64,000 nucleotides of DNA from a virus (Duplodnaviria; Caudoviricetes): positions 96,001-160,000 of IMG/VR virus record IMGVR_UViG_3300042090_001530; one strand, given 5' to 3'. This document shows positions 1 through 64,000 of this stretch, in pieces (position 1 is the stretch's first letter; the number at the start of each line of letters is the position of its first letter). The notes below the pieces were generated by a model that searched no databases, had not been told where the DNA came from, and saw only the letters and a program-made list of their open reading frames with translations. The translations under genes and the position numbers were made by a program.

Positions 1-1
1 C

Positions 2-382
2 AAGCGCAACGGCACGCGGCAGGAGGAAGTCTCCGAGATCTCCCGCAGTCTGAAGCTCCTCGCGAAGGAACTCGGCGTGCCGATCGTCGCGATCGCCCAG
101 CTCAACCGTGGCCCGGAGCAGCGCACCGACAAGAAGCCGGTCATGTCCGACCTGCGCGAGTCCGGTTCGTTGGAGCAGGACGCCGATGTCGTCATCCTGA
201 TCCACCGCGAGGACGCGTACGAGAAGGAAGGCCCGCGTAGCGGCGAGGCCGACTTGATCGTTGCGAAGCATCGCAACGGGCCGACCGCGATCGTGACTGC
301 CGCGTTCCAAGGCCACTACAGCCGTTTCGTCGACATGGCCAAGCAGTGGTCACCCCACGACGCCGCTGGAGGCACCCGATGA
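2..382 (+). CDS. dnaB: replicative DNA helicase, C-terminal part (5' truncated by window)
   Basis: SEISRSLKLLAKELGVPIVAIAQLNRGPEQRTDKKPVMSDLRESGSLEQDAD...IVAKHRNGPT are canonical DnaB motifs. Confidence 0.96.
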   Translation, partial: KRNGTRQEEVSEISRSLKLLAKELGVPIVAIAQLNRGPEQRTDKKPVMSDLRESGSLEQDADVVILIHREDAYEKEGPRSGEADLIVAKHRNGPTAIVTAAFQGHYSRFVDMAKQWSPHDAAGGTR

Positions 383-508
383 CCCCCGCCGCAGACCTGC
401 GCCGCATCGCTGCCAGCGTCGCGGAACTCGACGAGTTCTACGGCGGGGAGCCGGCGTGAATGGTCTTGTGACCAGACCGAGCGCTCGCTCACCTCGCATA
501 CCACACCG

Positions 509-529
509 AAGTCCACAGCCTGTGGACGA
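509..529. promoter_or_regulatory. head-to-head pair of DnaA-box-like 9-mers spaced 3 bp
   Basis: AAGTCCACA-gcc-TGTGGACGA; 7/9 and 8/9 to TTGTCCACA; core GTCCACAG-c-CTGTGGAC is palindromic. Confidence 0.45.
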
Positions 530-557
530 CCGCCCGATAACCACCAAGGAGTAGCGA

Positions 558-1478
558 ATGCCTGATCAGACCGATACCACGCCCGACGCTGTCGAAGGAT
601 CACGGTTTTCGGGTGGCTGTGGTGGCGCCGGATTCGGTGCCGGCGGACTTTGGCGGGGGTGCCGAGTGAGCGCCTCCGTATGGGCCGAGCCGCGCAGCGG
701 CCCGCTGGGCCCCGTTGGCGCCCTCGGTGACTGCGGGGGAGCGGGAAGCGCCCTGAAGCCCGTGGCGCCCCTCGTGGTGCCCGCCGCGGCCACGCCCGGG
801 TCCGACTCGCCGGAAGCCCCGTGGGCCGCCCTGGCGCCCGCGGCCGCCTTGTCCGGCCCCGGAGGCCACGGGCCCGCTACGGACGCCCAGGCGCCGCCCC
901 GTGGCCCCCGCACGGCGTCTTCCCGCCCCGTCGACCGGCCCGCGACTCGCCCCCTGCGTCCCGCCGACGCCGCCCCGAACCTGACCCAGCGTGAGTGCGC
1001 CGTCCTGGACCTCGTGTCGTACGGCCTGGTCAACGCCGAGATCGGCGGGGAACTGTCGCTGTCGGAGGAACTGGTGCGGCGCGTGCTCGCCGACGTGCTC
1101 TCGAAGTTCGGGGTGGCGAGCCGCGCGGCCCTGGTCGGCGCCGGTTTCCGGCATGGGCCGCTGCGCCCGCGCGCGGCGTCGCCTGGCGCGGTGGGGCGTG
1201 CGGCGGGGTTGAGCCCGAGCCTGGCGGTGCTGGCCCCGTTGGTCGCGGAGGGTTTGACGGACGGGCAGATCGCGGCGCGGCTCTCCTCGGAGCCGGGTGT
1301 GCGGGTGACTGCGCGTGCGGCCCATTCGCGGATGCAGATCCTGCGGACGCGCCTGGGTGCGAGGTCCCGGGAGCATCTGGTCCGGCTGGCCGTGGAGTCC
1401 GGGCTGCTGGTGGTTTCGCCGGACGGTGCGCGGCTGGTGCTGGCCGCGGCGGCGCCAGGCTTCGGCGGTGCGCGATGA
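558..1478 (+). CDS. double LuxR-type HTH protein with Pro/Ala-rich N-terminus
   Basis: AAGGAG RBS; LTQRECAVLDLVSYGLVNAEIG... and LVAEGLTDGQIAARL...RLGARSREHLV. Confidence 0.85.
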   Translation: MPDQTDTTPDAVEGSRFSGGCGGAGFGAGGLWRGCRVSASVWAEPRSGPLGPVGALGDCGGAGSALKPVAPLVVPAAATPGSDSPEAPWAALAPAAALSGPGGHGPATDAQAPPRGPRTASSRPVDRPATRPLRPADAAPNLTQRECAVLDLVSYGLVNAEIGGELSLSEELVRRVLADVLSKFGVASRAALVGAGFRHGPLRPRAASPGAVGRAAGLSPSLAVLAPLVAEGLTDGQIAARLSSEPGVRVTARAAHSRMQILRTRLGARSREHLVRLAVESGLLVVSPDGARLVLAAAAPGFGGAR

Positions 1479-2005
1479 CCACGGTCACGGTCACCGCTCG
1501 GCCCCGCAGGTCCGATCCGGGGTTCGCGGCCTTGGCGGTCAAGCCTCCGAGCGCCCGCGAGTCGCAGGTTCTGCGACTGATGTCGTACGGCCTGGGGAAT
1601 CGGCAGATTGCACGGACGCTGCGCGTTTCGGACCACACGGTCAAGACGTTTGTGTCGCGGATGCTGGCGAAGTTCGAGGCCGCCAACCGTGCCGCGTTGA
1701 TCGCGAACGGTTTCGCGCGGGGTGTGCTGGCGCCGCGCCCGCTGCACCCGGGCGTGATCGCGCCGCCGATCGACGGGCACCTCGCGGTCGTGCTGCTGCG
1801 GATCGCCCAAGGCAAGACGAACCGTGAGATCGCGGCCGAGCTCGGGATCGAGGAGCACCGGGCCGTGCGGGGTCTGCTCGGGTTCCTCGGGGTCACCGGG
1901 CGCGACGGCGCGGTGCGCATCGGGGTCGAGGCCGGGTACCTCGCGCCGTCGCCGGACGGGTCGCGCCTCGTGCTTGCACCCCCGGTAGCCGGGGGTGCGC
2001 TGTGA
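1475..2005 (+). CDS. double LuxR-type HTH protein
   Basis: SARESQVLRLMSYGLGNRQIARTLRVSDHTVKTFVSRMLAKF; second repeat IAQGKTNREIAAELG; ATGA overlap. Confidence 0.9.
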   Translation: MTTVTVTARPRRSDPGFAALAVKPPSARESQVLRLMSYGLGNRQIARTLRVSDHTVKTFVSRMLAKFEAANRAALIANGFARGVLAPRPLHPGVIAPPIDGHLAVVLLRIAQGKTNREIAAELGIEEHRAVRGLLGFLGVTGRDGAVRIGVEAGYLAPSPDGSRLVLAPPVAGGAL

Positions 2006-2499
2006 CGGGCGCCTTGGAGGGCACCGCCGTACCCGCGGATGCGGATTCGCGCCTCGCGCGCCTGGCCGGCCGGCCGCTGACGGCCCGCGAGGTGCAGGTG
2101 CTGGATCGGGTGTCGCGCGGCTGGCCGCCGGCCCGGATCGCCCGGGAGTTGCGGATTTCGCCGTTCACCGTGGAGAGGCATGTGGAGCGGTTGCGCGCGA
2201 AGCTGGGTGTGTCGAATCGTGCCGGGCTGGTGGGTGAGGGTTTCCGCCTGGGGTTGCTGTCGCCGCAGCCGACGCGGCCGTTGGATCCGGCTTTGGCGGA
2301 GACCCTGCCGTTGATCGCTGCAGGTTTGAGTGACGGGGAGATAGCGGTCCTGGTTTTCCGTTCGTTGCACACGGTGCGTTCGAGGGTGCACCGTCTACTG
2401 CTTCTCTTGGGTGCTTCGAGCCGTCATGAGGCTGTTCGCGTGGCGGTTGAGGCCGGGTATCTGCGGCTTTCCCCGAATCGCGAGTGGGTGGTGTTGTGA
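2002..2499 (+). CDS. double LuxR-type HTH protein
   Basis: LTAREVQVLDRVSRGWPPARIARELRISPFTVERHVERLRAKLG; second repeat IAAGLSDGEIA...SLHTVRSRV. Confidence 0.9.
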   Translation: MTGALEGTAVPADADSRLARLAGRPLTAREVQVLDRVSRGWPPARIARELRISPFTVERHVERLRAKLGVSNRAGLVGEGFRLGLLSPQPTRPLDPALAETLPLIAAGLSDGEIAVLVFRSLHTVRSRVHRLLLLLGASSRHEAVRVAVEAGYLRLSPNREWVVL

Positions 2500-2894
2500 C
2501 CGCGCCGCTCGAGCTGCGTGCGCCCGCCGACCGGCTGACTCTCGCGGGGCGCCTGCGTCGCCTTGCCGGGCACGCGCAGGCGGTGGCGGACGCGGGCGGC
2601 GCGGCGGAGTCCGGGTTCGCGGCGGCCGTGTTGGGCCAGCTCACTCCGGCCGTGGAGGACGCGGAGGTTCAGGCGCTCGATGTCGAGATGTTGCGCGCTC
2701 AGGCCGCTGACCGTGAGCGTGCGCGCGGCGGTCTGCAGGCGGTACGGCACGATCTCCGATTCCTGCTCGATCTGGTCGACGGCTTGGATTCGGAGACGGT
2801 CCGGAAACCGTGGCTGGTTGAGCGTTTGGCGGCCACGATCGGGCGCCTCGATGAATCTATGAATACGAAAGGAAAGAAGGCGACTGATGAATGA
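2496..2894 (+). CDS. hypothetical protein
   Basis: GTGA-coupled ORF in + strand operon. Confidence 0.6.
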   Translation: MTAPLELRAPADRLTLAGRLRRLAGHAQAVADAGGAAESGFAAAVLGQLTPAVEDAEVQALDVEMLRAQAADRERARGGLQAVRHDLRFLLDLVDGLDSETVRKPWLVERLAATIGRLDESMNTKGKKATDE

Positions 2895-3144
2895 TCCGAT
2901 TCGCGACCGGGCCGGGCGTGTGCTCGGGGGCCGGGCCCTGGCGGCCCGCGCCCGGCTGCTCGAGACGCTGTTCTACCTGTATTTCGAGGAGCTCGAGGAC
3001 GCGCTGGTCGTATTGGCGTCTCGCACTGCTGATGCGGGCGGCGAGTTCTCGGAGCATATGCAGGCGATTCTCGATCTGCTCACGATCGAGGGTTGGAAAC
3101 TTCCCGAGTTCCCTACTGAAACCGAGGAGGCTGTTGATGCCTGA
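2887..3144 (+). CDS. hypothetical protein
   Basis: RBS GAAAGGAA, 8-nt overlaps on both sides. Confidence 0.6.
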   Translation: MNDPIRDRAGRVLGGRALAARARLLETLFYLYFEELEDALVVLASRTADAGGEFSEHMQAILDLLTIEGWKLPEFPTETEEAVDA

Positions 3145-3844
3145 CGAGGCGACCACGGCCCGGCCTGCGCGCCGGGTGACGTTGGTGCAGACCGGCTACC
3201 TGACGGCGCGCACCGGCGGCTGGTACGACTTCCACGCCCGGGCGGACGGCGGCGAGACGTGGTCGGTCCCGGAGTTCGCGGTGGACGAGGCGTCGGTGTG
3301 CGACGCCCCGCCGGAGACGTTGACGGCGGACGACTGGTCGGAGATCTGCGGGACACTCGCCGCATGCTTGGGGAAGGAGCGGATGCGGGCGCTGGTCGCC
3401 AGGTTCGAGACGGCGGTCGAGGAGGAGCAGCGTCCCGTGGCCACTGAGGCGACGGCCACGGCGCCGCCGGACCGCGAGCGCGACAACGTGTTCGCGCATC
3501 TGCTCGGCGAGTTGGAGAACGCGAAAGCGCGGCTGAGCATTGCCCGCGACGTCCTGGTCAAGGACGGCTATTTCACGGCCGACGAGGTGGGCGACGACAT
3601 CGCGCCGCGCTTGGGCGAGTGGCTTTCGCACCATCGCGCCCGCACGGAGTCCGCCGAGGCTCTCGTCGCACGGGTGCGTGAGGTCGCCGGCTCGTGGGAC
3701 GCCTACCGGTATGTCGCGATGGAGCGCGGGCTCGATGCGGACCCGGCGCACGCGGTCCGCAAGGCGGCGTTCCGGGAGGCGCGTGACGCGCTGACCGTGG
3801 TGCTGGGCGGCGCGACGACCGGCGGCACGGCGGTCGAACGGTGA
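3137..3844 (+). CDS. hypothetical protein
   Basis: GAGGAGG RBS, ATGCCTGA overlap, high GC3. Confidence 0.65.
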   Translation: MPDEATTARPARRVTLVQTGYLTARTGGWYDFHARADGGETWSVPEFAVDEASVCDAPPETLTADDWSEICGTLAACLGKERMRALVARFETAVEEEQRPVATEATATAPPDRERDNVFAHLLGELENAKARLSIARDVLVKDGYFTADEVGDDIAPRLGEWLSHHRARTESAEALVARVREVAGSWDAYRYVAMERGLDADPAHAVRKAAFREARDALTVVLGGATTGGTAVER

Positions 3845-4227
3845 TGCCACGTGCCCTTCCGCTGTTCCTCGACACTGCGGCCGTGGGCCTGACCGTCGAG
3901 TATGCCGCCCGTTTCCATCGGCACGCCGCGGCCGTGAACCTCGCGCTGGCGTCGCTCGTGCTTGTCGTCTTCGTCGCCGCGATCCTCGCGCACTACGCCG
4001 AGCGGTGCGTACGCAACTTCGAGGCCTCGCACCCGGACGTGACCGGCGGGCTGCGCGCAGAGCCGCCGGAGCTTGACGGCGACGAACTCTGGTGCCGGAT
4101 CCTCGAGCGCTCCGCGACTGTCCCGGACATGCCGCGCGACGAGTTGATCCCGTGGCTCGTCGAGCACTCCGACACTCGGGTCGCCTTTCCCCACGACTTC
4201 GACCCAAGGACCCCGGCAGATGAATGA
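3841..4227 (+). CDS. hypothetical membrane protein
   Basis: coupled ORF with hydrophobic LASLVLVVFVAAILA segment. Confidence 0.55.
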   Translation: MMPRALPLFLDTAAVGLTVEYAARFHRHAAAVNLALASLVLVVFVAAILAHYAERCVRNFEASHPDVTGGLRAEPPELDGDELWCRILERSATVPDMPRDELIPWLVEHSDTRVAFPHDFDPRTPADE

Positions 4228-4555
4228 CGACCTGCGCGCCCGGATTCTCGAGGCGCTCGTTACAGCACCTTGCGCGGAAGGCCGCGACATTCCGGGAGAC
4301 GCCGCACGGTACGCGTCCAAGCCGCATCTGCGGCACGACCGGCACCACTTCCATGCGTTCTGCGCGCTGTGCAGCGGCGAGGCCGACACGCTCGCCGACG
4401 CGGTCATGGCCGTGCTCGACCAGTACGCGCGCCTGGTTCCGACATGTTCCGAATGCGGCGGCCGACCGAAGCGCGGCCTGGTCCAGTCCGAGGACGACCA
4501 GACGTGGCAGTGCGAAGGCTGCTATCGCGACCTCGCCGACGGTGGCGCCCGATGA
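4220..4555 (+). CDS. hypothetical Cys/His-rich protein
   Basis: CxxC pairs (CALC, CSEC, CEGC); coupled. Confidence 0.6.
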   Translation: MNDDLRARILEALVTAPCAEGRDIPGDAARYASKPHLRHDRHHFHAFCALCSGEADTLADAVMAVLDQYARLVPTCSECGGRPKRGLVQSEDDQTWQCEGCYRDLADGGAR

Positions 4556-4794
4556 CCATCGCCCACCTGTACGGCCTGTCCGGCACCTGCCTGCTCGGCA
4601 CCATCACCGTTCCCGGCGGCTGGCTGTGCGGTATCGACCGATGCCACGACTGCACGGACTGCCTCCACTGCCAGGCCGGCGACGAGTGTCCCGCAGGCGA
4701 CCATCGCAGGGTCGTGCACGGCTTCCAGCTCGAGCAGTTCCTCGCTGACCACAGCGGGGCCGCAGTCCTACTTCGAGCCGGGGCGGCCCAGTGA
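4552..4794 (+). CDS. hypothetical Cys-rich protein
   Basis: CGIDRCHDCTDCLHC; ATGA overlap. Confidence 0.55.
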   Translation: MTIAHLYGLSGTCLLGTITVPGGWLCGIDRCHDCTDCLHCQAGDECPAGDHRRVVHGFQLEQFLADHSGAAVLLRAGAAQ

Positions 4795-4865
4795 CCGCGA
4801 AACGCTTCAGCCACCTGATGCCGCGCGGGTGCTCCGTCCTTCAGGGCGGGGGTGAAGCGCGACGC

Positions 4866-5282
4866 TTAAACGGGCCTGTTCTGCTGCTCGATGTACTGGC
4901 GCAGCACACTGATCGGCGCACCGCCGACGGACCCGGCGAAGTACGAGCCGGACCACAGCCGCTGCGCCCGCCAGTAGTGCCGAACGAGGTCGGGAAACTC
5001 CTGGCGCATCCGCCGCGAGGAGACGCCCTTGAGCGAGTTCACGAGTTTGGAGATCGCGACCTTCGGCGGGAAGTCGACCAGCAGGTGGACGTGGTTGTCC
5101 TCGCCGTTGAACTCGACCAGTTCGCACTCGAAGTCGGCGCACACGTCCCGCATGATCTCCTCCATGCGCCGCAGGTGCCGGTCCTGGAACACGGAATGCC
5201 GATACTTGGTCACGAAAACCAAGTGTGCGTGCAGCGCGAAAACACAGTGCCTGCCAGTGCGGATCTCGTCATACGAAGCCAT
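4866..5282 (-). CDS. tnpA: IS200/IS605 Y1 HUH transposase
   Basis: HLVFVTKYR, HVHLLV (HUH), SLKGVSSR, LRQYIEQQ (catalytic Tyr). Confidence 0.96.
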   Translation of the reverse strand: MASYDEIRTGRHCVFALHAHLVFVTKYRHSVFQDRHLRRMEEIMRDVCADFECELVEFNGEDNHVHLLVDFPPKVAISKLVNSLKGVSSRRMRQEFPDLVRHYWRAQRLWSGSYFAGSVGGAPISVLRQYIEQQNRPV

Positions 5283-5303
5283 GAAACCAAGTATGATGGA
5301 AGA

Positions 5304-6536
5304 GTGCAGCTTCGGTACAACTTCCGCCTCGACCCGACACCCGGTCAGCGCATCGCGCTCGCCAAGGCATTCGGGTGCGCGCGGGTCGTATGGAACGACG
5401 CGCTCGCGCTGCGCAGGACCGCGCACGAGGCCGGGCAGCCCTGGCCGAAGACCGGCGATCTGTCCAAGACGCTGATCACCGAAGCGAAGCGCACCCCGGA
5501 GCGCGCATGGCTCGCAGACGCGCCGACCGGGGTTCTTCAGCAGTCGCTGCGCGACTTGGATGCGGCGTACCGGAGCTTCTTCGACTCGCTGTCCGGCAAG
5601 CGCAAGGGCCCGAAGGTCCGCGAGCCTAGGTTCAAGTCCCGCAAGGACAGTCGGCAGGCCGTCAGGTACACGGTCTCGGACCGGTTCGCGGTGCGGCCGA
5701 ATGGACGCCTGCGCCTGCCGAAGGTCGGCGAGGTGGCGGTGCGCTGGTCGCGCGAGTTGCCGTCCGTCCCTTCGTCCGTGACGATCATCAGGGATCCGTC
5801 GGGTCGCTACTTCGCGAGTTTCGTCATTGTCACCGACGAGGCTGTGGATTTGGGGCGCTTCCCGGCCGGTGACGACTACGCCGAGACCGGCATCGATCTC
5901 GGCCTGACGCACTTCGCGGTTCTGTCGGACGGCAAGAAGGTCGATGCGCCGAGGTTCCTGCGGCGGGCGGAGAAGAAGCTCAAGAAGCTGCAGCAGTCCC
6001 TCGCGCGCAAGGAGAAGGGCTCGAACAACCGCAGGAAGGCCGCCCTCAAGGTCGCCAAGCAGCATGCTCACGTCGCGGATGCGCGCCGGGATTTCCACCA
6101 CAAGTTGTCGACGACGTTGATCCGCGAGAACCAAGCGGTGTACGTCGAAGATCTGTGCGTGGCCGGTCTCGGACGCACCCGGTTGGCGAAGTCGGTGCAC
6201 GACGCGGGCTGGTCGTCGTTCGTCGGGATGCTGGAGTACAAGGCCGCGCGATACGGGCGGCACTTCGGGAAAATCGGCCGGTTCGAGCCGTCGTCGCAGA
6301 CGTGCACCGCATGCTGGGCGATCGACGGCAAGAAGCCGCTCTCGGTCCGCGAGTGGACGTGCTCCGGCTGCGGTGCCGTGCACGACAGGGACGTGAACGC
6401 GGCAAAGTACATACTGGCCGCGGGACGCGCGGACAGGGTAAACGCCTGCGGAGACCAGGTAAGACCGGGACTAGTCCCGGCACAGGTCGACGAAGCAGGA
6501 ACCCGCCGAAGCGAGCTCGCCGGGGCGACCCGGTGA
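5304..6536 (+). CDS. tnpB: RNA-guided endonuclease TnpB
   Basis: FGCARVVWN, RuvC GIDLG / VEDL / DRDVNAA all intact, zinc finger CTAC..CSGC; TATGAT -10 at 5292 suggests leaderless start. Confidence 0.95.
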   Translation: MQLRYNFRLDPTPGQRIALAKAFGCARVVWNDALALRRTAHEAGQPWPKTGDLSKTLITEAKRTPERAWLADAPTGVLQQSLRDLDAAYRSFFDSLSGKRKGPKVREPRFKSRKDSRQAVRYTVSDRFAVRPNGRLRLPKVGEVAVRWSRELPSVPSSVTIIRDPSGRYFASFVIVTDEAVDLGRFPAGDDYAETGIDLGLTHFAVLSDGKKVDAPRFLRRAEKKLKKLQQSLARKEKGSNNRRKAALKVAKQHAHVADARRDFHHKLSTTLIRENQAVYVEDLCVAGLGRTRLAKSVHDAGWSSFVGMLEYKAARYGRHFGKIGRFEPSSQTCTACWAIDGKKPLSVREWTCSGCGAVHDRDVNAAKYILAAGRADRVNACGDQVRPGLVPAQVDEAGTRRSELAGATR

Positions 6537-7236
6537 GCCGCAGCAGGAATCTCCCGCCTTCAGGCAGGAGAGGACGTCAAAAGCCTGCGGCCCCCGAGGC
6601 GCCGTGCCCGAACCAGGCCGCGCACACCGGCGATCCCCTCGGCTACGGCGGCGTGGTCCGCATGTCCCGAACCCACGAGCAGCACCAGTGCCCCGGCTGC
6701 GGGATCTGGGTGATCTGGACGCCCCTGCCGGCCGGGTCGCTCGTTGCCTGTTGGCATTGCAGTGAACGCAACGTCGACCCGGCCGTGCTCGGCGAGGACG
6801 ACGGCATCCCCGACGAGCCGCTGTGCGCGGGATGCCGCGCTGCCGTAGCCGCGAAGATTGAGGCCGACCGACGCGCGGCTACCGAGAGACGGCAGCGTTC
6901 CTCGGAGGCGGCGGGCCGCCGCAACTCGAAACCCGCGCCCGATCCCGGACTCGAGCTCGCGCGCGAAGTGGAACGCGCCCTCGTCGCGGCCGACCTCGTC
7001 CCCTCATTCCCGTACTGGACTGACGGGCGCGAGCAGCGCACCCCCGGCTGGATCATCTACATCCTCGACGGCGAGACGGTGCGCGTGCGCTGGCATGCGG
7101 AGCACAACCGTGCCTACCGGATGCGGAAACTCGGCATGTCGGCTGGCGTGCTCGAAGCCGCGGGTCTGCTCGTGGCGCGCCTCGACGACGAAGACGAGAG
7201 CCCGGCGCGGCTCGTCGTCAGCCGGAGGCGGACGCG

Positions 7237-7623
7237 ATGAGCCGACTGACACCCGAAGATCGCCCCGCCGACACGCCGCCCGCACTCGGCGCCCTGCCGC
7301 GACTCGCCAAAGCCCAACGCGAGGCTCGGGGCCTGTCGCTCCGACCCGCAGCCGAGGAGATCGGCATGTCGGCTAACTCGCTTAGCCGGTTCGAACGCGG
7401 CGAACTGCCCGACGTCACCGCGCTACTCGCGATCCTCCGCTGGCTCGGGTTCCCGCTCGAATGGCTCGACGACGATCCGGGCTACGTCCCGGTCGGCGAG
7501 CGTTGGGCCTATTGGCGGGCGTGGCACGACTGTGCCGAAGCCCACCGCGCGGCCGTGAACCGGCTCGCCCCGGCCGTGCCGACCCGGGCCAACGCCGAGC
7601 AGCCGCGGGAGGTCATCTCGTGA
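7237..7623 (+). CDS. XRE-family HTH protein
   Basis: REARGLSLRPAAEEIGMSANSLSRFERG. Confidence 0.85.
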   Translation: MSRLTPEDRPADTPPALGALPRLAKAQREARGLSLRPAAEEIGMSANSLSRFERGELPDVTALLAILRWLGFPLEWLDDDPGYVPVGERWAYWRAWHDCAEAHRAAVNRLAPAVPTRANAEQPREVIS

Positions 7624-7748
7624 GCCGCCGCCGCGCCTCGCTCGGCCTGCGCTGCCTGCAAGGCATCGCCGCGCCCGCCGCGCTGGTCGCTGTCGCGTTC
7701 GCGGTCGACGGCGGGTGGCATTTGCTTGAGTGGCTGGTGGCGCGGTGA
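7620..7748 (+). CDS. small membrane protein
   Basis: GTGA-coupled 42-codon ORF with hydrophobic stretch. Confidence 0.4.
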   Translation: MSRRRASLGLRCLQGIAAPAALVAVAFAVDGGWHLLEWLVAR

Positions 7749-7750
7749 GG

Positions 7751-8101
7751 CTAAGCCCGTCTGCTGGCCATGTACCCGCGCCACCCATTCGTGTGGCCGA
7801 CGGCAATCAGCGGGAGGTCCTTCCGGATCTTGATGACGCCATCCTCACCCGTGACCTGGATGTTGTAGAGCGGGCTTTCGTCGCGTATCGCAACTGCTTC
7901 GGCGCCCAGCGCCAGCGCGCGGTTGTCGAACCATTCCTCAGTGGTGCGAGACACCTCCGCCCACCACTTCTTGAACTGCTGGTGGAACTTCATTCGTTCG
8001 GCCGGGTTCCTGGCGACGCCGACGTAGAGGAGTGCACCCTTGGAGTTGTAGAGGCGGTAGACGGCGGTCCGGGCCGCGTGTGTTGCAGCGGTGGTTGCCA
8101 C
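7751..8101 (-). CDS. GIY-YIG nuclease family protein
   Basis: AVYRLYNSKGALLYVGVARNPAERMKFH...WW. Confidence 0.85.
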   Translation of the reverse strand: MATTAATHAARTAVYRLYNSKGALLYVGVARNPAERMKFHQQFKKWWAEVSRTTEEWFDNRALALGAEAVAIRDESPLYNIQVTGEDGVIKIRKDLPLIAVGHTNGWRGYMASRRA

Positions 8102-8104
8102 AGG

Positions 8105-8335
8105 TCAGTCCTCGATCCCGCGTCGCTTCTTTTCCGCCGCGATGAGCTTGGCCACCCATTCGCGGGTAAAGCCCGTGACCCGCGCGATTTCGGACGGCCC
8201 CGAGCCTTGCTCGTCGGCGTCGAAGATCAGCGAGTTGAGGTCGCCGCGCGCCCTCTCGTACTCGGCCTTCTTGCGCTTGAAGAATGCGGCGCTGGTCTTC
8301 ATGCGTGCTGCGAGGTCATCTTCCACGTTCGTCAT
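8105..8335 (-). CDS. small HTH DNA-binding protein
   Basis: GGGAGG RBS; GPSEIARVTGFTREWVAKL. Confidence 0.8.
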   Translation of the reverse strand: MTNVEDDLAARMKTSAAFFKRKKAEYERARGDLNSLIFDADEQGSGPSEIARVTGFTREWVAKLIAAEKKRRGIED

Positions 8336-8380
8336 GATCGCACCTCCCGTTCGCGTCTGCTAGTAGCGACTAGCCTGTGC

Positions 8381-8430
8381 GAACAGCATATGCGAATAGT
8401 ATTGACAGGAACAGGGGTCGCGAATAGTGT
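8381..8430 (+). promoter_or_regulatory. sigma70-type promoter with two overlapping bipartite direct repeats
   Basis: TTGACA(8402)-17 nt-TAGTGT(8425); GAACAG-N5-GCGAATAGT at 8381-8400 and 8409-8428. Confidence 0.8.
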
Positions 8431-8470
8431 TCTCAGTGCAGGCAGTACCGCTGAGACCGAGGAGCCGAAG

Positions 8471-8860
8471 ATGACCATCCACACCCCCGCCACCGCCGCC
8501 TACACCCCGACCAGCCGGCGCGCCAACCGGGCCCGGATCGGCTCCTCCAAGTCCGTGAGCCGCCGCCACGCCGTGCTGACCGCGTACGTCAACCGGCACA
8601 ACGTGGGCATCGTCACCGCGGGCCAGTACCTCAAGGCCATCACAGGCGACGACGAGTTCGCCGCCGCGTACGACTCCCCGTTCGGCAAGGCGATCAAGAA
8701 GGCGTACAAGGCGCTCCACGGCGAGGACCCCGCGAAGATCCGCCTGGTCACCGAGCACCGCCGCCTGCACCGCGCGATCGGCTACCTCCTCGGTGAGCCC
8801 GCGCTTCAGATCGCAATCCGCACCTACCCCCGCACCGCCGCCCTGATCGGAGCCTCCTGA
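8471..8860 (+). CDS. hypothetical protein, first gene after strong promoter
   Basis: GAGGAG RBS, very high GC3. Confidence 0.7.
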   Translation: MTIHTPATAAYTPTSRRANRARIGSSKSVSRRHAVLTAYVNRHNVGIVTAGQYLKAITGDDEFAAAYDSPFGKAIKKAYKALHGEDPAKIRLVTEHRRLHRAIGYLLGEPALQIAIRTYPRTAALIGAS

Positions 8861-8864
8861 GACC

Positions 8865-9326
8865 ATGGCCAACGCCACCGTGCCCGCGTCCGTGAAGGAC
8901 ACCGCCGCCGCGATCCGCGCCGACCTGAAGGCCGCATTCCCGGGCGTGAAGTTCTCCGTCCGCAAGGGCGCAGGCACTGCCGCATCGTGGATCGACATCT
9001 CCTGGACGGACGGCCCGAACGACGACATGGTCCGCAACATCTGCGACCCGTACACCGCCGGGTTCGATTCCCCGGTCGAGGGCGTGTGCCGCGAGCGCAC
9101 CATCTCCTTCCCGGTGCGGGTCGCCGCGCAGGACCGGATCCGCGAGGTGCTGCCCGACTTCCAGGTGTACGACGCCGACGAGCACTGGGCGCCGTCGGAT
9201 GGCAATCGGGTTGAGGTTTTCCACCTGGAGGGGTGGGGGTTCGGTGGCGGAAGCGCGTACAGCGCGCTGATCGAGGTCGCCGACCTGCTGATCCTCAACC
9301 CGCGCCCGATCGGAGCCCGGCCGTGA
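8865..9326 (+). CDS. LPD29-domain protein
   Basis: TAAAIRADLKAAFPGVKFSVR...IDISWTDGP matches the large polyvalent protein-associated domain 29 pattern. Confidence 0.75.
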   Translation: MANATVPASVKDTAAAIRADLKAAFPGVKFSVRKGAGTAASWIDISWTDGPNDDMVRNICDPYTAGFDSPVEGVCRERTISFPVRVAAQDRIREVLPDFQVYDADEHWAPSDGNRVEVFHLEGWGFGGGSAYSALIEVADLLILNPRPIGARP

Positions 9327-9640
9327 CCGGCATCACTCGCACGGTCGTCGAGGCCGCGCTGGACTCGTCCTCGGCCTTCGGCTGGGTGCCGGAGGGTGCG
9401 AAGCGCGACCGCAGGTTCGTGGTCACCAAGGACTCCGTCCCGTTCGGCAGGGCAATCCGCGTCATCGGCGTCGGGGTGACCGCCTACGACTTCGACGGCG
9501 CCCAGGTCGGGCCGATCGTCGGCTCGCTCTACCAGGCTGGCCAAGCCCTTGAGGCCGAGCTTCGCGGCAGGTGGGCCGCAGGGCAGGCCGACGAGATCAC
9601 CACGCAGATCGCGGCGCTCGCCGCAGGGATCGAGGACTGA
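9323..9640 (+). CDS. hypothetical protein
   Basis: GTGA overlap, high GC3. Confidence 0.55.
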   Translation: MTGITRTVVEAALDSSSAFGWVPEGAKRDRRFVVTKDSVPFGRAIRVIGVGVTAYDFDGAQVGPIVGSLYQAGQALEAELRGRWAAGQADEITTQIAALAAGIED

Positions 9641-9641
9641 G

Positions 9642-10040
9642 ATGAACGCCCGAAGCGTGGCCGTCCGCAAGCGCATCGAGATCTTCTGTGAGATGTCCAC
9701 GCTCGCCGGCCTTATGAGCGGGCTCCGTCGCGAGTACGGCAGCAACTCCCCGCAACTTCAGGACGCGGCCCGGGAGATGAACCACCTTCGCGGCGAACTC
9801 TGCCGCGCGCAGGGCGTAGCCGAGCGGGACATCAGCGCGGACGGCTACGACATCTCGCAGCGCTCCTACGAGCGCGTGCGCGACCGCTGGATCGAGGAGC
9901 TCTCCGCGCCGTGGGCCACCGGCTGGTACTTGAACGCGGCCCGCAAGGCTCACGCCCGGTGGGTCGAGTTGCGCCCCGACCTTGCTAAGGACGACTGGTT
10001 CGCCGGTGCCGCGAACCTCGACCTGGATTCGGAGGCCTGA
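9642..10040 (+). CDS. hypothetical protein
   Basis: GAGGA RBS, operon position. Confidence 0.6.
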   Translation: MNARSVAVRKRIEIFCEMSTLAGLMSGLRREYGSNSPQLQDAAREMNHLRGELCRAQGVAERDISADGYDISQRSYERVRDRWIEELSAPWATGWYLNAARKAHARWVELRPDLAKDDWFAGAANLDLDSEA

Positions 10041-10042
10041 CG

Positions 10043-10726
10043 ATGCCCAATCCCGACTACACGATCTCCCCGTACGGCCGGGCTACGCGCCCGGCGCCCG
10101 CCGCCGCCTCGCAGAAGTGGCTGCTGACGGCCGTCGGCGAGTCGATGACCCACACGGGCCCGTTCCACGAGGCCGCGGAACTCGCCGAGCGCTCGTGGAT
10201 CGCCGCGAACGGCACCGATGAGGGCGCACTCGTGTGGTCCCGCGAACCGGACGGCTCGTGGTCGCTGCTGCACCAGCAGGATGACGGGGGCTTGATGCCC
10301 ACCCAGATCAAGGTGCGGGCCTTCGCCGCCAAGGACAGCGCTGCCCCTCCCGCTGACGCGCCGCTCGCGGTGATGCTCGACGAGGTGCACCGCATCGCGG
10401 TCGCGCGGCTCATGCCGGGCCAGATCCTTACCGTGACCGCGCCGCCGTGCACTGCCGACGTGACTGGCAAGCCCGGCTACGGGTGGACGCTGATCAGTTT
10501 TGACGATTTCGGCGTGCGTCCCCGGTTCACTCACGGACGCGAGTTCCTTGCCGCCACCCATGCCGGGACCGGTGACCTGTACCGGGCGATCGAAGACAGC
10601 ACGCTCGCGATCGAGGCCGGGGAGGCGCAGGTCGCCAGGGTCGTGTTCGAGCCGCGCGGCACGAAGCGCAAGCCGATCTGGCACGCGACCGGGCACGAGC
10701 TCATCAACCAGAACGTGGAGGCGTGA
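10043..10726 (+). CDS. hypothetical protein
   Basis: GGAGG RBS. Confidence 0.65.
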   Translation: MPNPDYTISPYGRATRPAPAAASQKWLLTAVGESMTHTGPFHEAAELAERSWIAANGTDEGALVWSREPDGSWSLLHQQDDGGLMPTQIKVRAFAAKDSAAPPADAPLAVMLDEVHRIAVARLMPGQILTVTAPPCTADVTGKPGYGWTLISFDDFGVRPRFTHGREFLAATHAGTGDLYRAIEDSTLAIEAGEAQVARVVFEPRGTKRKPIWHATGHELINQNVEA

Positions 10727-11091
10727 CCGTGGCTAAAGCCGACTACTCCATCTCCCCGCACGGCCGGGCGGTCTGCCCGGTGTGCGGCGGCGAGTACAGC
10801 CTGACGAAGAAGGGTGTGCTGCGGCATCACGACGATAAGCGGTCGCGTACGAACCTGCCGTTCCACCCGCGCTGCGCTGGAGCTGGCAAAGCGCCCGGGC
10901 ATGCGTCCGTGGCCCCCGCTTCGGCTCCAGTCGCTGCAGTTGCCGCGTCGCCGATCGAGGAGCGTCGCCGCCGTTTGACGGCGGACATCTCGGACGCGCG
11001 TACGGCCCTGAACCGTGCGCAGCAGCACTTCGACAAGCTCTGCGACGAACTCGGGGCGCTTGCCCGCGAAGAGCGCCAGGCCAAGCGATGA
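10723..11091 (+). CDS. hypothetical zinc-finger/coiled-coil protein
   Basis: CPVCGGEYSL...LRHH...C; N-terminus duplicated from preceding gene. Confidence 0.65.
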   Translation: MTVAKADYSISPHGRAVCPVCGGEYSLTKKGVLRHHDDKRSRTNLPFHPRCAGAGKAPGHASVAPASAPVAAVAASPIEERRRRLTADISDARTALNRAQQHFDKLCDELGALAREERQAKR

Positions 11092-11465
11092 CCACCTATC
11101 GCTGCACCCTCGACGGCGTCCGCCACCCAATGGCGATCGCGCACCTGCTGCCCGGGGACGTCCTGGTCGCGGAGTGTCCGCAGGGCACGATGACCATGGA
11201 GTCCGACCCGTCCGGCGACTTCGGCTGGGTCACGGTGTACTGCGACGACCCGTGTCCGCGCACTGGTCGCTACTTCAACGCGCTGCGGCTCGCGCAGAAC
11301 ACGCCGCTGCGGATGCGCCGCGTCATCACCCTGGCCACGCGCGCTCTCCGTGACGGGGGCGCTGCGGTCATCGAGTACGGCGAGCTGCAGACCTATCCCG
11401 AGCGGACCGAGCCGGGGCCGATCGCGTTCCGGCTCGTCGAGATCCACGAAACGAAGGAGGCATGA
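11088..11465 (+). CDS. hypothetical protein
   Basis: ATGA-coupled. Confidence 0.6.
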   Translation: MTTYRCTLDGVRHPMAIAHLLPGDVLVAECPQGTMTMESDPSGDFGWVTVYCDDPCPRTGRYFNALRLAQNTPLRMRRVITLATRALRDGGAAVIEYGELQTYPERTEPGPIAFRLVEIHETKEA

Positions 11466-11896
11466 CCGTGGCCGGCTGGAAGATCCGCAAGAACGACTGG
11501 TACATCCTCGACCCGCGCGAAGCCGACGATGGCGGCGAGGGCATCCTGCGCCAGGAGACCTCGATCCGGCGCGCCGAGGCGTGGATGGCCGGGCTGCACG
11601 GGCTGACGCTCACCAGGAAGGAGAAGACCGGGGGACGCGAGTACGCGTACACGTACGGGCCCGGCGGGGACGGCACGACCGACACGTTCCAGGTCGTGCT
11701 CGGCGCCTGGCTCCGGGACCTCATGTACTGGCGCCGCGAACTGCGGGTGCGCGCGAAGTACCCGTACGCGTGGCACGGCGGCGCGTACAAGACGGACCGG
11801 TTCATCAACCGCGAGCCCCTGCTGCGCGACTCCGTTGGCGAGATCGTGCTCCGCGCGCAGCTCGAAGCGCTCGCGCCCGAACAGAGCGAGAACTGA
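11462..11896 (+). CDS. hypothetical protein
   Basis: AAGGAGG RBS. Confidence 0.65.
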   Translation: MTVAGWKIRKNDWYILDPREADDGGEGILRQETSIRRAEAWMAGLHGLTLTRKEKTGGREYAYTYGPGGDGTTDTFQVVLGAWLRDLMYWRRELRVRAKYPYAWHGGAYKTDRFINREPLLRDSVGEIVLRAQLEALAPEQSEN

Positions 11897-11907
11897 GGAG
11901 GTTGACC

Positions 11908-12351
11908 GTGGACGCGCTCGGAACAGATGCGCCGAAGTATGCGGGCACCGACGACGAACTGGACGCGCTCGTAGAGGAAGCCTGGATCAGCGGTTCGCCG
12001 TCTGGCGTGCTCGACCTGAGCCAGGTGTTCGCCTGGCGTGACGCCGCTGTGGCCCGGTTCCTCGCAGAGGCTGGCGCGGTCCACCCGGCCGTGCACACGC
12101 CAGCCCGCGTCATGCAGTGGCTGGAGCAGCACGGCTGGGAACGCTACAACGTCTCCGACATCGCGGTCGCATGGCGGCACCAGTTGAGCAACGGCTCCTT
12201 CATGAACGTCTACATGCCGACGAACCCTGACGCGATCGACTACGCCCGGCGCGTCCACAACGTGCTGCAGGACGGCACCTTGTACGACGGCACGCCGCTG
12301 TCGCAAGTGCTGGCCGAGGTGGCCGTGCTGCCTGACGAGTGGGCGTGGTGA
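11908..12351 (+). CDS. hypothetical protein
   Basis: GAGGAGG RBS. Confidence 0.6.
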   Translation: MDALGTDAPKYAGTDDELDALVEEAWISGSPSGVLDLSQVFAWRDAAVARFLAEAGAVHPAVHTPARVMQWLEQHGWERYNVSDIAVAWRHQLSNGSFMNVYMPTNPDAIDYARRVHNVLQDGTLYDGTPLSQVLAEVAVLPDEWAW

Positions 12352-12353
12352 CG

Positions 12354-12629
12354 ATGCCGAAGCTGACACCCAAACAGGCCAAGGTCCTTAAGGCCGCCAG
12401 CGAGCGGCGCGTGTTCCAGCCGCTCGGCCGCAGCGCGCTGAACGTGTACGCGTGGCGAATCGACGGCGGCGAGGCCGTGACATCGACGGTCGCGAGCTTG
12501 CTACGCCAGCGGCTCGTGCGGTTCCACATCACATCCGCGCCGCTCGGGCAGCGGGCCGTGCTTACCGACGCGGGCCGTGCCCTGCTCGACACCCTCACCA
12601 ACTACCCGAATGGAAACAACCATGTCTGA
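12354..12629 (+). CDS. hypothetical protein (possible wHTH)
   Basis: LTPKQAKVL...VASLLRQRLV...LTDAGRALL. Confidence 0.5.
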   Translation: MPKLTPKQAKVLKAASERRVFQPLGRSALNVYAWRIDGGEAVTSTVASLLRQRLVRFHITSAPLGQRAVLTDAGRALLDTLTNYPNGNNHV

Positions 12630-12876
12630 CTGGCGACACCGCGCGGCTTGCCGCGACGAAGACCCGGAGCTGTTCTTCCCGATCGGGAATACGGGTCCTG
12701 CTTTACTCCAGATCGAGGACGCGAAGGCCGTGTGCCGACGCTGCGACTCGGTTGACGCTTGCCTTACCTGGGCCCTGGAGTCCGGCCAAGACGCAGGGGT
12801 ATGGGGAATGACCTCGGAGGATGAGCGCCGCGCTATCAAGCGCCGTGCTGCTCGGGCACGTTCGAGGATGGCGTAA
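12622..12876 (+). CDS. whiB: WhiB-family Fe-S transcription factor (WhiB1/WblE-like)
   Basis: WRHRAACRDEDPELFFPIG...CRRC...C...GVWGM; four Cys; in-frame TTA at 12703. Confidence 0.95.
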   Translation: MSDWRHRAACRDEDPELFFPIGNTGPALLQIEDAKAVCRRCDSVDACLTWALESGQDAGVWGMTSEDERRAIKRRAARARSRMA

Positions 12877-13193
12877 TGGTGGCCCCGACTCTCTGCCGCC
12901 CGTCCGCGATCAACGTGCGCAAGATCCTGGACTGCCCGACGTGCAGGCGGCGGCGTCGGTTCGCCGGGTTCGATACGCCGCCTTGGTACGGGATCACGCT
13001 GACGTGCTGTGCGTGCGGCGACACGTGGACCGACGGAGAGCGTGCCGAGCGTCCGTTCGCGCGGGGCTGGCGCGTGAAGTCCGCCAAGAAGGCGAAGGCC
13101 ACGTGGGCAGCGGCTGTCCGCTACGGCTCGCCCGAGCACCGGGCGTTCGTGCACGCGCAGATCGCCGCCTCCACTAACCCGAAGGAGAACTGA
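12876..13193 (+). CDS. hypothetical zinc-binding protein
   Basis: CPTC and CCACG motifs. Confidence 0.6.
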   Translation: MVAPTLCRPSAINVRKILDCPTCRRRRRFAGFDTPPWYGITLTCCACGDTWTDGERAERPFARGWRVKSAKKAKATWAAAVRYGSPEHRAFVHAQIAASTNPKEN

Positions 13194-13195
13194 CG

Positions 13196-13393
13196 ATGGA
13201 CCGCGCTGCCCCTGAGGCTGTGCAGAACACGGATGCGGCGCGACTTCTGCGAGCCGCCCGCGAGCAACTCGACCGCATTGCCGTGAACGTCAACACTGAC
13301 TCGCTGGCTACCAATCCGACTGTGGCCCGGATGTCGTTCGTTCTGGAGTTCCTTTACGAAGCAGTTCTCGAACTTGCGCCGAAGGCGGCCTGA
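13196..13393 (+). CDS. hypothetical protein
   Basis: AAGGAG RBS. Confidence 0.55.
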   Translation: MDRAAPEAVQNTDAARLLRAAREQLDRIAVNVNTDSLATNPTVARMSFVLEFLYEAVLELAPKAA

Positions 13394-13394
13394 G

Positions 13395-13670
13395 ATGCCC
13401 GAGGCGATGACCGAGCCGGTCCTGATAGATCCGCTGGTTGCGCGGCTCATGGAAGCGTCGCTGGCGCAGACCCATGCGGTGACCAACAGTGTGATCGACG
13501 ACCTGACGTACCGCGCCAAGCGCGCCGAGACGGAACTGCAGCTCGTTCGCGACACGGTCAGCGCGCTGCTCGACGGCCCGTGGATGCCGATGCCGGACGC
13601 GATCCGTCGCGCCCTGTGGCCGGGCCGCGAGGCCGTGGACGCGATCCTCGGCGAGACGGAAGACGACTGA
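13395..13670 (+). CDS. hypothetical protein
   Basis: operon-coupled ORF. Confidence 0.55.
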   Translation: MPEAMTEPVLIDPLVARLMEASLAQTHAVTNSVIDDLTYRAKRAETELQLVRDTVSALLDGPWMPMPDAIRRALWPGREAVDAILGETEDD

Positions 13671-14104
13671 TGGCCGACACTGCGAAGTGGGTGCGGGTCA
13701 GGCTCGCCGCCCCGAAGAACCCAGGGCCCGGGGGCCGCGCGTTGGCCGAGGGCGAACTCGTCCTACGCGCGGACCGGGTCACGGCCGGGGCCGAGCACGT
13801 CGTGTTCCACGTCGGCGATGAGGAAGTGTTCTGCCTCGACCGCCGCTACTACCGGACCCACGCGTGGTTTGTGGACCGGCCGACGTTCGCCGAGTGGCTG
13901 CGCTCGCGGCGCGCCCAATACCCGAACCAGCATCGGCCGTGGTCCGAGGACGAGGCCTGGCAGTTACGCAAGGAGATCACGGACAACGCCGCTTGGGAGC
14001 AGGTCGCCAAGTGGCATGGCCGGACGGTAGCTGCCGTCCGCCGTAAGGCCGTGGCCGTCGAGAAGTCGCTCGCCGAGCTGCCGTCGAATCGAGAGGAGGT
14101 CTAG
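13670..14104 (+). CDS. protein with C-terminal Myb/SANT-like HTH
   Basis: RPWSEDEAWQL...EQVAKWHGRTVAAVRRK; TTA codon at 13964. Confidence 0.55.
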   Translation: MADTAKWVRVRLAAPKNPGPGGRALAEGELVLRADRVTAGAEHVVFHVGDEEVFCLDRRYYRTHAWFVDRPTFAEWLRSRRAQYPNQHRPWSEDEAWQLRKEITDNAAWEQVAKWHGRTVAAVRRKAVAVEKSLAELPSNREEV

Positions 14105-14106
14105 CC

Positions 14107-14451
14107 ATGCAGAACCCCACTACCATGCCCGAGCGCCCGTTCGACCCGAATGTCGCGGCCCGACTCCAGGCGCGCACCGACAATCGTGACCTCTGGGGTA
14201 TCGAAGCCGACGTGCGCGAACTCCTACGCCAGTTCGCCTACGCGAAGAAGTCGCGCGACGTGCTCGCCGAGGACTGCGCGGCCTGGCGCGGCAAGTACGA
14301 GGAGGAGCACGCCAAACTCGAGGCGGCGCTGGCCGCGTTCGAGCAGTTGACCGCCAAGACGGCCAGACCCAAGCCGGCGCACAAGGTCAAGCGCGAGTAC
14401 CGGTTCCCCGGGGATGCGATGACCGGGCCGCACGACGAGCCGCAACTGTGA
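14107..14451 (+). CDS. hypothetical coiled-coil protein
   Basis: GAGGAGG RBS. Confidence 0.6.
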   Translation: MQNPTTMPERPFDPNVAARLQARTDNRDLWGIEADVRELLRQFAYAKKSRDVLAEDCAAWRGKYEEEHAKLEAALAAFEQLTAKTARPKPAHKVKREYRFPGDAMTGPHDEPQL

Positions 14452-14840
14452 ACGCGCAGCAGCACGGCAGCGGGGCAGCGGTACGACGCGTCCATGACGG
14501 CATCGCATACGCCAGCGCCGACCCGTCCGGCCCGGACTCGCGCACCGCCCTCATCGAGGCGATCCACCATGGCAAGTTCACCGTCGCCGACCTGCACGAA
14601 GTGCTGCGGGAACTCGACGACGCGAAGAGCGCGGCCGAACTCTGGGAGGACACCGCGATGAAGCTGAAGAACCGCATCGTGGGCGACAGTATCCACACCG
14701 AGCGATGGCACGTCATCGCCGCCGAACTGCGTAACCTCACAGCGCGAGTCGAGGGTTACGAAGCCACCGGATCGCTGCGGCACGACGAGGACACGGAACC
14801 TGACTTGTCGAACGAGCCGCTGGGGGAGATCGATGTCTAA
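14448..14840 (+). CDS. hypothetical protein
   Basis: GTGA-coupled. Confidence 0.5.
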   Translation: MNAQQHGSGAAVRRVHDGIAYASADPSGPDSRTALIEAIHHGKFTVADLHEVLRELDDAKSAAELWEDTAMKLKNRIVGDSIHTERWHVIAAELRNLTARVEGYEATGSLRHDEDTEPDLSNEPLGEIDV

Positions 14841-15072
14841 GCGTCCCAGCCTGCGTTCCCGCCGCCGGCGCGCCGCGGTCCTCGGTGTCCTTGCCGAACA
14901 CGGGCCGGCCCGGCTTGCCGCGATCTGTTCGCGGATCGGCTGGCACGGCTCGGTCTGGCCGACGCTCGAACGGTTGCATGCGGACGGTCTTGTGACGCGC
15001 ACGCACGTCGAACAGGACGGGACGCTGCACGTCCGCTGGGGGCTCACCAACCACGACACCGCGAAGGACTAA
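14833..15072 (+). CDS. winged-HTH protein (paralog of 15764-16000)
   Basis: RRRRAAVLGVLAEHGP...VWPTLERLHADGLV. Confidence 0.6.
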   Translation: MSKRPSLRSRRRRAAVLGVLAEHGPARLAAICSRIGWHGSVWPTLERLHADGLVTRTHVEQDGTLHVRWGLTNHDTAKD

Positions 15073-15074
15073 CT

Positions 15075-15350
15075 GTGACCGACTTCTTCACTCCCGACAT
15101 CACCTATATCCGCAACGAGCCGTTCAAGGCGCCCGAACTCCTCGGCCTGTTCAAGTGCGTCGCCGTCACCACGCATCCGGCGAGCGGTGGCCTGCGGGCG
15201 TTCGGTTTCGAGGCCACGGCGTACCCGGGCGACAACTGGTCCTCGGCCTCGTATCGCGTCGAGGAGTGGGAGGACGGGTGGCTGGCTGCGGACCGGGTTG
15301 ACGGGCGATGGATGCCTCGAACCGGAACCTGGGGGGCACCCGATGCCTGA
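15075..15350 (+). CDS. hypothetical protein
   Basis: AAGGA RBS. Confidence 0.6.
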   Translation: MTDFFTPDITYIRNEPFKAPELLGLFKCVAVTTHPASGGLRAFGFEATAYPGDNWSSASYRVEEWEDGWLAADRVDGRWMPRTGTWGAPDA

Positions 15351-15771
15351 CCTGGACCTGAATGCGCTCGCCGCGTCCCTCGCCGAGACAGCGGCCAGCA
15401 TCGAGGCGCACATTGAGCGCCGCGCCGAGGAGATCGCCGAACCGCAGGTCACGGCCGCTCAGATCGTGGCAACGAACCAGATCGAGAAGCAGCGGCGCGA
15501 ACAGCAGTCCGAGAACCAGCGGAAGGACGACCTGGTCCGGGAACTGCGGCGGCAGCTCGATGCGGCCGTTCGCTCCGTTGACCGCCTTCATGTCGAGGTC
15601 AAGGAGACCCGCGCTGCGATCCGCCGGGTCGAGGCGCTGCACGTCTGGACCAACGAGGACGGCAAGAAGTTCGTGTTCGCCGAGGAACTCTGGGCTGCGC
15701 TCGCCGAAGTGAGCAGCTATGGCCCCGCCGCGCTGCTTAAGGTCAGCCCGAAGGCGGCCACTGATGCGTAG
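15343..15771 (+). CDS. hypothetical coiled-coil protein
   Basis: ATGCCTGA overlap. Confidence 0.6.
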   Translation: MPDLDLNALAASLAETAASIEAHIERRAEEIAEPQVTAAQIVATNQIEKQRREQQSENQRKDDLVRELRRQLDAAVRSVDRLHVEVKETRAAIRRVEALHVWTNEDGKKFVFAEELWAALAEVSSYGPAALLKVSPKAATDA

Positions 15772-16000
15772 ACCCAGCCTGTTTGCCCGTCGCCGTCGTG
15801 CTGCGATCCTCAGTGTCCTCGCCGAGCACGGGCAGCTGTCCGCGTACGAGATCACCCTGCGGACTGGGCGGTGGAGCAGCGTGTACGTCGATCTCGGGGC
15901 GCTCGAGGAGGCCGGCCTGGTCGCCTCGGAGGTCCAGGAGGCGCTCAACGGCAGCCGTATCCAGTACTGGCGGCTCGCCGAGCGGCAGGCCGGCCGGTGA
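15764..16000 (+). CDS. winged-HTH protein (PadR-like)
   Basis: RRRRAAILSVLAEHGQLSAYEI...VYVDLGALEEAGLV. Confidence 0.65.
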   Translation: MRRPSLFARRRRAAILSVLAEHGQLSAYEITLRTGRWSSVYVDLGALEEAGLVASEVQEALNGSRIQYWRLAERQAGR

Positions 16001-16131
16001 CCGCCGAAGAGCGGCGGATCCTCGCCGCGCTCACCACCAACCACGCCGCCGCGGTGACGCTGCTCAACCGGCGGATCATCCGGCGCGAGCGGCACACCGT
16101 AACCGACACCACCGACAACGAAGGGAACTGA
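15997..16131 (+). CDS. small hypothetical protein
   Basis: GTGA-coupled. Confidence 0.4.
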   Translation: MTAEERRILAALTTNHAAAVTLLNRRIIRRERHTVTDTTDNEGN

Positions 16132-16133
16132 CC

Positions 16134-16565
16134 ATGGCCGAGCCGATGACCGTCGAACGCCTCGCCGAGATCGAGGCCCGCGCCAACGCGGCCGAGAACG
16201 GCTGGAGCATCGTCGCCGACACCGACGACCCGTACCGCTACGAGATCCACGGCGACGGTCCGACCCGCGTCGCCGTGTTCGGCGGCGACCCCGACGACTC
16301 GATGGCGTCCTACCCGACCGAGGAGAACGCGCGCTTCGCAGCCCACGCCCGCAGCGATGTGCCCGTACTGCTCGCCGAGGTGAAGCGCCTCAACGAGCGG
16401 CTGGCCGAGTACGTCGGCTGGGAGCCGACCGTCAAGGAAGAATACGACCACGCATGCGGCCAGCTTGGCCTCGTCAAGGAGATCGTCAGGCGCTTCGACG
16501 CCGCCCCGAAGCTCGAGGTGAACGCGTTCGTCGCGAGCCTCAAGCACGCGCTGGAGATGCCCTGA
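16134..16565 (+). CDS. phage protein, Ead/Ea22-like
   Basis: ERLAEIEARANAA...NARFAAHARSDVPVLLAEVKRL. Confidence 0.55.
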   Translation: MAEPMTVERLAEIEARANAAENGWSIVADTDDPYRYEIHGDGPTRVAVFGGDPDDSMASYPTEENARFAAHARSDVPVLLAEVKRLNERLAEYVGWEPTVKEEYDHACGQLGLVKEIVRRFDAAPKLEVNAFVASLKHALEMP

Positions 16566-16978
16566 TGGACGTCGAACTCCCGCGCGAGCTGTGGGCCGTG
16601 GACGTCACACTGATGTCCCGACAGTTCTTCGAGCAGGTGGACGGCGCGCCCGTGAACGCGGAACTGCCGTTGCTTGCCGCGTCCTGGGTGCAGACCACTT
16701 CCGGCTGGCAGTTGGGCGGACTGCTCAAGTCGCGGGCTGACCTGTCCCGCGCCGAGAAGGTCAACGTCTGCTACCCGGATCGCAGCGTCGAGACCCTGAC
16801 GCTGTCGGAGCCGCCCGCCAGGCACGCTCGGACGGGTGATCCGCGCGGCGTGTTCACGACGTTCCACATCGCTGGCGAGCCGTCCTGGCCGGGCGCCGCG
16901 GCCCAGCATGAGGCGATGCTCCAGGAGATGCGCGAAGAGGGCTTCGTGTTCGAAGGCGACGACGAGGACGGCAACTGA
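16565..16978 (+). CDS. hypothetical protein
   Basis: TGATG overlap. Confidence 0.6.
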   Translation: MDVELPRELWAVDVTLMSRQFFEQVDGAPVNAELPLLAASWVQTTSGWQLGGLLKSRADLSRAEKVNVCYPDRSVETLTLSEPPARHARTGDPRGVFTTFHIAGEPSWPGAAAQHEAMLQEMREEGFVFEGDDEDGN

Positions 16979-17262
16979 TGGCCGGGAAGAAGACCGCGCT
17001 CGAGCGCCTGGACCAACTCGTCGCCGAACACCCCCACTCGCCAGCCGGTACGCGCGTGTCGGTGACGGTCGGCGAACTGCGGGACCTCGATGCGCGGATC
17101 GACTGGCTGTCCGACATGGTCGTGTCCGCAGCGGCGCTGCACACGGGCAGGCTCTCCAGCCAGGAGAGCGAGTACGTCGAGGAGGAACTGCTGTTGGTCG
17201 CGGCCGACCTGGAGAAGTCTGGGCCGCGGCATATCCCGGTTTCCGAAGGTGGTCGCCGATGA
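16978..17262 (+). CDS. hypothetical protein
   Basis: TGATG overlap. Confidence 0.55.
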   Translation: MAGKKTALERLDQLVAEHPHSPAGTRVSVTVGELRDLDARIDWLSDMVVSAAALHTGRLSSQESEYVEEELLLVAADLEKSGPRHIPVSEGGRR

Positions 17263-17483
17263 GCGTCGATCCGAAGCGCGTCGCCGAGACGCTGCTGGCC
17301 AGCCATTTGATCGACACGCAGGGCGAGATCCACCCGAACGTGATCCGCGCGTACGTCGAGGCCCGCGCCTACGAGGGCATGGTCGCGCCGGGCGAGGTCG
17401 ACGGGCTCTGCGACGCGATCGACGAGTTGATGACCGACGCGGCCCAGGAAGGCCGCATCACCGTCACGATCGAGGAGGACTGA
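17259..17483 (+). CDS. hypothetical protein
   Basis: ATGA overlap. Confidence 0.55.
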   Translation: MSVDPKRVAETLLASHLIDTQGEIHPNVIRAYVEARAYEGMVAPGEVDGLCDAIDELMTDAAQEGRITVTIEED

Positions 17484-17932
17484 TGGCCGACCCGGACGCA
17501 CTGGCTGCCGATCTCGCTGCCGACCTCATGACAGTTGCAGACCCCACCGCCGAGGCGCGGATGCGCCGGCTGGTCGCCGATGCGGCCGCCGAACTGCGGG
17601 CCGCAGGGCATGTCCCGGTCGAGGTCAATCAGTACGGCAGCTACACGAGCCCCGGCTACAAGTGCGAGGCCTCGGGCGACATGGACACAGTCCGGATCGA
17701 GTACAAGCTGCCCGAAGACGACCTGACCGACCCCGACCGGATGAGCCGCAACGAGAAGTACGAAGCCCGGCTCGCCGCGCGCGACGCCTACGCGGCGACA
17801 CTCAGGGCGTCTGGCTGGGTCGTCGAGGAGCGCACCGTGCACGGCAACCGGCCGATCCTGCTCACCGTTTCCGAGGCCGAGGAGACGGGCGGAAACCCGG
17901 AAATTGCGCCCCCGACGTGCGAAAATAGGTAG
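17483..17932 (+). CDS. hypothetical protein
   Basis: GAGGAGG RBS, TGATG overlap. Confidence 0.6.
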   Translation: MADPDALAADLAADLMTVADPTAEARMRRLVADAAAELRAAGHVPVEVNQYGSYTSPGYKCEASGDMDTVRIEYKLPEDDLTDPDRMSRNEKYEARLAARDAYAATLRASGWVVEERTVHGNRPILLTVSEAEETGGNPEIAPPTCENR

Positions 17933-18043
17933 CAGGGTAATGACTTCCCGAAACGCTGCGGCGCGCCCGCTCATCACCTGGGCGCGCAGCCTCGGCTGTG
18001 AGGTGACGTACTCCCGCGGCCACCAACTGACTCACCAACCACC

Positions 18044-19588
18044 TTGGGGGACCTCGTGCACACTGCACGAGCACGACTTCGATCGGCACCCTGGCCGCTG
18101 CTGGGGGTGCTCGCGGTGCAGGCCGCATTCAGTCTCCGGCTCATCTGGACGCGCACCGCGTTCATAGACGAGGCCACATACATCTACGCAGGCCACGAGA
18201 TGATCGCGCACTGGCTGCACGGCATCCCGGTCCCGCCGTACCCGACGTGGCTTTCCGGTTCGCCTGCGCTGTACCCGCCGCTCGGCGCACTGGCCGACTC
18301 GCTCGGCGGCCTGGCCGGCGCCCGGCTGTTGGGCCTGGCGTTCATGCTCTCGGCCACGGTGCTGCTGTACTTCGCGGCCAAGCGCCTGTTCGACGGGCGC
18401 GCCGCACTGTTCTCAGCGATCCTGTTCGCCTCCCTCGCGGGCACGCAGTTCCTCGGCGCGTTCGCCACGTACGACCCGATGGCCCTGTTCCTGCTCGCGC
18501 TCTCAGCGTTCCTCGTGGTCCGGCACGGCGGCGGGAGCGGCCTGCGGGACGTGATCCTCTCCTGCCTCGTCGCGCCGGTCGTACTGGCGGTCGCGGACGC
18601 CACGAAGTACGCCACCGCCCTGTGGAACCCGGCCGTGATCGGCCTCGCCTTCATCGTCCCGATCACCGCAGGCGCGTCGAAGCGCGAGGCCGCCGGCCGG
18701 GCCGCAAGGTTCGCCGGGGTACTGGTCGCGGTGATCTGCGGGGCACTTTTCGGGATCGGGCACGGCGAGTACCTGCAGGGCATCGCCTACACGACGCTGG
18801 ACCGCAACGCGTCGGTCGGCGGCATGGGCCAGTCCCCGACCTCGGTACTCAAGAGCGCGTGGGAGTGGATCGGGATCGTCGTCGTGCTCGCCGCAGCCGG
18901 GATCGCCGTGCTGTGCGCCACGGACCGGCGCCGCTGGCGTTCGCCGCTGCTCGTGCTCGGCCTGCTGCTGTTCGCCGCCACCCTGGCCGCGCCGCTCGAA
19001 CAGGCCCGCATCGGCACGCTCGTGTCCCTGCAGAAGCACGTCGTGTACGGCGCCTGGTTCGGCTGCATCCCCGCCGGGTTCGCGCTCGCCCGGGTCCTGC
19101 GCTGGCGGCCCGCGTTCGCGGCCGGCGCCACCGCGGCGCTCGCACTGCTGCCGCTCGCGCTCGCCGCGCAGGCGTCCTCGTTCTACTCGTGGGGCCAGGA
19201 GAACCTCGCCTTCACGGCCGCGCTCAAGCCGCTCGTGCACCCGGGAACCGGCCGGTATCTGGTCGAGGGCTTCGACGACATCACCGCCTACTACGTCGGG
19301 GACGTCTACTCGATCCAGTGGAAGGAAGCCGGCACGGGCGATTTCCAGTACACCGACCCCGCCACCGGTAGGCGGCTGCCGAAGAACGGCGCGTCCCTGG
19401 CCGCCGCGGTGCGAGCCAAGTACTTCACGCTGATCATCCTGAATTTCGCCGAGCCCAACGACGCGCTCATCGCCGCCGACATCGCCAAGTACGGCGGGTA
19501 CCGGGTCGTCGCGACCCTGCCGCCGTCTGCGGTCGGCTCCAAGTCCGCCTACACGGTGTGGGCCGCTACAGGAAGCGCCGTCGTCTGA
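18044..19588 (+). CDS. GT-C fold membrane glycosyltransferase (GT39/ArnT/PMT-like); start uncertain
   Basis: multiple TM segments, first-loop acidic dyad AFIDEATY, ATYDPMALFLL. Confidence 0.85.
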   Translation: MGDLVHTARARLRSAPWPLLGVLAVQAAFSLRLIWTRTAFIDEATYIYAGHEMIAHWLHGIPVPPYPTWLSGSPALYPPLGALADSLGGLAGARLLGLAFMLSATVLLYFAAKRLFDGRAALFSAILFASLAGTQFLGAFATYDPMALFLLALSAFLVVRHGGGSGLRDVILSCLVAPVVLAVADATKYATALWNPAVIGLAFIVPITAGASKREAAGRAARFAGVLVAVICGALFGIGHGEYLQGIAYTTLDRNASVGGMGQSPTSVLKSAWEWIGIVVVLAAAGIAVLCATDRRRWRSPLLVLGLLLFAATLAAPLEQARIGTLVSLQKHVVYGAWFGCIPAGFALARVLRWRPAFAAGATAALALLPLALAAQASSFYSWGQENLAFTAALKPLVHPGTGRYLVEGFDDITAYYVGDVYSIQWKEAGTGDFQYTDPATGRRLPKNGASLAAAVRAKYFTLIILNFAEPNDALIAADIAKYGGYRVVATLPPSAVGSKSAYTVWAATGSAVV

Positions 19589-19701
19589 TGTTCTCTCGCT
19601 ATGACCTGATCTTGTTCGCCGCGCCCGCGCTGGGCTCGCTGCTGTCCATGTTCGCGGTGCGCGCCCTCTACCGCCGCGGCAAGGCGCTGGGGGACGTGTG
19701 A
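19588..19701 (+). CDS. small single-TM protein
   Basis: 37 aa, TGATG overlaps on both sides. Confidence 0.45.
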   Translation: MFSRYDLILFAAPALGSLLSMFAVRALYRRGKALGDV

Positions 19702-21662
19702 TGGACCACCACCATGACATCCCCACCGTCCGCCTGCGCTCGAGCGGCCGGATCGCGCTCGCTTCGATCGCCATGACGTCCCTGCTCGGCTGGGCCCTGT
19801 ACCGCGTGTTCTCCGCCAACTCGGCGCTGCACGGCCGCGACAACAACGTCCTGCTCTGGTCGGCGTTGTTCCTCGCCGCCGGGCATCAGGTGCTGCTCGC
19901 CTGGCGCGACAAGCCGTTCACCGTCACCGACGCCCAGCAGGCCGAACTCGACAAGCTGCACCTGACGGTGAACGTCCCGCTGTACAACGAGTCCCCGGAG
20001 ATCGTCGACCGGGTCATGTACGCCCTGTTCCACCAGTCGCGGCTGCCGCAGCGCATCGACGTCGTCGACGACGGATCCCGCGCCGAGTACCGGGCCGCAT
20101 ACGAGGAGATCCGCGCGTACTGGGCGGACCGGTTCGCCGAGACCGGCGCCGTGTTCACGTGGACGCGGCAGGCCAACGCGGGCAAGCGGCATGCGCAGGC
20201 CGTCACGTTCCGGGACGCCCCGGACGGCATCGTCGTCACCCTCGACTCTGATACGGCGCTCGAGCGCGGCGCCCTGGTCGAGGTGCTCAAGCCGTTCGCC
20301 GACCCGCGGGTGTTCTCGGTCGCGGGTGTTGAGATCGCGTTCAACGCCCGGCGCAACCTGCTGACCCGGATAGGTGCGCTGCGGCAGATCACCTGGCAGC
20401 TCGTCCAATGCTCCGCACTGAACCGGCGCGGGCAGATGCTGGTCAACCGCGGCACCTTCGCCGCCTATCGCACCGTCGTCGTGCAGGAGCGGCTGGCCGC
20501 CTACCTGGGCGAGACGTTCGCGGGCAAGCCCGTGAAGTACTCGGACGACTCGCTGCTCACCCTCTACGCCCTCTCGTACGGGCGCGCCGTGCAGCAGCTC
20601 ACCGCATTCCAGCTGCCTGAATACCCCGAGTACGTCAGCCATGCCCTCCGTCAATGGGCGAGATGGATGCGCGGCTCGACCATCAGGTCCCTGTGGCGCG
20701 CCAAGTACCTGCCAGTCCGATCCTACGGCTGGTTCATGAACACCCTCTCGTGGTGGCAGTTCGTCACCGCGACCATGGCCTACCTGTACGTGTGGGCGTA
20801 CCTGCCCGCCGAGGGACGGTTCGGGCTCGCGTCGGTCGCGATCGCCGTGGCGTGCACGTACCTGATGCCGCTTCGGTCGCTGCTGATAGACCGTTCCGAC
20901 GAGACGAGCGTGCAGCAGTTGGACACGTTCCTGCTCGCCCCCCTGTCCTGGGCGTGGTCGCTGCTGGTCCTGCGCCCGCTGCGCCTGTACGGTGCGCTCA
21001 CGTGCGCGAACAACGGGTGGGGTACGCGCTCGGCCGTGGAGGTCGGGTTCGCGCGCGACCATGGAACCATGGCACTCGATCCGCTGGCTGAGACCGCCGT
21101 CATCGCTACCACCTCGGACACCCTCACCCTCCCGCCGGTCGGCCGTCCGGCCCGGCACAGACGCCGCCGGGGATGGTTGCATCCGGTGCACCTGACCGCG
21201 TTCGGCGCGGTGACCGCCGCGGCGGCATGCGGCGCGGTGGTGGTGCTCGCCGGGACCTCGCCGAGCCCCGACCGGTTCGCGCCGGGCCCGCGCGCCGTAG
21301 TGTCGGCCAGGGCGGCGGCCACGATCACCATCCCCGCGATCACTGCGCCCGCTGCCGCGCCTACGCCAGGCGTAGGGGGGCAGGTGCCCGCGGCTGCGGT
21401 AAGCGTCCTTGGGCCGCCTTCCTCGACTCCGGCAGCCATCCCGCCGCCGACCGTGCCGGGGCCCGGCACGGTCGCAGCCTCAAGCGGCACGACCGCCGCC
21501 GTGCCGCCGGCTCCGATGCCAACGAAGACTCCAACGGCCTCGCCGTCCGCATCCGTGACGCCGACCGCGAGCGCGGCCCCAAGCGTCTCCTCAAGTCCGT
21601 CGGCGTCCGCGAGCATCTCGCCGAGCGCCACGATCACTACGCCGACCGGGAGCCCGGAATGA
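19701..21662 (+). CDS. processive GT2 synthase (hyaluronan/chitin synthase/NodC-like) with Pro/Ser/Thr-rich C-tail
   Basis: VPLYNE, VVDDGS, NAGKRHAQ, TLDSDT, YSDDSLLT, LRQWARW (QxxRW); N- and C-terminal TM helices. Confidence 0.9.
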   Translation: MDHHHDIPTVRLRSSGRIALASIAMTSLLGWALYRVFSANSALHGRDNNVLLWSALFLAAGHQVLLAWRDKPFTVTDAQQAELDKLHLTVNVPLYNESPEIVDRVMYALFHQSRLPQRIDVVDDGSRAEYRAAYEEIRAYWADRFAETGAVFTWTRQANAGKRHAQAVTFRDAPDGIVVTLDSDTALERGALVEVLKPFADPRVFSVAGVEIAFNARRNLLTRIGALRQITWQLVQCSALNRRGQMLVNRGTFAAYRTVVVQERLAAYLGETFAGKPVKYSDDSLLTLYALSYGRAVQQLTAFQLPEYPEYVSHALRQWARWMRGSTIRSLWRAKYLPVRSYGWFMNTLSWWQFVTATMAYLYVWAYLPAEGRFGLASVAIAVACTYLMPLRSLLIDRSDETSVQQLDTFLLAPLSWAWSLLVLRPLRLYGALTCANNGWGTRSAVEVGFARDHGTMALDPLAETAVIATTSDTLTLPPVGRPARHRRRRGWLHPVHLTAFGAVTAAAACGAVVVLAGTSPSPDRFAPGPRAVVSARAAATITIPAITAPAAAPTPGVGGQVPAAAVSVLGPPSSTPAAIPPPTVPGPGTVAASSGTTAAVPPAPMPTKTPTASPSASVTPTASAAPSVSSSPSASASISPSATITTPTGSPE

Positions 21663-22705
21663 GCAGGCGCATCTGGATCCTCGCGGCGGCCGTCGTGCTC
21701 GCGTGCGCAGCCGGGGGAGCGGGCCTGGCTGCCGACGGGCACGGGCCTGCGGCCCGCACGGTGGCCGCGGCGGGCGCGGCACGCACCAGTGCGGCCTCGA
21801 ACCCGGCGAGACCCTCAGCGTCCGCCGCGGCGCCCGCAGTGCCCGTGAACGCCGCGCCGTACACCGACCCGGCGGGCAAGTACCTGGGTGTCGCGCTCCC
21901 GGCCGGCACTGCGGGTCTCGCCGGGTTCGCCGCCTCGACCGGTGTCCACCCGGACTTGTGGGAGACGTATGCCGGCTGGGGCGAGGCGTTCCCGACGTCG
22001 GATGCCACCTCGGCGTGGTCGCAGGGCGCGATGACCCTTGTGGCGTGGCAGACGGACTCCACGAGCCTCACGTCGATCGCGGACGGCGGTAGCGACGCCT
22101 ACCTTGAGCGGTTCGCCGCCGCGGTCCACGTTTTCGCGCACCCGGTGATGATCGGCATCGACCACGAGATGAACGGCGACTGGTACCCGTGGGGCACGCA
22201 AGCCGTCACCCCGGCCCGGTTCGTCGCGGCCTGGCGGCACATCCACGACATCTTCGTGGCCGCCGGGGACGACAACGTCCTGTGGGTGTGGGCGCCCAAC
22301 GTCGTCAACCCTGTGCCCAACGTCGCCCTTCAGCCGTACTACCCGGGCAACGCGTACGTGGACATCGTCGGGATCACGGGCTACTACACGGGCGAGATCG
22401 GCGAGGACTCGTATGCGGGATTGTTCGGCCGCACCGAAACAATCGTCGAACAATTCTCTGACCGGCCGTTTCTCGCATCCGAGACAGGCGTCGAGCAAGG
22501 TGCAGACAAGGCCGCGTGGGTCAGCAACCTGATCGACGGAGTGAAGGCGGACCCGCAGATGCTCGGGTTCGTGTACTTCGACTTCGGCGCCGCCCAGGGC
22601 AAACGCGCGGACTGGACGCTGCAAGACGACCCGGCCGCGCTCACCGCCTACCGGACCGACGCGGCCACGATCACTGAAGCCGCCATCTCGAACGGAGCGC
22701 GCTGA
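21659..22705 (+). CDS. secreted/anchored GH26 glycoside hydrolase
   Basis: signal-like N-terminus; HEMNGDWYPW (acid/base), WVWAPN, YPGNAYVDIVG, LASETG (nucleophile). Confidence 0.88.
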   Translation: MSRRIWILAAAVVLACAAGGAGLAADGHGPAARTVAAAGAARTSAASNPARPSASAAAPAVPVNAAPYTDPAGKYLGVALPAGTAGLAGFAASTGVHPDLWETYAGWGEAFPTSDATSAWSQGAMTLVAWQTDSTSLTSIADGGSDAYLERFAAAVHVFAHPVMIGIDHEMNGDWYPWGTQAVTPARFVAAWRHIHDIFVAAGDDNVLWVWAPNVVNPVPNVALQPYYPGNAYVDIVGITGYYTGEIGEDSYAGLFGRTETIVEQFSDRPFLASETGVEQGADKAAWVSNLIDGVKADPQMLGFVYFDFGAAQGKRADWTLQDDPAALTAYRTDAATITEAAISNGAR

Positions 22706-24513
22706 TGGTGCAGACCACGCCCGCATTCATGATCGACGGCCCGAGTACGGTCGACCGCGACGACGCGATCCGCCTCGAGGAGAACCCGGACGGCACCCGC
22801 ACGCTCATCGTGTACGTCGCCGACCTGACGGCCGCGCTCGACACTGATCCGGGCCTACTAGGCGTGGCGCTCGACCGCGGCGCGTCGCAGTACCGGCGAC
22901 AGGTGGCGGTGGAGACGATGCTGCCGGACGACGTCCAGGCAGCGTGCACTCTCGCCGAGGACACTGCCCGGCCGGTCCTGGAGATACGGCTGCCACTCGA
23001 CCCCGCGGGCGTCGTAGGCGACGCGGTATTGGGGCGCAGCGTGCTGTCTGGCGCAGTTGCCTTGTCGCACGAGCAGGCCGCGTTCGCGGTCGCGGACCGG
23101 CGCCATCCGCACCACAAGCCGCTGACGGCGCTGCGAGAGGTCGCCGAGGCGCTCTTTCGTGCCCGCTACGGCGCGTCTTCGGCGTTCTACGACTTCACGC
23201 GAGGCGTCTTCGTGGACGAGGACGGCGCGCTAGTGAAGGTGAAGGCCGCGCACGTCGTCGGGCACCTGATCGTCCAAGAGGCGATGATCGCGGCGAACCG
23301 GGCGGTCGCAGAGTGGGCGATCCGCGAGGACGTCCCGATCATGTTCCGTAACCACGCGGCCGCAGTCTCGGCCCCGCCTGCTGCCGTGCACCTCGAAGAC
23401 TTGTCGGCCGCGCTGCGCAGCGACGACCCCGCAGAACTGGCGACGTGGTTGGCGCGGGCCGAACTCACCGGACGCCGGGCCCGGTACGACGCGTACCCGC
23501 GTGAGCATCACGGGCTCGGCATCCCCGCCTACTGCCACAGTACGAGCCCGCTGCGCCGGGCCGCGGACCTGATCACGCAGCGTTCGATCGTCGCCCGCTT
23601 GGACGGGCGGGCGGCGCCGTTCACGGTGGAGGATGTCGCCGGGTTCTCCGAGCGGCTCACGGTCGTGATCGCGGAGGCGAAGTCGGCGAGCAGCACGGCC
23701 AGTCGGGAACGCGCGCACGAGCAGGCGCGGCAGATCCTGGACCAGGGCGCCGACTATTCGAGGATGAGCGCGGCCCGGTTCTTCGCGCTCGTCAAGCGCG
23801 CGACGAAGGAAGGCATCGCGTCGCCCGGGTTCCTGACCGAGGTCACCCGCCGCGCCGACACTGACATGTTCGAACTGCGCGACCTCTACCACCTGATCCT
23901 GCTGCCGACCGGCACCGAGTGGCTGGCAGCGAAGTCGGCGTGCCTCGCTCAGGTGTCGCGGCATCCGGAGCACGCGGTGAGCCTCGTGGCGATGTGGGCT
24001 CAGACCAGAGGCGTCGAACAGCCCGCGTACTCGCATTCGGCGGCCGGCCCGTCGCATCGACCGGCGTTCACCGCGAGCGGTGCCGTGGCCGGCCGTGACG
24101 GGGTGCAGGTCTCGGGTGCGGCCCGGACCGCGGCCTCGAAGGGGTCCGCGCAAGCCCAAGCAGCGCTCAGTCTGCTCGCCGCACTCGCTGGCGTCCCTGA
24201 CTGCTCGACGGATGCAGCCATCCCGATCGAACCGGCATCCGAGCCGAAGCAGCCGACGCTCACGGGCGATCCGCTCCGGGCGTTGAATCACGCGCGCAAT
24301 ACCGGGCTGCTCTCGCGTGTGGAGTGGGTGGTCCAGCAAGGTGCAGCGGCGGACGGCCAGCCGCTGTTCGACGCACACCTCACCGCGCAGCGCCGCCCAG
24401 GCGCGGCGGTCGAGGGCCGGGGCCGCGCGGCAACGAAGAAGGCGGCGAAGGCTGCCGCTGCGGCCGACCTCGTGGACCGCCTGAAGACGACCGCCTCGAA
24501 TGGAGCGAACTGA
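22705..24513 (+). CDS. RNB-domain (RNase II/R) ribonuclease fused to two dsRNA-binding domains
   Basis: IDGPSTVDRDDA, QEAMIAAN, HSTSPLRRAAD; dsRBD-like GPSHRPAF...SKGSAQAQAA and ...GRAATKKAAKAAAA. Confidence 0.85.
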   Translation: MVQTTPAFMIDGPSTVDRDDAIRLEENPDGTRTLIVYVADLTAALDTDPGLLGVALDRGASQYRRQVAVETMLPDDVQAACTLAEDTARPVLEIRLPLDPAGVVGDAVLGRSVLSGAVALSHEQAAFAVADRRHPHHKPLTALREVAEALFRARYGASSAFYDFTRGVFVDEDGALVKVKAAHVVGHLIVQEAMIAANRAVAEWAIREDVPIMFRNHAAAVSAPPAAVHLEDLSAALRSDDPAELATWLARAELTGRRARYDAYPREHHGLGIPAYCHSTSPLRRAADLITQRSIVARLDGRAAPFTVEDVAGFSERLTVVIAEAKSASSTASRERAHEQARQILDQGADYSRMSAARFFALVKRATKEGIASPGFLTEVTRRADTDMFELRDLYHLILLPTGTEWLAAKSACLAQVSRHPEHAVSLVAMWAQTRGVEQPAYSHSAAGPSHRPAFTASGAVAGRDGVQVSGAARTAASKGSAQAQAALSLLAALAGVPDCSTDAAIPIEPASEPKQPTLTGDPLRALNHARNTGLLSRVEWVVQQGAAADGQPLFDAHLTAQRRPGAAVEGRGRAATKKAAKAAAAADLVDRLKTTASNGAN

Positions 24514-25016
24514 TGCCCGAGACCACGATCACTACCGCCGTGGAGGCCGTGTCCGAGCGGCTTCGCACGGAGATCACCGCCGCATTGACTGCTGTCCTCG
24601 CGCAGTGGGACGAGCGGGAGGTGGACGCGACGAAACGCGCCGGATTCCTGCTCGGCGACTTCACCGAAGCAATGCTCGACGTGTTCGAGTCCAAGACGGC
24701 CGAGCAGTACGGCGTGGACATCGCCGGGCAGACCAGGCTGCGGGAACTCGCGTACCGCGACGGCACGCTCCATATGGAGCTCGACGCGGCCCACGAGATC
24801 ATGATCGCGCTTGTCGCAGCAGCGCGCACGATTCTCGGCGACGCTCAGAACTACGTGGAGATGGAGTTGAAGTCCGCGGAGTCGCTGGACCGGTTCGTAC
24901 TGACGATTCAGCGGGCCGGGAAGTTGACGCCGCATGAGGCGCGGTTGAAGGCGGAGGCCGAGCGTGACGCGCTGCGGGCTGAACTCGATGCGCTGAAGGC
25001 GGCGAGCAATGCTTGA
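24513..25016 (+). CDS. hypothetical phage protein
   Basis: TGATG overlap; C-terminal coiled coil. Confidence 0.6.
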   Translation: MPETTITTAVEAVSERLRTEITAALTAVLAQWDEREVDATKRAGFLLGDFTEAMLDVFESKTAEQYGVDIAGQTRLRELAYRDGTLHMELDAAHEIMIALVAAARTILGDAQNYVEMELKSAESLDRFVLTIQRAGKLTPHEARLKAEAERDALRAELDALKAASNA

Positions 25017-25404
25017 GCAGCCCGGCACGCTCGGCCCGTCCGACGAGCCCCAACGCTCCGGCGCCATCGTCGCCGTCAACTATGGCGACTACCGCTCCCA
25101 GCAGCTATTCGTCCGCAGTGGCGCGAACATCGGGAATTGGTACTGCCTCGGTGGCGAGTTCGGACGCCCGAAGCCGTGGGACGACCCGCGCACCGATATG
25201 GAGAAGGTGCTCCACCGCCGGGACGTTCCCGCGCCTGCTCCGGGGCCGGGCGAGATAGTGCGCCACCCGACATGGCGGGACGTGCTCGCGCGTGGCCCGG
25301 TGACGTTGCTGTCGGCGGGCGAGCAGGACACGTACGCGACTGGGTGGGCGAACGGGCGGCGACGCATGCTCGAGCAGATGGAGGAGTTGAGCGACGATGC
25401 CTGA
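25009..25404 (+). CDS. hypothetical protein
   Basis: 8-nt overlap. Confidence 0.6.
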   Translation: MLEQPGTLGPSDEPQRSGAIVAVNYGDYRSQQLFVRSGANIGNWYCLGGEFGRPKPWDDPRTDMEKVLHRRDVPAPAPGPGEIVRHPTWRDVLARGPVTLLSAGEQDTYATGWANGRRRMLEQMEELSDDA

Positions 25405-25759
25405 GCCGCTGATCCGCAAGCGCACACACGCCGAGATCCTCGCGCACATGGCCGAGCGGCTTCGCGAGCAGCCTGACGCTACGGCGCTACTAGCGCACAG
25501 CCTCACGCTCGACATGCTGGCGCAGGAGCTCGCGGCCGAGTCCGAGCCGCCGCGGATCGAGTGGGCGAACAGGTCGTGCCGGTTTGAACGCGATGGCCAG
25601 CCCGAGATCGCGTCAGCCGGTCCACTAGCGGAAGGCGGCGGTGAGCCGCTCGCCCGGCGCCGCATGGAGTTCCCGTGGTTCACGGCGGTGTTGCAGCGCA
25701 CGGTCACGTTCGGGCCGTGGGTTGAGGCGCCGCACGGGACGGGGGCGAACGATGTCTGA
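25397..25759 (+). CDS. hypothetical protein
   Basis: ATGCCTGA overlap. Confidence 0.55.
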   Translation: MPEPLIRKRTHAEILAHMAERLREQPDATALLAHSLTLDMLAQELAAESEPPRIEWANRSCRFERDGQPEIASAGPLAEGGGEPLARRRMEFPWFTAVLQRTVTFGPWVEAPHGTGANDV

Positions 25760-25976
25760 CCGGAATCTGATCACGACTTGCCCGGCGTGCGGTCACCACA
25801 CGAGCGCTGCGATTGCGGGACGCTGCACAGCCATCGTCCCCGGGCCGACGGACGGGCCGATGATCCAGGTCTGCGGGTGTAACTGCTACAAGGCGCTGAC
25901 CGGTAAGGACATGCACGAGGAGTTCGCGGAACTCATGTGGGGCAAGCCCAGCGCGACGGAGGACTCCGATGCTTGA
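25752..25976 (+). CDS. hypothetical Cys-rich protein
   Basis: CPACGH..., CGCNC. Confidence 0.55.
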   Translation: MSDRNLITTCPACGHHTSAAIAGRCTAIVPGPTDGPMIQVCGCNCYKALTGKDMHEEFAELMWGKPSATEDSDA

Positions 25977-26493
25977 GCAACTCACGCTGGACCCGGACCC
26001 GGACCCGGACGCGTTCGCCCCGACCCGATCCGCAGTCATCTCCGAGGACGGCCTGTACCGCTACCGCCTGGACCGGCGGTGGGCTGACAGTCCGTCGATC
26101 GTGTGGCTGATGCTGAACCCGTCAACCGCTGACGCGGAGGCGGAAGACGCCACCAGCAGGCGTGTGCAGGCGTTCTCTCGCGCTTGGGGTTTCGGCGCGC
26201 TGACGATCGTCAACCTCTACGCATACCGCGCCACAGATCCGCACGCGCTCTGGCTCGCAGCCGATCCGGTCGGGCAGGAGAACGACGCCTACCTGGCCGA
26301 GGCCTGCGCCCAGTCCGATGTGATCGCGGCGTGGGGTGCGAACGCCCGGCCGGACCGGATCGCTGAGGTGCTCGCGCTGCCCGGCATGGCCCGTGTGCAG
26401 GCGCTAGAGGTGACGAAGGCCGGTCAGCCGCGGCATCCGCTGTACCTGCGCGGCGACCTGACCCCGCAACCATGGGAGAACCCGAATGTCTGA
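25969..26493 (+). CDS. DUF1643-domain protein
   Basis: YRYRLDRRW...MLNPSTAD...NLYAYRATDP...GQPRHPLY. Confidence 0.88.
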   Translation: MLEQLTLDPDPDPDAFAPTRSAVISEDGLYRYRLDRRWADSPSIVWLMLNPSTADAEAEDATSRRVQAFSRAWGFGALTIVNLYAYRATDPHALWLAADPVGQENDAYLAEACAQSDVIAAWGANARPDRIAEVLALPGMARVQALEVTKAGQPRHPLYLRGDLTPQPWENPNV

Positions 26494-26782
26494 CGACCTG
26501 CCCAGCCCGTCACTGGGCGAACTACGGGCGGCGGGCGCGAACCTGATGGCTGCGCATCTCGCCGCGAGCATGGTCCCGAACGCACTCAAAGCCGCAGTCG
26601 AGCGCGACGACTACTTCTGCCGCGCCCACACTCTCGGCTTCGGCCGGGCCGCCGCTGAGCGCATCCTCGCGCCGATCGTCGAGGACCGGCTGGCCAAGGG
26701 CCTGTCGCACTACGGTCCGGTTGTGTATCGCCTGGCGATGGACCGGATCTACGCTGAGATCTCGGGGGTCGGCGATGCGTAG
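26486..26782 (+). CDS. hypothetical protein
   Basis: 8-nt overlap. Confidence 0.55.
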   Translation: MSDDLPSPSLGELRAAGANLMAAHLAASMVPNALKAAVERDDYFCRAHTLGFGRAAAERILAPIVEDRLAKGLSHYGPVVYRLAMDRIYAEISGVGDA

Positions 26783-26984
26783 CCGGTTCGTTCGGTCCGC
26801 GACTCGCAGCGGCTGGCGGGGTGTCGCCTTGCTGGGACTGCTGCCTATGTCGCTCGCGGCGTTCTTCATCGCACTGTGCGCTCACGGCGTGGTGCAGTCT
26901 GTCGCGGGCGACGCGTATTGCGTCGTGGCAGGGCTGATTCTCCTACTGGCGTTCCAGATCTCGTTTGGGCGCCGGAATGGCTGA
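26775..26984 (+). CDS. small two-TM membrane protein
   Basis: two hydrophobic segments. Confidence 0.5.
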   Translation: MRSRFVRSATRSGWRGVALLGLLPMSLAAFFIALCAHGVVQSVAGDAYCVVAGLILLLAFQISFGRRNG

Positions 26985-27327
26985 GCCCCGTGATGAGTGC
27001 CGCGAGGTGACGCTGCCGTCCGGCGAGCCGGTCCGGTACCGCGGCTCCGGCGAGTTGAGCCCGGAGGCTGTCGCAGCGCTGGGCGAGCTCGTGGACGCGG
27101 CCCGCGCCTGGCATGCGGCCGAGCATCCCGAGGATCCCGCCGCCACGGCCCTGTGGCGGCGCCTGCGGGCCGTAGCCGACGCGCGCGGCCTGCTGATGCG
27201 GGAGGTCGCCCACGAGTGCGGCGTGCGGCCGTCGGTGGTGACGCGGATCGCGCAGGGCTACATGCCCGACGGGCACAACCTAGCGGCGATCGAACGCTGG
27301 CTCACTTCCGGAGGCACTGATGCTTGA
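26977..27327 (+). CDS. XRE-family HTH protein
   Basis: DARGLLMREVAHECGVRPSVVTRIAQG. Confidence 0.75.
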   Translation: MAEPRDECREVTLPSGEPVRYRGSGELSPEAVAALGELVDAARAWHAAEHPEDPAATALWRRLRAVADARGLLMREVAHECGVRPSVVTRIAQGYMPDGHNLAAIERWLTSGGTDA

Positions 27328-27490
27328 CCGCCTGCTGCGCCGCGGGTTCTGGGTCCGCTGCCAGCATCACTCGCAACGCTGGCCGCACTGGCGGTCCTGC
27401 CTGCGCGGGCAGTCGTACGACCACTTCTGCTTGGACCACAACGGCAGTTGCTTCAACGGCAGTTGCCACTATCCGAAGGGGGCTCGCTAA
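27320..27490 (+). CDS. 56-aa Cys/His/Trp-rich peptide
   Basis: GGAGG RBS, 8-nt and TAATG overlaps; internal CAACGGCAGTTGC x2. Confidence 0.5.
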   Translation: MLDRLLRRGFWVRCQHHSQRWPHWRSCLRGQSYDHFCLDHNGSCFNGSCHYPKGAR

Positions 27491-28332
27491 TGCCTGCACG
27501 TCGGACGCTCTTCGTCGATCCCGGCCAGAAGTTCGGACGCGGAACCGTTATCGACCCCGAGGTCAAGGTGGGGCCATCAGGGCAGCAGCGCGGCGCGCGG
27601 CTCGAATGCGAGTGTGGCAATGAGTACTCGGCAAGCCTCAAGTACCTGCTCAACGGCAATACGCAGTCCTGCGGCTGCTTGAGGCGAGGAGTTGTGCAGC
27701 CGGAACTCGACATGGGCGCCCGGCACGGCAGCCTCACCTTCACTGGCGGAACCCGCTACGAGAAGCGGTTCTGGATCCTGGAGTGCACGTGTGACTGCGG
27801 AAACCAGGCTGATGTCCGCTTCGATCGCTGGGGCAAAAACGGCTATTGCACCGAGTGTGCCGCCGTGGCCCGCGGGGCGGCACGCACGGATCACGGACTC
27901 TCGAGGACTGGGGCCTACTCGTCGTGGTGCGCCATGATCGACCGATGCACTCGCCCGAACGCCACGGGCTGGGAGTACTACGGCGGGCGCGGCATCACCG
28001 TGTGCCAGCGGTGGCTTGAGGACGTTCGGAACTTCGTTGCCGATATGGGCGAGCGCCCCGAGGGCACGTCGATCGATCGCATCGACGTCAACGGAAATTA
28101 TGAGCCGGGGAACTGTCGGTGGGCGACCGTGCTCGAGCAGAACAACAACAAGCGGCCGCCGCGGCGCGCGAGGACGTGCCGGCGGGGGTTGCACCCTCGG
28201 ACGCCGGAGAACCTGTACCGCAACCGGACCACTGGCACGTATACGTGCAAGCCGTGCGCCAAGAAGCGGGCGGCGGACAGTTACCTGCGGCTGAAGGCTG
28301 AGCCGCAGCTCGACGCGCCCGCGAAGAAGTAG
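27490..28332 (+). CDS. HNH homing-endonuclease-like protein
   Basis: CECG..TQSCGC, YYGGRGITVC, SIDRIDVNGNYEPGNCRWAT. Confidence 0.9.
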   Translation: MPARRTLFVDPGQKFGRGTVIDPEVKVGPSGQQRGARLECECGNEYSASLKYLLNGNTQSCGCLRRGVVQPELDMGARHGSLTFTGGTRYEKRFWILECTCDCGNQADVRFDRWGKNGYCTECAAVARGAARTDHGLSRTGAYSSWCAMIDRCTRPNATGWEYYGGRGITVCQRWLEDVRNFVADMGERPEGTSIDRIDVNGNYEPGNCRWATVLEQNNNKRPPRRARTCRRGLHPRTPENLYRNRTTGTYTCKPCAKKRAADSYLRLKAEPQLDAPAKK

Positions 28333-28371
28333 CTGCTTCACCCATCCTCGCCGTCAATCAAGGAGAACTTT

Positions 28372-28611
28372 ATGCGCCACCACTGCCCGACCTGCGGCCA
28401 TCGCCTGACGGGCTTCGGCTACCGCTGCGGCTGCGGCCACGTCTGGACCGAGGAGCGCTTCGACGACTTCGGTTTCGACGTCACGGACGGTGATTTCGTC
28501 GAGAACCTCGGGGGCGGGATCGGCTTCGACGTGCGGACCGGTCAACTCGAGGAGGAGATCGCGCCGGGGATCGACGTGCCGTTGGGTGACATGTTCGGCG
28601 GCGGCTGGTAA
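28372..28611 (+). CDS. zinc-ribbon protein with acidic C-terminus
   Basis: AAGGAG RBS; CPTC..CGC. Confidence 0.65.
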   Translation: MRHHCPTCGHRLTGFGYRCGCGHVWTEERFDDFGFDVTDGDFVENLGGGIGFDVRTGQLEEEIAPGIDVPLGDMFGGGW

Positions 28612-28626
28612 GGGTCGAGCGCGGCG

Positions 28627-28657
28627 CCGCCCCGACGCGGGCAGCGATCGGGGCGGC
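28627..28657 (+). terminator. GC-rich hairpin after 28611 stop
   Basis: CCGCCCCGA...TCGGGGCGG. Confidence 0.45.
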
Positions 28658-28661
28658 GGAT

Positions 28662-28677
28662 CCGTTGTCGACAACGG
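28662..28677. promoter_or_regulatory. perfect 16-bp palindrome, candidate operator
   Basis: CCGTTGTCGACAACGG. Confidence 0.4.
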
Positions 28678-28790
28678 GCTGCGGCTGGCCGGCAGGGGGG
28701 AGTGCCGGACCAGCGATTCCAGCGTACCTCTGGGCAACGATTCGCGCCGGTTTTCCGTCACGGCCGCCCCCGGTGGGGTACAACGTATGG

Positions 28791-28994
28791 GTGGAAACTG
28801 TGCTGTCGCCTGAGCTTGCGTCAGACCTGGTTGCCGCCTGTGCTGCGCGAAACGTGATCCACTTCGACATCTGTACCGTCTACGACGCGGAGAACCCGGA
28901 GTTCGGGTGCTCGTGCGGGATCCCGCGGCTGCTCGCCGAGTTGAAGGCCGCGCTCCTCGGCGACCTCGAGCCGGTGCCGGCGCGTCGGGCTTGA
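28791..28994 (+). CDS. hypothetical protein
   Basis: ORF with H..C...CSC motif; start uncertain. Confidence 0.4.
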   Translation: METVLSPELASDLVAACAARNVIHFDICTVYDAENPEFGCSCGIPRLLAELKAALLGDLEPVPARRA

Positions 28995-29111
28995 ACGGCG
29001 AACAATTGGCGCACAACGTCTGTCCGCGACGGCGCGTGGCCGTTCTAGGCCTATCCTGGTCTCGGGTACGAGCGGACCGCTGCGGTCCCGTCGGCTGGCG
29101 GGGCCGCTGCT

Positions 29112-29933
29112 ATGCCAGGTGGCCTAGTTACGGGTCGGCTGGGCGAACGCCGTGTAGTGCGACCGGCGCTGCGGGACACTGGCGACATGTCGTTGAAGCA
29201 GGCGCTCGCCGCGAATCGTTGGATTCCTCGGCTGCTGGCGGTCGTGACGGTGTCGGCGTTGAACTTTGCGTGGGTGGTCGTGGCGCATGAGCCACGGAGC
29301 GTGGGGCTGCCGCCGTCGCTGGGCCTGGACGGTTTGGGCGCGTGGTGCGTCGTGATGTCGGTGCGTACGGGGCTGGCTCAGGCCGGCGTGCGATTGGCGG
29401 CTGAGGCTACGGAGTCTGTCGAGTTGCGCACCCCGCGTGTCCCGGACGCCGGCCCGGATCAGTGCCCGGTATGCGGCGGCTTCGGCCTAGACGCGCTCGC
29501 TGCCGACGACCAGTTCATGGAGCGTGGCCCGGACCGGGCGAAGGTCGTGACGTACGGGCCACGGCGGGCGCACTGGGACTGCGCCGAAGTCGTGCCGTAT
29601 AAGCCGGTCACTGCGGTCGAGTTGCGGGCCGAGGCCCACAGGGCCGAACATGTCGGCCAATTCCACCCCGACTGCTTCGAGTGTCTGCATAGCGAAGAAC
29701 CTTGGCGCCAGGCCGCAGCGCGGGAACACGCAGTGTCGCAGGCCCAGGCTCGCGAACGGGCGCGCGAGCGGCGGCGCCAATCGGATGCGGCGTTCGCCGC
29801 TTCAGTGCGGCCCCCAGCGACGAGCGAGCACTCTCTTGACGAGATGGAGTTGCGCGCCGCCGCGAACGCCGCGTGGTGCGAGGAGCAGTCAGCGCGGATG
29901 GTCGAGGAGACGCGGCGGAGGTGGACGTCCTGA
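29112..29933 (+). CDS. hypothetical membrane protein with Cys/His motifs; start uncertain
   Basis: two hydrophobic segments, CPVC, HWDC, DCFEC. Confidence 0.5.
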   Translation: MPGGLVTGRLGERRVVRPALRDTGDMSLKQALAANRWIPRLLAVVTVSALNFAWVVVAHEPRSVGLPPSLGLDGLGAWCVVMSVRTGLAQAGVRLAAEATESVELRTPRVPDAGPDQCPVCGGFGLDALAADDQFMERGPDRAKVVTYGPRRAHWDCAEVVPYKPVTAVELRAEAHRAEHVGQFHPDCFECLHSEEPWRQAAAREHAVSQAQARERARERRRQSDAAFAASVRPPATSEHSLDEMELRAAANAAWCEEQSARMVEETRRRWTS

Positions 29934-30238
29934 AGTCTCTCCTGCCTCGCGGCACGTGCAGCGGCTGCCGTGAGATCGTCGAGTACCTGCCCGACGGGCT
30001 GCCCGTTCCGCACGCGATCGACGTCTACGCCTCGCGCCTCGCTGCTGGGGAGGACGTCCCCTGCCCCGGCAATGAGCATCCGATCGTGGAGATGCCGCCG
30101 GAGGGCTTCGACGGGATCTGTCAGTATGTGCGTCCGTTGGCGTGGACGCGGCTTTCGGGCTCGGGCGATCCCGGCGTCGAGGTGTTCCTGATGCTCGACG
30201 GGCGGATCTGCACGCGGACTGCGGTGGTCCCCACCTGA
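29921..30238 (+). CDS. hypothetical protein
   Basis: GGAGG before GTG; CSGC motif. Confidence 0.5.
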   Translation: MDVLKSLLPRGTCSGCREIVEYLPDGLPVPHAIDVYASRLAAGEDVPCPGNEHPIVEMPPEGFDGICQYVRPLAWTRLSGSGDPGVEVFLMLDGRICTRTAVVPT

Positions 30239-30279
30239 CTGTGTCCGCCCACGGTGGGAGCGTGCAACGGCAAAGCGAA

Positions 30280-30305
30280 CGGCCCCCGTCCGGGAACGGG
30301 GGCCG
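30280..30305. terminator. hairpin between convergent units
   Basis: CGGCCCCCGT-ccggga-ACGGGGGCCG. Confidence 0.6.
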
Positions 30306-30691
30306 CTGCTGGCTGGCCCTGGCCGCGCGTTCAGGTCGGTGCGTGCGCGGAACCCCGGCGGTCGAGCGGGACGGTCAAGCCGCCCCGGTGCCGCCTCCCA
30401 TCCAATAACCAGCCTCATCATCATGGTGGGAGCTGAGGCGCTCCCCGCACCCTGGTCCAGGCACTACGGGCCTCGACGTCTACGGCAGTTTCTGCGCTGC
30501 TATCGACGAGGCTTGCGGGCGAGGTAGCGCAGGTCTCTTCTCGCCGCTCGGTCTCTATTGGGGAGCGGATCCACGGTAGCAGGACGCGGCGACAGGCGCT
30601 GGGGAATGGTGCGTCCCGGGCTGCGCTGTGCCACAGGCGCGTTCTGCAACCCTTGTTGCGGGCTGGGTAAACCCGGGACGCTGCCACCAGT

Positions 30692-31126
30692 CTAGACATC
30701 CGTAAGCAGACTCTCGTCGGAGTACCGGTCAACGAACGACAGCCGCCAGTCCGCCGGTAGCTGCTCGCCGCAGTCCGGGTCGACGCACAACCAGGCGACA
30801 CGGTTGCCGTCCACGTCGTCAACGGGCACGGCGTCACGGTGCTTCGACGGGCACGCGTCTTGCCCGGTCCACGGGTCGACGGGCCCGAGCGGTCCGAAGT
30901 GCATGCGGCGCCCCTTCCTGTCGCTGCGGGTTGGCCGGATCGCTATCCAGATGCACCAGAGCATGCACGCGAGCAGCGGGCCGCACATGACGAACAGGGG
31001 CACGTAGTGCCCGGCCGGGTAGTTGCCGGGCAGAGTGCCATGTCGTCCATGCCAGCGACTGTACGCGGGCCCTACGTGGCATCCACGACGCCTCCTCGGC
31101 GCGCGCCCGTCAGGCCGCCGCAGCAT
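30692..31126 (-). CDS. hypothetical membrane protein; start uncertain
   Basis: hydrophobic VPLFVMCGPLLACMLWCIWIAI then CPSKH..WLC..CG. Confidence 0.45.
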   Translation of the reverse strand: MLRRPDGRAPRRRRGCHVGPAYSRWHGRHGTLPGNYPAGHYVPLFVMCGPLLACMLWCIWIAIRPTRSDRKGRRMHFGPLGPVDPWTGQDACPSKHRDAVPVDDVDGNRVAWLCVDPDCGEQLPADWRLSFVDRYSDESLLTDV

Positions 31127-32171
31127 CGCCCGTGAGCCCGAGCGGTTCGAGCACTGCGGTCGGCCACTCCGACAGCGGGCGTGTGTTGAGCCCCGCCAGG
31201 AGGGCGTGCGCGGCGATCTGACGGTCGTAGCGCCACGTGGTCTCGGCACTGGTCCAACGGGGCTCCACAATGGCCGCCAGCGCCTCCGCATGACCCGCAG
31301 CGACGGCCTGCTCGTCGGCCCACCCCAACGCCATCAACGAGAACTCGATGACCTTGTGCGGTTCCTCGGGCGAACGGGAACTCTCGACGGCAGCGATGGC
31401 CGCTTGGATCGTGTCTCGCTCTCGCTGCCGCTTTTCCTGTGCGGACAACTGCGGCGGGGGAGCGGACTCGTCTACTTGATCACTGGCCGTTCGCTCGCGC
31501 GGCGCCGTTTTTGCGCCGTGCCCCGCCGGGAGGCCGCTGGCACGTTCGCCGCCCGCGATTTGTTTGCCCGGCGGCATGGTTGCGGCAGACGCATCACCTG
31601 GCTCGTCTACTGGTCGATCAGCTGAAGAATCTAGTGATTGCTCATGGCCCCGCAGTTTTGCAGGGGTGACCCCCGCAAAGCTGCCCGGGTGACCCTGGCA
31701 ATCCTGCGGGGGAGACCCCTGCAGATCTGCCGGGGGGACCCCTGCAATATTGCGGGGGTCTAATCCTTCATCCTCCATCGCAGCCCGAATCGCGCGCGCC
31801 GTCTCCTGCTTCTCCCGCACCTTCTTGCGGCGCTCCAGCCGTGCCGGTCGGACCTTCTTGTACGGATCGAACGCCGGATCCATGAACGGCTCGATCTCCC
31901 GGTCGGTGACGTTCAGGCGATACAGATTCGAGGACCGCGTGCCGTCGTCACGCCAGCGCTCGGAGATCTCGATGATGTCCATCTCTGCCAGCTTGGCGCA
32001 GTGGCGGCTCGCCGTCCCGGTGTCCGTGAGGCCGAGTTCGGAAGCGAGCCGGTCCAGGCCGATCCAGCACTCGTGTTCTTCGTTGCAGTGGTCGGCAATG
32101 ACGGACAACGTGAAGCGGACCATGCCGCGCGGTTCGACCTTCGCGAGCGCCCACTTGCGGTGGTACCACAT
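31110..32171 (-). CDS. phage replication initiator-like protein (N-terminal HTH, lambda O-like layout)
   Basis: FTLSVIADHCNEEHECWIGLDRLASELG...SRHCAKLAEMDII...SNLYRL; internal iterons. Confidence 0.8.
   Translation of the reverse strand: MWYHRKWALAKVEPRGMVRFTLSVIADHCNEEHECWIGLDRLASELGLTDTGTASRHCAKLAEMDIIEISERWRDDGTRSSNLYRLNVTDREIEPFMDPAFDPYKKVRPARLERRKKVREKQETARAIRAAMEDEGLDPRNIAGVPPADLQGSPPQDCQGHPGSFAGVTPAKLRGHEQSLDSSADRPVDEPGDASAATMPPGKQIAGGERASGLPAGHGAKTAPRERTASDQVDESAPPPQLSAQEKRQRERDTIQAAIAAVESSRSPEEPHKVIEFSLMALGWADEQAVAAGHAEALAAIVEPRWTSAETTWRYDRQIAAHALLAGLNTRPLSEWPTAVLEPLGLTGDAAAA
31658..31758. repeat. four and a half tandem 23-bp dyad repeats (iterons, probable origin)
   Basis: units start at 31658, 31681, 31704, 31727 and (partial) 31750; consensus YTGC-NNGGG-NGACCC-YNGCA-RNN. 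Confidence 0.85.
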
Positions 32172-32224
32172 CAGCGGGCACCGCCGTTCGGGGTGCGCTT
32201 GTCACCGGGGGCGGTTATCCTCAT
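32171..32224 (-). CDS. 17-aa leader ORF coupled to initiator start
   Basis: AAGGAG at 32240-32235; MRITAPGDKRTPNGGAR*; TGA overlaps rep ATG (TGATG). Confidence 0.5.
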   Translation of the reverse strand: MRITAPGDKRTPNGGAR

Positions 32225-32416
32225 AACAGATGTGCTCCTTCGGCAGGGGAGTGGGTCGGCGAGCGGCAAACTCGCTGATCATCAGCGTGCGGGTCGGTTC
32301 TACGGAATCGGCTCGCACGCTTGTTTTCATCATCCCAGACCGCGCCGACATTCGGCGCAGGACAAGGCAACTGTCGACACGTCATGACGTACCTCGCATG
32401 GGGGACACTGGACGGC

Positions 32417-33145
32417 ATGAAGTCCACCGCCGACCAGTCGCCACAGCGATGCGCCCACTGCGGCAGGAAGATCTACTACTGCGCTGGCGACGAGTCATGG
32501 GCCGAGGGCTGGTGCCACGTCAAATCCAACCTCCGGCACTGCGACTACACGCACAACCTCGCCGCACCGACCGACCCCGACGGCGAGCACTCGTTCGCGA
32601 TTGAGCACGGCCCGCTCGACCCGAGCACGCGCGCGATGGTGGCTGCGGCGACGGGTGGCCAGCGGCGCGCGACCGAGGTTCACGCGCGGCTCGAGTGCGA
32701 GTCGTCGAGTGGGGACCCCTTCGAGTTTGCAACCAGCACCGTGCGGTTGGGCAGCGGCCCGACGATCCCGGCGGCGTCGTTCTCGATGGCGACTGACCCG
32801 CCAGCCCCGGCCTACAAGTTCGAAGCGGGCAGTATCAAGGCGCACGGCACGCTCACTGGGACGTTCGACAGCGACGTCCTCGCCGGGCTGCTCGGGTTCT
32901 CCGTCTCGCCCCGCTACGGGATGACGTGCGTGTTCCCGGAAGACGCCGACAAGCGGTGCCCCGTATGCCAGAAGCCTGCATGGGCGGTCGCGGTCGAGGA
33001 CGTGAGGATCGCCAGCAGTGGTCCGGCGTGGAACCCGGACGGCAGTGTCAGTTACGGACTCGCCGGCTTCGACGAGTCCGGGTACCGCTGCGAGCCGTGC
33101 GGGCACCGGTTCGACCGGGACGGGAAGGAGATCGCAGGTGCATGA
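32417..33145 (+). CDS. hypothetical protein with two zinc-finger motifs
   Basis: CAHC, CPVC...CEPC. Confidence 0.6.
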   Translation: MKSTADQSPQRCAHCGRKIYYCAGDESWAEGWCHVKSNLRHCDYTHNLAAPTDPDGEHSFAIEHGPLDPSTRAMVAAATGGQRRATEVHARLECESSSGDPFEFATSTVRLGSGPTIPAASFSMATDPPAPAYKFEAGSIKAHGTLTGTFDSDVLAGLLGFSVSPRYGMTCVFPEDADKRCPVCQKPAWAVAVEDVRIASSGPAWNPDGSVSYGLAGFDESGYRCEPCGHRFDRDGKEIAGA

Positions 33146-33383
33146 GGACGACCTGCACCCGGCGATCGAGGACTGGTTCGCCCAGCGCCTCGAATTCATG
33201 CCCTGCGACGACGACCTTGAGATGCACGACGCTCTCGTGATGGCCGCGCACGCGATCTCCGCGTCGATCAACGCGCATCCAACGCTGGCGAACGTGAAGG
33301 CGATCGCGGCGGCGTTGGGTATCGGTGACGACGACGGGCGCGTCATCGAGGGCGCGACTGTGCGGAAGGGGATCGAGGGCTGA
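33138..33383 (+). CDS. hypothetical protein
   Basis: AAGGAG RBS. Confidence 0.55.
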   Translation: MHEDDLHPAIEDWFAQRLEFMPCDDDLEMHDALVMAAHAISASINAHPTLANVKAIAAALGIGDDDGRVIEGATVRKGIEG

Positions 33384-33544
33384 TGGGGAGCCATCACGAG
33401 CCGTCGCTGTACTCGTCGCGCCGCTACGGCTGCTGGGCGACGTGCGAGTGCGGGCGCTGGCACTCGAAGCGGTGGACGACGACGATCGGGGCGCACATCG
33501 AGTTCGGCGATCATCTGCTGAGGGAGCACCGTGGAACCGAGTGA
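33383..33544 (+). CDS. small CxCG/His protein
   Basis: TGATG overlap; WATCECGRW...H. Confidence 0.45.
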   Translation: MGSHHEPSLYSSRRYGCWATCECGRWHSKRWTTTIGAHIEFGDHLLREHRGTE

Positions 33545-33881
33545 GGCAGCAGCCGAGGCGTTCGGCAGCCTGAAGACGGCGTTCGCGGCACTGCGCGAGG
33601 ACGACACCGACGCGGCATGGGAACTCGCGCAGGACGTGTTCTGGTGGGCGCTCGGCAACGGCGCAGGGCACGAAGGCCCGGACGCCGGGTACCTGGTTAC
33701 GCTCGGCCGACGAGTGAAGGACACGGAGGCGGAGCGCACCCTGACCGCGCTCGCGATGATCCGCGGCGTGATCGGGGTCGAACCAGTGCCGGAAGGTGGC
33801 GAGGTGAACCACGCGCACTACATCGCCCGGCAGCGGGTTCGGGACGAGGTTCAGAAGTTCGCGTTCGGATGGCCGGAGTGA
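33531..33881 (+). CDS. hypothetical protein
   Basis: GAGGGAG RBS. Confidence 0.55.
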   Translation: MEPSEAAAEAFGSLKTAFAALREDDTDAAWELAQDVFWWALGNGAGHEGPDAGYLVTLGRRVKDTEAERTLTALAMIRGVIGVEPVPEGGEVNHAHYIARQRVRDEVQKFAFGWPE

Positions 33882-34090
33882 GCGAGCCCGCGGATTTCCT
33901 ACGTGTCCCGATGCCCGGCGGTGGCAGCCGGACGCTGTTGACGCGGTTCACGGACGGCAGCGTGCTGTGCTGCATCTGCTGGGAACGCTGCCGCATGGAC
34001 GAGTTGAACCCGGTCGGCGACGGCAAGGTCGAGGACGTGTGCAAGCAGTGCGCTGCGGACGAGATGCGGGAACTGGGACGGCGCGCGTGA
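33878..34090 (+). CDS. hypothetical zinc-finger protein
   Basis: CCIC...CKQC. Confidence 0.55.
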   Translation: MSEPADFLRVPMPGGGSRTLLTRFTDGSVLCCICWERCRMDELNPVGDGKVEDVCKQCAADEMRELGRRA

Positions 34091-34806
34091 CCGCCGTCCA
34101 GCCCTTCCCGGACGTGCCAGCCTGGCAGGAGCCGCCGGAACGCTCCCAACGCTGCCTCGACCTCCTCGACCGGCTCCAGGCCGGCACGTGGCGCCCGCAC
34201 GAGGCGACGATGTGGCGCGAGGACCGGGACGCCGCGAAACGCTTCCGGATCCATCCGTGGGAATGGCAAAACCTGATCTGCCCCGCCTGGGCCGAACTGG
34301 CCGCCGCGAACCCGAACTGCCGCTGGCCGGTCTACCGTCTCCCGCACTGCCCGAGCCAGATCCTCCTGCCGGGCTGCGAACGCGACTACAGCAGCGGCAG
34401 CGGATACAGCAACGTGATTCAGGCTTACTGCACATGCCCCGAACCCGACACGGCGGCGTGGCCGCACGAGTTCTACCATCGGGTCCACTGGGTCACCCAC
34501 GACGGCAAGTCCGCGTACTGCCACTGCGGGCCGGGCGAGCAGCCGCCCGGGTCCGGGGAGTACGGGGGCACCAACGGCGACGGGTACGTGTGCGAGTCGT
34601 GCGCGCCGCTGCTCGTCACCGAGCGGTTGACGTGGGACAGCAAGTGGGTCTCCGGGCCGGGCCATGTGGGCGACGGGCCGTCGTGGAGCCATCCGTTGAA
34701 GTGCGACTGCCGCTGCTGTTACTGCGGGGACGTGGCCAAGGAGCGCCGCGGCTGGCGGCTCAACGGGCACCCGGCGACGGCGGACTCGAAATGTCCTAAT
34801 GCTTGA
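34087..34806 (+). CDS. Cys-rich hypothetical protein
   Basis: many Cys clusters incl. CDCRCCYC; GTGA overlap. Confidence 0.6.
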   Translation: MTAVQPFPDVPAWQEPPERSQRCLDLLDRLQAGTWRPHEATMWREDRDAAKRFRIHPWEWQNLICPAWAELAAANPNCRWPVYRLPHCPSQILLPGCERDYSSGSGYSNVIQAYCTCPEPDTAAWPHEFYHRVHWVTHDGKSAYCHCGPGEQPPGSGEYGGTNGDGYVCESCAPLLVTERLTWDSKWVSGPGHVGDGPSWSHPLKCDCRCCYCGDVAKERRGWRLNGHPATADSKCPNA

Positions 34807-34866
34807 GACTTGACTTCCTCCCCACGCCTAAAGGCGGGGGATTCCGACTCCTGCGAGCCGGTGCGC

Positions 34867-36063
34867 TTACCTTCGCAGGCGCGCTGGTTCCTGCTTCACG
34901 GACCGGCCAACACCGAGGTCTCCACAGGCTGTCACGGCAAGCCCTGCCGCGAGTATGTTCTTCGCCGCGTTCACGTCGGCGTGGTCTCGGTGGCCGCAAG
35001 CCGTGCACGCGAACACCGCTTGGCTCTCACGGCTGTTCGCGTCCACCCGCTTGCACCGATGGCACGTCTGGGACGTGTACGCGGCGGGGACTTTCTTCAC
35101 CCCCGACCCCGTGTAGCGGGCTGCGGAGCGCAGTGCTGTCTCGAACTGGTACCAGCCCTTGTCCAAGATGGCGCGGTTCAGGCCGGACTTCTGCGCGACG
35201 TTGCGGCCCGGGGCGTCGAGCGTGCCGGCCGCGGTCTTGGTCATGTTCCGGGTCTTGAGATCCTCGAGGACGATCAGGGCGTGGTCGCGGGTCAACCCGT
35301 GTGCGGTCTGGGCGCAGAAGTCCGCCCTACGTTCGACCGGCGCCCGGTGCGCCTTCGCGAGCAGGGCCGCGGTCTTCTTCCGGTTGCTCGAGCCGCGCTT
35401 GGACCGGGCGAGTTTCTGCTGCAGCCGACGCCGGTGCTCGAGCTCGCCGGGGGTGGCGAACACCTGGTCGTGCAGGTCGCCGTCCGATGTGGCGGCAGCG
35501 ACCACGACGCCGCGGTCCACACCTACCGCAGTGTCCGGCAGGGCGTGGGTTTCGGCCGGGATCTCGCCGTCTTCGACGAGGAAACTGACGTACCAGTGCC
35601 CGGTCTTGAACGACACCGTCGCGTTGCGGATCACGCCGCCGAGCGGCCGGGACCAGCGGAATTTCACCCAGCCGAACTTTGGAAGCTTGACGCGGGCATG
35701 ACTCCGATTGAGTTGCTCCACCGCCATCCACTTGCCTTCGGAAAGGCGAAACGACGGCTTCCACCGTGTCTTGGAGCGCCAGTGCACGGCGAAGGTGCCG
35801 TGCTTGCGGCACGCCTTGTCCAGGTCCATCAGGGTCTGCTGGAGAACGCAGGACGGCGCCTCGGCGAGCCACGGGAACTCGCGCTTCGCCTCGGCGAGCT
35901 CGGCGGCCTGCTGCTCGTAGTTGATCCACGCGCCGCGCTGCCGGTAGATCCGCCGCTGCTCCAGCGCGGTGTTCCACACGTCCCGGCACGCCGCGCCCAC
36001 CTGCTCCGCATAGGCGACCTGAGCGGGCGTCAACTCCAACCGGTACCGGCGCGCGGTGAGCAT
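34867..36063 (-). CDS. tnpB: RNA-guided endonuclease TnpB
   Basis: GVDRG / LEDL / HADVNAA, CHRC..CTAC; TGATG-coupled to tnpA. Confidence 0.95.
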   Translation of the reverse strand: MLTARRYRLELTPAQVAYAEQVGAACRDVWNTALEQRRIYRQRGAWINYEQQAAELAEAKREFPWLAEAPSCVLQQTLMDLDKACRKHGTFAVHWRSKTRWKPSFRLSEGKWMAVEQLNRSHARVKLPKFGWVKFRWSRPLGGVIRNATVSFKTGHWYVSFLVEDGEIPAETHALPDTAVGVDRGVVVAAATSDGDLHDQVFATPGELEHRRRLQQKLARSKRGSSNRKKTAALLAKAHRAPVERRADFCAQTAHGLTRDHALIVLEDLKTRNMTKTAAGTLDAPGRNVAQKSGLNRAILDKGWYQFETALRSAARYTGSGVKKVPAAYTSQTCHRCKRVDANSRESQAVFACTACGHRDHADVNAAKNILAAGLAVTACGDLGVGRSVKQEPARLRR

Positions 36064-36461
36064 CAGGCCTTCTTCTGGTTCTCGACGTACCGCTTGACGG
36101 CCTCCAGCGGCGCACCGCCGACCGTGGCGACGAAGTACGAGTTCGTCCACAGGGTGGGGAGTTTCGTCGTCAGGTACGGGAACTCCTGGCGCAGGAGCCT
36201 CGATGAGCGGCCCTTGATGGCTTTGACGAGGCGGTGGATGCCGTACTGCGGGTCGACTTCGACGAGCAGGTGGACGTGGTCCGGCATGCATTCGAGTTCG
36301 ATAAGCCATGCGCCCTTCTCGTCGACCACTTCCCGGATGATCTCCTTGAGGCGCTCCTCCATCCGGCCGCCGATCACGCGGCGCCGGTACTTCGGGCACC
36401 ACACGACGTGGAACGCGCACTGGAACGCGATGTTCCTGTTCGCGCGCAAGGTGACGGCCAT
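36063..36461 (-). CDS. tnpA: IS200/IS605 transposase
   Basis: HVVWCPKYRR, PDHVHLLV, WTNSYF, VKRYVENQK; TATACT -10 six nt upstream (leaderless). Confidence 0.96.
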   Translation of the reverse strand: MAVTLRANRNIAFQCAFHVVWCPKYRRRVIGGRMEERLKEIIREVVDEKGAWLIELECMPDHVHLLVEVDPQYGIHRLVKAIKGRSSRLLRQEFPYLTTKLPTLWTNSYFVATVGGAPLEAVKRYVENQKKA

Positions 36462-36653
36462 GAGATCAGTATACAGCTTCGCCCTGTCTAAGGGTGCGGG
36501 GAAGGGGCTTACCCCCATGGCTCAAGCCAGGGGTCCGCGCCCCAACTCTCCGATCGATTCTGGTACCGTCCGGCACGATCGGCGCTGGTGATTCGCCCGC
36601 TCCGGGTGTCACACTGGCCTTCAGAGATCAACACGCAGAGAACAGGCAGAGTA

Positions 36654-36860
36654 GTGGCAAACGGCACGGTGAAGTGGTTCAACGCGGAGAAGGGCTACGG
36701 TTTCATCGCCCAGGAGGGTGGTGGCCCGGATGTCTTCGTGCACTATTCGGCCCTGTCCGGCGACGGCTACCGGGAGCTCGTCGAGAAGCAGCGCGTCCAG
36801 TTCGAGGTCACCCAGGGAACCAAGGGCCCGCAGGCTGCGAACGTCGTCGTCATCGGCTGA
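36654..36860 (+). CDS. cspA: cold-shock protein
   Basis: [15 protein letters not shown]...DVFVHYS...GPQAANV. Confidence 0.95.
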
Positions 36861-36876
36861 CGTAGCCGACCAGCAC

Positions 36877-36910
36877 GACGCCCCAGCCGTACTGCTCCGG
36901 CCGGGGCGTC
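36877..36910. terminator. hairpin at convergence point of the two arms
   Basis: GACGCCCC-A-GCCG...CGGC-C-GGGGCGTC. Confidence 0.6.
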
Positions 36911-36941
36911 TGGCGGATCGCTCCGCGATGCTGCTCCCAGT

Positions 36942-37541
36942 CTACCCTCCCGCCTCGTGGCGTCCTTGCCGCAGCCCGTGCTCGTACATGGCTCTGGCGA
37001 TGCCCGCGTTGATCCCGGGCGCCGTGTCGGTGGGCACGGTGCCCATGTTGATGCTGGTCGCGATCTCCCGACTCAATCCCGGCGGCGCGGGTTCGGGCCC
37101 GGTCAGCGGCAGGAACGTGGTCGCGGCCACGGGCGTCCCGAACGTGTACTCCGGTTCCGGGAACCGCCTGCGCGGGCCGTGGATCTCCTCGATGTCGAAC
37201 AGGCAGCCGCAGGGCCGCACTTGAAACCATCCGGGCGCGGTGGCCGCTGCGGTGACGATCGTGGCGGCCTGCCCGCATCCGGGGCACGGCGGGGGTGTCT
37301 TGTGGGGTGCTGGCGCGCCGGAGGTGACTGCCTGGCAAGCCTCCTCCCACTCTTTCAGGAATCGGTTCGCGGTTGGGAACGGCAGGGTGCGATAGTGGTA
37401 GGTCCGGTGGGGCGCCTCGGGGTCGCCGTAGAGGACTTGCGAGACGATACGGTCCCGCGCCCCGGCGGGGACGCTTTCGGCGCGCAGCGCGGCCTCGAGG
37501 TCCAAGGTGAGCTTGTATAGCAGGTCTTCCGGGTCGGTCAT
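36942..37541 (-). CDS. hypothetical protein with CxxC...C-C motif
   Basis: GGGAG RBS; CPGC..PCGC. Confidence 0.55.
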   Translation of the reverse strand: MTDPEDLLYKLTLDLEAALRAESVPAGARDRIVSQVLYGDPEAPHRTYHYRTLPFPTANRFLKEWEEACQAVTSGAPAPHKTPPPCPGCGQAATIVTAAATAPGWFQVRPCGCLFDIEEIHGPRRRFPEPEYTFGTPVAATTFLPLTGPEPAPPGLSREIATSINMGTVPTDTAPGINAGIARAMYEHGLRQGRHEAGG

Positions 37542-37702
37542 CGACTCTCCCTGGTTGGCAGGAACGTGACTGCGAGTGCGACCGCGAGGGCTCCCGTCGC
37601 GATGCCGAACGTCCCGTCGCCGCTCGTGGCCCATCGCCACGACAACACGATGATCGCACCCGCATGGGAAGCACGGACCGCCCAGAGGCGCCAGCCGGTC
37701 AT
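37538..37702 (-). CDS. small membrane protein
   Basis: 54 aa, ATGA overlaps both sides, hydrophobic. Confidence 0.45.
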   Translation of the reverse strand: MTGWRLWAVRASHAGAIIVLSWRWATSGDGTFGIATGALAVALAVTFLPTRESR

Positions 37703-38025
37703 GTGCCGATCCCCTTCCAGTCAGCTTCGTCCGCCGCCCGCTCGGCCGCCTGGAGCGCTTCGACATCCTTGCTGGCGAGCGGCTTGTCGTCCACGGTGAT
37801 CTGCGTGAACTCGGCGGTCTCGCTCGACTCGCCGCAGTAGTGGAAGTTCGGGCCGCGACGGGTGAGCGGGTTTGCGTCCGCGCGGAACACGAGCCGGCCG
37901 TCTTCGACCGACCAAGCGCCCGTGAGCCTGTTCGCGAACCCGCAGTGCCCGCATTCGGCGAGCGGGTTGTCGATCTCCAGCAGGTTCCGGCGCGCCTTGC
38001 GCCACGCGTCCCAACCGCTAGCCAT
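37699..38025 (-). CDS. hypothetical zinc-binding protein
   Basis: AAGGAG RBS; CGHC. Confidence 0.6.
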   Translation of the reverse strand: MASGWDAWRKARRNLLEIDNPLAECGHCGFANRLTGAWSVEDGRLVFRADANPLTRRGPNFHYCGESSETAEFTQITVDDKPLASKDVEALQAAERAADEADWKGIGT

Positions 38026-38242
38026 CGTGGGTCTCCTTCCGGAACGCAGCGCTTTCCCATGCATACCCGAGCGCGGTACCCAGCAGCACGCAGGCCGGGA
38101 TCGCTAGGGCGCCGGCAAGCCGATGGTGCAGGTGCGGGAGGGTGAAGGCGGCGCTCTCCGCGCCGGCCCATCCCAGTGTCACGCCGAGGTAGTAACGCCA
38201 GGGGCGGCGCGTGAACCGCAAGCGTCGGCGCCGGTCAGCCAC
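38018..38242 (-). CDS. small two-TM protein
   Basis: 8-nt overlaps, hydrophobic segments. Confidence 0.5.
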   Translation of the reverse strand: MADRRRRLRFTRRPWRYYLGVTLGWAGAESAAFTLPHLHHRLAGALAIPACVLLGTALGYAWESAAFRKETHDG

Positions 38243-38744
38243 CGTCCACCTCGATCTCCAGCGCACCGGCGATGGCACGCCGCATGTCGTCGGCTGCGGC
38301 CCGGTACCCGCGCTGCTGCTCGTTCGCGTCGGTGTCGTCGTCGATGCGGGTCGCGTCGAGGACGCCGAGGATCGTCGCCATGATCGTGGGCCACTCGTCC
38401 CAACTGTCGGCGTCTTCTAGCCAGTCCTTCACTCGGACACGGAACGCGTCCTCGCGAGCCGCGGCAACGTAGTCGCCGCTCGGCCCGCGCACACCCCGGA
38501 CCGTGCCGTCGTGGACGAGCGTGACGCGGTCGTTCATGCCGAGGGGCAGCCGCAGAGTGACCTCCACGGTGGGCGCCGGCGTCGGGGTGACCACCTCCAT
38601 CGGCGCGGGCCGCGACAGGTGCTTCGGCAATGGGAGATCGCGGCGCACATCGCAGCCGACAAGGTGGCCGAACAGCGGCGCCGGCTCGCCGTCCACGAGC
38701 AGCGTGCCGTGGTCGCCGCTGAGGCTGATCACGAACTCAGTCAC
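38235..38744 (-). CDS. hypothetical protein
   Basis: GGGAGG RBS; ends RRAIAGALEIE. Confidence 0.55.
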   Translation of the reverse strand: MTEFVISLSGDHGTLLVDGEPAPLFGHLVGCDVRRDLPLPKHLSRPAPMEVVTPTPAPTVEVTLRLPLGMNDRVTLVHDGTVRGVRGPSGDYVAAAREDAFRVRVKDWLEDADSWDEWPTIMATILGVLDATRIDDDTDANEQQRGYRAAADDMRRAIAGALEIEVDGG

Positions 38745-39087
38745 GGGCACCTCCCGGTAGGGCGTGGTGCCCGCAGTCCTCGCAGCAGAGTCCCTCATGG
38801 TTGCCGTTCGCGTCGGTTGTGTACTCGGGCTCATCGGCCGAGATCTCGCATTCCCGGTAAGGCGTTCCGCACGTGGAGCACGGGCCGAGGACGTCGGGCT
38901 CTTCGATTCCGAGCGCGTCCGCGACTGCTTCGAGCGTCTCGCAGTGCTGCTCGTCGAGCACCGCGAGCAGCGCGTCGTACGCCCGCGAGATCCACTGGTT
39001 CACCACCTCCGCGCGGCTGCATTCGGCGGCGCCCAGCACGGGTCCTTCGTTCATCCACGCGCGGATCCGCGACGCAACGTCAGGCAC
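38737..39087 (-). CDS. DUF6221-related paralog
   Basis: RIRAWM...ALLAVLDEQHCETLEAVADALGIE. Confidence 0.55.
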   Translation of the reverse strand: MPDVASRIRAWMNEGPVLGAAECSRAEVVNQWISRAYDALLAVLDEQHCETLEAVADALGIEEPDVLGPCSTCGTPYRECEISADEPEYTTDANGNHEGLCCEDCGHHALPGGARD

Positions 39088-39373
39088 CGTCGAGCTCGAT
39101 CCCGAGCGCGCGGGCGATGTCCGTCACGGTCTCACACCAGCCGAGGCCGTTAAGGTCCCTGCTGCCGCGCATCGACGCGTGGCACCTGCCGCAGCCGAAG
39201 TCGTGCGGCCAGCCGAGCGTCTCGACGTGGCGGCCACTCCCGTCTGTCGCGTGGAAGTGCGGATGCTTCTTCAGGACGGAAAGGATCGCTTCGATCAGCG
39301 GGCCGTTACCGTTCTCGGCGAACCGCTTCGGGTCGTCGAGCCGCTCACAGATCTGCGCGGTCAAGTCAGCCAT
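39080..39373 (-). CDS. DUF6221-related paralog
   Basis: MADLTAQICERL...AILSVLKKH...C..C...CETVTDIARALGIE. Confidence 0.55.
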   Translation of the reverse strand: MADLTAQICERLDDPKRFAENGNGPLIEAILSVLKKHPHFHATDGSGRHVETLGWPHDFGCGRCHASMRGSRDLNGLGWCETVTDIARALGIELDGA

Positions 39374-39884
39374 CGATCCTCCACCCCGTCTTGAATCCAC
39401 GACGACCGGCATACCCGGCCGCGATACAGCGCAGGACCGCGAGCCGGCGCTCATCGAGTGCGCAGCTGCATCGGATACCGGACCTCAGGTCGTCCCAACA
39501 GCCCGAGCCGGGCACCGGAGCCGGCGCTTCAGGGTCAATGGCGAGACCGCACGAGAAGTAGCCGTCGTCGGCGTTGTGCGCATGCTGCCAGCCGGCCACG
39601 TGGTCGAGGAGCGCCCGCTTCCCAGCGATGTCCGCGAGCACGTTGGCCACGTCGTGCCGTGCGATGTGCCGGGCGACGCCTTCATCGGAGGAGGCTTCGG
39701 CCCGGACCTCGACCACTCGGTCTTCGAGGGAGTCGACGACGTACCAGCACTGTGGCGGTGTCCCGTAGCCTGGATGGCAGGTCCACTCGTTCGCGTCGTC
39801 GTGCCAGGATGCGTTGCGGGCGAGCGTCCCGTCTTCATCGAGCCAGGCCCGAAGCTGGGCGTCGAGTTCTTCGTAGTCACTCAT
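39366..39884 (-). CDS. DUF6221-like protein
   Basis: LRAWLDED...ARHIARHDVANVLADIAGKRALL...IAAGYAGRRGFKTGW. Confidence 0.75.
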   Translation of the reverse strand: MSDYEELDAQLRAWLDEDGTLARNASWHDDANEWTCHPGYGTPPQCWYVVDSLEDRVVEVRAEASSDEGVARHIARHDVANVLADIAGKRALLDHVAGWQHAHNADDGYFSCGLAIDPEAPAPVPGSGCWDDLRSGIRCSCALDERRLAVLRCIAAGYAGRRGFKTGWRIDG

Positions 39885-40413
39885 GGTCAGACGCCCCGAT
39901 CCCCAGCTTCTCTGCGATCACGCGCACGGTCGGGCACGGCGCGTCCTCGTGGTACCAGAGCAACTCGCCGTAACTCGAGATACTCTCCTCGTCCACGCAG
40001 TACGCGCACTCGCCGTCGACCTTGGGTTTGTGCAGTTCGAGCGCGGCGAGGATCGCGTCACGCATCTGCTCGAAGCCCGGGTAGGCCAGCGGCCCGGGTG
40101 GGAGCACCCTGAGCGGCCGGAAGGCCGCGCCCTCCGCGAGCAGCTTTTCCCGTGCCTGCTGCCAGTGTTCGATCTCTTCGGGCGTAGCGGGCGCCGCTGG
40201 GGGCTGAAATTCGGCGGGGCACCCGATCGTGTAATTCGATGAGCGCGGTGCCCGTCGCGGACCTTCAGGGATGCCGTTGATCCGGAGGTCTTCGAACTCG
40301 GCCCGGAACTTGTCCCGCTGCTCCTCCGTCCAGTCTTCAGGGAACGAGAACTCGAACGGCGCGGGCGTCCAGCTGTCGAGCCGTTGGCGGATCTGCCGGC
40401 TCAGGTCAGCCAT
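39877..40413 (-). CDS. DUF6221-related paralog
   Basis: AILAALELH...CAYC...APCPTVRVIAEKLGI. Confidence 0.55.
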   Translation of the reverse strand: MADLSRQIRQRLDSWTPAPFEFSFPEDWTEEQRDKFRAEFEDLRINGIPEGPRRAPRSSNYTIGCPAEFQPPAAPATPEEIEHWQQAREKLLAEGAAFRPLRVLPPGPLAYPGFEQMRDAILAALELHKPKVDGECAYCVDEESISSYGELLWYHEDAPCPTVRVIAEKLGIGASDHE

Positions 40414-40596
40414 CGGTCCTCTTCTCGGGGTGGCCTGGCGCGCTCGTGTTCCACCAGGTGATTGCTTCGTTGACCGTGCGGTTCGTCATCGGCTGGCGGC
40501 CGAGCGCCGGGAACTCGCGCAGCCATGCCTCGTACAGCGGATGTGCCGCTCGCCCGGCCCTTCGCTAGCGCGCAGGTACGGCACGCCGTCAGCCAT
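40406..40596 (-). pseudogene. possibly frameshifted small gene
   Basis: MADGVPYLRASEGPG in one frame, HPLYEAWLREFP...KRTDG* in another; one extra base near 40550 would join them. Confidence 0.3.
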
Positions 40597-40765
40597 CGGT
40601 CACTACCTCCCTCTTTGCCCAGTGGAGCCGTTCGAGGATGTCGAGCACTCTCAGCGTGATCTCGGCGACGTGCCGCTGGTCTTCCTGGGTCGGGAGCACG
40701 TACGCGATCTCGTCGAGCAGCGCGTCGCGCAGTTCCTTCTCGGCGGGGGTCCAACCCTCAGGCAT
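40589..40765 (-). CDS. hypothetical protein
   Basis: 8-nt overlaps. Confidence 0.5.
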   Translation of the reverse strand: MPEGWTPAEKELRDALLDEIAYVLPTQEDQRHVAEITLRVLDILERLHWAKREVVTDG

Positions 40766-41234
40766 CCAGGCTCCAAGTCTCGTCGAATTCGGCATGTGAG
40801 GCGTACGTCGCGACGTCTAGGTTGAGCACCTTGCAGATGGTGTCGAAGGTGCCGAGCGCACGCTCGTACTGCTGGACAGATCCGGCCCTGCTCATCTCGT
40901 CGGTGGCGGCGGCGCCCTTTCTGCGGGCGTCGCTCATCTGGTCGAGGCTTTCCCGCCAGATCTCAAGGTGGCGCCGCTTGGCTGCGATCTCGGCCAGCAC
41001 CCGCGGCGGATGGTTCGCGGCAATGAATTCGGCCACCGGCCGGCTCGGCATGCGCCCTATGTCGTAGGCGCCGCCACGGCCGGTCGGATTGGGCGCGAAG
41101 ACCCCGACCCATTGCAGGGTGCCGATCAAGTTCTCGGAGGCGCCCCACGGGCGCTGGGCTTCGGGCGGCAACGCGAAGATCGCGGCTTCGTGCTCATCCA
41201 GTCGCGCCTGGAGGAAGGCGGGGAGATCAGGCAT
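40758..41234 (-). CDS. DUF6221-like protein
   Basis: LPAFLQARLDEHE...EFIAANHPPRVLAEIAAKR...ATYASHAEFDETW. Confidence 0.8.
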   Translation of the reverse strand: MPDLPAFLQARLDEHEAAIFALPPEAQRPWGASENLIGTLQWVGVFAPNPTGRGGAYDIGRMPSRPVAEFIAANHPPRVLAEIAAKRRHLEIWRESLDQMSDARRKGAAATDEMSRAGSVQQYERALGTFDTICKVLNLDVATYASHAEFDETWSLDA

Positions 41235-41643
41235 CGATCCTCCATGCCGGGTCGAAGTCGGGGTGCTCGGTATACGGTGCGGCGAGCCGTAGCAGCACGC
41301 TCCAGGCGGTGGAGCAGCCCATGCGCAACTCGACGGTGCATACCTCGACGATCGCCCGCTTGGCCGCGATGTCGGCGAGCACGCGGGCCGGATCCCAGTA
41401 GGCGATGTGGGCCGCGATGCCCCGGTCGGGGCGCATTTGGCCGATGCCCATCTCCGACCGGTCGGTGACCCAGATCGCGGCGGGCACTGCCCCTTCCTCG
41501 TGCTCGGAGGGCACCCACTCCTCCACCTGCCACACGGCCGTGTCGCCCGGCTCTTGCGGGCCGAGGTGTGGTTTCGCGGCCCACTCGGCGAGCCGCTGCT
41601 CTTCATTCAGCCGCGTGGTCAGGAACTCGACCAGGTCAGGCAT
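41227..41643 (-). CDS. DUF6221-like protein
   Basis: LVEFLTTRLNEE...HIAYWDPARVLADIAAKRAIV...LAAPYTEHPDFDPAW. Confidence 0.85.
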   Translation of the reverse strand: MPDLVEFLTTRLNEEQRLAEWAAKPHLGPQEPGDTAVWQVEEWVPSEHEEGAVPAAIWVTDRSEMGIGQMRPDRGIAAHIAYWDPARVLADIAAKRAIVEVCTVELRMGCSTAWSVLLRLAAPYTEHPDFDPAWRIDA

Positions 41644-42121
41644 CGGCCCGCTCCGCTCCGATCGGCGAATGCAGCAACTCCCGCAGACGCGCAAGAAGTT
41701 GCTCGTTCTCGACCCGGAGTTGCGTGGCGCCCTCGGTTCTGTCCGCCCACCTGAGCTCACGCTCCCACGCGGGCTCGACCTCGGACGGTTCGCCACCGAG
41801 GAACGTGCCGCGTGCGGTGACGGCGCACAGCCAGCTCAGGGCATCTTTCATCTCGCCAGCGGTGGGCGGCTCGTCCATCTGGTCAAGGTGCAGGATCCGC
41901 ATGAGGGTGGCAGTGTCCTCGGCAGGCCATCTTGCGTAGCCCATCCCGTCGCCTGGGTCTTCCTTTTCGACCTGTTCGGCGTTGAGCAGGTAGTACAGGT
42001 GGCGGAAGAACTTCTCGGCGATGTCCCGCTGCCGGTTGGCGTATCCACGCAGGGCGGACGCTTTCATGAAGTCGCTGAACTTGTCGGTTGGGCTACGGGG
42101 ATCGATGTCCGCGTCAGTCAC
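41636..42121 (-). CDS. hypothetical protein
   Basis: coupled ORF. Confidence 0.55.
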   Translation of the reverse strand: MTDADIDPRSPTDKFSDFMKASALRGYANRQRDIAEKFFRHLYYLLNAEQVEKEDPGDGMGYARWPAEDTATLMRILHLDQMDEPPTAGEMKDALSWLCAVTARGTFLGGEPSEVEPAWERELRWADRTEGATQLRVENEQLLARLRELLHSPIGAERADA

Positions 42122-42426
42122 TTGCGCCCTCTTCTCGGCGCGTCGCGGAGCACCGTGTGCGGCTGAACGAGGCTGATTATGTTGCCGAAGATGAGGTCTC
42201 CCAGCCAGCCGCCCGTCAAGTGATACTCGAGCGCATACGCCTTCAACCGCTCGCGGGCGAGCCACGTCTCATCGTCGACCGCGCCGCCCAGTTCGTAGAT
42301 CCTGGCTGCGGTCCACAACCTGTCGAACTCGTCCCCGCCGCGCGGGGGCGCTTCTATGGAGACGCCAGCATCGGCTGCGGCACGCAGCACGCTCGCGGCC
42401 ACGTCGGGCCTCAGGGTGCCGCTCAC
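42118..42426 (-). CDS. hypothetical protein
   Basis: AAGGA RBS, GTGA overlaps. Confidence 0.5.
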   Translation of the reverse strand: MSGTLRPDVAASVLRAAADAGVSIEAPPRGGDEFDRLWTAARIYELGGAVDDETWLARERLKAYALEYHLTGGWLGDLIFGNIISLVQPHTVLRDAPRRGRK

Positions 42427-42599
42427 GGCCGGTCCTTCCGGTGCGGGCTGTCGAGCCGGACGTGCCCGTCGTCGAGCGGCCACGGCCAAGGGCACGTGCA
42501 GCCCTCGGGCGCCCACTGTGCGCGGGCGGTCGGGTGGCCGTCCTGTTCGTCGGCTTCGACGATCCGGGTGACGACGGAGGCGAGGATCGCGTCGGTCAC
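42423..42599 (-). CDS. small hypothetical protein
   Basis: GTGA overlaps. Confidence 0.4.
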   Translation of the reverse strand: MTDAILASVVTRIVEADEQDGHPTARAQWAPEGCTCPWPWPLDDGHVRLDSPHRKDRP

Positions 42600-42769
42600 G
42601 GGATCATGCGCCGGCGGCTGGGCAGCTTGCCGTGCAGGTACGACGGGCACGTGTGAGGCGACCGGTGGATGAACGTGCCAGACTCGTGCTGGTAGCAGCC
42701 GGTCGGCCGTTCCGGCGTCTCGGGCGCGTTGCTCTCGGCGGTCTGCGTGTCGGTGGTTTCGTCGCTCAT
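42596..42769 (-). CDS. small His/Cys-motif protein
   Basis: GAGGAG RBS; GCYQHESGTFIHRSPHTCP. Confidence 0.55.
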   Translation of the reverse strand: MSDETTDTQTAESNAPETPERPTGCYQHESGTFIHRSPHTCPSYLHGKLPSRRRMIP

Positions 42770-42791
42770 TGAGACTCCTCGGGTGAACTGG

Positions 42792-43868
42792 TCATTCGTG
42801 CATCCATGGCGGGCAGGAGTGGGGACGCCCATGGATCCAAGATCCATCTACGTGTCGACACCCCGACAGGAACCGCTCGCGTGGCACGGTGGGCATCCGC
42901 ACCCTTGGCGGCGACGGTTGGCGCGCGCTCAACGGCTTCTCGATCTCGACATCCAACTCTCGGGCGATCGCGATCAGGGTTCGGTCCATCGTGAACGGCA
43001 CGTCGCAGGCGTAGCAACTATGCATGATGCCGTCGTTGTCGTGCTCGTCAACTACGGCCGTGACCGCCCGGAGCAGCATGCTGACAGTTGGCTCGTTGCC
43101 GTATTCCAGGCCGTCTTCCAGTTCGGCGAGGCGCTTGCGGATTACGGCTGGCGGCGTAGGCCCGTCGGCTTGCGCGTCGTCGTCTACGCTGTCCGGCTCG
43201 GGCACGGCCGCCATCATGGGGGCTCTCATCCCCGACTTGGCCGGGGCGTCGGCGTTGAAACTCGACTTCACGCCGAGCGCCTCATGCACGAGCGCGGCCA
43301 TGCTCAGGTCCGGGTCGGACGGGGTGCCGTACATGACGATGTTCGACAGGGTCTTGTTCACCGCGTCGCTGGCAGCCCGCTGGACGAGCCGCGCGGCTCG
43401 TTTCGCACTCGGGTTGTCGATCTCGGCTTGGAGTTCCCGGTTGCGTTCGCGGGCGCGGGCGAGTTCCGCGCGCGCCGCCCCGATCTTCGTGGCCATCTCG
43501 CCGTAGGTTCGCTGGTGGCCTTTGATGCGCCGTTGCAGGCTGTCGATCTGCTCGAGCACCCAATCTTCGTGGTATCCCCATTGGTTCAACCAGGGCCATG
43601 CGCCGACGTCGCGGTCGGTCAGCCGGTCCCCCTGCTTAAGATCGGGACCGTGGGAGGTGTCGGCGCAGTCGGGCGGGCAGCCTGCGTAGACGACGATCCA
43701 GGAGAGCGGCGGGAGGGGCTTGAGCGGGTCAGCGACGGCGATGATGTGCCCGCCGTTGGAGCGGCGCACGATCGGCCGGCCGTGCTTGTCCAGGTTCGAC
43801 GGGTGGAGCGGGGCAGGGCCGAGGAGCCCTTCGAAGGTGAGTGGCGGTTGCTGCTGATTGTCTGGCAT
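42792..43868 (-). CDS. multi-domain hypothetical protein
   Basis: coiled coil, DUF6221-related C-terminal segment, terminal GCRHVDGSWIHGRPHSCP. Confidence 0.6.
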   Translation of the reverse strand: MPDNQQQPPLTFEGLLGPAPLHPSNLDKHGRPIVRRSNGGHIIAVADPLKPLPPLSWIVVYAGCPPDCADTSHGPDLKQGDRLTDRDVGAWPWLNQWGYHEDWVLEQIDSLQRRIKGHQRTYGEMATKIGAARAELARARERNRELQAEIDNPSAKRAARLVQRAASDAVNKTLSNIVMYGTPSDPDLSMAALVHEALGVKSSFNADAPAKSGMRAPMMAAVPEPDSVDDDAQADGPTPPAVIRKRLAELEDGLEYGNEPTVSMLLRAVTAVVDEHDNDGIMHSCYACDVPFTMDRTLIAIARELDVEIEKPLSARQPSPPRVRMPTVPRERFLSGCRHVDGSWIHGRPHSCPPWMHE

Positions 43869-43870
43869 GG

Positions 43871-44485
43871 TCACAGTCCCGTGATGATGTTCGAGATGAT
43901 GCCGGTCGGCGCGGTCGTGAACGGCGCGGTGAACATGCTGGAGCGGTAGAACTCGGCGAACCGGTCGACCGTAGGCAGCTTGATGATCTCGAGGTCCCGC
44001 GTGGTGTCGTCGTCGTAGACGAGCCGTAGATGCCGGGCGGCTATGTCGTTGTCCTCGATGACCGGCACGCCCGTGAATGCCGCGGCGCACAGCGGCCCAG
44101 GCTCGGCTTTCGGGAGCGCCGCAGCCAGGTAGGTGACGACGAACCAAGAGCCGCGGAGTTCCCGCAGGACCGGGCCGTGCGCGGCCCGGTGGCGTGCGAG
44201 CCGGTCGAGGAGTTCCGCGGTCGACGGCGGCGCGTCGGGGATGACGTACGACTCGGGCTCGCGGTCGAGCATGATCTCGGCGTACCCGCACACGTACTCG
44301 GTCGCGGCCTGGTCGATGACGGCCTGCGGGTCGGTCGGTGGCCAGACCCGCCACTCGATCGGTTCGCCGGCTGCGGCGGCCTGCATGGCGCGGACGAATC
44401 GCGCCTCGACGTTGAGCCGCCAGATCAGCCGCTCGAACTTGTCGAGCAGCAGCCGGCGGCGCTCGCGGTCCTCAGCGGTCAGCAC
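43871..44485 (-). CDS. hypothetical protein
   Basis: high-GC3 ORF in operon. Confidence 0.55.
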   Translation of the reverse strand: MLTAEDRERRRLLLDKFERLIWRLNVEARFVRAMQAAAAGEPIEWRVWPPTDPQAVIDQAATEYVCGYAEIMLDREPESYVIPDAPPSTAELLDRLARHRAAHGPVLRELRGSWFVVTYLAAALPKAEPGPLCAAAFTGVPVIEDNDIAARHLRLVYDDDTTRDLEIIKLPTVDRFAEFYRSSMFTAPFTTAPTGIISNIITGL

Positions 44486-44898
44486 TTCAGCTCGCTCATC
44501 GCCTTGAGGCAATCATGTCGGCCCTCGCCCTTCCGCTCGGGACAGCCACAGCGCTGGCACAGCGGCCACGCATGCTCGATCGGGCCGTCCTCGCCCCAGA
44601 CGATGACGGTCGGGTAACGGTCGTACTCGTCGGTCTGATAGCTGAGGACGGTGCCGCGCGGCCACGATTCGGCTTGGATCGCATCGAGCACGCCGAGGTT
44701 CAGCCGGTTGACCGCGATGTGGAACACGATCGAGTTCGAGGCGCGCGTGCCCGTGTTCTCGACCGGCTCGGGCCGGTACGCCTCGGTGCCGCCGCCGAAG
44801 AATCCGATCGGGTACCGCTCGAAGATGTCGGCGAACCTGTCCGCGTGACCGTTGAACGTGGCTGGGATCACGAACACGACGTCAGTGATAGTGCTCAC
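44479..44898 (-). CDS. hypothetical protein
   Basis: coupled ORF. Confidence 0.55.
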   Translation of the reverse strand: MSTITDVVFVIPATFNGHADRFADIFERYPIGFFGGGTEAYRPEPVENTGTRASNSIVFHIAVNRLNLGVLDAIQAESWPRGTVLSYQTDEYDRYPTVIVWGEDGPIEHAWPLCQRCGCPERKGEGRHDCLKAMSELKC

Positions 44899-45350
44899 CG
44901 ATCACCCCCGGGGACGTCGCGACCCGGCAGCTCGCCGAGCAGTCCTTGCATCGTCCGCTCGACCAGCGCCGCGAACTCGGCCGGGTCGGACGTCATGACT
45001 TGGGCGTAGACGTCGGCGTCGGCGGTTCGGGACTTGCGGCGCAGCGTGTTACGGAACGGCTCGGACACGAGCACGATGCGCGGAGGCTTCCAGTCGAGCG
45101 GCCAGACCTCCCAGCCGCACGTGTCCTCGATCGCCTCGACGAGCATGTTGTAGGCCTCGGCGTCCATCCAGCCTTCGCCGGTTAGTAGCCAGTACACGTG
45201 GCCGTCATGGCACGACTCGTAGACTTCGCGGACGTTGGTGGGGTTGTCCGGGTCGATGCCGCACTGCTCGAGGAACCCGCGGCCCCAGCCAGGCTCGGGC
45301 GGCCATTGGTCAGGATCGGCATAGGCGGGCTGGGGGATCGCGTCGGTCAC
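44895..45350 (-). CDS. hypothetical protein
   Basis: GTGA overlaps. Confidence 0.55.
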   Translation of the reverse strand: MTDAIPQPAYADPDQWPPEPGWGRGFLEQCGIDPDNPTNVREVYESCHDGHVYWLLTGEGWMDAEAYNMLVEAIEDTCGWEVWPLDWKPPRIVLVSEPFRNTLRRKSRTADADVYAQVMTSDPAEFAALVERTMQGLLGELPGRDVPGGDR

Positions 45351-45853
45351 CGCGCCACCTGCTTGTTGTCGAGCGCGTCGCGCACCTCGTCGACGTTGAA
45401 TCGTCGGTGCCCGCCGAGCGTCCAACTGTGCGGGATCCTGCCCTGGCGGGCGTACGAGCCGACTACCGACGCCCCGACGCCGAGAGCCTTAGCAACCTCT
45501 GCTGCAGTCGCACGGCGGTCCACGTGCGCGGCCGGGGGCGGCTGTGGAGTCTCGGACAGTAGGGCGCGGAGCCGGATGACTTCCGTGAACCACTCCTCCA
45601 GCGCGTGTGTCTCGAGGTGCTCGCGCAGAATGCCCTCGACGCGCATCACTTCGGCGCGGACAGTGGCGTAGACCATGGCCCCCATCGGGTCGCCGTCGTA
45701 TTCGGCGAGCGGGGTCGCGTCCGGCTCGACGAACGCCGGAGTGGCCCAGTCGTCCAACCCCGACGGCTTGTCAAAATGCCAGCCGCAGGCTTCGATCGGG
45801 CATTGGCGGCAGGTCGCGACCCCGGGCGGGTGCACATACGTCTCGTCAAGCAC
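45347..45853 (-). CDS. protein with C-terminal MerR/excisionase-like HTH (BldC/HTH_17 type)
   Basis: TAAEVAKALGVGASVVGSYARQGRIPHSWTLGGHRRFNVDEV. Confidence 0.7.
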   Translation of the reverse strand: MLDETYVHPPGVATCRQCPIEACGWHFDKPSGLDDWATPAFVEPDATPLAEYDGDPMGAMVYATVRAEVMRVEGILREHLETHALEEWFTEVIRLRALLSETPQPPPAAHVDRRATAAEVAKALGVGASVVGSYARQGRIPHSWTLGGHRRFNVDEVRDALDNKQVAR

Positions 45854-46208
45854 GGGCCCACCCCGCTGCAATAAGGAGCTCGCGGGCGTCGCCACGGCTA
45901 TCGGTCCACCACGGCTCGCGGCCCAGCAGCTTGTAGCAGTCGCTAAGGACGCCGGGCTCGGCCTTCGGCGGGTCGATCCACATGCCGCGCAGGACGACGA
46001 CCGGCTCGAGTCTGAACCCGATCCGCCGCCAGTAGACGTGCTCGACGTGCCAAAGCTGGCCCTCACCGTCCTCGTCCGGATCAACCCATAATGGGACGCG
46101 GTTGCCCGGCGTCGGCAGGAAGTCCGCTACGAGATCGAGCGTGTAGAGATCGAGGTCTTGGCTCTCGCCGCTGTATACGGCTAGGGATAGCCGCACGATG
46201 CCGGACAT
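45846..46208 (-). CDS. hypothetical protein
   Basis: GGAGG RBS. Confidence 0.55.
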   Translation of the reverse strand: MSGIVRLSLAVYSGESQDLDLYTLDLVADFLPTPGNRVPLWVDPDEDGEGQLWHVEHVYWRRIGFRLEPVVVLRGMWIDPPKAEPGVLSDCYKLLGREPWWTDSRGDARELLIAAGWARA

Positions 46209-46507
46209 CAGCTAGCCTCCTGATCCTCGGCGCGCACCGGTTCTCCAGACGCGTACGGTCGGGCGAGGAACGCGGGCACGAAGTCCCCGTAGTGCACGCC
46301 GTCCGCGAACCTGGGCGTGAACCACCTGGCCAACTCGACCACGTACGGCCCGGTGCCGCGCACGTTGCCGACGTAGGCGACCTGTGGCACGCCGACCTGC
46401 TCGGAGCCGATGAACAGGCGCTGGCCGCGGCGGACGGGCTCGACGAGTTCGATCGTGTCCGTCTCGGCTAGGGCGGCACTGCGCAGGAAGTTCGGGCGGT
46501 CAGTCAT
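46208..46507 (-). CDS. hypothetical protein
   Basis: GAGGAGG RBS. Confidence 0.55.
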   Translation of the reverse strand: MTDRPNFLRSAALAETDTIELVEPVRRGQRLFIGSEQVGVPQVAYVGNVRGTGPYVVELARWFTPRFADGVHYGDFVPAFLARPYASGEPVRAEDQEAS

Positions 46508-46970
46508 GGCCTGGCACCTCCTCGGACTGGCCGACGGTGCCGCCCGCGCGCCGGACGCGCTTGCGGAACACGCTGAACGTGACCCCGGCCGGGATGACGA
46601 CGGGTATCTCCGGTTGGGCGGTCTCGGTCCACAGCCACGGGATCTTCCCGCCGTTGATCATCTCGACGCTGTAGGGCGTGTTGAACGCGATGCTGCGCGG
46701 AGTCTCGAACGGGCCGGTGAACTCGACCATGAAGATCTGCCACGGCGGCTCCGGATTCGGCACCCACGCGTAACTGCCGTCCGGCTGCTTCGTGTACCGC
46801 CGGGCGTCCCACGTGTACGGGCTGCCGGCGTTGCAGTCGTACGGGGCGTCGTTCCAATCGTCACCCCACTGCTTCTCGAGCTCCTGGGTGGTGAAGTAAG
46901 CGAGCCGGTGGCCGCGCGTTGACTCGTAGACGTAGCAGAGGGCCGCGTTGCGTACGGCGCGGCTAAGCAT
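46500..46970 (-). CDS. conserved phage hypothetical protein
   Basis: QWGDDWNDAPYDCNAG motif. Confidence 0.6.
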   Translation of the reverse strand: MLSRAVRNAALCYVYESTRGHRLAYFTTQELEKQWGDDWNDAPYDCNAGSPYTWDARRYTKQPDGSYAWVPNPEPPWQIFMVEFTGPFETPRSIAFNTPYSVEMINGGKIPWLWTETAQPEIPVVIPAGVTFSVFRKRVRRAGGTVGQSEEVPGHD

Positions 46971-47310
46971 CGGCGGCCTCTGTGCTCTCGGGCGGCGCAT
47001 GATGCCCCCGCTGGTATTCGCGTCCCTTGGCCGAGACCTCAAGGTTCCCGCGGCACCCACACGAACAGCCCGCGACGAGGCCCTTGTGGACGAGCCGCCG
47101 GATTTTCGAGAGCACGACTTTCGACGGCGTGTCGGGCCAGCTGCGCGCCGACTCGGCAGTGCCGACCGCCTCCGGGTGGCCGGCGAGCACGGAGGCCACG
47201 TCCCACCGACTGGCTGCGGTGAACGTGTGCCCGGTCAGTTCGGTGCGGCGCCGGTTCGCCTCGTCGATCGCGTCCAGGAACGCGACGTCGGGAATGTCAG
47301 CGGCCTTCAC
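46963..47310 (-). CDS. hypothetical protein
   Basis: KVVLSKIRRLVHKGLVAGCSCGCRG; GTGA overlap. Confidence 0.55.
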   Translation of the reverse strand: MKAADIPDVAFLDAIDEANRRRTELTGHTFTAASRWDVASVLAGHPEAVGTAESARSWPDTPSKVVLSKIRRLVHKGLVAGCSCGCRGNLEVSAKGREYQRGHHAPPESTEAADA

Positions 47311-47885
47311 GTGCCACCGCCAGCCTGCTCGGTGTTGGCGACTGCTTCGTCCCACCTGAACCCACAGATCATGCACAGGCGCCCGAGCCATTCGTCGGGC
47401 CACCACGGTGCTATCCCGGTCGCTGACGGATACGGGCGCCAGTCCGCGCCGCCGCTGAAGTAGCCCGCATACCAAGGGCCGTTCTCGCCGAGCAGCCCGA
47501 TCTGCCGCTGCGGGTCGGTTAGCGCGCGAAGGTATCGCGTCTGCGCACAGGAGCACCCGCACTTCGGACAGGCCCCGTCCTTGCCGGAGAACGGCGGCAG
47601 GCCGGGGCGCGGATCCTCGGGTGCAGGGGCGTCGTCGACTTCGACGCGTACCGGGCTGCCTGCGGCGTGCGCTCGGGCGAGCACTACGCGGTCGCTGTAC
47701 GGCTGGCCGTAGCCGAGCCGCACCACCGGGATCTCGTCGTCCGAGCACAGGTACACCGGGACGGTCTCAGCGGCGGCCGTGTCCGGTGACAGGGTGATCC
47801 GGCACGGGGCTGGCACCGGCTCGTTCAGGTGGACGTATCCGGCGCCGGGGCGCACGCTGTTCGCCAGCGTCGTCGGCCCGCTCAC
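47307..47885 (-). CDS. hypothetical zinc-finger protein
   Basis: CPKCGC...CMICG. Confidence 0.55.
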   Translation of the reverse strand: MSGPTTLANSVRPGAGYVHLNEPVPAPCRITLSPDTAAAETVPVYLCSDDEIPVVRLGYGQPYSDRVVLARAHAAGSPVRVEVDDAPAPEDPRPGLPPFSGKDGACPKCGCSCAQTRYLRALTDPQRQIGLLGENGPWYAGYFSGGADWRPYPSATGIAPWWPDEWLGRLCMICGFRWDEAVANTEQAGGGT

Positions 47886-48184
47886 CGGTTCGCCGCCTCT
47901 CGGATCACGTCGAGTCGCTCGCGCAGATCGCGGGCTTCGGCCTCTGCCGCGATCGCCCGCTTCAGCGCGTCGAGGTATCTCCGTTCCGTCTCCTCATCCA
48001 CGCCCTTGCGCCGAGCCTCATGCACCTGCCGCGCCGTATCGGCAGGCAGCCCGCACCTAGGGCACGGCTGGCCGTCGCGGAACGCGGCGAGGATGTCCGA
48101 GAGGTAGTTGCCGCAGCCTGGGCACTCGATCCGGCCGTAGTCGCGGGCTTCCTCGAACACGTCAGTCGTTGAAGTGGTACTCAC
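47882..48184 (-). CDS. zinc-ribbon/coiled-coil protein (paralog of next)
   Basis: CPGC..LS..CPRCGL..AEAEARDLR. Confidence 0.6.
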   Translation of the reverse strand: MSTTSTTDVFEEARDYGRIECPGCGNYLSDILAAFRDGQPCPRCGLPADTARQVHEARRKGVDEETERRYLDALKRAIAAEAEARDLRERLDVIREAANR

Positions 48185-48473
48185 GTTCGCGCCCCTCCCA
48201 GTCGAAGGCTCCCAGGTAGCTGCGCAGCCGGGCGAGCTTCCGCTTCAGGTTCGTGGCCTCCGCCTCGGCCTTCCCGGCCCGGACGGCGAGTTCCTCGAAC
48301 TTCGCGGTCACCTCGGCCGACGCGTGCGTCTCGCGGACCCGGTAGATCTCACGGAGCGTCTCGCCCGCCAGTCCGCACGTCGGGCACGCGTCCGGGTAGG
48401 CGTCGCCGTCGTACACCTCAGCGAGCGCGGACAGGTGCGACTGGCAGGACGGGCACGTGAACTTGCGGGTCAC
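48162..48473 (-). CDS. zinc-ribbon/coiled-coil protein
   Basis: CPSC..LS..CPTCGL..AEAEATNLK. Confidence 0.6.
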   Translation of the reverse strand: MTRKFTCPSCQSHLSALAEVYDGDAYPDACPTCGLAGETLREIYRVRETHASAEVTAKFEELAVRAGKAEAEATNLKRKLARLRSYLGAFDWEGREREYHFND

Positions 48474-48943
48474 GACAGCGCCCCGATCGCCGCGTCGAAC
48501 AGTTCGTTCGCACGCCGCTTGTCATAATCCTTGACGTAGTAGCCGTCGTCGAAGTACTCCATGTCCAACAGCCCTCCGGCAGCGAACGCGATGAAAAGCC
48601 TCGTGTCCCAGTCAGAGCTGCCCCACGGGGATTTGAGGCCCTTGGCGGCCCGAAGCAGAGCGATCAGGTATTCGCGCACCGTGGAGGCGTTGACGTCGTT
48701 CGGGCCCATGGGCAGGCCGAGGATCAGTGCGCCGTCCGGTTCCTGCCGCGGGTCGCGCTGCACGACGACTGACGGTTCGTCGATGCGGATGGAGGTGATC
48801 GTGTCGCCGGCGCGTAGTTCGAAGCCGGCGTAGTCATTCGGGCTGGGCTCGATGGTCCAGGTGCCGTCGCGCCACACCGGCTCGTATCGGCCGCGCTCGG
48901 TGGCGGTGAACGGTTCGGTGAGGGGGATTTCGAAGTCAGCCAT
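48470..48943 (-). CDS. hypothetical protein
   Basis: GGAG RBS, 8-nt overlap. Confidence 0.55.
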   Translation of the reverse strand: MADFEIPLTEPFTATERGRYEPVWRDGTWTIEPSPNDYAGFELRAGDTITSIRIDEPSVVVQRDPRQEPDGALILGLPMGPNDVNASTVREYLIALLRAAKGLKSPWGSSDWDTRLFIAFAAGGLLDMEYFDDGYYVKDYDKRRANELFDAAIGALS

Positions 48944-49151
48944 CAGCGTCTCCGTGCGTTGGTTCCGTGGCGGGGAGTAGTCCGGCGTCGTCGAGCATCC
49001 CGAGCGCCCGCCTGGCCGCCGCGTCCGGGTAGGGCGCGCCGCCGGGCTGATGGTCGACCGCGCGCCGGCCGAGCGAGACGTACGTGGCGACCTGTACGAG
49101 CGCGTCGAACGCCTCACGGGGTACGGCGACGTAGCCGCTCTCCCGGCTCAC
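48936..49151 (-). CDS. hypothetical protein
   Basis: coupled ORF. Confidence 0.5.
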   Translation of the reverse strand: MSRESGYVAVPREAFDALVQVATYVSLGRRAVDHQPGGAPYPDAAARRALGMLDDAGLLPATEPTHGDADG

Positions 49152-49429
49152 TCCGCGCTCAATTCGAAGTGCAGCCCAAGCTCGGTGATGACGGCGCTCG
49201 CCCCCGGCATCAGGCCGTCGAGGACGGTCGGGTTCGCGTTGATGTAGGCAGTGACCGCCTTCGCGTTTCCGAGAACCCGTGCGGCGGCGGCATCGTTCTC
49301 GCGCTGGATCTCCTCCATGACGCGGTCGTACGCCTCCCAGTAGGCCTGCTCTTCCGGGGTCATGTCGTCGAGCCCGAACACGGCCTCGATCCGCAGCTTC
49401 AGGTGCCCGGCGTACGCGTCGTCAGTCAT
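49148..49429 (-). CDS. hypothetical protein
   Basis: coupled ORF. Confidence 0.55.
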   Translation of the reverse strand: MTDDAYAGHLKLRIEAVFGLDDMTPEEQAYWEAYDRVMEEIQRENDAAAARVLGNAKAVTAYINANPTVLDGLMPGASAVITELGLHFELSAE

Positions 49430-50165
49430 CGGCCGCCTCGTCCTCGTTCAACTGGTCTTCGTCGAAGGCCGGGATGCCGTGCAGGTTCGCCGTCAGCTTG
49501 GCGCTCGGGCCGTACACGTCGTTCCGGTGGCACCGGCACGGGCACACCCCGAGGACGCTGGTCCTGCTCAGCACCGTGCCCCAGCCGATCGGATTTGGCT
49601 CCACGGCGCCAGCGGAGCGGATAATGAACCCGGCGGTACAGCGCGGCCACACCTCGTCCTGATGGTCCCTGTCGCTGTCACGGCAGCGCTCCAGGTCGTG
49701 CTTGTCGCCCGGCTTGACGATGAACACCTTGCCGCGCAGGTACCGGTACGACTCCTCATCGGCGGTCGCGACCGCGCCGAAGCTGCGCTCGATGAAGTAC
49801 TTCACGAAGTGCTCGAACCGGTCCGTGTCGGTGCCGCCGAACTGAAGGTCCAGCAGCATCGGGTCGAGATGCGTCTCGCGCGACGTGAACCGGCGTCCGT
49901 CAATGCGCACGGACACTTCCATCAGGACGTTCGACTCATGCCACGCCGGGCGCCCGGTATGCGGGTCGTAGACGCCGGGGTAGGGTGCCCGGGACGGACC
50001 GGTGGGCCAGCGCACGACCTGCCCGGCGACGGCCCGCATGTGCTCGTCGCCACCGGCTTCGGCGTCCTGGATCAGCCGTAGGACGTCGCGTTCGCTACCG
50101 CCGTCCGTGCCGAGGCGACGGGCGCGCTCGGACAACTCCTCGGGAGTGGGGCCGGACTCAGTCAT
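49422..50165 (-). CDS. hypothetical protein
   Basis: coupled ORF, high GC3, CPCRCH motif. Confidence 0.6.
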   Translation of the reverse strand: MTESGPTPEELSERARRLGTDGGSERDVLRLIQDAEAGGDEHMRAVAGQVVRWPTGPSRAPYPGVYDPHTGRPAWHESNVLMEVSVRIDGRRFTSRETHLDPMLLDLQFGGTDTDRFEHFVKYFIERSFGAVATADEESYRYLRGKVFIVKPGDKHDLERCRDSDRDHQDEVWPRCTAGFIIRSAGAVEPNPIGWGTVLSRTSVLGVCPCRCHRNDVYGPSAKLTANLHGIPAFDEDQLNEDEAADD

Positions 50166-50508
50166 CGTCGTCCCCTTTGCAGAGCAGCGTCCCGGATTCC
50201 TGGAAGCCGCAGGTCCTGCACGCCTCCTGGAAGTTGCACTGCCGCCGAGCGCCTTCGTGGTCGTGGAAGTCGTGATGCGCCATCGGTCCGCAGCCTTGCG
50301 GACACTCCCGTTCGATCACGGGCCGCAGCGGGGCTGACTCGCAGACCTCGGGCCACCGGTAGTAGTCGTTCGCGTCGTCATCGTCGAGGAACCACGCGAA
50401 GCCCCACGCGTCGCTCCGAAACCAGAGCCGGCCGTGTCGGTCCACGACGCGGGTAAGCGGGGGCGGTTCGGCGCAGCCGAGGGGGAGCGGTTCGCCGAGG
50501 CTAAGCAT
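50158..50508 (-). CDS. hypothetical zinc-finger protein
   Basis: AAGGAG RBS; CPQGC..CRTC. Confidence 0.55.
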   Translation of the reverse strand: MLSLGEPLPLGCAEPPPLTRVVDRHGRLWFRSDAWGFAWFLDDDDANDYYRWPEVCESAPLRPVIERECPQGCGPMAHHDFHDHEGARRQCNFQEACRTCGFQESGTLLCKGDDDD

Positions 50509-50851
50509 CGATCTCCTTCGGTCGCAGGACTTCGCCGTCCACGAACTCGGGCTGAACGGACGCGACCTTGACGTAGCCTTCGCTCTCGCCGTCAGTGGTT
50601 ACCGACAGGTAGACCGAGAGCCCTGGCGTGTGCCACTCCCAGCAGCGGCTGCCGTCGTCGCCGACGCCTTCGGACGGGGCCGTGGTGACGACGAGATGCC
50701 GGGCGCCGTCGCGGGCATGCTCGGGCACGCCCAGGCCGGCGAGGAACGCGGCTGCGAGCGGCGTATTCGCGGCCGTCGAGCATTCGGCCGGCGGCACCGG
50801 CGCGACGCTGAGGAGGTCGACTGGGCGGAAGACGTCGCGGGGGTTAGTCAT
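50501..50851 (-). CDS. hypothetical protein
   Basis: GGAG RBS, 8-nt overlap. Confidence 0.5.
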   Translation of the reverse strand: MTNPRDVFRPVDLLSVAPVPPAECSTAANTPLAAAFLAGLGVPEHARDGARHLVVTTAPSEGVGDDGSRCWEWHTPGLSVYLSVTTDGESEGYVKVASVQPEFVDGEVLRPKEIDA

Positions 50852-51326
50852 CGCAATCTCCGGGTGCAACCAGTTCGAGCAGCCGCTGCTCCCAGGACGC
50901 GTGCAGCGTGTTGACGTTGTCGCCAGCGAGTTGGCCTGCCTCGCCTGCCTGCGCCACGACGCCGCCGAGTTCGTTCAGGCCCGCGCCGTCGGCGGTGCGG
51001 ATCCGGTACTCCAGTTCGGTGAACGCGTCCGGCCCGGACGGCGGCGCTGGCTCAGCGCCTTTGGGCGCGACCAGCCTGCCGAGCCGCGCCGACCAGGCTT
51101 CGCACAACTCGAGGTCTTGGTCGCGGGTGAGACTCTGGCCGAGCCACGCCTCACGGATCTCGATCCACAACGGTCCGAGTGCCGCACCGTCGGCCGCCTT
51201 GATCCGGGTGAGCAGCGCGTTGAACAGCGCCGTGTCCGGGCGCCACGTGAAGTCGTGCGTCCATGCCGCCAGGATCTCGCCGAACACCTGGCCGAAGGCT
51301 TCGGGGAACGGTATGGGCTCAGTCAT
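50844..51326 (-). CDS. hypothetical helical protein
   Basis: coupled ORF. Confidence 0.55.
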   Translation of the reverse strand: MTEPIPFPEAFGQVFGEILAAWTHDFTWRPDTALFNALLTRIKAADGAALGPLWIEIREAWLGQSLTRDQDLELCEAWSARLGRLVAPKGAEPAPPSGPDAFTELEYRIRTADGAGLNELGGVVAQAGEAGQLAGDNVNTLHASWEQRLLELVAPGDCDD

Positions 51327-51636
51327 CGACCTTCACCACCGTCACGGGCCCGGTTTCGCACACTCGCGTCCACGATTCCGGTTCGAAGTAGTCGACGTCG
51401 GTCTTCTCCCAGTTCGCGGCACCGTCATGGTCGCCATCGTCCGTCCGCCGCCACAGCCGACCGCTGGCGTCTCGAACCGTGACCCAGTGCCCGGGCTCGG
51501 GGTCGCCCGCGGTGAGTACGTCGCCGACGTTCGGCGGCACCCGGTCCTCCCAAGGAAACGGGGTCGAGTCGTTGACCCGGAACAGCCCGCCGACCATCGC
51601 GTGCGGGCGGATGACCGGTCCGAGGCTCTCAGCCAT
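51319..51636 (-). CDS. hypothetical protein
   Basis: coupled ORF. Confidence 0.55.
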   Translation of the reverse strand: MAESLGPVIRPHAMVGGLFRVNDSTPFPWEDRVPPNVGDVLTAGDPEPGHWVTVRDASGRLWRRTDDGDHDGAANWEKTDVDYFEPESWTRVCETGPVTVVKVDD

Positions 51637-51853
51637 CGGCCACCGCCGTCGATTCGACGATCTCGTACTTGAGCGACTGGACCAGCCGCCCCTTGAACTG
51701 ACGCACCCGCAGGCCGGTCACGACGCAGCGCGTGAGCTCAGGCGTGCCGGACTCCCAGTCGGTGAAGTCGAACTCGAGCGGCTCATCGAGCAGCGCGTAG
51801 TTCGCGGTGAATTCGTGGAGCAGTCCGCGGAGAGTCGGCGGCTTGTCAGTCAT
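51629..51853 (-). CDS. hypothetical protein
   Basis: coupled ORF. Confidence 0.5.
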   Translation of the reverse strand: MTDKPPTLRGLLHEFTANYALLDEPLEFDFTDWESGTPELTRCVVTGLRVRQFKGRLVQSLKYEIVESTAVADG

Positions 51854-52118
51854 CCTCGCGCTCCGCTTCAGCGGCCGCCGCCGGGCATCCGAGCCACGGC
51901 CAGTGCACGAGGCTCAGGTTGACGTTCGTCGGCCCGGTCTCGGTGCGTTCGGGATGGAAGTACGCGCCACTGTGCATGTCGGCCTTCTCGAGTCCGTACC
52001 AGTGCCCGTTGAGCGTGATGAACGAGCCGCCTGTGAGGCCGTGGAGGTCGATGTCGTGGTGAGCGCCGAGGTGTTCGACGCGGGCGGTGAGGGGTTGACG
52101 CTTCGCTGAGTCCGGCAC
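51846..52118 (-). CDS. hypothetical protein
   Basis: first gene of the - strand unit. Confidence 0.5.
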   Translation of the reverse strand: MPDSAKRQPLTARVEHLGAHHDIDLHGLTGGSFITLNGHWYGLEKADMHSGAYFHPERTETGPTNVNLSLVHWPWLGCPAAAAEAEREDD

Positions 52119-52135
52119 GCGACCAGTGTGCCGTA

Positions 52136-52192
52136 TTACGTCCTACCATCACACGTCTTACGGCTACCATCGGACGCAGTCTCAGAAAGGGG
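52136..52192 (+). promoter_or_regulatory. tandem repeat with two -10-like hexamers, plus RBS
   Basis: TTACG-tc-CTACCATC and TTACG-g-CTACCATC; TACCAT at 52144 and 52165; AGAAAGGGG before GTG. Confidence 0.55.
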
Positions 52193-52198
52193 TCACCA

Positions 52199-52933
52199 GT
52201 GGCCAAGCTGTGCCAGATCGTCGCCGTCGAGAAGTCGGTGAAGTCCAAGTCGTTCGCGGACCTCACCGAAGCGCATCACGCGTTGCAGAAGCCCGCGCTG
52301 CTCGCCGGGATCTCCCGCACCTACCAGCCCAAGGACGAGGAAGGCGACACGTTCCCGCCCGAGTCCACGAAGGTCCAGGTGCGCGCCGAGGACGTGATCG
52401 AACGCACCGCGGCGAACCTCACCCGGCTGTTCGACGTGACCGCAACGAAGGAGTGGGCGAACTGCACGGCCCGGGCGGACGTGAAGCTCCCGGACGGCAC
52501 GGTGCTCGTGCACCAGGCGCCGGTCACGTACCTGCTGTTCCTGGAGAAGCAACTGGTCGACCTGGCGACGTTCGTGAAGAAGCTGCCGGTGCTCGACGCG
52601 GCCGAGTCGTGGGAGCACGACCCTGCGTCCAACGCGTGGCGCACCCCCGCGGTGCAGACGAACCGGTCGAAGAAGGTCTACCGCAACCACATCAAGGCCG
52701 AAGCCACCGATAAGCACCCGGCTCAGGTCGAGACGTACACCGAAGACGTGACCGCCGGGCACTGGACGACCACGAAGTTCTCCGGCGCCCTGCCGGCGAC
52801 GCGGGTTAAGGAGCTCGCCGAGCGGGTGGAGACGCTGCACCACGCCGTGAAGTTCGCGCGCGAGGAGGCCAACGGGGCCGAGGTGACGGATCGTCTGGTC
52901 GGCGAGGCCGTGTTCGGTTACCTGTTCGCGTGA
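52199..52933 (+). CDS. conserved actinobacterial/phage protein of unknown function (DUF7873-like)
   Basis: KLCQIVAVEKSVKSK..ISRTYQPKDEEG..VTYLLFLEKQL..KHPAQVE..KFSGAL..VKFAREEAN; family recalled from memory, not searched. Confidence 0.75.
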   Translation: MAKLCQIVAVEKSVKSKSFADLTEAHHALQKPALLAGISRTYQPKDEEGDTFPPESTKVQVRAEDVIERTAANLTRLFDVTATKEWANCTARADVKLPDGTVLVHQAPVTYLLFLEKQLVDLATFVKKLPVLDAAESWEHDPASNAWRTPAVQTNRSKKVYRNHIKAEATDKHPAQVETYTEDVTAGHWTTTKFSGALPATRVKELAERVETLHHAVKFAREEANGAEVTDRLVGEAVFGYLFA

Positions 52934-52956
52934 TGGTCTAGGATCTGCTGCGAGCG

Positions 52957-53070
52957 CAGGTTGAGGCTAAGGCTGAAACTGACGGATCGCTCGACGAGGT
53001 TGCAGGTTCGAGTCCTGCTCTGCGCACTCCGGGCGCAGATGGCCCAATTGGTAGAGGCGCGTCGGGTTCC
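52957..53070 (+). ncRNA. circularly permuted tRNA-like module 1 (YrlA-like)
   Basis: CTCGACG-AGGTT-GCAGG TTCGAGT CCTGC-TCTGCGC ACTCCGG GCGCAGA-TG-GCC CAATTGGTAGA GGC-G-CGTCGGG (core 52990-53066). Confidence 0.8.
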
Positions 53071-53073
53071 ACC

Positions 53074-53230
53074 CAGGTTGAGGCTCTCGCTCCAGGCTCG
53101 CGTATCGCAGTCGATCGCCCGATCGAATGGATTGCCGCTGAGACCGCCAGGTTGTTGGTTCGATCCCAACGCGAGGCTCTTCGTGCCTCGCTAGCTCAAT
53201 CGGCAGAGCAGGCGCTTCAAGGTGACGGTG
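53074..53230 (+). ncRNA. circularly permuted tRNA-like module 2 (YrlA-like)
   Basis: CGCC-AGGTT-GTTGG TTCGATC CCAAC-GCGAGGC TCTTCGT GCCTCGC-TA-GCTC AATCGGCA GAGC-A-GGCG (core 53145-53214). Confidence 0.85.
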
Positions 53231-53343
53231 TTCCTTAAACGTCGCGGGTGTGACAAATGGCTGTCAACTGACTCGATATCAGTGATTGGGACCCTCGGGA
53301 TGGATATGGCCCGGGGGTTCCGCCATGTCCGGGCAACCGTCGC

Positions 53344-53383
53344 CGGACAGGCTCGGACACCACCGGACAGCGCCCCGTACGCT
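53344..53383 (+). promoter_or_regulatory. three helically phased CGGACA repeats plus -10 of a leaderless promoter
   Basis: CGGACA at 53344, 53354, 53364; TACGCT 53378-53383; ATG at 53390. Confidence 0.55.
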
Positions 53384-53389
53384 GTTCGC

Positions 53390-53683
53390 ATGTGCCGTTA
53401 CGCGATGAGCGACTATCGGACGCACTTCGTGTGCACGTTGTGCCGCCGCTCGTTCAAGCACGAGCCCGGTAGTGAGCAGCGCTGCCCTGGCTGCCGCGGG
53501 CCGATGGTGGATGCGGGCCGGGACCTTGAGGTGCCGCGGCGTGGTGACGTGGCCGGGTGGCGTGCGCTGGCCGCAGTGCTCGACGCGGGGCTGACGTTCC
53601 ATTCGTGCGGCTGCAACGGGCCCGGCTACCGGCCGAGAACGCCGGCCGCAGCCCGGCAGGTGGCATTCGCCAGCCGTAGATAG
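53390..53683 (+). CDS. small zinc-ribbon protein
   Basis: HFVCTLCRRSFK..CPGC..MVDAGRDLEVPRR..W..HSCGCNGPGYRP. Confidence 0.7.
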   Translation: MCRYAMSDYRTHFVCTLCRRSFKHEPGSEQRCPGCRGPMVDAGRDLEVPRRGDVAGWRALAAVLDAGLTFHSCGCNGPGYRPRTPAAARQVAFASRR

Positions 53684-53684
53684 C

Positions 53685-53716
53685 GCGACCGCCCCGGTTT
53701 CGGCCGGGGCGGTCGC
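53685..53716. terminator. intrinsic terminator, probably bidirectional
   Basis: GCGACCGCCCCGG-TTTCGG-CCGGGGCGGTCGC then TTCTCT. Confidence 0.85.
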
Positions 53717-53938
53717 TTCTCTGTAGGCGGGACGTCAGGGCCGTCTCTTGCAGTTCGACGGAACTGGCCGGTCAAGCGCTTAGCGGACCGGACACCCTTC
53801 CCTAAGCGGCGTCCCTAATTGGGAGTCCAGCGCGCCGCAGTGCCGTGGTGTCCTGCGACGCTGAGTACAGGATACGCGACGGGTCCGCGCGTGTCCGGGA
53901 GGCCTGACTAGTTGTCCGACGCTGGCCCACGGCCGCGT

Positions 53939-54208
53939 CTACGCCGCTGGCATGTCCCGCAAGGCGTCGCGCACCGCGTCCCAAGGGAATACCACGAGTC
54001 GTCCGTCGCTGCCGATGTCGGCGCCGTCGGGCAGTTGGGCGCGGAGTTCCTCGGCCCTGTCTTTGCCGATGTACGCGATGCTGCCGTCGGACAGGATGAA
54101 CACGTCCGGGCAGTTCATGCCCTGTGAGCTGCCGCGTTCCTGCGGTGTCGATCCGAGTCGGCCCACGATGGTGACTGGCGCGTGCCCGTCGCTGTCGGCA
54201 GATCCCAT
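53939..54208 (-). CDS. small conserved actinobacterial protein
   Basis: GGGAG RBS; NCPDVFILSDGSIAYIG..GRLVVFP. Confidence 0.6.
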   Translation of the reverse strand: MGSADSDGHAPVTIVGRLGSTPQERGSSQGMNCPDVFILSDGSIAYIGKDRAEELRAQLPDGADIGSDGRLVVFPWDAVRDALRDMPAA

Positions 54209-54279
54209 GCCTGCGCTCCCTTCTTCGACGGCGCGCGAAGCGGCGTGGCCAACCGTAGCAGCGCGCCCGAATTGGCGTC

Positions 54280-55425
54280 TCAGGCCTTGACGATCGCCCC
54301 CCAGTGCCCGCGGCTGAGCCGGATCGTGCCGTCGAGCCCGACGGTCGCGTTCGCACCGTACAGCGGCAGGCGCCCTTCGATCAGCCACCTCTTCTTGAGC
54401 CCGTCGAGGCTGCGCCACAGGTCGATCGGGCCACTCACGTGGACCGTAGGGAGTTGCCCGATGGAGCCTTCGGCGCGGGCCCATGAACCTTCCCGATCCC
54501 AGATCAGGCTGATCGCGTAGGTGCCGCGTCGCACCCACCGCGTTTGGATGCCCTGATGCTGGACGGCGAGGTTGGAGTACAACTCCCACGCGTCGTCGAG
54601 GTCGGTCAGCGGGAACACGCCCGCGCGCGCCGACTGGTCGCCGCTGGACTCGAGCATCAGGTCGAGTCGCCGCTTCGAGACTTCCGGCGGATAGGTGTCG
54701 GAGTGGCGTGCGGGCATGAACCCGGCCCAGTCGCGTTCGATACGCCCGAGCAGCGTCCCGTCGGGTTGTCGGTTGGCGGTGAGGATCGCCGTCGTGCCGT
54801 CGAGCACCGTGACGATCCGGCCGCCGGGCCGTAGGGCTTCGATCCACGCGGGCGGGATCGGGCTGACGGCGACGGTCGCGACGATCCGGTCGTACGTGCC
54901 GGGCACGATCCGGGTCGCGTCGCACACCTCGAGGGTGGGCGTCAGGCCGTTTGCCTCGAGGCGTTCACGCGCGGCCTTCACCAGGTACGGGTCTACGTCG
55001 ACCGAGGTGACATGCCTGTCGCCGAGGCGCGTGCACAGCAGGGCGGTGCCGTATCCGGAGCCGGTGCCGACGTCGAGGACGTCCATGCCGTCGACGAGTT
55101 GGCCGTGCCGGTACATCTGGATCAGCAGTCCGGGATGCGTGCTCGACGACGTGGGCCTACCGTCGTCCAGGGTCGTGCCGGGGGCCGCCGCGTCCGCGTG
55201 CATCGTGCCGACGCGGGTGACGAGCGAGACGTCCCGGTATGCGGCATCGACCCATCGGTCTGGGTTCTGCTTGCCGCCGTGGTTGACCCATCCGTCGCCG
55301 CGACGCGCCCACCAGGAGGGCACGTATTCGTGCCGGGGGACCGATGCTAGGGGTTGGCGCCAGCGGGAGACGCCGGGCGTGACGGCGGCGGCCATGTCGG
55401 CGGCGCGCGTTTTCCAGTCGGGCAC
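54280..55425 (-). CDS. protein-L-isoaspartate O-methyltransferase-like (PIMT/PCMT) SAM methyltransferase
   Basis: VPRHEYVP, TSSSTHP, VLDVGTGSGYGTALL, VTSVDVD, YDRIVAT, LRPGGRIV. Confidence 0.88.
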   Translation of the reverse strand: MPDWKTRAADMAAAVTPGVSRWRQPLASVPRHEYVPSWWARRGDGWVNHGGKQNPDRWVDAAYRDVSLVTRVGTMHADAAAPGTTLDDGRPTSSSTHPGLLIQMYRHGQLVDGMDVLDVGTGSGYGTALLCTRLGDRHVTSVDVDPYLVKAARERLEANGLTPTLEVCDATRIVPGTYDRIVATVAVSPIPPAWIEALRPGGRIVTVLDGTTAILTANRQPDGTLLGRIERDWAGFMPARHSDTYPPEVSKRRLDLMLESSGDQSARAGVFPLTDLDDAWELYSNLAVQHQGIQTRWVRRGTYAISLIWDREGSWARAEGSIGQLPTVHVSGPIDLWRSLDGLKKRWLIEGRLPLYGANATVGLDGTIRLSRGHWGAIVKA

Positions 55426-55428
55426 GGG

Positions 55429-56334
55429 TCAGTCCTTGGTTCTCTGTGTGAGCCGGATGGTCGGGAACGGCGGCGTGTAGTCGTAGGCCGGGGCGCATGC
55501 GGGGGTGCGGGCCGGGTCGCAGTCGTTCGAGTCGTCCGGTGTGCATGGGTCGCTGCTGCGGCGCGGGATGCTGCGCATGTGCCGGTTCCAGGTCGGGCCG
55601 GCGAGGATCCCGGCGAGTGTCGCACCGTCGAGGAGGTTGCCTGCACGCAGGCCGCGGCCGAGCACGCACGGGGCGACGGTGCCGTCCGGTAGGATCGCGA
55701 GCCGTCCGTCACCGCAGCGCCCGCACAGTTCGGTGACAGGCGCGTCAATGTCCGGGTTCGGGCTGGCCCGGCCGACACCGCGCGCCCGGTCTATCTTCAC
55801 CAGATCTTCGGGGACGCCGAGCCCGATCAACTCCGCTTTGGCTTCGTCGGCGCGTTGGCCCGGAAGCACTCGGACGATGCCGACCTGCAGCGGGATGCCC
55901 AGGTTTAGGGCCGTGACGATGTTCGCGCGCGTCCGGGCGTGGCTGCCGGGCTTCGTCGTGACCGCATCATGCTCGGCCGCGACGTCGGAGTAGTACGACG
56001 TGCCGAGGGTCACGCGCGGATTGGAGAACGCGTCCCAATGCTGCGCGGTGACGCTGTAGAGGTTCGAGTAGACCTGCACTTTGAGGCCTTCGAAGCCGAG
56101 GACGTAGTCGAGCAGTTCGAGCCAGTGCGGTGACGCGGTCGGCTCGCCGCCGATGAGTTGGATGGTTTCGGCGCCGCAGTCGCGGGCTTGGCGCACTGCA
56201 GCCTTCCAGTCTTCGAGGGTCATCGCGCCGTGGTGTGCGCCCGGATGCGAGCGCGTCAGACAGTGGGTGCACTTGAGTTGGCAGGCATGGGTGAGTTCGA
56301 GTTCGACGAGGCGCGGGACTGCGTCGGCGCCCAT
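55429..56334 (-). CDS. radical SAM protein with SPASM/twitch-like domain and Cys/Asp/Pro-rich C-terminal tail
   Basis: CQLKCTHC, LIGGEPT, YSN, CGRC..G..APC; tail PCTPDDSNDCDPARTPACAPAYD. Confidence 0.9.
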   Translation of the reverse strand: MGADAVPRLVELELTHACQLKCTHCLTRSHPGAHHGAMTLEDWKAAVRQARDCGAETIQLIGGEPTASPHWLELLDYVLGFEGLKVQVYSNLYSVTAQHWDAFSNPRVTLGTSYYSDVAAEHDAVTTKPGSHARTRANIVTALNLGIPLQVGIVRVLPGQRADEAKAELIGLGVPEDLVKIDRARGVGRASPNPDIDAPVTELCGRCGDGRLAILPDGTVAPCVLGRGLRAGNLLDGATLAGILAGPTWNRHMRSIPRRSSDPCTPDDSNDCDPARTPACAPAYDYTPPFPTIRLTQRTKD

Positions 56335-56362
56335 GGCGCTCCTTGTGGTCGGTGGGTGGGGG

Positions 56363-56836
56363 TTAAGCCGAGACGCGTTGCAGTACTACGGTAGGCGGGT
56401 CCTCGGCGTGGGCGCCCGCGCTCATGGTCGCCCCGATCGCGAGTGACGCCCACACCAGCTTGCCGAGCCTGGCGGGTTCCGTGCCCCATTCTGCGGCGAG
56501 CGCGTCCACGATCTGCAGGCCGCGCCCGGTTTCTGCGTCGTCGTCGGCGTCGCGTTCCAGCGGCATGGCATCTTTCGCGTCCTGGACTTCGACGAACAGC
56601 AGTCCGTCGTCGGCTTCGCGGTCGGTGTAGATGGTGAGGAACGCAGGCTCCGCACCATGCATCACGGCGTTGGTGACGAGCTCGGATGTGATCAGGTCTG
56701 CTGCGTCCGCGAGATGCCCGAGACCCCACTTGGCCAGGGCGGCGTCGAGGATGCGGCGGGCCTGGTGCGGCGCAGAGCGGGTGAGGGCGAACTGCGTGGA
56801 GACGCGTTCGTGGGTGCGGGGCAGGCGGGTGTTCAC
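56363..56836 (-). CDS. RsbW-like HATPase_c ATP-binding protein
   Basis: ARRIL..LITSELVTNAVMHG..VEVQD..ETGRGLQIVDALAAEWG..KLVWA. Confidence 0.9.
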   Translation of the reverse strand: MNTRLPRTHERVSTQFALTRSAPHQARRILDAALAKWGLGHLADAADLITSELVTNAVMHGAEPAFLTIYTDREADDGLLFVEVQDAKDAMPLERDADDDAETGRGLQIVDALAAEWGTEPARLGKLVWASLAIGATMSAGAHAEDPPTVVLQRVSA

Positions 56837-56979
56837 CGGGGCGCCCCGGCGCGTGGCTGCGGCCGGCTGGCGGCGGACTGGGGCGCCTTGGGCGCCTCGG
56901 TTCGATGGGGCGCCGTCGTCGCTCGCATACCGTGCCGCTCCTCGCTGCCGAAGGAAAAGGTGCGCTGTGCAATGTGCAT
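56833..56979 (-). CDS. possible 48-aa leader ORF coupled to HATPase gene
   Basis: GTGA overlap only. Confidence 0.3.
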   Translation of the reverse strand: MHIAQRTFSFGSEERHGMRATTAPHRTEAPKAPQSAASRPQPRAGAPR

Positions 56980-57176
56980 ACGATTGCGCGCCGGTCGCCC
57001 GATGGCTAGATGCGCGGACCCGGGTGTAGTGCATCCGGGTCCGGAGCCCGGCGGCCGCTGCGTGTGGACCACGGGCACTCCCCAGATTGATACGGCTGCA
57101 CTAAGACAGGTGTATCACCGCCGTAGTACGCTGCCAAGACATACCGCACAGGAACCTGAAAGAAGGACGTCAACCC

Positions 57177-57908
57177 GTGACGCCGAAACAGCGCACCGAA
57201 CCCACCCACCGACGCGACGAAATCGCCGAAGCACTCCGCGGACGCATCGGCATCGGCGAATTCGCCCCCGGGGCCGAAGTGCCGTCCGGACGGGAACTCG
57301 CCGCCCAATACGACTGCGCGCCCATGACCGCCAACGCCGCCCTGCACATACTCGCCGAGGACGGCGTCATCACCATCCGGCCCGGCCGAGGGTCGATCGT
57401 CGCCCGGGCCGTCCCGTCGATCGCCGGGCCCGCCGAGAGGATGAACCGCTCGCGTTCCGGCACCCTGTTCCGCGAGGGCGACGTCCAGGAGATCCTGCGC
57501 TGCCACCTGACGCGGGGACATCCGGACGCGCGGGCCGCGTTGCGCGTGTTCGACGACGAGGAACTGGGCGCCCGCGACTACCTGGTGCGCAACGCGGCCG
57601 GCGCGGTCGTGACGCGTGCGACGTCGTATGTGCATCCGGACGTGTGGACGGCGGTCGCCGAGATCCGGGGGCCGGCGCCGATCCGGGACGGCATCATCGG
57701 CGCGATCCGGCGTGTCCTGGGGCGCGAGGCGGTCGACACCCCGACGCGGCGCAAGGCCGCCCATGCGACGGATGAGGAGGCCGCCGTGTTCGGCGTGCCG
57801 GAGGGCTCCCCGGTGCTCGTCGAGGTCACCGAATGCCAGCTGCGGGACGGCACGGTCGTGGAGTGGAACGTGTCGGTGCACCCGGAAGGGTACTGGGTCG
57901 GGCGGTAA
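57177..57908 (+). CDS. GntR-family regulator with UTRA-like domain (HutC/KorSA-like)
   Basis: AGAAGGA RBS; EIAEALRGRIGIGEF..PSGRELAAQY..GRGSIV; ATDEEAAVFGV..PVL. Confidence 0.9.
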   Translation: MTPKQRTEPTHRRDEIAEALRGRIGIGEFAPGAEVPSGRELAAQYDCAPMTANAALHILAEDGVITIRPGRGSIVARAVPSIAGPAERMNRSRSGTLFREGDVQEILRCHLTRGHPDARAALRVFDDEELGARDYLVRNAAGAVVTRATSYVHPDVWTAVAEIRGPAPIRDGIIGAIRRVLGREAVDTPTRRKAAHATDEEAAVFGVPEGSPVLVEVTECQLRDGTVVEWNVSVHPEGYWVGR

Positions 57909-57914
57909 GTGTCT

Positions 57915-58349
57915 TCAGTCGCCGCCGTCTCCAGCCTCGAGCGTGAGCCGAACTCCAGTGCCGCCGGGATCGACTACGGCGGCGCGCAGGATCCGGGTGA
58001 CCGTGGTGGGCGGCGGTCCCTTGAGCGTGATGAGGATCGACTCGCCGATCTGGTCCGCGAAGGCGTCAGGTGCGAACCGGGAGTCGAGCGGGGACGGCTG
58101 CCAGAGTTCGATCATTTCGGGGACGTGCCCCATCGTGCCCGTGTTACTTCCGCAGCCGCGTGGCGCCCCGGCCGGGCTCGGGTACAGGTCGACGTCCTCG
58201 CCGAACACGAGCGTCGTCTCGCCGGGAGTCGGGCAGCCCGGTTCGCAGAAATGCCGCCCGACGTGCCCGCGCTGCTTGCGGCAGCCGTGCGTGCCCCAGT
58301 ACACGCGGCACGGGCCTTTCGCCGCGAGCTTCCGGGCCTTACCGCGCAT
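57915..58349 (-). CDS. hypothetical protein
   Basis: GAGG RBS; CRVYWGTHGC motif. Confidence 0.55.
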   Translation of the reverse strand: MRGKARKLAAKGPCRVYWGTHGCRKQRGHVGRHFCEPGCPTPGETTLVFGEDVDLYPSPAGAPRGCGSNTGTMGHVPEMIELWQPSPLDSRFAPDAFADQIGESILITLKGPPPTTVTRILRAAVVDPGGTGVRLTLEAGDGGD

Positions 58350-58504
58350 CAGCCGACCTCGGTCCCGGTCGCGTCATCAAGCATCCGGCCGACGTAGTCG
58401 AGGTCGAGCCAGCACACCCAACCGCCTTCGTCCTGTCGAGTCGAGTCGGGGGCCCGGCACAGTCGGCCCACGTGCGCCCGGATTTCCGCGTCCAGGTCAG
58501 CCAT
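58349..58504 (-). CDS. small hypothetical protein
   Basis: 8-nt and TGATG overlaps. Confidence 0.45.
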   Translation of the reverse strand: MADLDAEIRAHVGRLCRAPDSTRQDEGGWVCWLDLDYVGRMLDDATGTEVG

Positions 58505-58766
58505 CGGCGCCCGCCGTCTCCGTCTCGATCGCGGGCTTCTCGCCGACGTAGTCCTCGCGACAGCCCTCGCAGTACCGAATATGCACCGTGTCCCAGGCGG
58601 AGACGGGTTCGCCGGCCTCCTGGTGCTCACGGGCGCCGCACTCCGAGCACACGTCGAACCCGCCGCAGCAGCATCCGGGGCACGACCCGGACGTCGTGTG
58701 CCAGCCGGACCAGGGCTCGCCGGAACCGTCGTCGAACCGGGCCCAGCGGAAGCGGGCGTCAGCCAT
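58497..58766 (-). CDS. Cys-rich hypothetical protein
   Basis: CPGCCC, CSEC, CEGC. Confidence 0.55.
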   Translation of the reverse strand: MADARFRWARFDDGSGEPWSGWHTTSGSCPGCCCGGFDVCSECGAREHQEAGEPVSAWDTVHIRYCEGCREDYVGEKPAIETETAGADG

Positions 58767-59106
58767 CGCTCAGCACCTCCCAGCCGACTTGCCGCAGGAG
58801 TCTCGCCGCGTCGCCTTCACTGGGCCCCCACCGCACCCAGTTCGGGCGTGCAGAAGCCGCGATGGGCGCGTTTCCGGGGGTATCGATGACGAGTTCGGCT
58901 ACCTCGATGAGGACTCGCCCGTCCGGGGTCCACCAACGTCGGACTATCGGCGCGAGAGGGCTTGGGTTGGTGTCGGAGTCCCAGAGTTGCATGTCGTCGC
59001 TGGTGCCTGGCAAGAACTCTGTGGCCATGTACTTCTGCCAGGTGACGTCACTCCTGTCCGGGCCGGAGCGGTCGAGGACGCGCAGCCGCAGAATGATCTC
59101 AGGCAT
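58759..59106 (-). CDS. hypothetical protein
   Basis: GGAGG RBS. Confidence 0.5.
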   Translation of the reverse strand: MPEIILRLRVLDRSGPDRSDVTWQKYMATEFLPGTSDDMQLWDSDTNPSPLAPIVRRWWTPDGRVLIEVAELVIDTPGNAPIAASARPNWVRWGPSEGDAARLLRQVGWEVLSDG

Positions 59107-59165
59107 CGCGGCCTCCGACGTAGGCGCAGGCCTGGATCTCTTCGAGACGCATATCGGGCATCGGG

Positions 59166-59438
59166 TCAGCCACGGTCGGCCGCCCTCGGGTGGTCCGGGT
59201 GCAGCCGGGGCCAGTACTGCGACACGGGGATGCCGTGCCCGCGCAGGTGCGCCTGGACCAGCGTCATCATCTCGGCGACCGTGCCGTCCATGTGCAGGCC
59301 GCCGCACGAGCAGTCGACAAGGAACAGGACCGGTTCGCTCGATGTCAGGCCTCGGAAGTCGAGGTGCGGGGTGGCGGTCAGCGTGTGGTTGCGGCACTCG
59401 ACGCGGACCGCGTCGTCGTCAGCGAGAAGGTCAGTCAT
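59166..59438 (-). CDS. hypothetical protein
   Basis: GGAGGG RBS; CxxH..CSCG..H. Confidence 0.55.
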   Translation of the reverse strand: MTDLLADDDAVRVECRNHTLTATPHLDFRGLTSSEPVLFLVDCSCGGLHMDGTVAEMMTLVQAHLRGHGIPVSQYWPRLHPDHPRAADRG

Positions 59439-59976
59439 CGTCACCCTCCATCGGCTCGTCCGCCTCCATCAGCAACGTCCACAACCAATCCACGCGCAGC
59501 GGCAACTCCTGCGCTCCGCGGTGCGTCACGCCAATGACCGGCGAGCCGTAGCCTTGCGCGTGGTCGTCGATCCACTCCAGGATGCGCTTCGCCGCTTCGA
59601 GTCGCTTCCCGCTCACGGCGGGCCGGGCCAGCCGTAGCGCGCACAATTCGTCGTTGGACTCCCGGAAGCGGGCGCGGATCTCCCGTTCGGCCGCCGTGGC
59701 GCGCTCCAGCCTCTTCAGGAGCGTCGCCGTGTCGTCGTCAGCCTCCGGGCTGCCCGCGGCGCCCCTGTCGTAGCTGTCGCCCTCGGCCGCGAACGCCTCC
59801 TCGGCGAGCGCGCAAGCTGCGCCGTCGCGGTACTGGTCGTAGGCGTTCAGGATGTCAGCGAGGCACGATCGGACGGCCCCGGTCGGCGAGTGCATCTTGC
59901 TGGCCTGCTCGTCGAGGATCGCGGTTAGCTCGGGCGGGATGGTTTCGGCGGTCCAGCGCGCCATCATCTCAGGCAT
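59431..59976 (-). CDS. hypothetical protein
   Basis: GGGAG RBS, 8-nt overlaps. Confidence 0.55.
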   Translation of the reverse strand: MPEMMARWTAETIPPELTAILDEQASKMHSPTGAVRSCLADILNAYDQYRDGAACALAEEAFAAEGDSYDRGAAGSPEADDDTATLLKRLERATAAEREIRARFRESNDELCALRLARPAVSGKRLEAAKRILEWIDDHAQGYGSPVIGVTHRGAQELPLRVDWLWTLLMEADEPMEGDDD

Positions 59977-60373
59977 TCCCGTCTCCCATTCCGGGTCGTG
60001 CAACATGGATTCGGATCGTGCCCTTCGCCACCGACGGGTCAGATGTCACCGGGATCCCTGCCAAGTCGGCGAGCGGCACGCGCGGCCCGGTCGGCTGGTT
60101 CGGCGAATCGGCGTACTCCAATCGCATCCACGTGCCCGCCTCAGTAATTGCCCTATAGCCAGCGAAGTCGCCGAGTTGGACGGTGCACCGCTCGCCGCAG
60201 CCACGCTGCCGATGTGGGACGCCTACGCCGAAGTGCCACAGGCCCGGCATGGGCTCGGCGAACGCCTGAACCCAGGCGGACAGCGCGTCCTCGAGGGCGT
60301 TGCCGCGTTCCCGTTCCGCCGCGGCCTGACCCTTCCACGCCTCGGCATCATCGGACCACTCGTCGTCATGCAT
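59969..60373 (-). CDS. hypothetical protein
   Basis: GGGAGG RBS, 8-nt overlaps. Confidence 0.5.
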   Translation of the reverse strand: MHDDEWSDDAEAWKGQAAAERERGNALEDALSAWVQAFAEPMPGLWHFGVGVPHRQRGCGERCTVQLGDFAGYRAITEAGTWMRLEYADSPNQPTGPRVPLADLAGIPVTSDPSVAKGTIRIHVARPGMGDGNA

Positions 60374-61523
60374 CTCGGGCCGCCTCCCGTTCGCGCCGGA
60401 TGGCGGAGAGCGCGGCCTCTTCCTCGACGGTGGGCGCCGGGAGCCCCCAAGCGCCGAGCAACTGGTTGCGGACTTTCCGCACACCGTCAGGGCCGGTGTG
60501 CGGCTGGCACAGGCCCCAGAGCGGGCCGCGCCGAAAGTCTTCAACGGCCTCGGTTTCGAACCCGCATTCACGGCAGGCGCCGTAGATCTTGCCGCCGTGC
60601 TTGTCGGTGCGGATCCCGGCGTAGCAGGTCGGCGTCGCGCCCGTGCCCTTGCGTAGGACGAGGATCGGCCTGTTGTACAACTCGCGCCGCCGGTCTTGCC
60701 CGGCCGCATGCTTGTGGGCGAAGCGCACAAGTTGGGCGCGCCGAGCCATCGGGGTGTCGTACTCGGTCGCCCATCCGCAGGCGCAGGTGGCTTGCAGCAT
60801 GTCGGCCGGTAGGTAGAACAGGTCGGTGACCTTGATGCTGCAGTCCTTGAGCGGGTCTCCGATCGTCATGACCGTGATCGGGGTCGCCCGGTCGGCGTCG
60901 GTATCCGGGACGGCGTCCCACGGGATGAGGCCCTGCTCGGCGAGCGCGGTCGGCACGTGCTCGGCCAGCGCTTCCTGCTCCGGCTGGAATCCGGCGCTCA
61001 CCCCGACGCGGATCCAGATACGGGTGCCGCGATAGTCGCAGTACACGGTGGTCAGCGAGTAGTAGGCGGTCTCGCGGGGTATCGGGCGCGCCAGGTCCGC
61101 CGCCTCAAAGGTGAGGCACAGTGGACGCGGGACGTCGACCATGTAGCTGATGAAGTCGCTCGGGATCGGGCGCAGCAGGCCGGCGACCGGGCCGTCGATG
61201 AACACGGCCTTCTCGGCGGTGATCTCCCTAGGCTTGGCGACCTTGTACCGCGGGTAGTCGCCGCTTGCTATCTGAGCGCCGATCGCGCGGGCGGTCGTGC
61301 ACTGTAGCGGTGCGTTGATCTGCGCTGCGTAGCTTCGCGGTTCGGCTGGGCCATGGCAGCGGCACTGGCATCTGCCGAGCCATTCGCAGATTCCGTAACA
61401 GTTCTCGTGCCCGCAGGGTCCGTACACTTCTCCGTCGAGGCAGCGCTCCATTTCGGGCCGGTCGGCCGAGTCTTCGGCGTTGCCCGCGGCGCACAGGGCG
61501 TCGTCGTGCACGGGATCAACCAC
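60366..61523 (-). CDS. Cys-rich multi-domain hypothetical protein
   Basis: several Cys clusters (CQCRCH, CACG, CRECG). Confidence 0.55.
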   Translation of the reverse strand: MVDPVHDDALCAAGNAEDSADRPEMERCLDGEVYGPCGHENCYGICEWLGRCQCRCHGPAEPRSYAAQINAPLQCTTARAIGAQIASGDYPRYKVAKPREITAEKAVFIDGPVAGLLRPIPSDFISYMVDVPRPLCLTFEAADLARPIPRETAYYSLTTVYCDYRGTRIWIRVGVSAGFQPEQEALAEHVPTALAEQGLIPWDAVPDTDADRATPITVMTIGDPLKDCSIKVTDLFYLPADMLQATCACGWATEYDTPMARRAQLVRFAHKHAAGQDRRRELYNRPILVLRKGTGATPTCYAGIRTDKHGGKIYGACRECGFETEAVEDFRRGPLWGLCQPHTGPDGVRKVRNQLLGAWGLPAPTVEEEAALSAIRREREAARDA

Positions 61524-61722
61524 GGTCGCCCTCGCAGTTCTCGACGACGGGGAGGCCGCCGCCGTCGCACATGAGCGCGTCCCACGCGCCGAGCCGCGCG
61601 CCAATCACCACGTCCTCGTAGCTGGCGGTCTTGGAGTGCCCGATGAGCGCGCCGTCGAGCACGAGCACGTTGGTCATGCCGCACCAGGGGCAGCTCGCCC
61701 ACGCGAGTACCGGCTCAGTCAC
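61516..61722 (-). CDS. small zinc-binding protein
   Basis: CPWC..H..C. Confidence 0.5.
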   Translation of the reverse strand: MTEPVLAWASCPWCGMTNVLVLDGALIGHSKTASYEDVVIGARLGAWDALMCDGGGLPVVENCEGDRG

Positions 61723-61918
61723 CATCGGTCGCCTCGCAGCCAAGCACGTCCGCGACGTGCCGTCGTAGCGCGGCCCGGTCAGCGTGCCGCAGCGCCCTGG
61801 TCGCGCGAGCGGTGTCTGCGCAGACCGGACCCGGTCGAGCGCGGCAGTACGGGCATCGCGGGCCGCAGTAAGCGCCAGCCATGCGGTCACGTGGCGAGGG
61901 AGGGGGGACGGTGCGCAT
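61715..61918 (-). CDS. small zinc-finger protein; start uncertain
   Basis: CPYCRARPGPVC...HADR. Confidence 0.45.
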   Translation of the reverse strand: MRTVPPPSPRDRMAGAYCGPRCPYCRARPGPVCADTARATRALRHADRAALRRHVADVLGCEATDGD

Positions 61919-61972
61919 GCGACCAGTATGCAGCGGTCGGGCATCCGATGATCTGACCTTTGTGTCGATCGC

Positions 61973-62293
61973 TCAGCTGCCGCAATCCGGCTCGTCCTCG
62001 GCAAGTTCAGCAGGGGCCTCGTCGCGCGACTGAGGATGGTGGAACAGCCGTTCGCCAGCCGCCGCGAGCGCGTTCGAGATGTCCAGCGCGCTGGCCTTCG
62101 GATTGGCCACGAACGCATTCTTCGCGAACACCGCCGCACGCAGCAGGACGGCACCGGCATGCTCGTCGGGGACGCCGTCGAGGTCCCGGTGGAAGTCGCC
62201 GGCGATCTGCTTGGCCAACCGGCGGCCTTCGGGGAGTTGCGCACCGGCACGCTTGCGGACCTCGGCAGCGAGTTGATCGATCTCGGGATTCAT
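61973..62293 (-). CDS. hypothetical protein
   Basis: GAGG RBS. Confidence 0.55.
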   Translation of the reverse strand: MNPEIDQLAAEVRKRAGAQLPEGRRLAKQIAGDFHRDLDGVPDEHAGAVLLRAAVFAKNAFVANPKASALDISNALAAAGERLFHHPQSRDEAPAELAEDEPDCGS

Positions 62294-62306
62294 CGTCACC
62301 TCGCCA

Positions 62307-62759
62307 TCATCCCGCAAGGACTGGATCCCAGCCGGGTACGACGGTCAGCGGGATGCCTTCGCGCACCCACAGGGCGCAGGGCTCGGGCCGGTCGTCGTAC
62401 GCGTGCACGGGCCTGTATCGGAGCCGGATCTTCGCAAGGATCTCAGCCTTGATGACCTCGTCGGGCCGGCAGTCGTTATTCGGCCGCATGTACATGGCGT
62501 CGCTCGGAACCGAGTGCAATGCCAAGGTCCACGCGCTCACGTGCCGGTAGCGGATCTGCCGGGCGGTCGTGATCAGGATGGCGCGGCCGAGCTTGGCGTG
62601 CTCGCGCAACTCGTCCACGACCCACTGGTTGACGGGGCAGTTGACGCTGGCCATGTGGAAGGCGTGGAAACGGCCGGGACCGTTGATCAGATGCCGGATG
62701 CCGCGAACGTCGACGATCGTGCCATCAAGATCCGCGATGACGGCCTCGGGCAGGATCAC
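62307..62759 (-). CDS. HAD-family phosphatase, T4 Pnk 3'-phosphatase-like
   Basis: ADLDGT, TTAR, LYM-like AMYMR..D.RPDEVIK, YDDRP. Confidence 0.85.
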   Translation of the reverse strand: MILPEAVIADLDGTIVDVRGIRHLINGPGRFHAFHMASVNCPVNQWVVDELREHAKLGRAILITTARQIRYRHVSAWTLALHSVPSDAMYMRPNNDCRPDEVIKAEILAKIRLRYRPVHAYDDRPEPCALWVREGIPLTVVPGWDPVLAG

Positions 62760-63505
62760 GGCACCTCCTTCGGCGTGACGCGGTAGTACTCGGCGCGCAC
62801 CCGGTTGAGCCAGGACTGCACGATCGCGGTGCGCGGCTCGTCAGGGAGCACGGTCTTGGCGGCGTTGAACCGATCTTCGGCGGCGGCCATGAACGGCACG
62901 GCGGCCTGCGGGTTGGCGGCGACAGCCTCGCCGAAGTCGAGGTACTTCTGCGGGTTCTCGAGCCGGATGCGCAGGTTGCCGGTGGTGTACAGCTCGAATC
63001 CTTGATCAACCAGGCGCATCAAGTGCCTGGCGTGCTTGGAGGCTCGCCGTGCCGGGATGTCTGAGTCGAACGACCCGTCACCGCGCGTCAGCAGCTTCTT
63101 GAACTGCTGCGTCGCATAGCCGAGGTACGCGTCCCTCGTCCGCTTGGCGCAGTGGAACGCACTCCGGAGCCCGATCAGTTCCGCACCGAGCGGCGCCCTG
63201 ACCTCATACTCAGTCAACCAGAGCACCTCTGTCGACGTTGGATTACCGGCCAGTAGTAGCCGTACGGCTTTCGAGGCCTCGTGCAGCGTCGAGTCGGGTT
63301 TCGTCGTCACGATCGAGTCGCGCGGCGGGTCGAGCCTGAACAGCCGCACCGTGTCGTACGCGAAGATCCCGAGACGGTCCACGTCCGAGTCCGGGCCGGC
63401 AAGCCCGTAAGCCGTCGATCCGACCACGCCCTCAAGGAGAATGTGCATGCCGCCAGTCTCTGATGTCGGCGCGGCCGGGGCGACCTGATTCGCAACGGCC
63501 GTCAC
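62756..63505 (-). CDS. Pol-beta superfamily nucleotidyltransferase (RlaP/YcgL-like)
   Basis: GSTAYGLAGPDSDVDRLG, HEASKAVRLLLAGNPTSTEVL, SKHARHLMRL. Confidence 0.87.
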   Translation of the reverse strand: MTAVANQVAPAAPTSETGGMHILLEGVVGSTAYGLAGPDSDVDRLGIFAYDTVRLFRLDPPRDSIVTTKPDSTLHEASKAVRLLLAGNPTSTEVLWLTEYEVRAPLGAELIGLRSAFHCAKRTRDAYLGYATQQFKKLLTRGDGSFDSDIPARRASKHARHLMRLVDQGFELYTTGNLRIRLENPQKYLDFGEAVAANPQAAVPFMAAAEDRFNAAKTVLPDEPRTAIVQSWLNRVRAEYYRVTPKEVP

Positions 63506-63924
63506 GGCGCTTCCTCGTCCGGTACTGGGACCGCCTTGTACGTGTCCACGAGTTCGCGGCCGTGCCGGTTGCACACCAGAGTTTCGGCGCCGACGCCCCC
63601 GAACGTGCCGTCGGGCGTCACGGCTGCGACGATGACGGTCGTCTCGGCGGGGTCTACGCACTGGGCGAGCTTGCCGCTGGCCGGGTTCTGGGCGTGGAAG
63701 CCGCACTGCGGCGCAGCCTCATCGGTCTCGGGCGTCCGCGTTTCTTCGTCGACCACTTCGTCTCCTTCGACGGGTAGGCGCCGCGAGGACTCGGCGAGCG
63801 CCTTGAAGAAGACGGCCACGGCTGCGGGTGCGTCGCTCATGCTGATCCCGCTGTCGGCCCAGAGTTTGAGGCCGTCGGTCGTAATGTCGCTGGCCCGGAT
63901 GCCGCCGAGGTTGATGCCATCCAC
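63502..63924 (-). CDS. hypothetical protein
   Basis: AAGGAG RBS, GTGA overlap. Confidence 0.6.
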   Translation of the reverse strand: MDGINLGGIRASDITTDGLKLWADSGISMSDAPAAVAVFFKALAESSRRLPVEGDEVVDEETRTPETDEAAPQCGFHAQNPASGKLAQCVDPAETTVIVAAVTPDGTFGGVGAETLVCNRHGRELVDTYKAVPVPDEEAP

Positions 63925-64000
63925 GGTCAGTCTCCTTCGGTTGCGAGGACGAGCTTGACGATCAGTGTGAGGTCGTCTTTCTCGACGTAGAGGAGTCGCC

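What the first reader, a model, noticed from the sequence alone, without database searches (positions are those of the whole stretch)
54280..56334. Radical SAM enzyme with a precursor-like C-terminal tail, next to a PIMT homolog: a possible fused-substrate RiPP
Seen: after a short SPASM/twitch region the enzyme ends in PCTPDDSNDCDPARTPACAPAYD (three C-x-P units, Asp-rich; nt about 55480-55547). The next gene is PIMT-like, and no separate Cys/Asp-rich precursor ORF is present in the operon. Known: SPASM radical SAM enzymes form Cys-to-carbon thioethers (Cys-x3-Asp in some ranthipeptides; CTPDD fits), and PIMT homologs form aspartimide/isoAsp in several RiPP classes. Inference: the enzyme modifies its own tail, which the methyltransferase further tailors. 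Alternative: the tail Cys residues ligate an auxiliary Fe-S cluster.
Basis: partly seen in the sequence, partly recalled or inferred. Interest (0 to 1): 0.7.

Follow-up and report, generated by a model that had tools for sequence, protein, structure and literature searches.

The report
Radical SAM enzyme carrying its substrate
On a large actinobacterial phage genome, an iron-sulfur radical enzyme ends in a floppy Cys-x-Pro tail that is most likely its own built-in substrate, and the adjacent aspartate methyltransferase most likely modifies that tail too. This would supply the missing substrate for a published group of orphan two-gene clusters.

Summary
A 301-aa radical SAM (rSAM) gene (55429-56334, minus strand) ends in three C-x-P units. 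A 381-aa PIMT/PAMT-type methyltransferase gene (54280-55425) follows after 3 nt. No other CxP cluster in a convincing coding frame occurs in the 202-kb genome.

The fused-substrate reading is the best explanation, but it rests on comparative evidence only.
- The rSAM core keeps only three auxiliary-cluster cysteines (C204, C207, C223). It lacks the second half of the SPASM motif.
- In relatives the tail is an array of 0 to 55 C-x-P units, and 95-97% of tail cysteines sit in C-x-P.
- The array can also lie at the N-terminus or on a separate small ORF beside a tail-less enzyme. AlphaFold2 leaves it unfolded. This argues against a fixed Fe-S ligand set.
- The methyltransferase is adjacent in 91 of 158 loci. 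All 91 tails carry Asp followed by Gly, Ser or Thr between cysteines; here this is the invariant D268-S269. Only 2-5 of these contrasts are phylogenetically independent.

Lee et al. 2023 reported 249 rSAM+PAMT clusters with no substrate found. The chemistry at C-x-P is unknown. This scan has noted the CxP-rSAM family seven times on other DNA; the PAMT coupling and the phage setting are new here.

The parts
55429..56334 (-). Radical SAM enzyme, 301 aa. The core is residues 1-~258 and the tethered tail is residues ~259-301.
   Evidence: ORF. PF04055 at 2.4e-12. C18-x3-C22-x2-C25. AF2 core pLDDT >90. Best fold matches are SkfB, SuiB, BlsE, EpeE, anSME and CteB.
55666..55725 (-). Twitch-like auxiliary-cluster site, C204-x2-C207 ... 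G218-x4-C223. These are the only three non-SAM cysteines invariant across the family.
   Evidence: Invariant columns of A1 and A4. The Pfam SPASM hit covers only 204-264. No CX2CX5CX3C motif is present.
55480..55548 (-). Tail core, residues 263-285, with three C-x-P units (C264, C272, C280). The invariant D268-S269 lies in the loop between the first two Cys, and Y284 is near-invariant.
   Evidence: pLDDT about 40 for residues 261-301. The motif is unique in the genome.
55432..55479 (-). Variable C-terminal extension (residues 286-301, YTPPFPTIRLTQRTKD). It is absent from most homologs, which end at ...CxPxY(D/E).
   Evidence: Alignments A1 and A3 and tails.
54280..55425 (-). PAMT (RiPP-type PIMT homolog), 381 aa. 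It has the SAM motif G120-T-G-S-G, an extra C-terminal domain, and W347-xxx-G351-xx-P354.
   Evidence: PF01135 at 1e-16. TIGR04188 at 1.5e-69 and 235 bits over residues 18-352, below the 380-bit cut-off. phrog_13505 at 1.9e-59. Motifs.
56363..56818 (-). HATPase_c_2 (anti-sigma-factor-like) gene directly upstream on the same strand. It is a probable regulator or co-transcribed gene and is not conserved family-wide. The start is approximate, judged from the 151-aa relative.
   Evidence: PF13581 at 5.9e-7. phrog_12354, transcription regulation, at 4.8e-24. The same order HATPase-rSAM-PAMT occurs in the closest relative, L201.
57177..57908 (+). Divergent GntR/UTRA regulator. GntR genes recur beside the pair in some relatives.
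   Evidence: PF00392 at 1.5e-13 and PF07702. GntR lies next to the pair in L001 and L006.
53685..53716 (.). A 14-bp GC-rich hairpin downstream of the minus-strand genes, a possible end of the transcription unit.
   Evidence: This is a consensus match only.

Best explanation
This is a compact, phage-borne, two-enzyme protein-modification cassette in which the substrate is built into the first enzyme.

The radical SAM protein has a normal SAM-cleaving cluster (C18/C22/C25). It also has a twitch-like auxiliary site with only three cysteines (C204/C207/C223). Its disordered C-terminal tail presents three Cys-x-Pro units to that active site, either its own or that of a neighbouring copy.

Inferred chemistry: the 5'-deoxyadenosyl radical abstracts a hydrogen in or next to each C-x-P unit. 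A tail cysteine may dock on the open iron of the auxiliary cluster. The product would be a thioether-type crosslink or an oxidised cysteine at each unit.

The adjacent methyltransferase then methylates the invariant Asp268, which is followed by Ser and sits in the loop between Cys264 and Cys272. The methyl ester collapses to an aspartimide, which may open to isoaspartate, as in other PIMT-tailored RiPPs.

Shown here: the gene order, the domains, the tail motif, its variation in copy number and position in relatives, and the co-occurrence with the methyltransferase.

Inferred only: that either enzyme touches the tail, the order of the steps, the chemistry, and any release or biological role of the product.
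For: 1. Only three auxiliary Cys are invariant, and the CX2CX5CX3C half of SPASM is missing.

2. Tail arrays range from 0 to 55 C-x-P units in the 150 best representatives and in 80 metagenome loci. Examples are P0211 with 55, P0216 with 42 and P0192 with 34.

3. 95-97% of tail Cys are in C-x-P, against about 16% expected.

4. The module is permuted in clear homologs. L091 has a tail-less rSAM (35% identity, E 2e-51) with an upstream 106-aa ORF ending ...CNPDRFCRPDQGVCWPAL. P0167 (40% identity, E 3e-62) carries five C-x-P units at its N-terminus. L172/L173 also have N-terminal units.

5. Kitasatospora homologs repeat the whole motif three times, with the Asp-Ser kept in each copy.

6. AF2 gives the core pLDDT >90 and residues 261-301 about 40.

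7. The best fold matches are peptide-modifying rSAMs: SkfB, SuiB, EpeE, anSME and CteB.

8. PAMT lies directly downstream in 83 of 84 assessable genome loci.

9. Over 158 non-redundant loci, all 91 PAMT-linked tails have D-[G/S/T] (89 D-G/S and 2 D-T). Only 17 of 67 PAMT-less tails have D-G/S.

10. A second, distant PAMT-linked clade has C-x-P-[DE]-D-G-G-C-x-P tails.

11. The PAMT-less mycobacteriophage homolog has a C-x-P tail without Asp.

12. Lee et al. 2023 (PMC10787088, section 2.3) found 249 rSAM+PAMT clusters and no precursor.

13. Known PAMT targets are Asp-Gly/Thr/His inside constrained loops, for example TxDGC in lanthipeptides and the Zn-Cys4 hairpin of cysimiditides.
Against: No biochemical datum exists for any family member.

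Within the PAMT clade the three Cys and their 8-residue spacing are nearly invariant. C264 sits where the first Cys of a SPASM second motif would be (Pfam alignment to position 63/67). A metal or cluster ligand role for some tail Cys is therefore not excluded.

The PAMT/Asp association reduces to 2 well-supported independent contrasts, or 5 on all branches, so it has no statistical force once relatedness is considered.

No protease, exporter or RRE accompanies the pair, so a released peptide product is doubtful.

One PAMT-linked tail (L138) has no Cys at all, so the methyltransferase may not need the rSAM step.
Confidence: 0.52

Rival explanations
1. The tail is a target or regulatory handle for the methyltransferase only. 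It could be a metal- or cluster-anchored hairpin that presents Asp268, much as the Zn-Cys4 hairpin does in cysimiditides. The radical SAM core would then act on a different, unidentified substrate such as a phage or host protein, a nucleic acid or a small molecule.
For: PAMT presence tracks Asp-Gly/Ser/Thr in the tail. Cysimiditide methyltransferases need a Cys-metal hairpin with Asp in the loop. The Cys-less DDDGG tail still has a PAMT (L138). No protease or exporter is present. The location on phages and prophages suggests a role in infection rather than in antibiotic production.
Against: This leaves unexplained why PAMT-less relatives carry 2-55 C-x-P units, why those units move to the N-terminus or onto a neighbouring small ORF, and why only Cys and Pro(+2) are fixed. 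A fused or adjacent repeat peptide beside a peptide-type rSAM is the usual signature of a substrate.
Confidence: 0.2
2. The three tail cysteines ligate an auxiliary Fe-S cluster, as a diverged SPASM second cluster or as the fourth ligand plus extra metal. The tail would be structural, and both enzymes would act on something encoded elsewhere.
For: C264 aligns with the start of the second SPASM motif. C264, C272 and C280 and their spacing are near-invariant in the Streptomyces clade, together with D268 and D271, which could also act as ligands.
Against: The number of Cys varies from 0 to 55. Tail-less homologs keep the core intact (P0243, P0186). The array can be N-terminal or a separate gene. 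There is no CxxC spacing and there are tandem whole-motif repeats. AF2 does not pack the tail on the core.
Confidence: 0.1
3. Both enzymes modify a separate, unlinked peptide or protein of the host or phage. The tail would be a flexible, Cys/Pro-rich linker or docking segment with no chemistry of its own.
For: Lee et al. found no neighbouring precursor. The complex prediction gave no verdict, so it contributes nothing either way.
Against: A linker would not keep 95-97% of its Cys in C-x-P, or an invariant Asp-Ser/Gly/Thr that tracks the methyltransferase. No other CxP cluster in a convincing coding frame exists in the 202-kb genome.
Confidence: 0.08

Closest known systems
Orphan rSAM + PAMT two-gene clusters of Lee et al. 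2023 (Adv Sci, PMC10787088)
   Same: The same two-gene architecture, a radical SAM enzyme followed by a long PIMT homolog with a C-terminal domain, mostly in actinobacteria. They reported 249 clusters.
   Different: The paper reports that no precursor or substrate protein could be found. Here the rSAM's own C-terminal C-x-P/Asp tail is proposed as that substrate. I could not confirm identity by accession, because three WP numbers were not in the held supplement text.
PIMT/PAMT-tailored RiPPs: lanthimiditides (OlvA, TxDGC), lassimiditides, graspimiditides (fuscimiditide), imiditides/pamtides, cysimiditides
   Same: A long PIMT homolog with an extra C-terminal domain next to the primary maturase. 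The target would be Asp followed by a small residue, lying in a loop bounded by crosslinking or metal-binding residues.
   Different: The primary enzyme is a radical SAM rather than a LanB/C, lasso cyclase or ATP-grasp. The substrate is fused to it. TIGR04188 scores below its cut-off (235 against 380). The C-terminal motif is [W/L]xxxGxxP rather than WxxxGxP.
Thioether-forming twitch/SPASM maturases (SkfB, CteB, AlbA, PapB, QhpD)
   Same: The best fold match is SkfB (6EFN, E 1.3e-11). The auxiliary site is reduced and the substrate is Cys-rich. CteB uses an open auxiliary-cluster site to bind a substrate Cys (from memory).
   Different: There is no RRE, no separate leader peptide, and no conserved acceptor residue apart from Pro(+2). 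No thioether has been shown.
Anaerobic sulfatase-maturing enzyme (anSME) acting on C/S-x-P/A-x-R
   Same: Cys followed by x-Pro is the core of the sulfatase recognition motif (from memory). anSME is among the fold matches (4K39, E 6.5e-8). One unit here, C272-D-P-A-R, fits the full motif.
   Different: Arg(+4) is not conserved. anSME has two fully ligated auxiliary clusters. Its substrates are folded sulfatases, not a tethered repeat.
Borosins (OphMA type), methyltransferases with a fused C-terminal core peptide, also found as split systems
   Same: Enzyme and substrate lie in one polypeptide, and relatives have split forms (bioRxiv 10.1101/2021.12.24.474128).
   Different: The enzyme class and the chemistry differ. 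Borosins are backbone N-methylated and are released by a protease.

Membership tests
Radical SAM superfamily (PF04055) | CX3CX2C cluster motif and a TIM-barrel-like core | tested here: met
   C18-x3-C22-x2-C25. PF04055 scores 47.8 bits against a 29.5 cut-off. AF2 core pLDDT >90 with rSAM fold matches.
SPASM domain (PF13186 / seven-Cys motif) | CX9-15GX4C, then CX2CX5CX3C, then a final C, binding two auxiliary clusters | tested here: not met
   Only the first half is present (C207-x15-C223 with G218-x4-C223). There is no CX2CX5CX3C. The Pfam hit is marginal (22.6 against 21.5) and ends at residue 264.
Twitch-type rSAM (single auxiliary cluster) | Abridged SPASM with a beta-hairpin and 3-4 Cys for one cluster | tested here: inconclusive
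   Three invariant Cys (204, 207, 223) and best fold match SkfB. Cluster content cannot be tested in silico.
RiPP-associated PIMT homologs (PAMT) | PCMT catalytic domain plus an extra C-terminal domain of about 150 aa | tested here: met
   PF01135 at 1e-16 over residues 99-223. The protein is 381 aa. TIGR04188 aligns over residues 18-352.
RiPP-associated PIMT homologs (PAMT) | WXXXGXP motif near the C-terminus (Zhu and Link 2026) | tested here: inconclusive
   W347-LIE-G351-RL-P354 is one residue longer than the published motif. W is replaced by L in about half of the rSAM-linked homologs.
RiPP-associated PIMT homologs (PAMT) | Methylates Asp (not isoAsp) of a specific substrate to give aspartimide | not testable with these tools
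   This needs an enzyme assay or MS.
TIGR04188 ATP-grasp peptide maturase system methyltransferase | Score above the curated cut-off and an adjacent ATP-grasp enzyme and precursor | tested here: not met
   235 bits against a 380 cut-off. No ATP-grasp gene in the neighbourhoods.
Sactipeptide / ranthipeptide systems | Separate leader-core precursor, RRE on the maturase, and a Cys-to-carbon thioether | tested here: not met
   The rSAM core starts at residue ~10 with no N-terminal domain, and there is no separate precursor here. Thioether chemistry cannot be tested.
anSME (Cys/Ser to formylglycine) | Substrate motif C/S-x-P/A-x-R and two fully ligated auxiliary clusters | tested here: not met
   C-x-P is met in all units, but Arg(+4) is not conserved. 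Only three auxiliary Cys are present.
Imiditides / pamtides and cysimiditides | Stand-alone small precursor beside the PAMT; for cysimiditides, two CxxCxGxG motifs | tested here: not met
   There is no stand-alone precursor and no CxxCxGxG. The shared feature is a conserved Asp near Pro/Gly and between Cys.
CxP-repeat rSAM family (undescribed; noted earlier in this scan) | Three-Cys twitch rSAM associated with a peptide or tail in which nearly every Cys is C-x-P | tested here: met
   Three of three tail Cys here are in C-x-P. The family-wide figure is 95-97%. Homology to the split and N-terminal forms is E 2e-51 and 3e-62.

The most novel reading that the evidence does not exclude
A widespread, undescribed class of radical SAM enzymes carries its repeat substrate (Cys-x-Pro units) covalently tethered, and performs a new modification at Cys-x-Pro. 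In actinobacteria and their phages a PAMT adds an aspartimide or isoaspartate inside the crosslinked loop. This would be the first substrate-fused radical SAM maturase, and it would supply the substrate of the 249 orphan rSAM-PAMT clusters.
Probability: 0.4. Interest if true: 0.85.

Novelty: new variant of a known kind. Interest (0 to 1): 0.72.

Why it matters
If correct, four things follow.
- It names the missing substrate of a published orphan cluster type (rSAM + PAMT). That makes the system testable with a two-gene expression construct and mass spectrometry.
- It adds a radical SAM example to the very short list of enzymes that carry their own RiPP-like substrate. Borosins are the precedent.
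- It ties this cassette to a large, undescribed Cys-x-Pro family whose chemistry is unknown. The fixed Cys-x-Pro unit suggests a modification local to that tripeptide.
- The cassette sits on a phage of at least 202 kb and on prophages. This raises the question of what a self-modifying Cys/Asp tail does during infection or lysogeny.

Tried and rejected
- Complex prediction of PAMT + SAM + tail (alignments A2 and A3) returned no verdict: ipSAE 0.01 and 0.00, and the controls were not run. It says nothing either way.
- The AF2 model of the rSAM could not place the tail (pLDDT about 40). I could not ask whether the tail reaches the active site.
- Megablast of the locus against plasmids gave no match.
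- PADLOC gave only weak generic hits, pVip at 2.6e-9 over the rSAM N-terminal half and mad2 over the methyltransferase core. I did not file the cassette as a defence system.
- NCBIfam has no family model for the rSAM. All 42 hits are far below their cut-offs.
- Literature searches for CxP / Cys-x-Pro with radical SAM, and for substrate-fused radical SAM enzymes, found nothing relevant.
- Three PAMT accession numbers were looked up in the supplement of Lee et al. to confirm that the published rSAM group is this family. They were not in the held text.
- The raw Fisher test for PAMT against Asp-Gly/Ser (p about 7e-24) is rejected as a significance claim, because the tree leaves only 2-5 independent contrasts.
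D268 is invariant only where a PAMT is present, and PAMT-less relatives have no conserved acceptor. Asp is therefore better explained as the methyltransferase target.
- The tail-less P0186/L093 showed no neighbouring CxP ORF. Not every tail-less homolog has a visible partner.
Full report
**What is there**

The finding's coordinates match two tightly packed minus-strand genes.
- A 301-aa radical SAM protein at 55429-56334.
- A 381-aa methyltransferase at 54280-55425, starting 3 nt after the rSAM stop.

The rSAM protein has C18-x3-C22-x2-C25 and a Pfam Radical_SAM hit of 2.4e-12. Its SPASM hit is marginal (22.6 against 21.5 bits) and covers only residues 204-264.

The methyltransferase has a PCMT core (1e-16) and aligns end to end with TIGR04188, the ATP-grasp peptide maturase system methyltransferase. 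It scores 235 bits, below the 380-bit cut-off. It is therefore a long PIMT homolog of the RiPP-associated (PAMT) kind, but not a member of the graspetide subfamily. It has the GTGSG SAM motif and W347-xxx-G351-xx-P354, a one-residue-longer version of the published WXXXGXP motif (Zhu and Link 2026, PMC13001092).

The quoted tail PCTPDDSNDCDPARTPACAPAYD is residues 263-285 (nt 55480-55548) and has three C-x-P units. A six-frame scan of the whole 202,490-bp genome found the motif only there. It found no other CxP cluster in a convincing coding frame.

**Setting**

The assembly holding the window is treated as a virus record. It encodes a large terminase subunit, a portal protein, a tape-measure protein and a tail fibre. 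The cassette therefore lies on a high-GC phage genome of at least 202 kb.

Directly upstream on the same strand is a small HATPase_c_2 gene, and a divergent GntR gene follows it. The closest relative (81% identity) has the same order HATPase-rSAM-PAMT.

**The pair is a conserved two-gene module**

Homologs are abundant, with 756 word-index hits and 4,448 by full HMMER search, 286 of them below 1e-30.

In Kitasatospora, Streptomyces and Nonomuraea genomes the only constant neighbour is the PCMT-domain gene. The surroundings are often prophage or mobile DNA, including primase and PolA, tail and lysin genes, and a transposase.

In 80 genome loci plus the first six, 83 of 84 assessable loci have the methyltransferase within -27 to +54 nt downstream.

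Lee et al. [quoted passage not shown] They stated that no neighbouring precursor or substrate protein could be found. I could not confirm by accession that theirs is this family, but the architecture is the same.

**Is the tail an Fe-S ligand set or a substrate?**

Six observations bear on this.

1. Across both a close alignment (A1) and a diverse one (A4), the only invariant cysteines outside the SAM cluster are C204, C207 and C223. This is the first half of a SPASM motif, a twitch-like site. The CX2CX5CX3C half is absent.

2. Within the PAMT-linked clade the tail motif C-x-P-x-D-[S/G/T]-x-D-C-x-P-[A/S]-x-T-x-A-C-x-P-x-[Y/F] is nearly invariant, yet its copy number is not. Tails have 3, 4, 5, 6, 7 or 9 cysteines. 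Kitasatospora proteins repeat the whole unit three times with linkers.

3. In the 150 best 50%-identity representatives the region after the hairpin is an array of 0 to 55 C-x-P units. Examples are P0211 (645 aa, 55 units, on a phage-like contig with a capsid gene), P0216 (42), P0192 (34) and P0130 (26). Some are perfect tandem repeats, such as CHPTVEVSAER twelve times. Eighty metagenome loci spanning 41-73% GC show the same pattern.

4. Of 830 tail cysteines in the representatives, 789 are followed by x-Pro. In the loci the figure is 813 of 838. Proline makes up 16% of these tails. Only Cys and Pro(+2) are fixed in the unit.

5. The array is a movable module.
   - A tail-less homolog (P0243; 35% identity, E 2e-51) sits 21 nt downstream of a 106-aa ORF that ends ...CIEPQKGGGCNPDRFCRPDQGVCWPAL. 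A second leader-like small ORF follows it.
   - P0167 (40% identity, E 3e-62) carries five units at its N-terminus, before the CX3CX2C motif.
   - L172/L173 have N-terminal units as well.

6. AlphaFold2 models the core at pLDDT above 90 and leaves residues 261-301 at about 40. The best fold matches are peptide-modifying enzymes: SkfB, SuiB, BlsE, EpeE, anSME and CteB.

A ligand set for a fixed cluster would not vary from 0 to 55 copies, switch termini, or live on a separate gene. A tethered or adjacent repeat next to a peptide-type rSAM is what a substrate looks like.

I cannot exclude that one tail cysteine also fills the open fourth position of the auxiliary cluster. That would fit substrate docking as seen in CteB (from memory) rather than contradict the model.

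**Does the methyltransferase act on the tail?**

Over 158 non-redundant loci with room for a downstream gene, a PAMT is adjacent in 91.
- Among these 91, 89 tails contain Asp-Gly or Asp-Ser and the other two contain Asp-Thr.
- Among the 67 PAMT-less loci, 17 tails contain such a dipeptide, in no fixed position.

A second, distant PAMT-linked clade has methyltransferases only 29-38% identical to this one. Its tails read C-x-P-[D/E]-D-G-G-C-x-P, again with Asp-Gly between two cysteines. One member has a Cys-less DDDGG tail.

In viral contigs, all seven PAMT-linked tails have D-[S/G]-x-D-C-x-P, and the nine PAMT-less tails have none.

The Mycobacterium abscessus prophage homolog (42% identity) has no PAMT, and its tail (five C-x-P units) has no Asp.

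This co-variation is what would be expected if Asp268 is the target. The position, Asp followed by a small residue in a loop bounded by cysteines, parallels the TxDGC site of PAMT-linked lanthipeptides and the Zn-Cys4 hairpin loop of cysimiditides.

The caveat is relatedness. On a tree of the cores the PAMT label changes only 5 times, and only 2 contrasts lie on well-supported branches. The raw Fisher p of about 7e-24 is therefore not a valid significance level.

**Mechanism proposed**

Shown: the anatomy and the comparative pattern.

Inferred:
- The rSAM core abstracts a hydrogen in or beside each C-x-P unit of its own tail or a neighbouring molecule's tail.
- The product is a thioether-type crosslink or an oxidised cysteine.
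- The PAMT then methylates Asp268 in the C264-C272 loop.
- The ester cyclises onto the Ser269 amide to give an aspartimide, which may hydrolyse to isoAsp.

Because only Cys and Pro(+2) are conserved family-wide, the rSAM chemistry is probably local to the tripeptide. Candidates include Cys C-beta oxidation as in anSME, whose substrates share C-x-P (from memory), or a Cys-to-backbone or Cys-to-Pro link. A Cys-x3-Asp ranthionine seems less likely, since Asp is invariant only where a PAMT is present.

No protease, exporter or RRE accompanies the pair. The product may therefore remain a modified protein rather than a released peptide.

**Rivals**

- The tail is only the methyltransferase's handle and the rSAM acts elsewhere (0.2).
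- The tail cysteines are cluster or metal ligands (0.1).
- Both enzymes act on an unlinked substrate (0.08).

The evidence for and against each is given in the Rival explanations section.

**Novelty**

The rSAM-PAMT pair is published as an orphan. PAMT tailoring and enzyme-substrate fusion (borosins) are both known ideas.

I found no paper on Cys-x-Pro repeat substrates of radical SAM enzymes, or on a substrate-fused radical SAM maturase.

Earlier agents of this scan noted the CxP-rSAM family seven times on other DNA, in both fused and split forms, and also found no description. I re-derived the fused, N-terminal and split forms independently from my own searches.

New here are the coupling to a PAMT through an invariant Asp-Ser/Gly/Thr, the link to the published orphan clusters, and the phage location. 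I rate it a new variant of a known kind, with interest 0.72.

Noticed in passing
G000 contig C1 20-51 kb (L197:10513-12165, L197:12178-15996, L198:6793-10941, L197:3577-9390): The genome holding the window is a phage of at least 202 kb at about 69% GC. It encodes a large terminase subunit, a 1272-aa portal protein fused to NUDIX-like and RNA-ligase-like regions, a 1382-aa tape-measure protein and a 1937-aa tail fibre.
   Followed up: partly
L007 2860-2956 (Mycobacterium phage prophi68-1, MW584157, gp78): The annotated 'oxidoreductase' is an rSAM homolog whose CDS ends at a TGA. Reading on in frame gives GPNCNPQCTPQTICAPTHCVPVRGHCGPNEP, with five C-x-P units and no Asp, before a TAG. This is either a recent nonsense mutation or leaky read-through that doses the tail. 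The gene sits between the integrase and the lysis cassette, and there is no PAMT.
   Followed up: partly
L001, L015, L018, L037, L049 (Kitasatospora): The rSAM homologs carry three tandem copies of the whole 21-residue tail motif, separated by linkers of about 10 residues (GIAPAPVLLGA-like). Each copy keeps the Asp-Ser.
   Followed up: partly
P0146, P0265, L160: Some tails are near-perfect tandem repeats, which suggests rapid expansion by slippage. P0146 has CHPTVEVSAER twelve times, P0265 has CDPETPPTP about seven times, and L160 has C-A-P-A-F-A-type units.
   Followed up: no
window 49148-52118 and 58349-60006, minus strand: A run of small, tightly overlapping ORFs nearly all end in two to four acidic residues just before the stop (…GDDDD, …CDD, …VDD, …EDD, …GDDD). 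The next ORF's start overlaps each stop. No family hits were found for the ones I scanned.
   Followed up: no
window 52199-52933 (+): A 244-aa protein matches DUF7873 end to end (E 2e-108). It is followed by a strong 14-bp GC hairpin at 53685-53716.
   Followed up: no
window 18044-24513 (+): The phage carries a PMT-like membrane glycosyltransferase, a GT2 glycosyltransferase, and an RNB (RNase II/R-type) exonuclease with a weak dsRNA-binding motif.
   Followed up: no
window 53939-54205 (-): An 88-aa ORF with no family hit lies downstream of the methyltransferase on the same strand. It is not conserved beside the pair in the closest relative (L201).
   Followed up: partly
L088 (Logan SRR29659228 contig, 150 kb): The 55-unit C-x-P rSAM (P0211) lies on a phage-like contig with a Phage_cap_E capsid gene and a TROVE/Ro60-vWA gene.
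   Followed up: no
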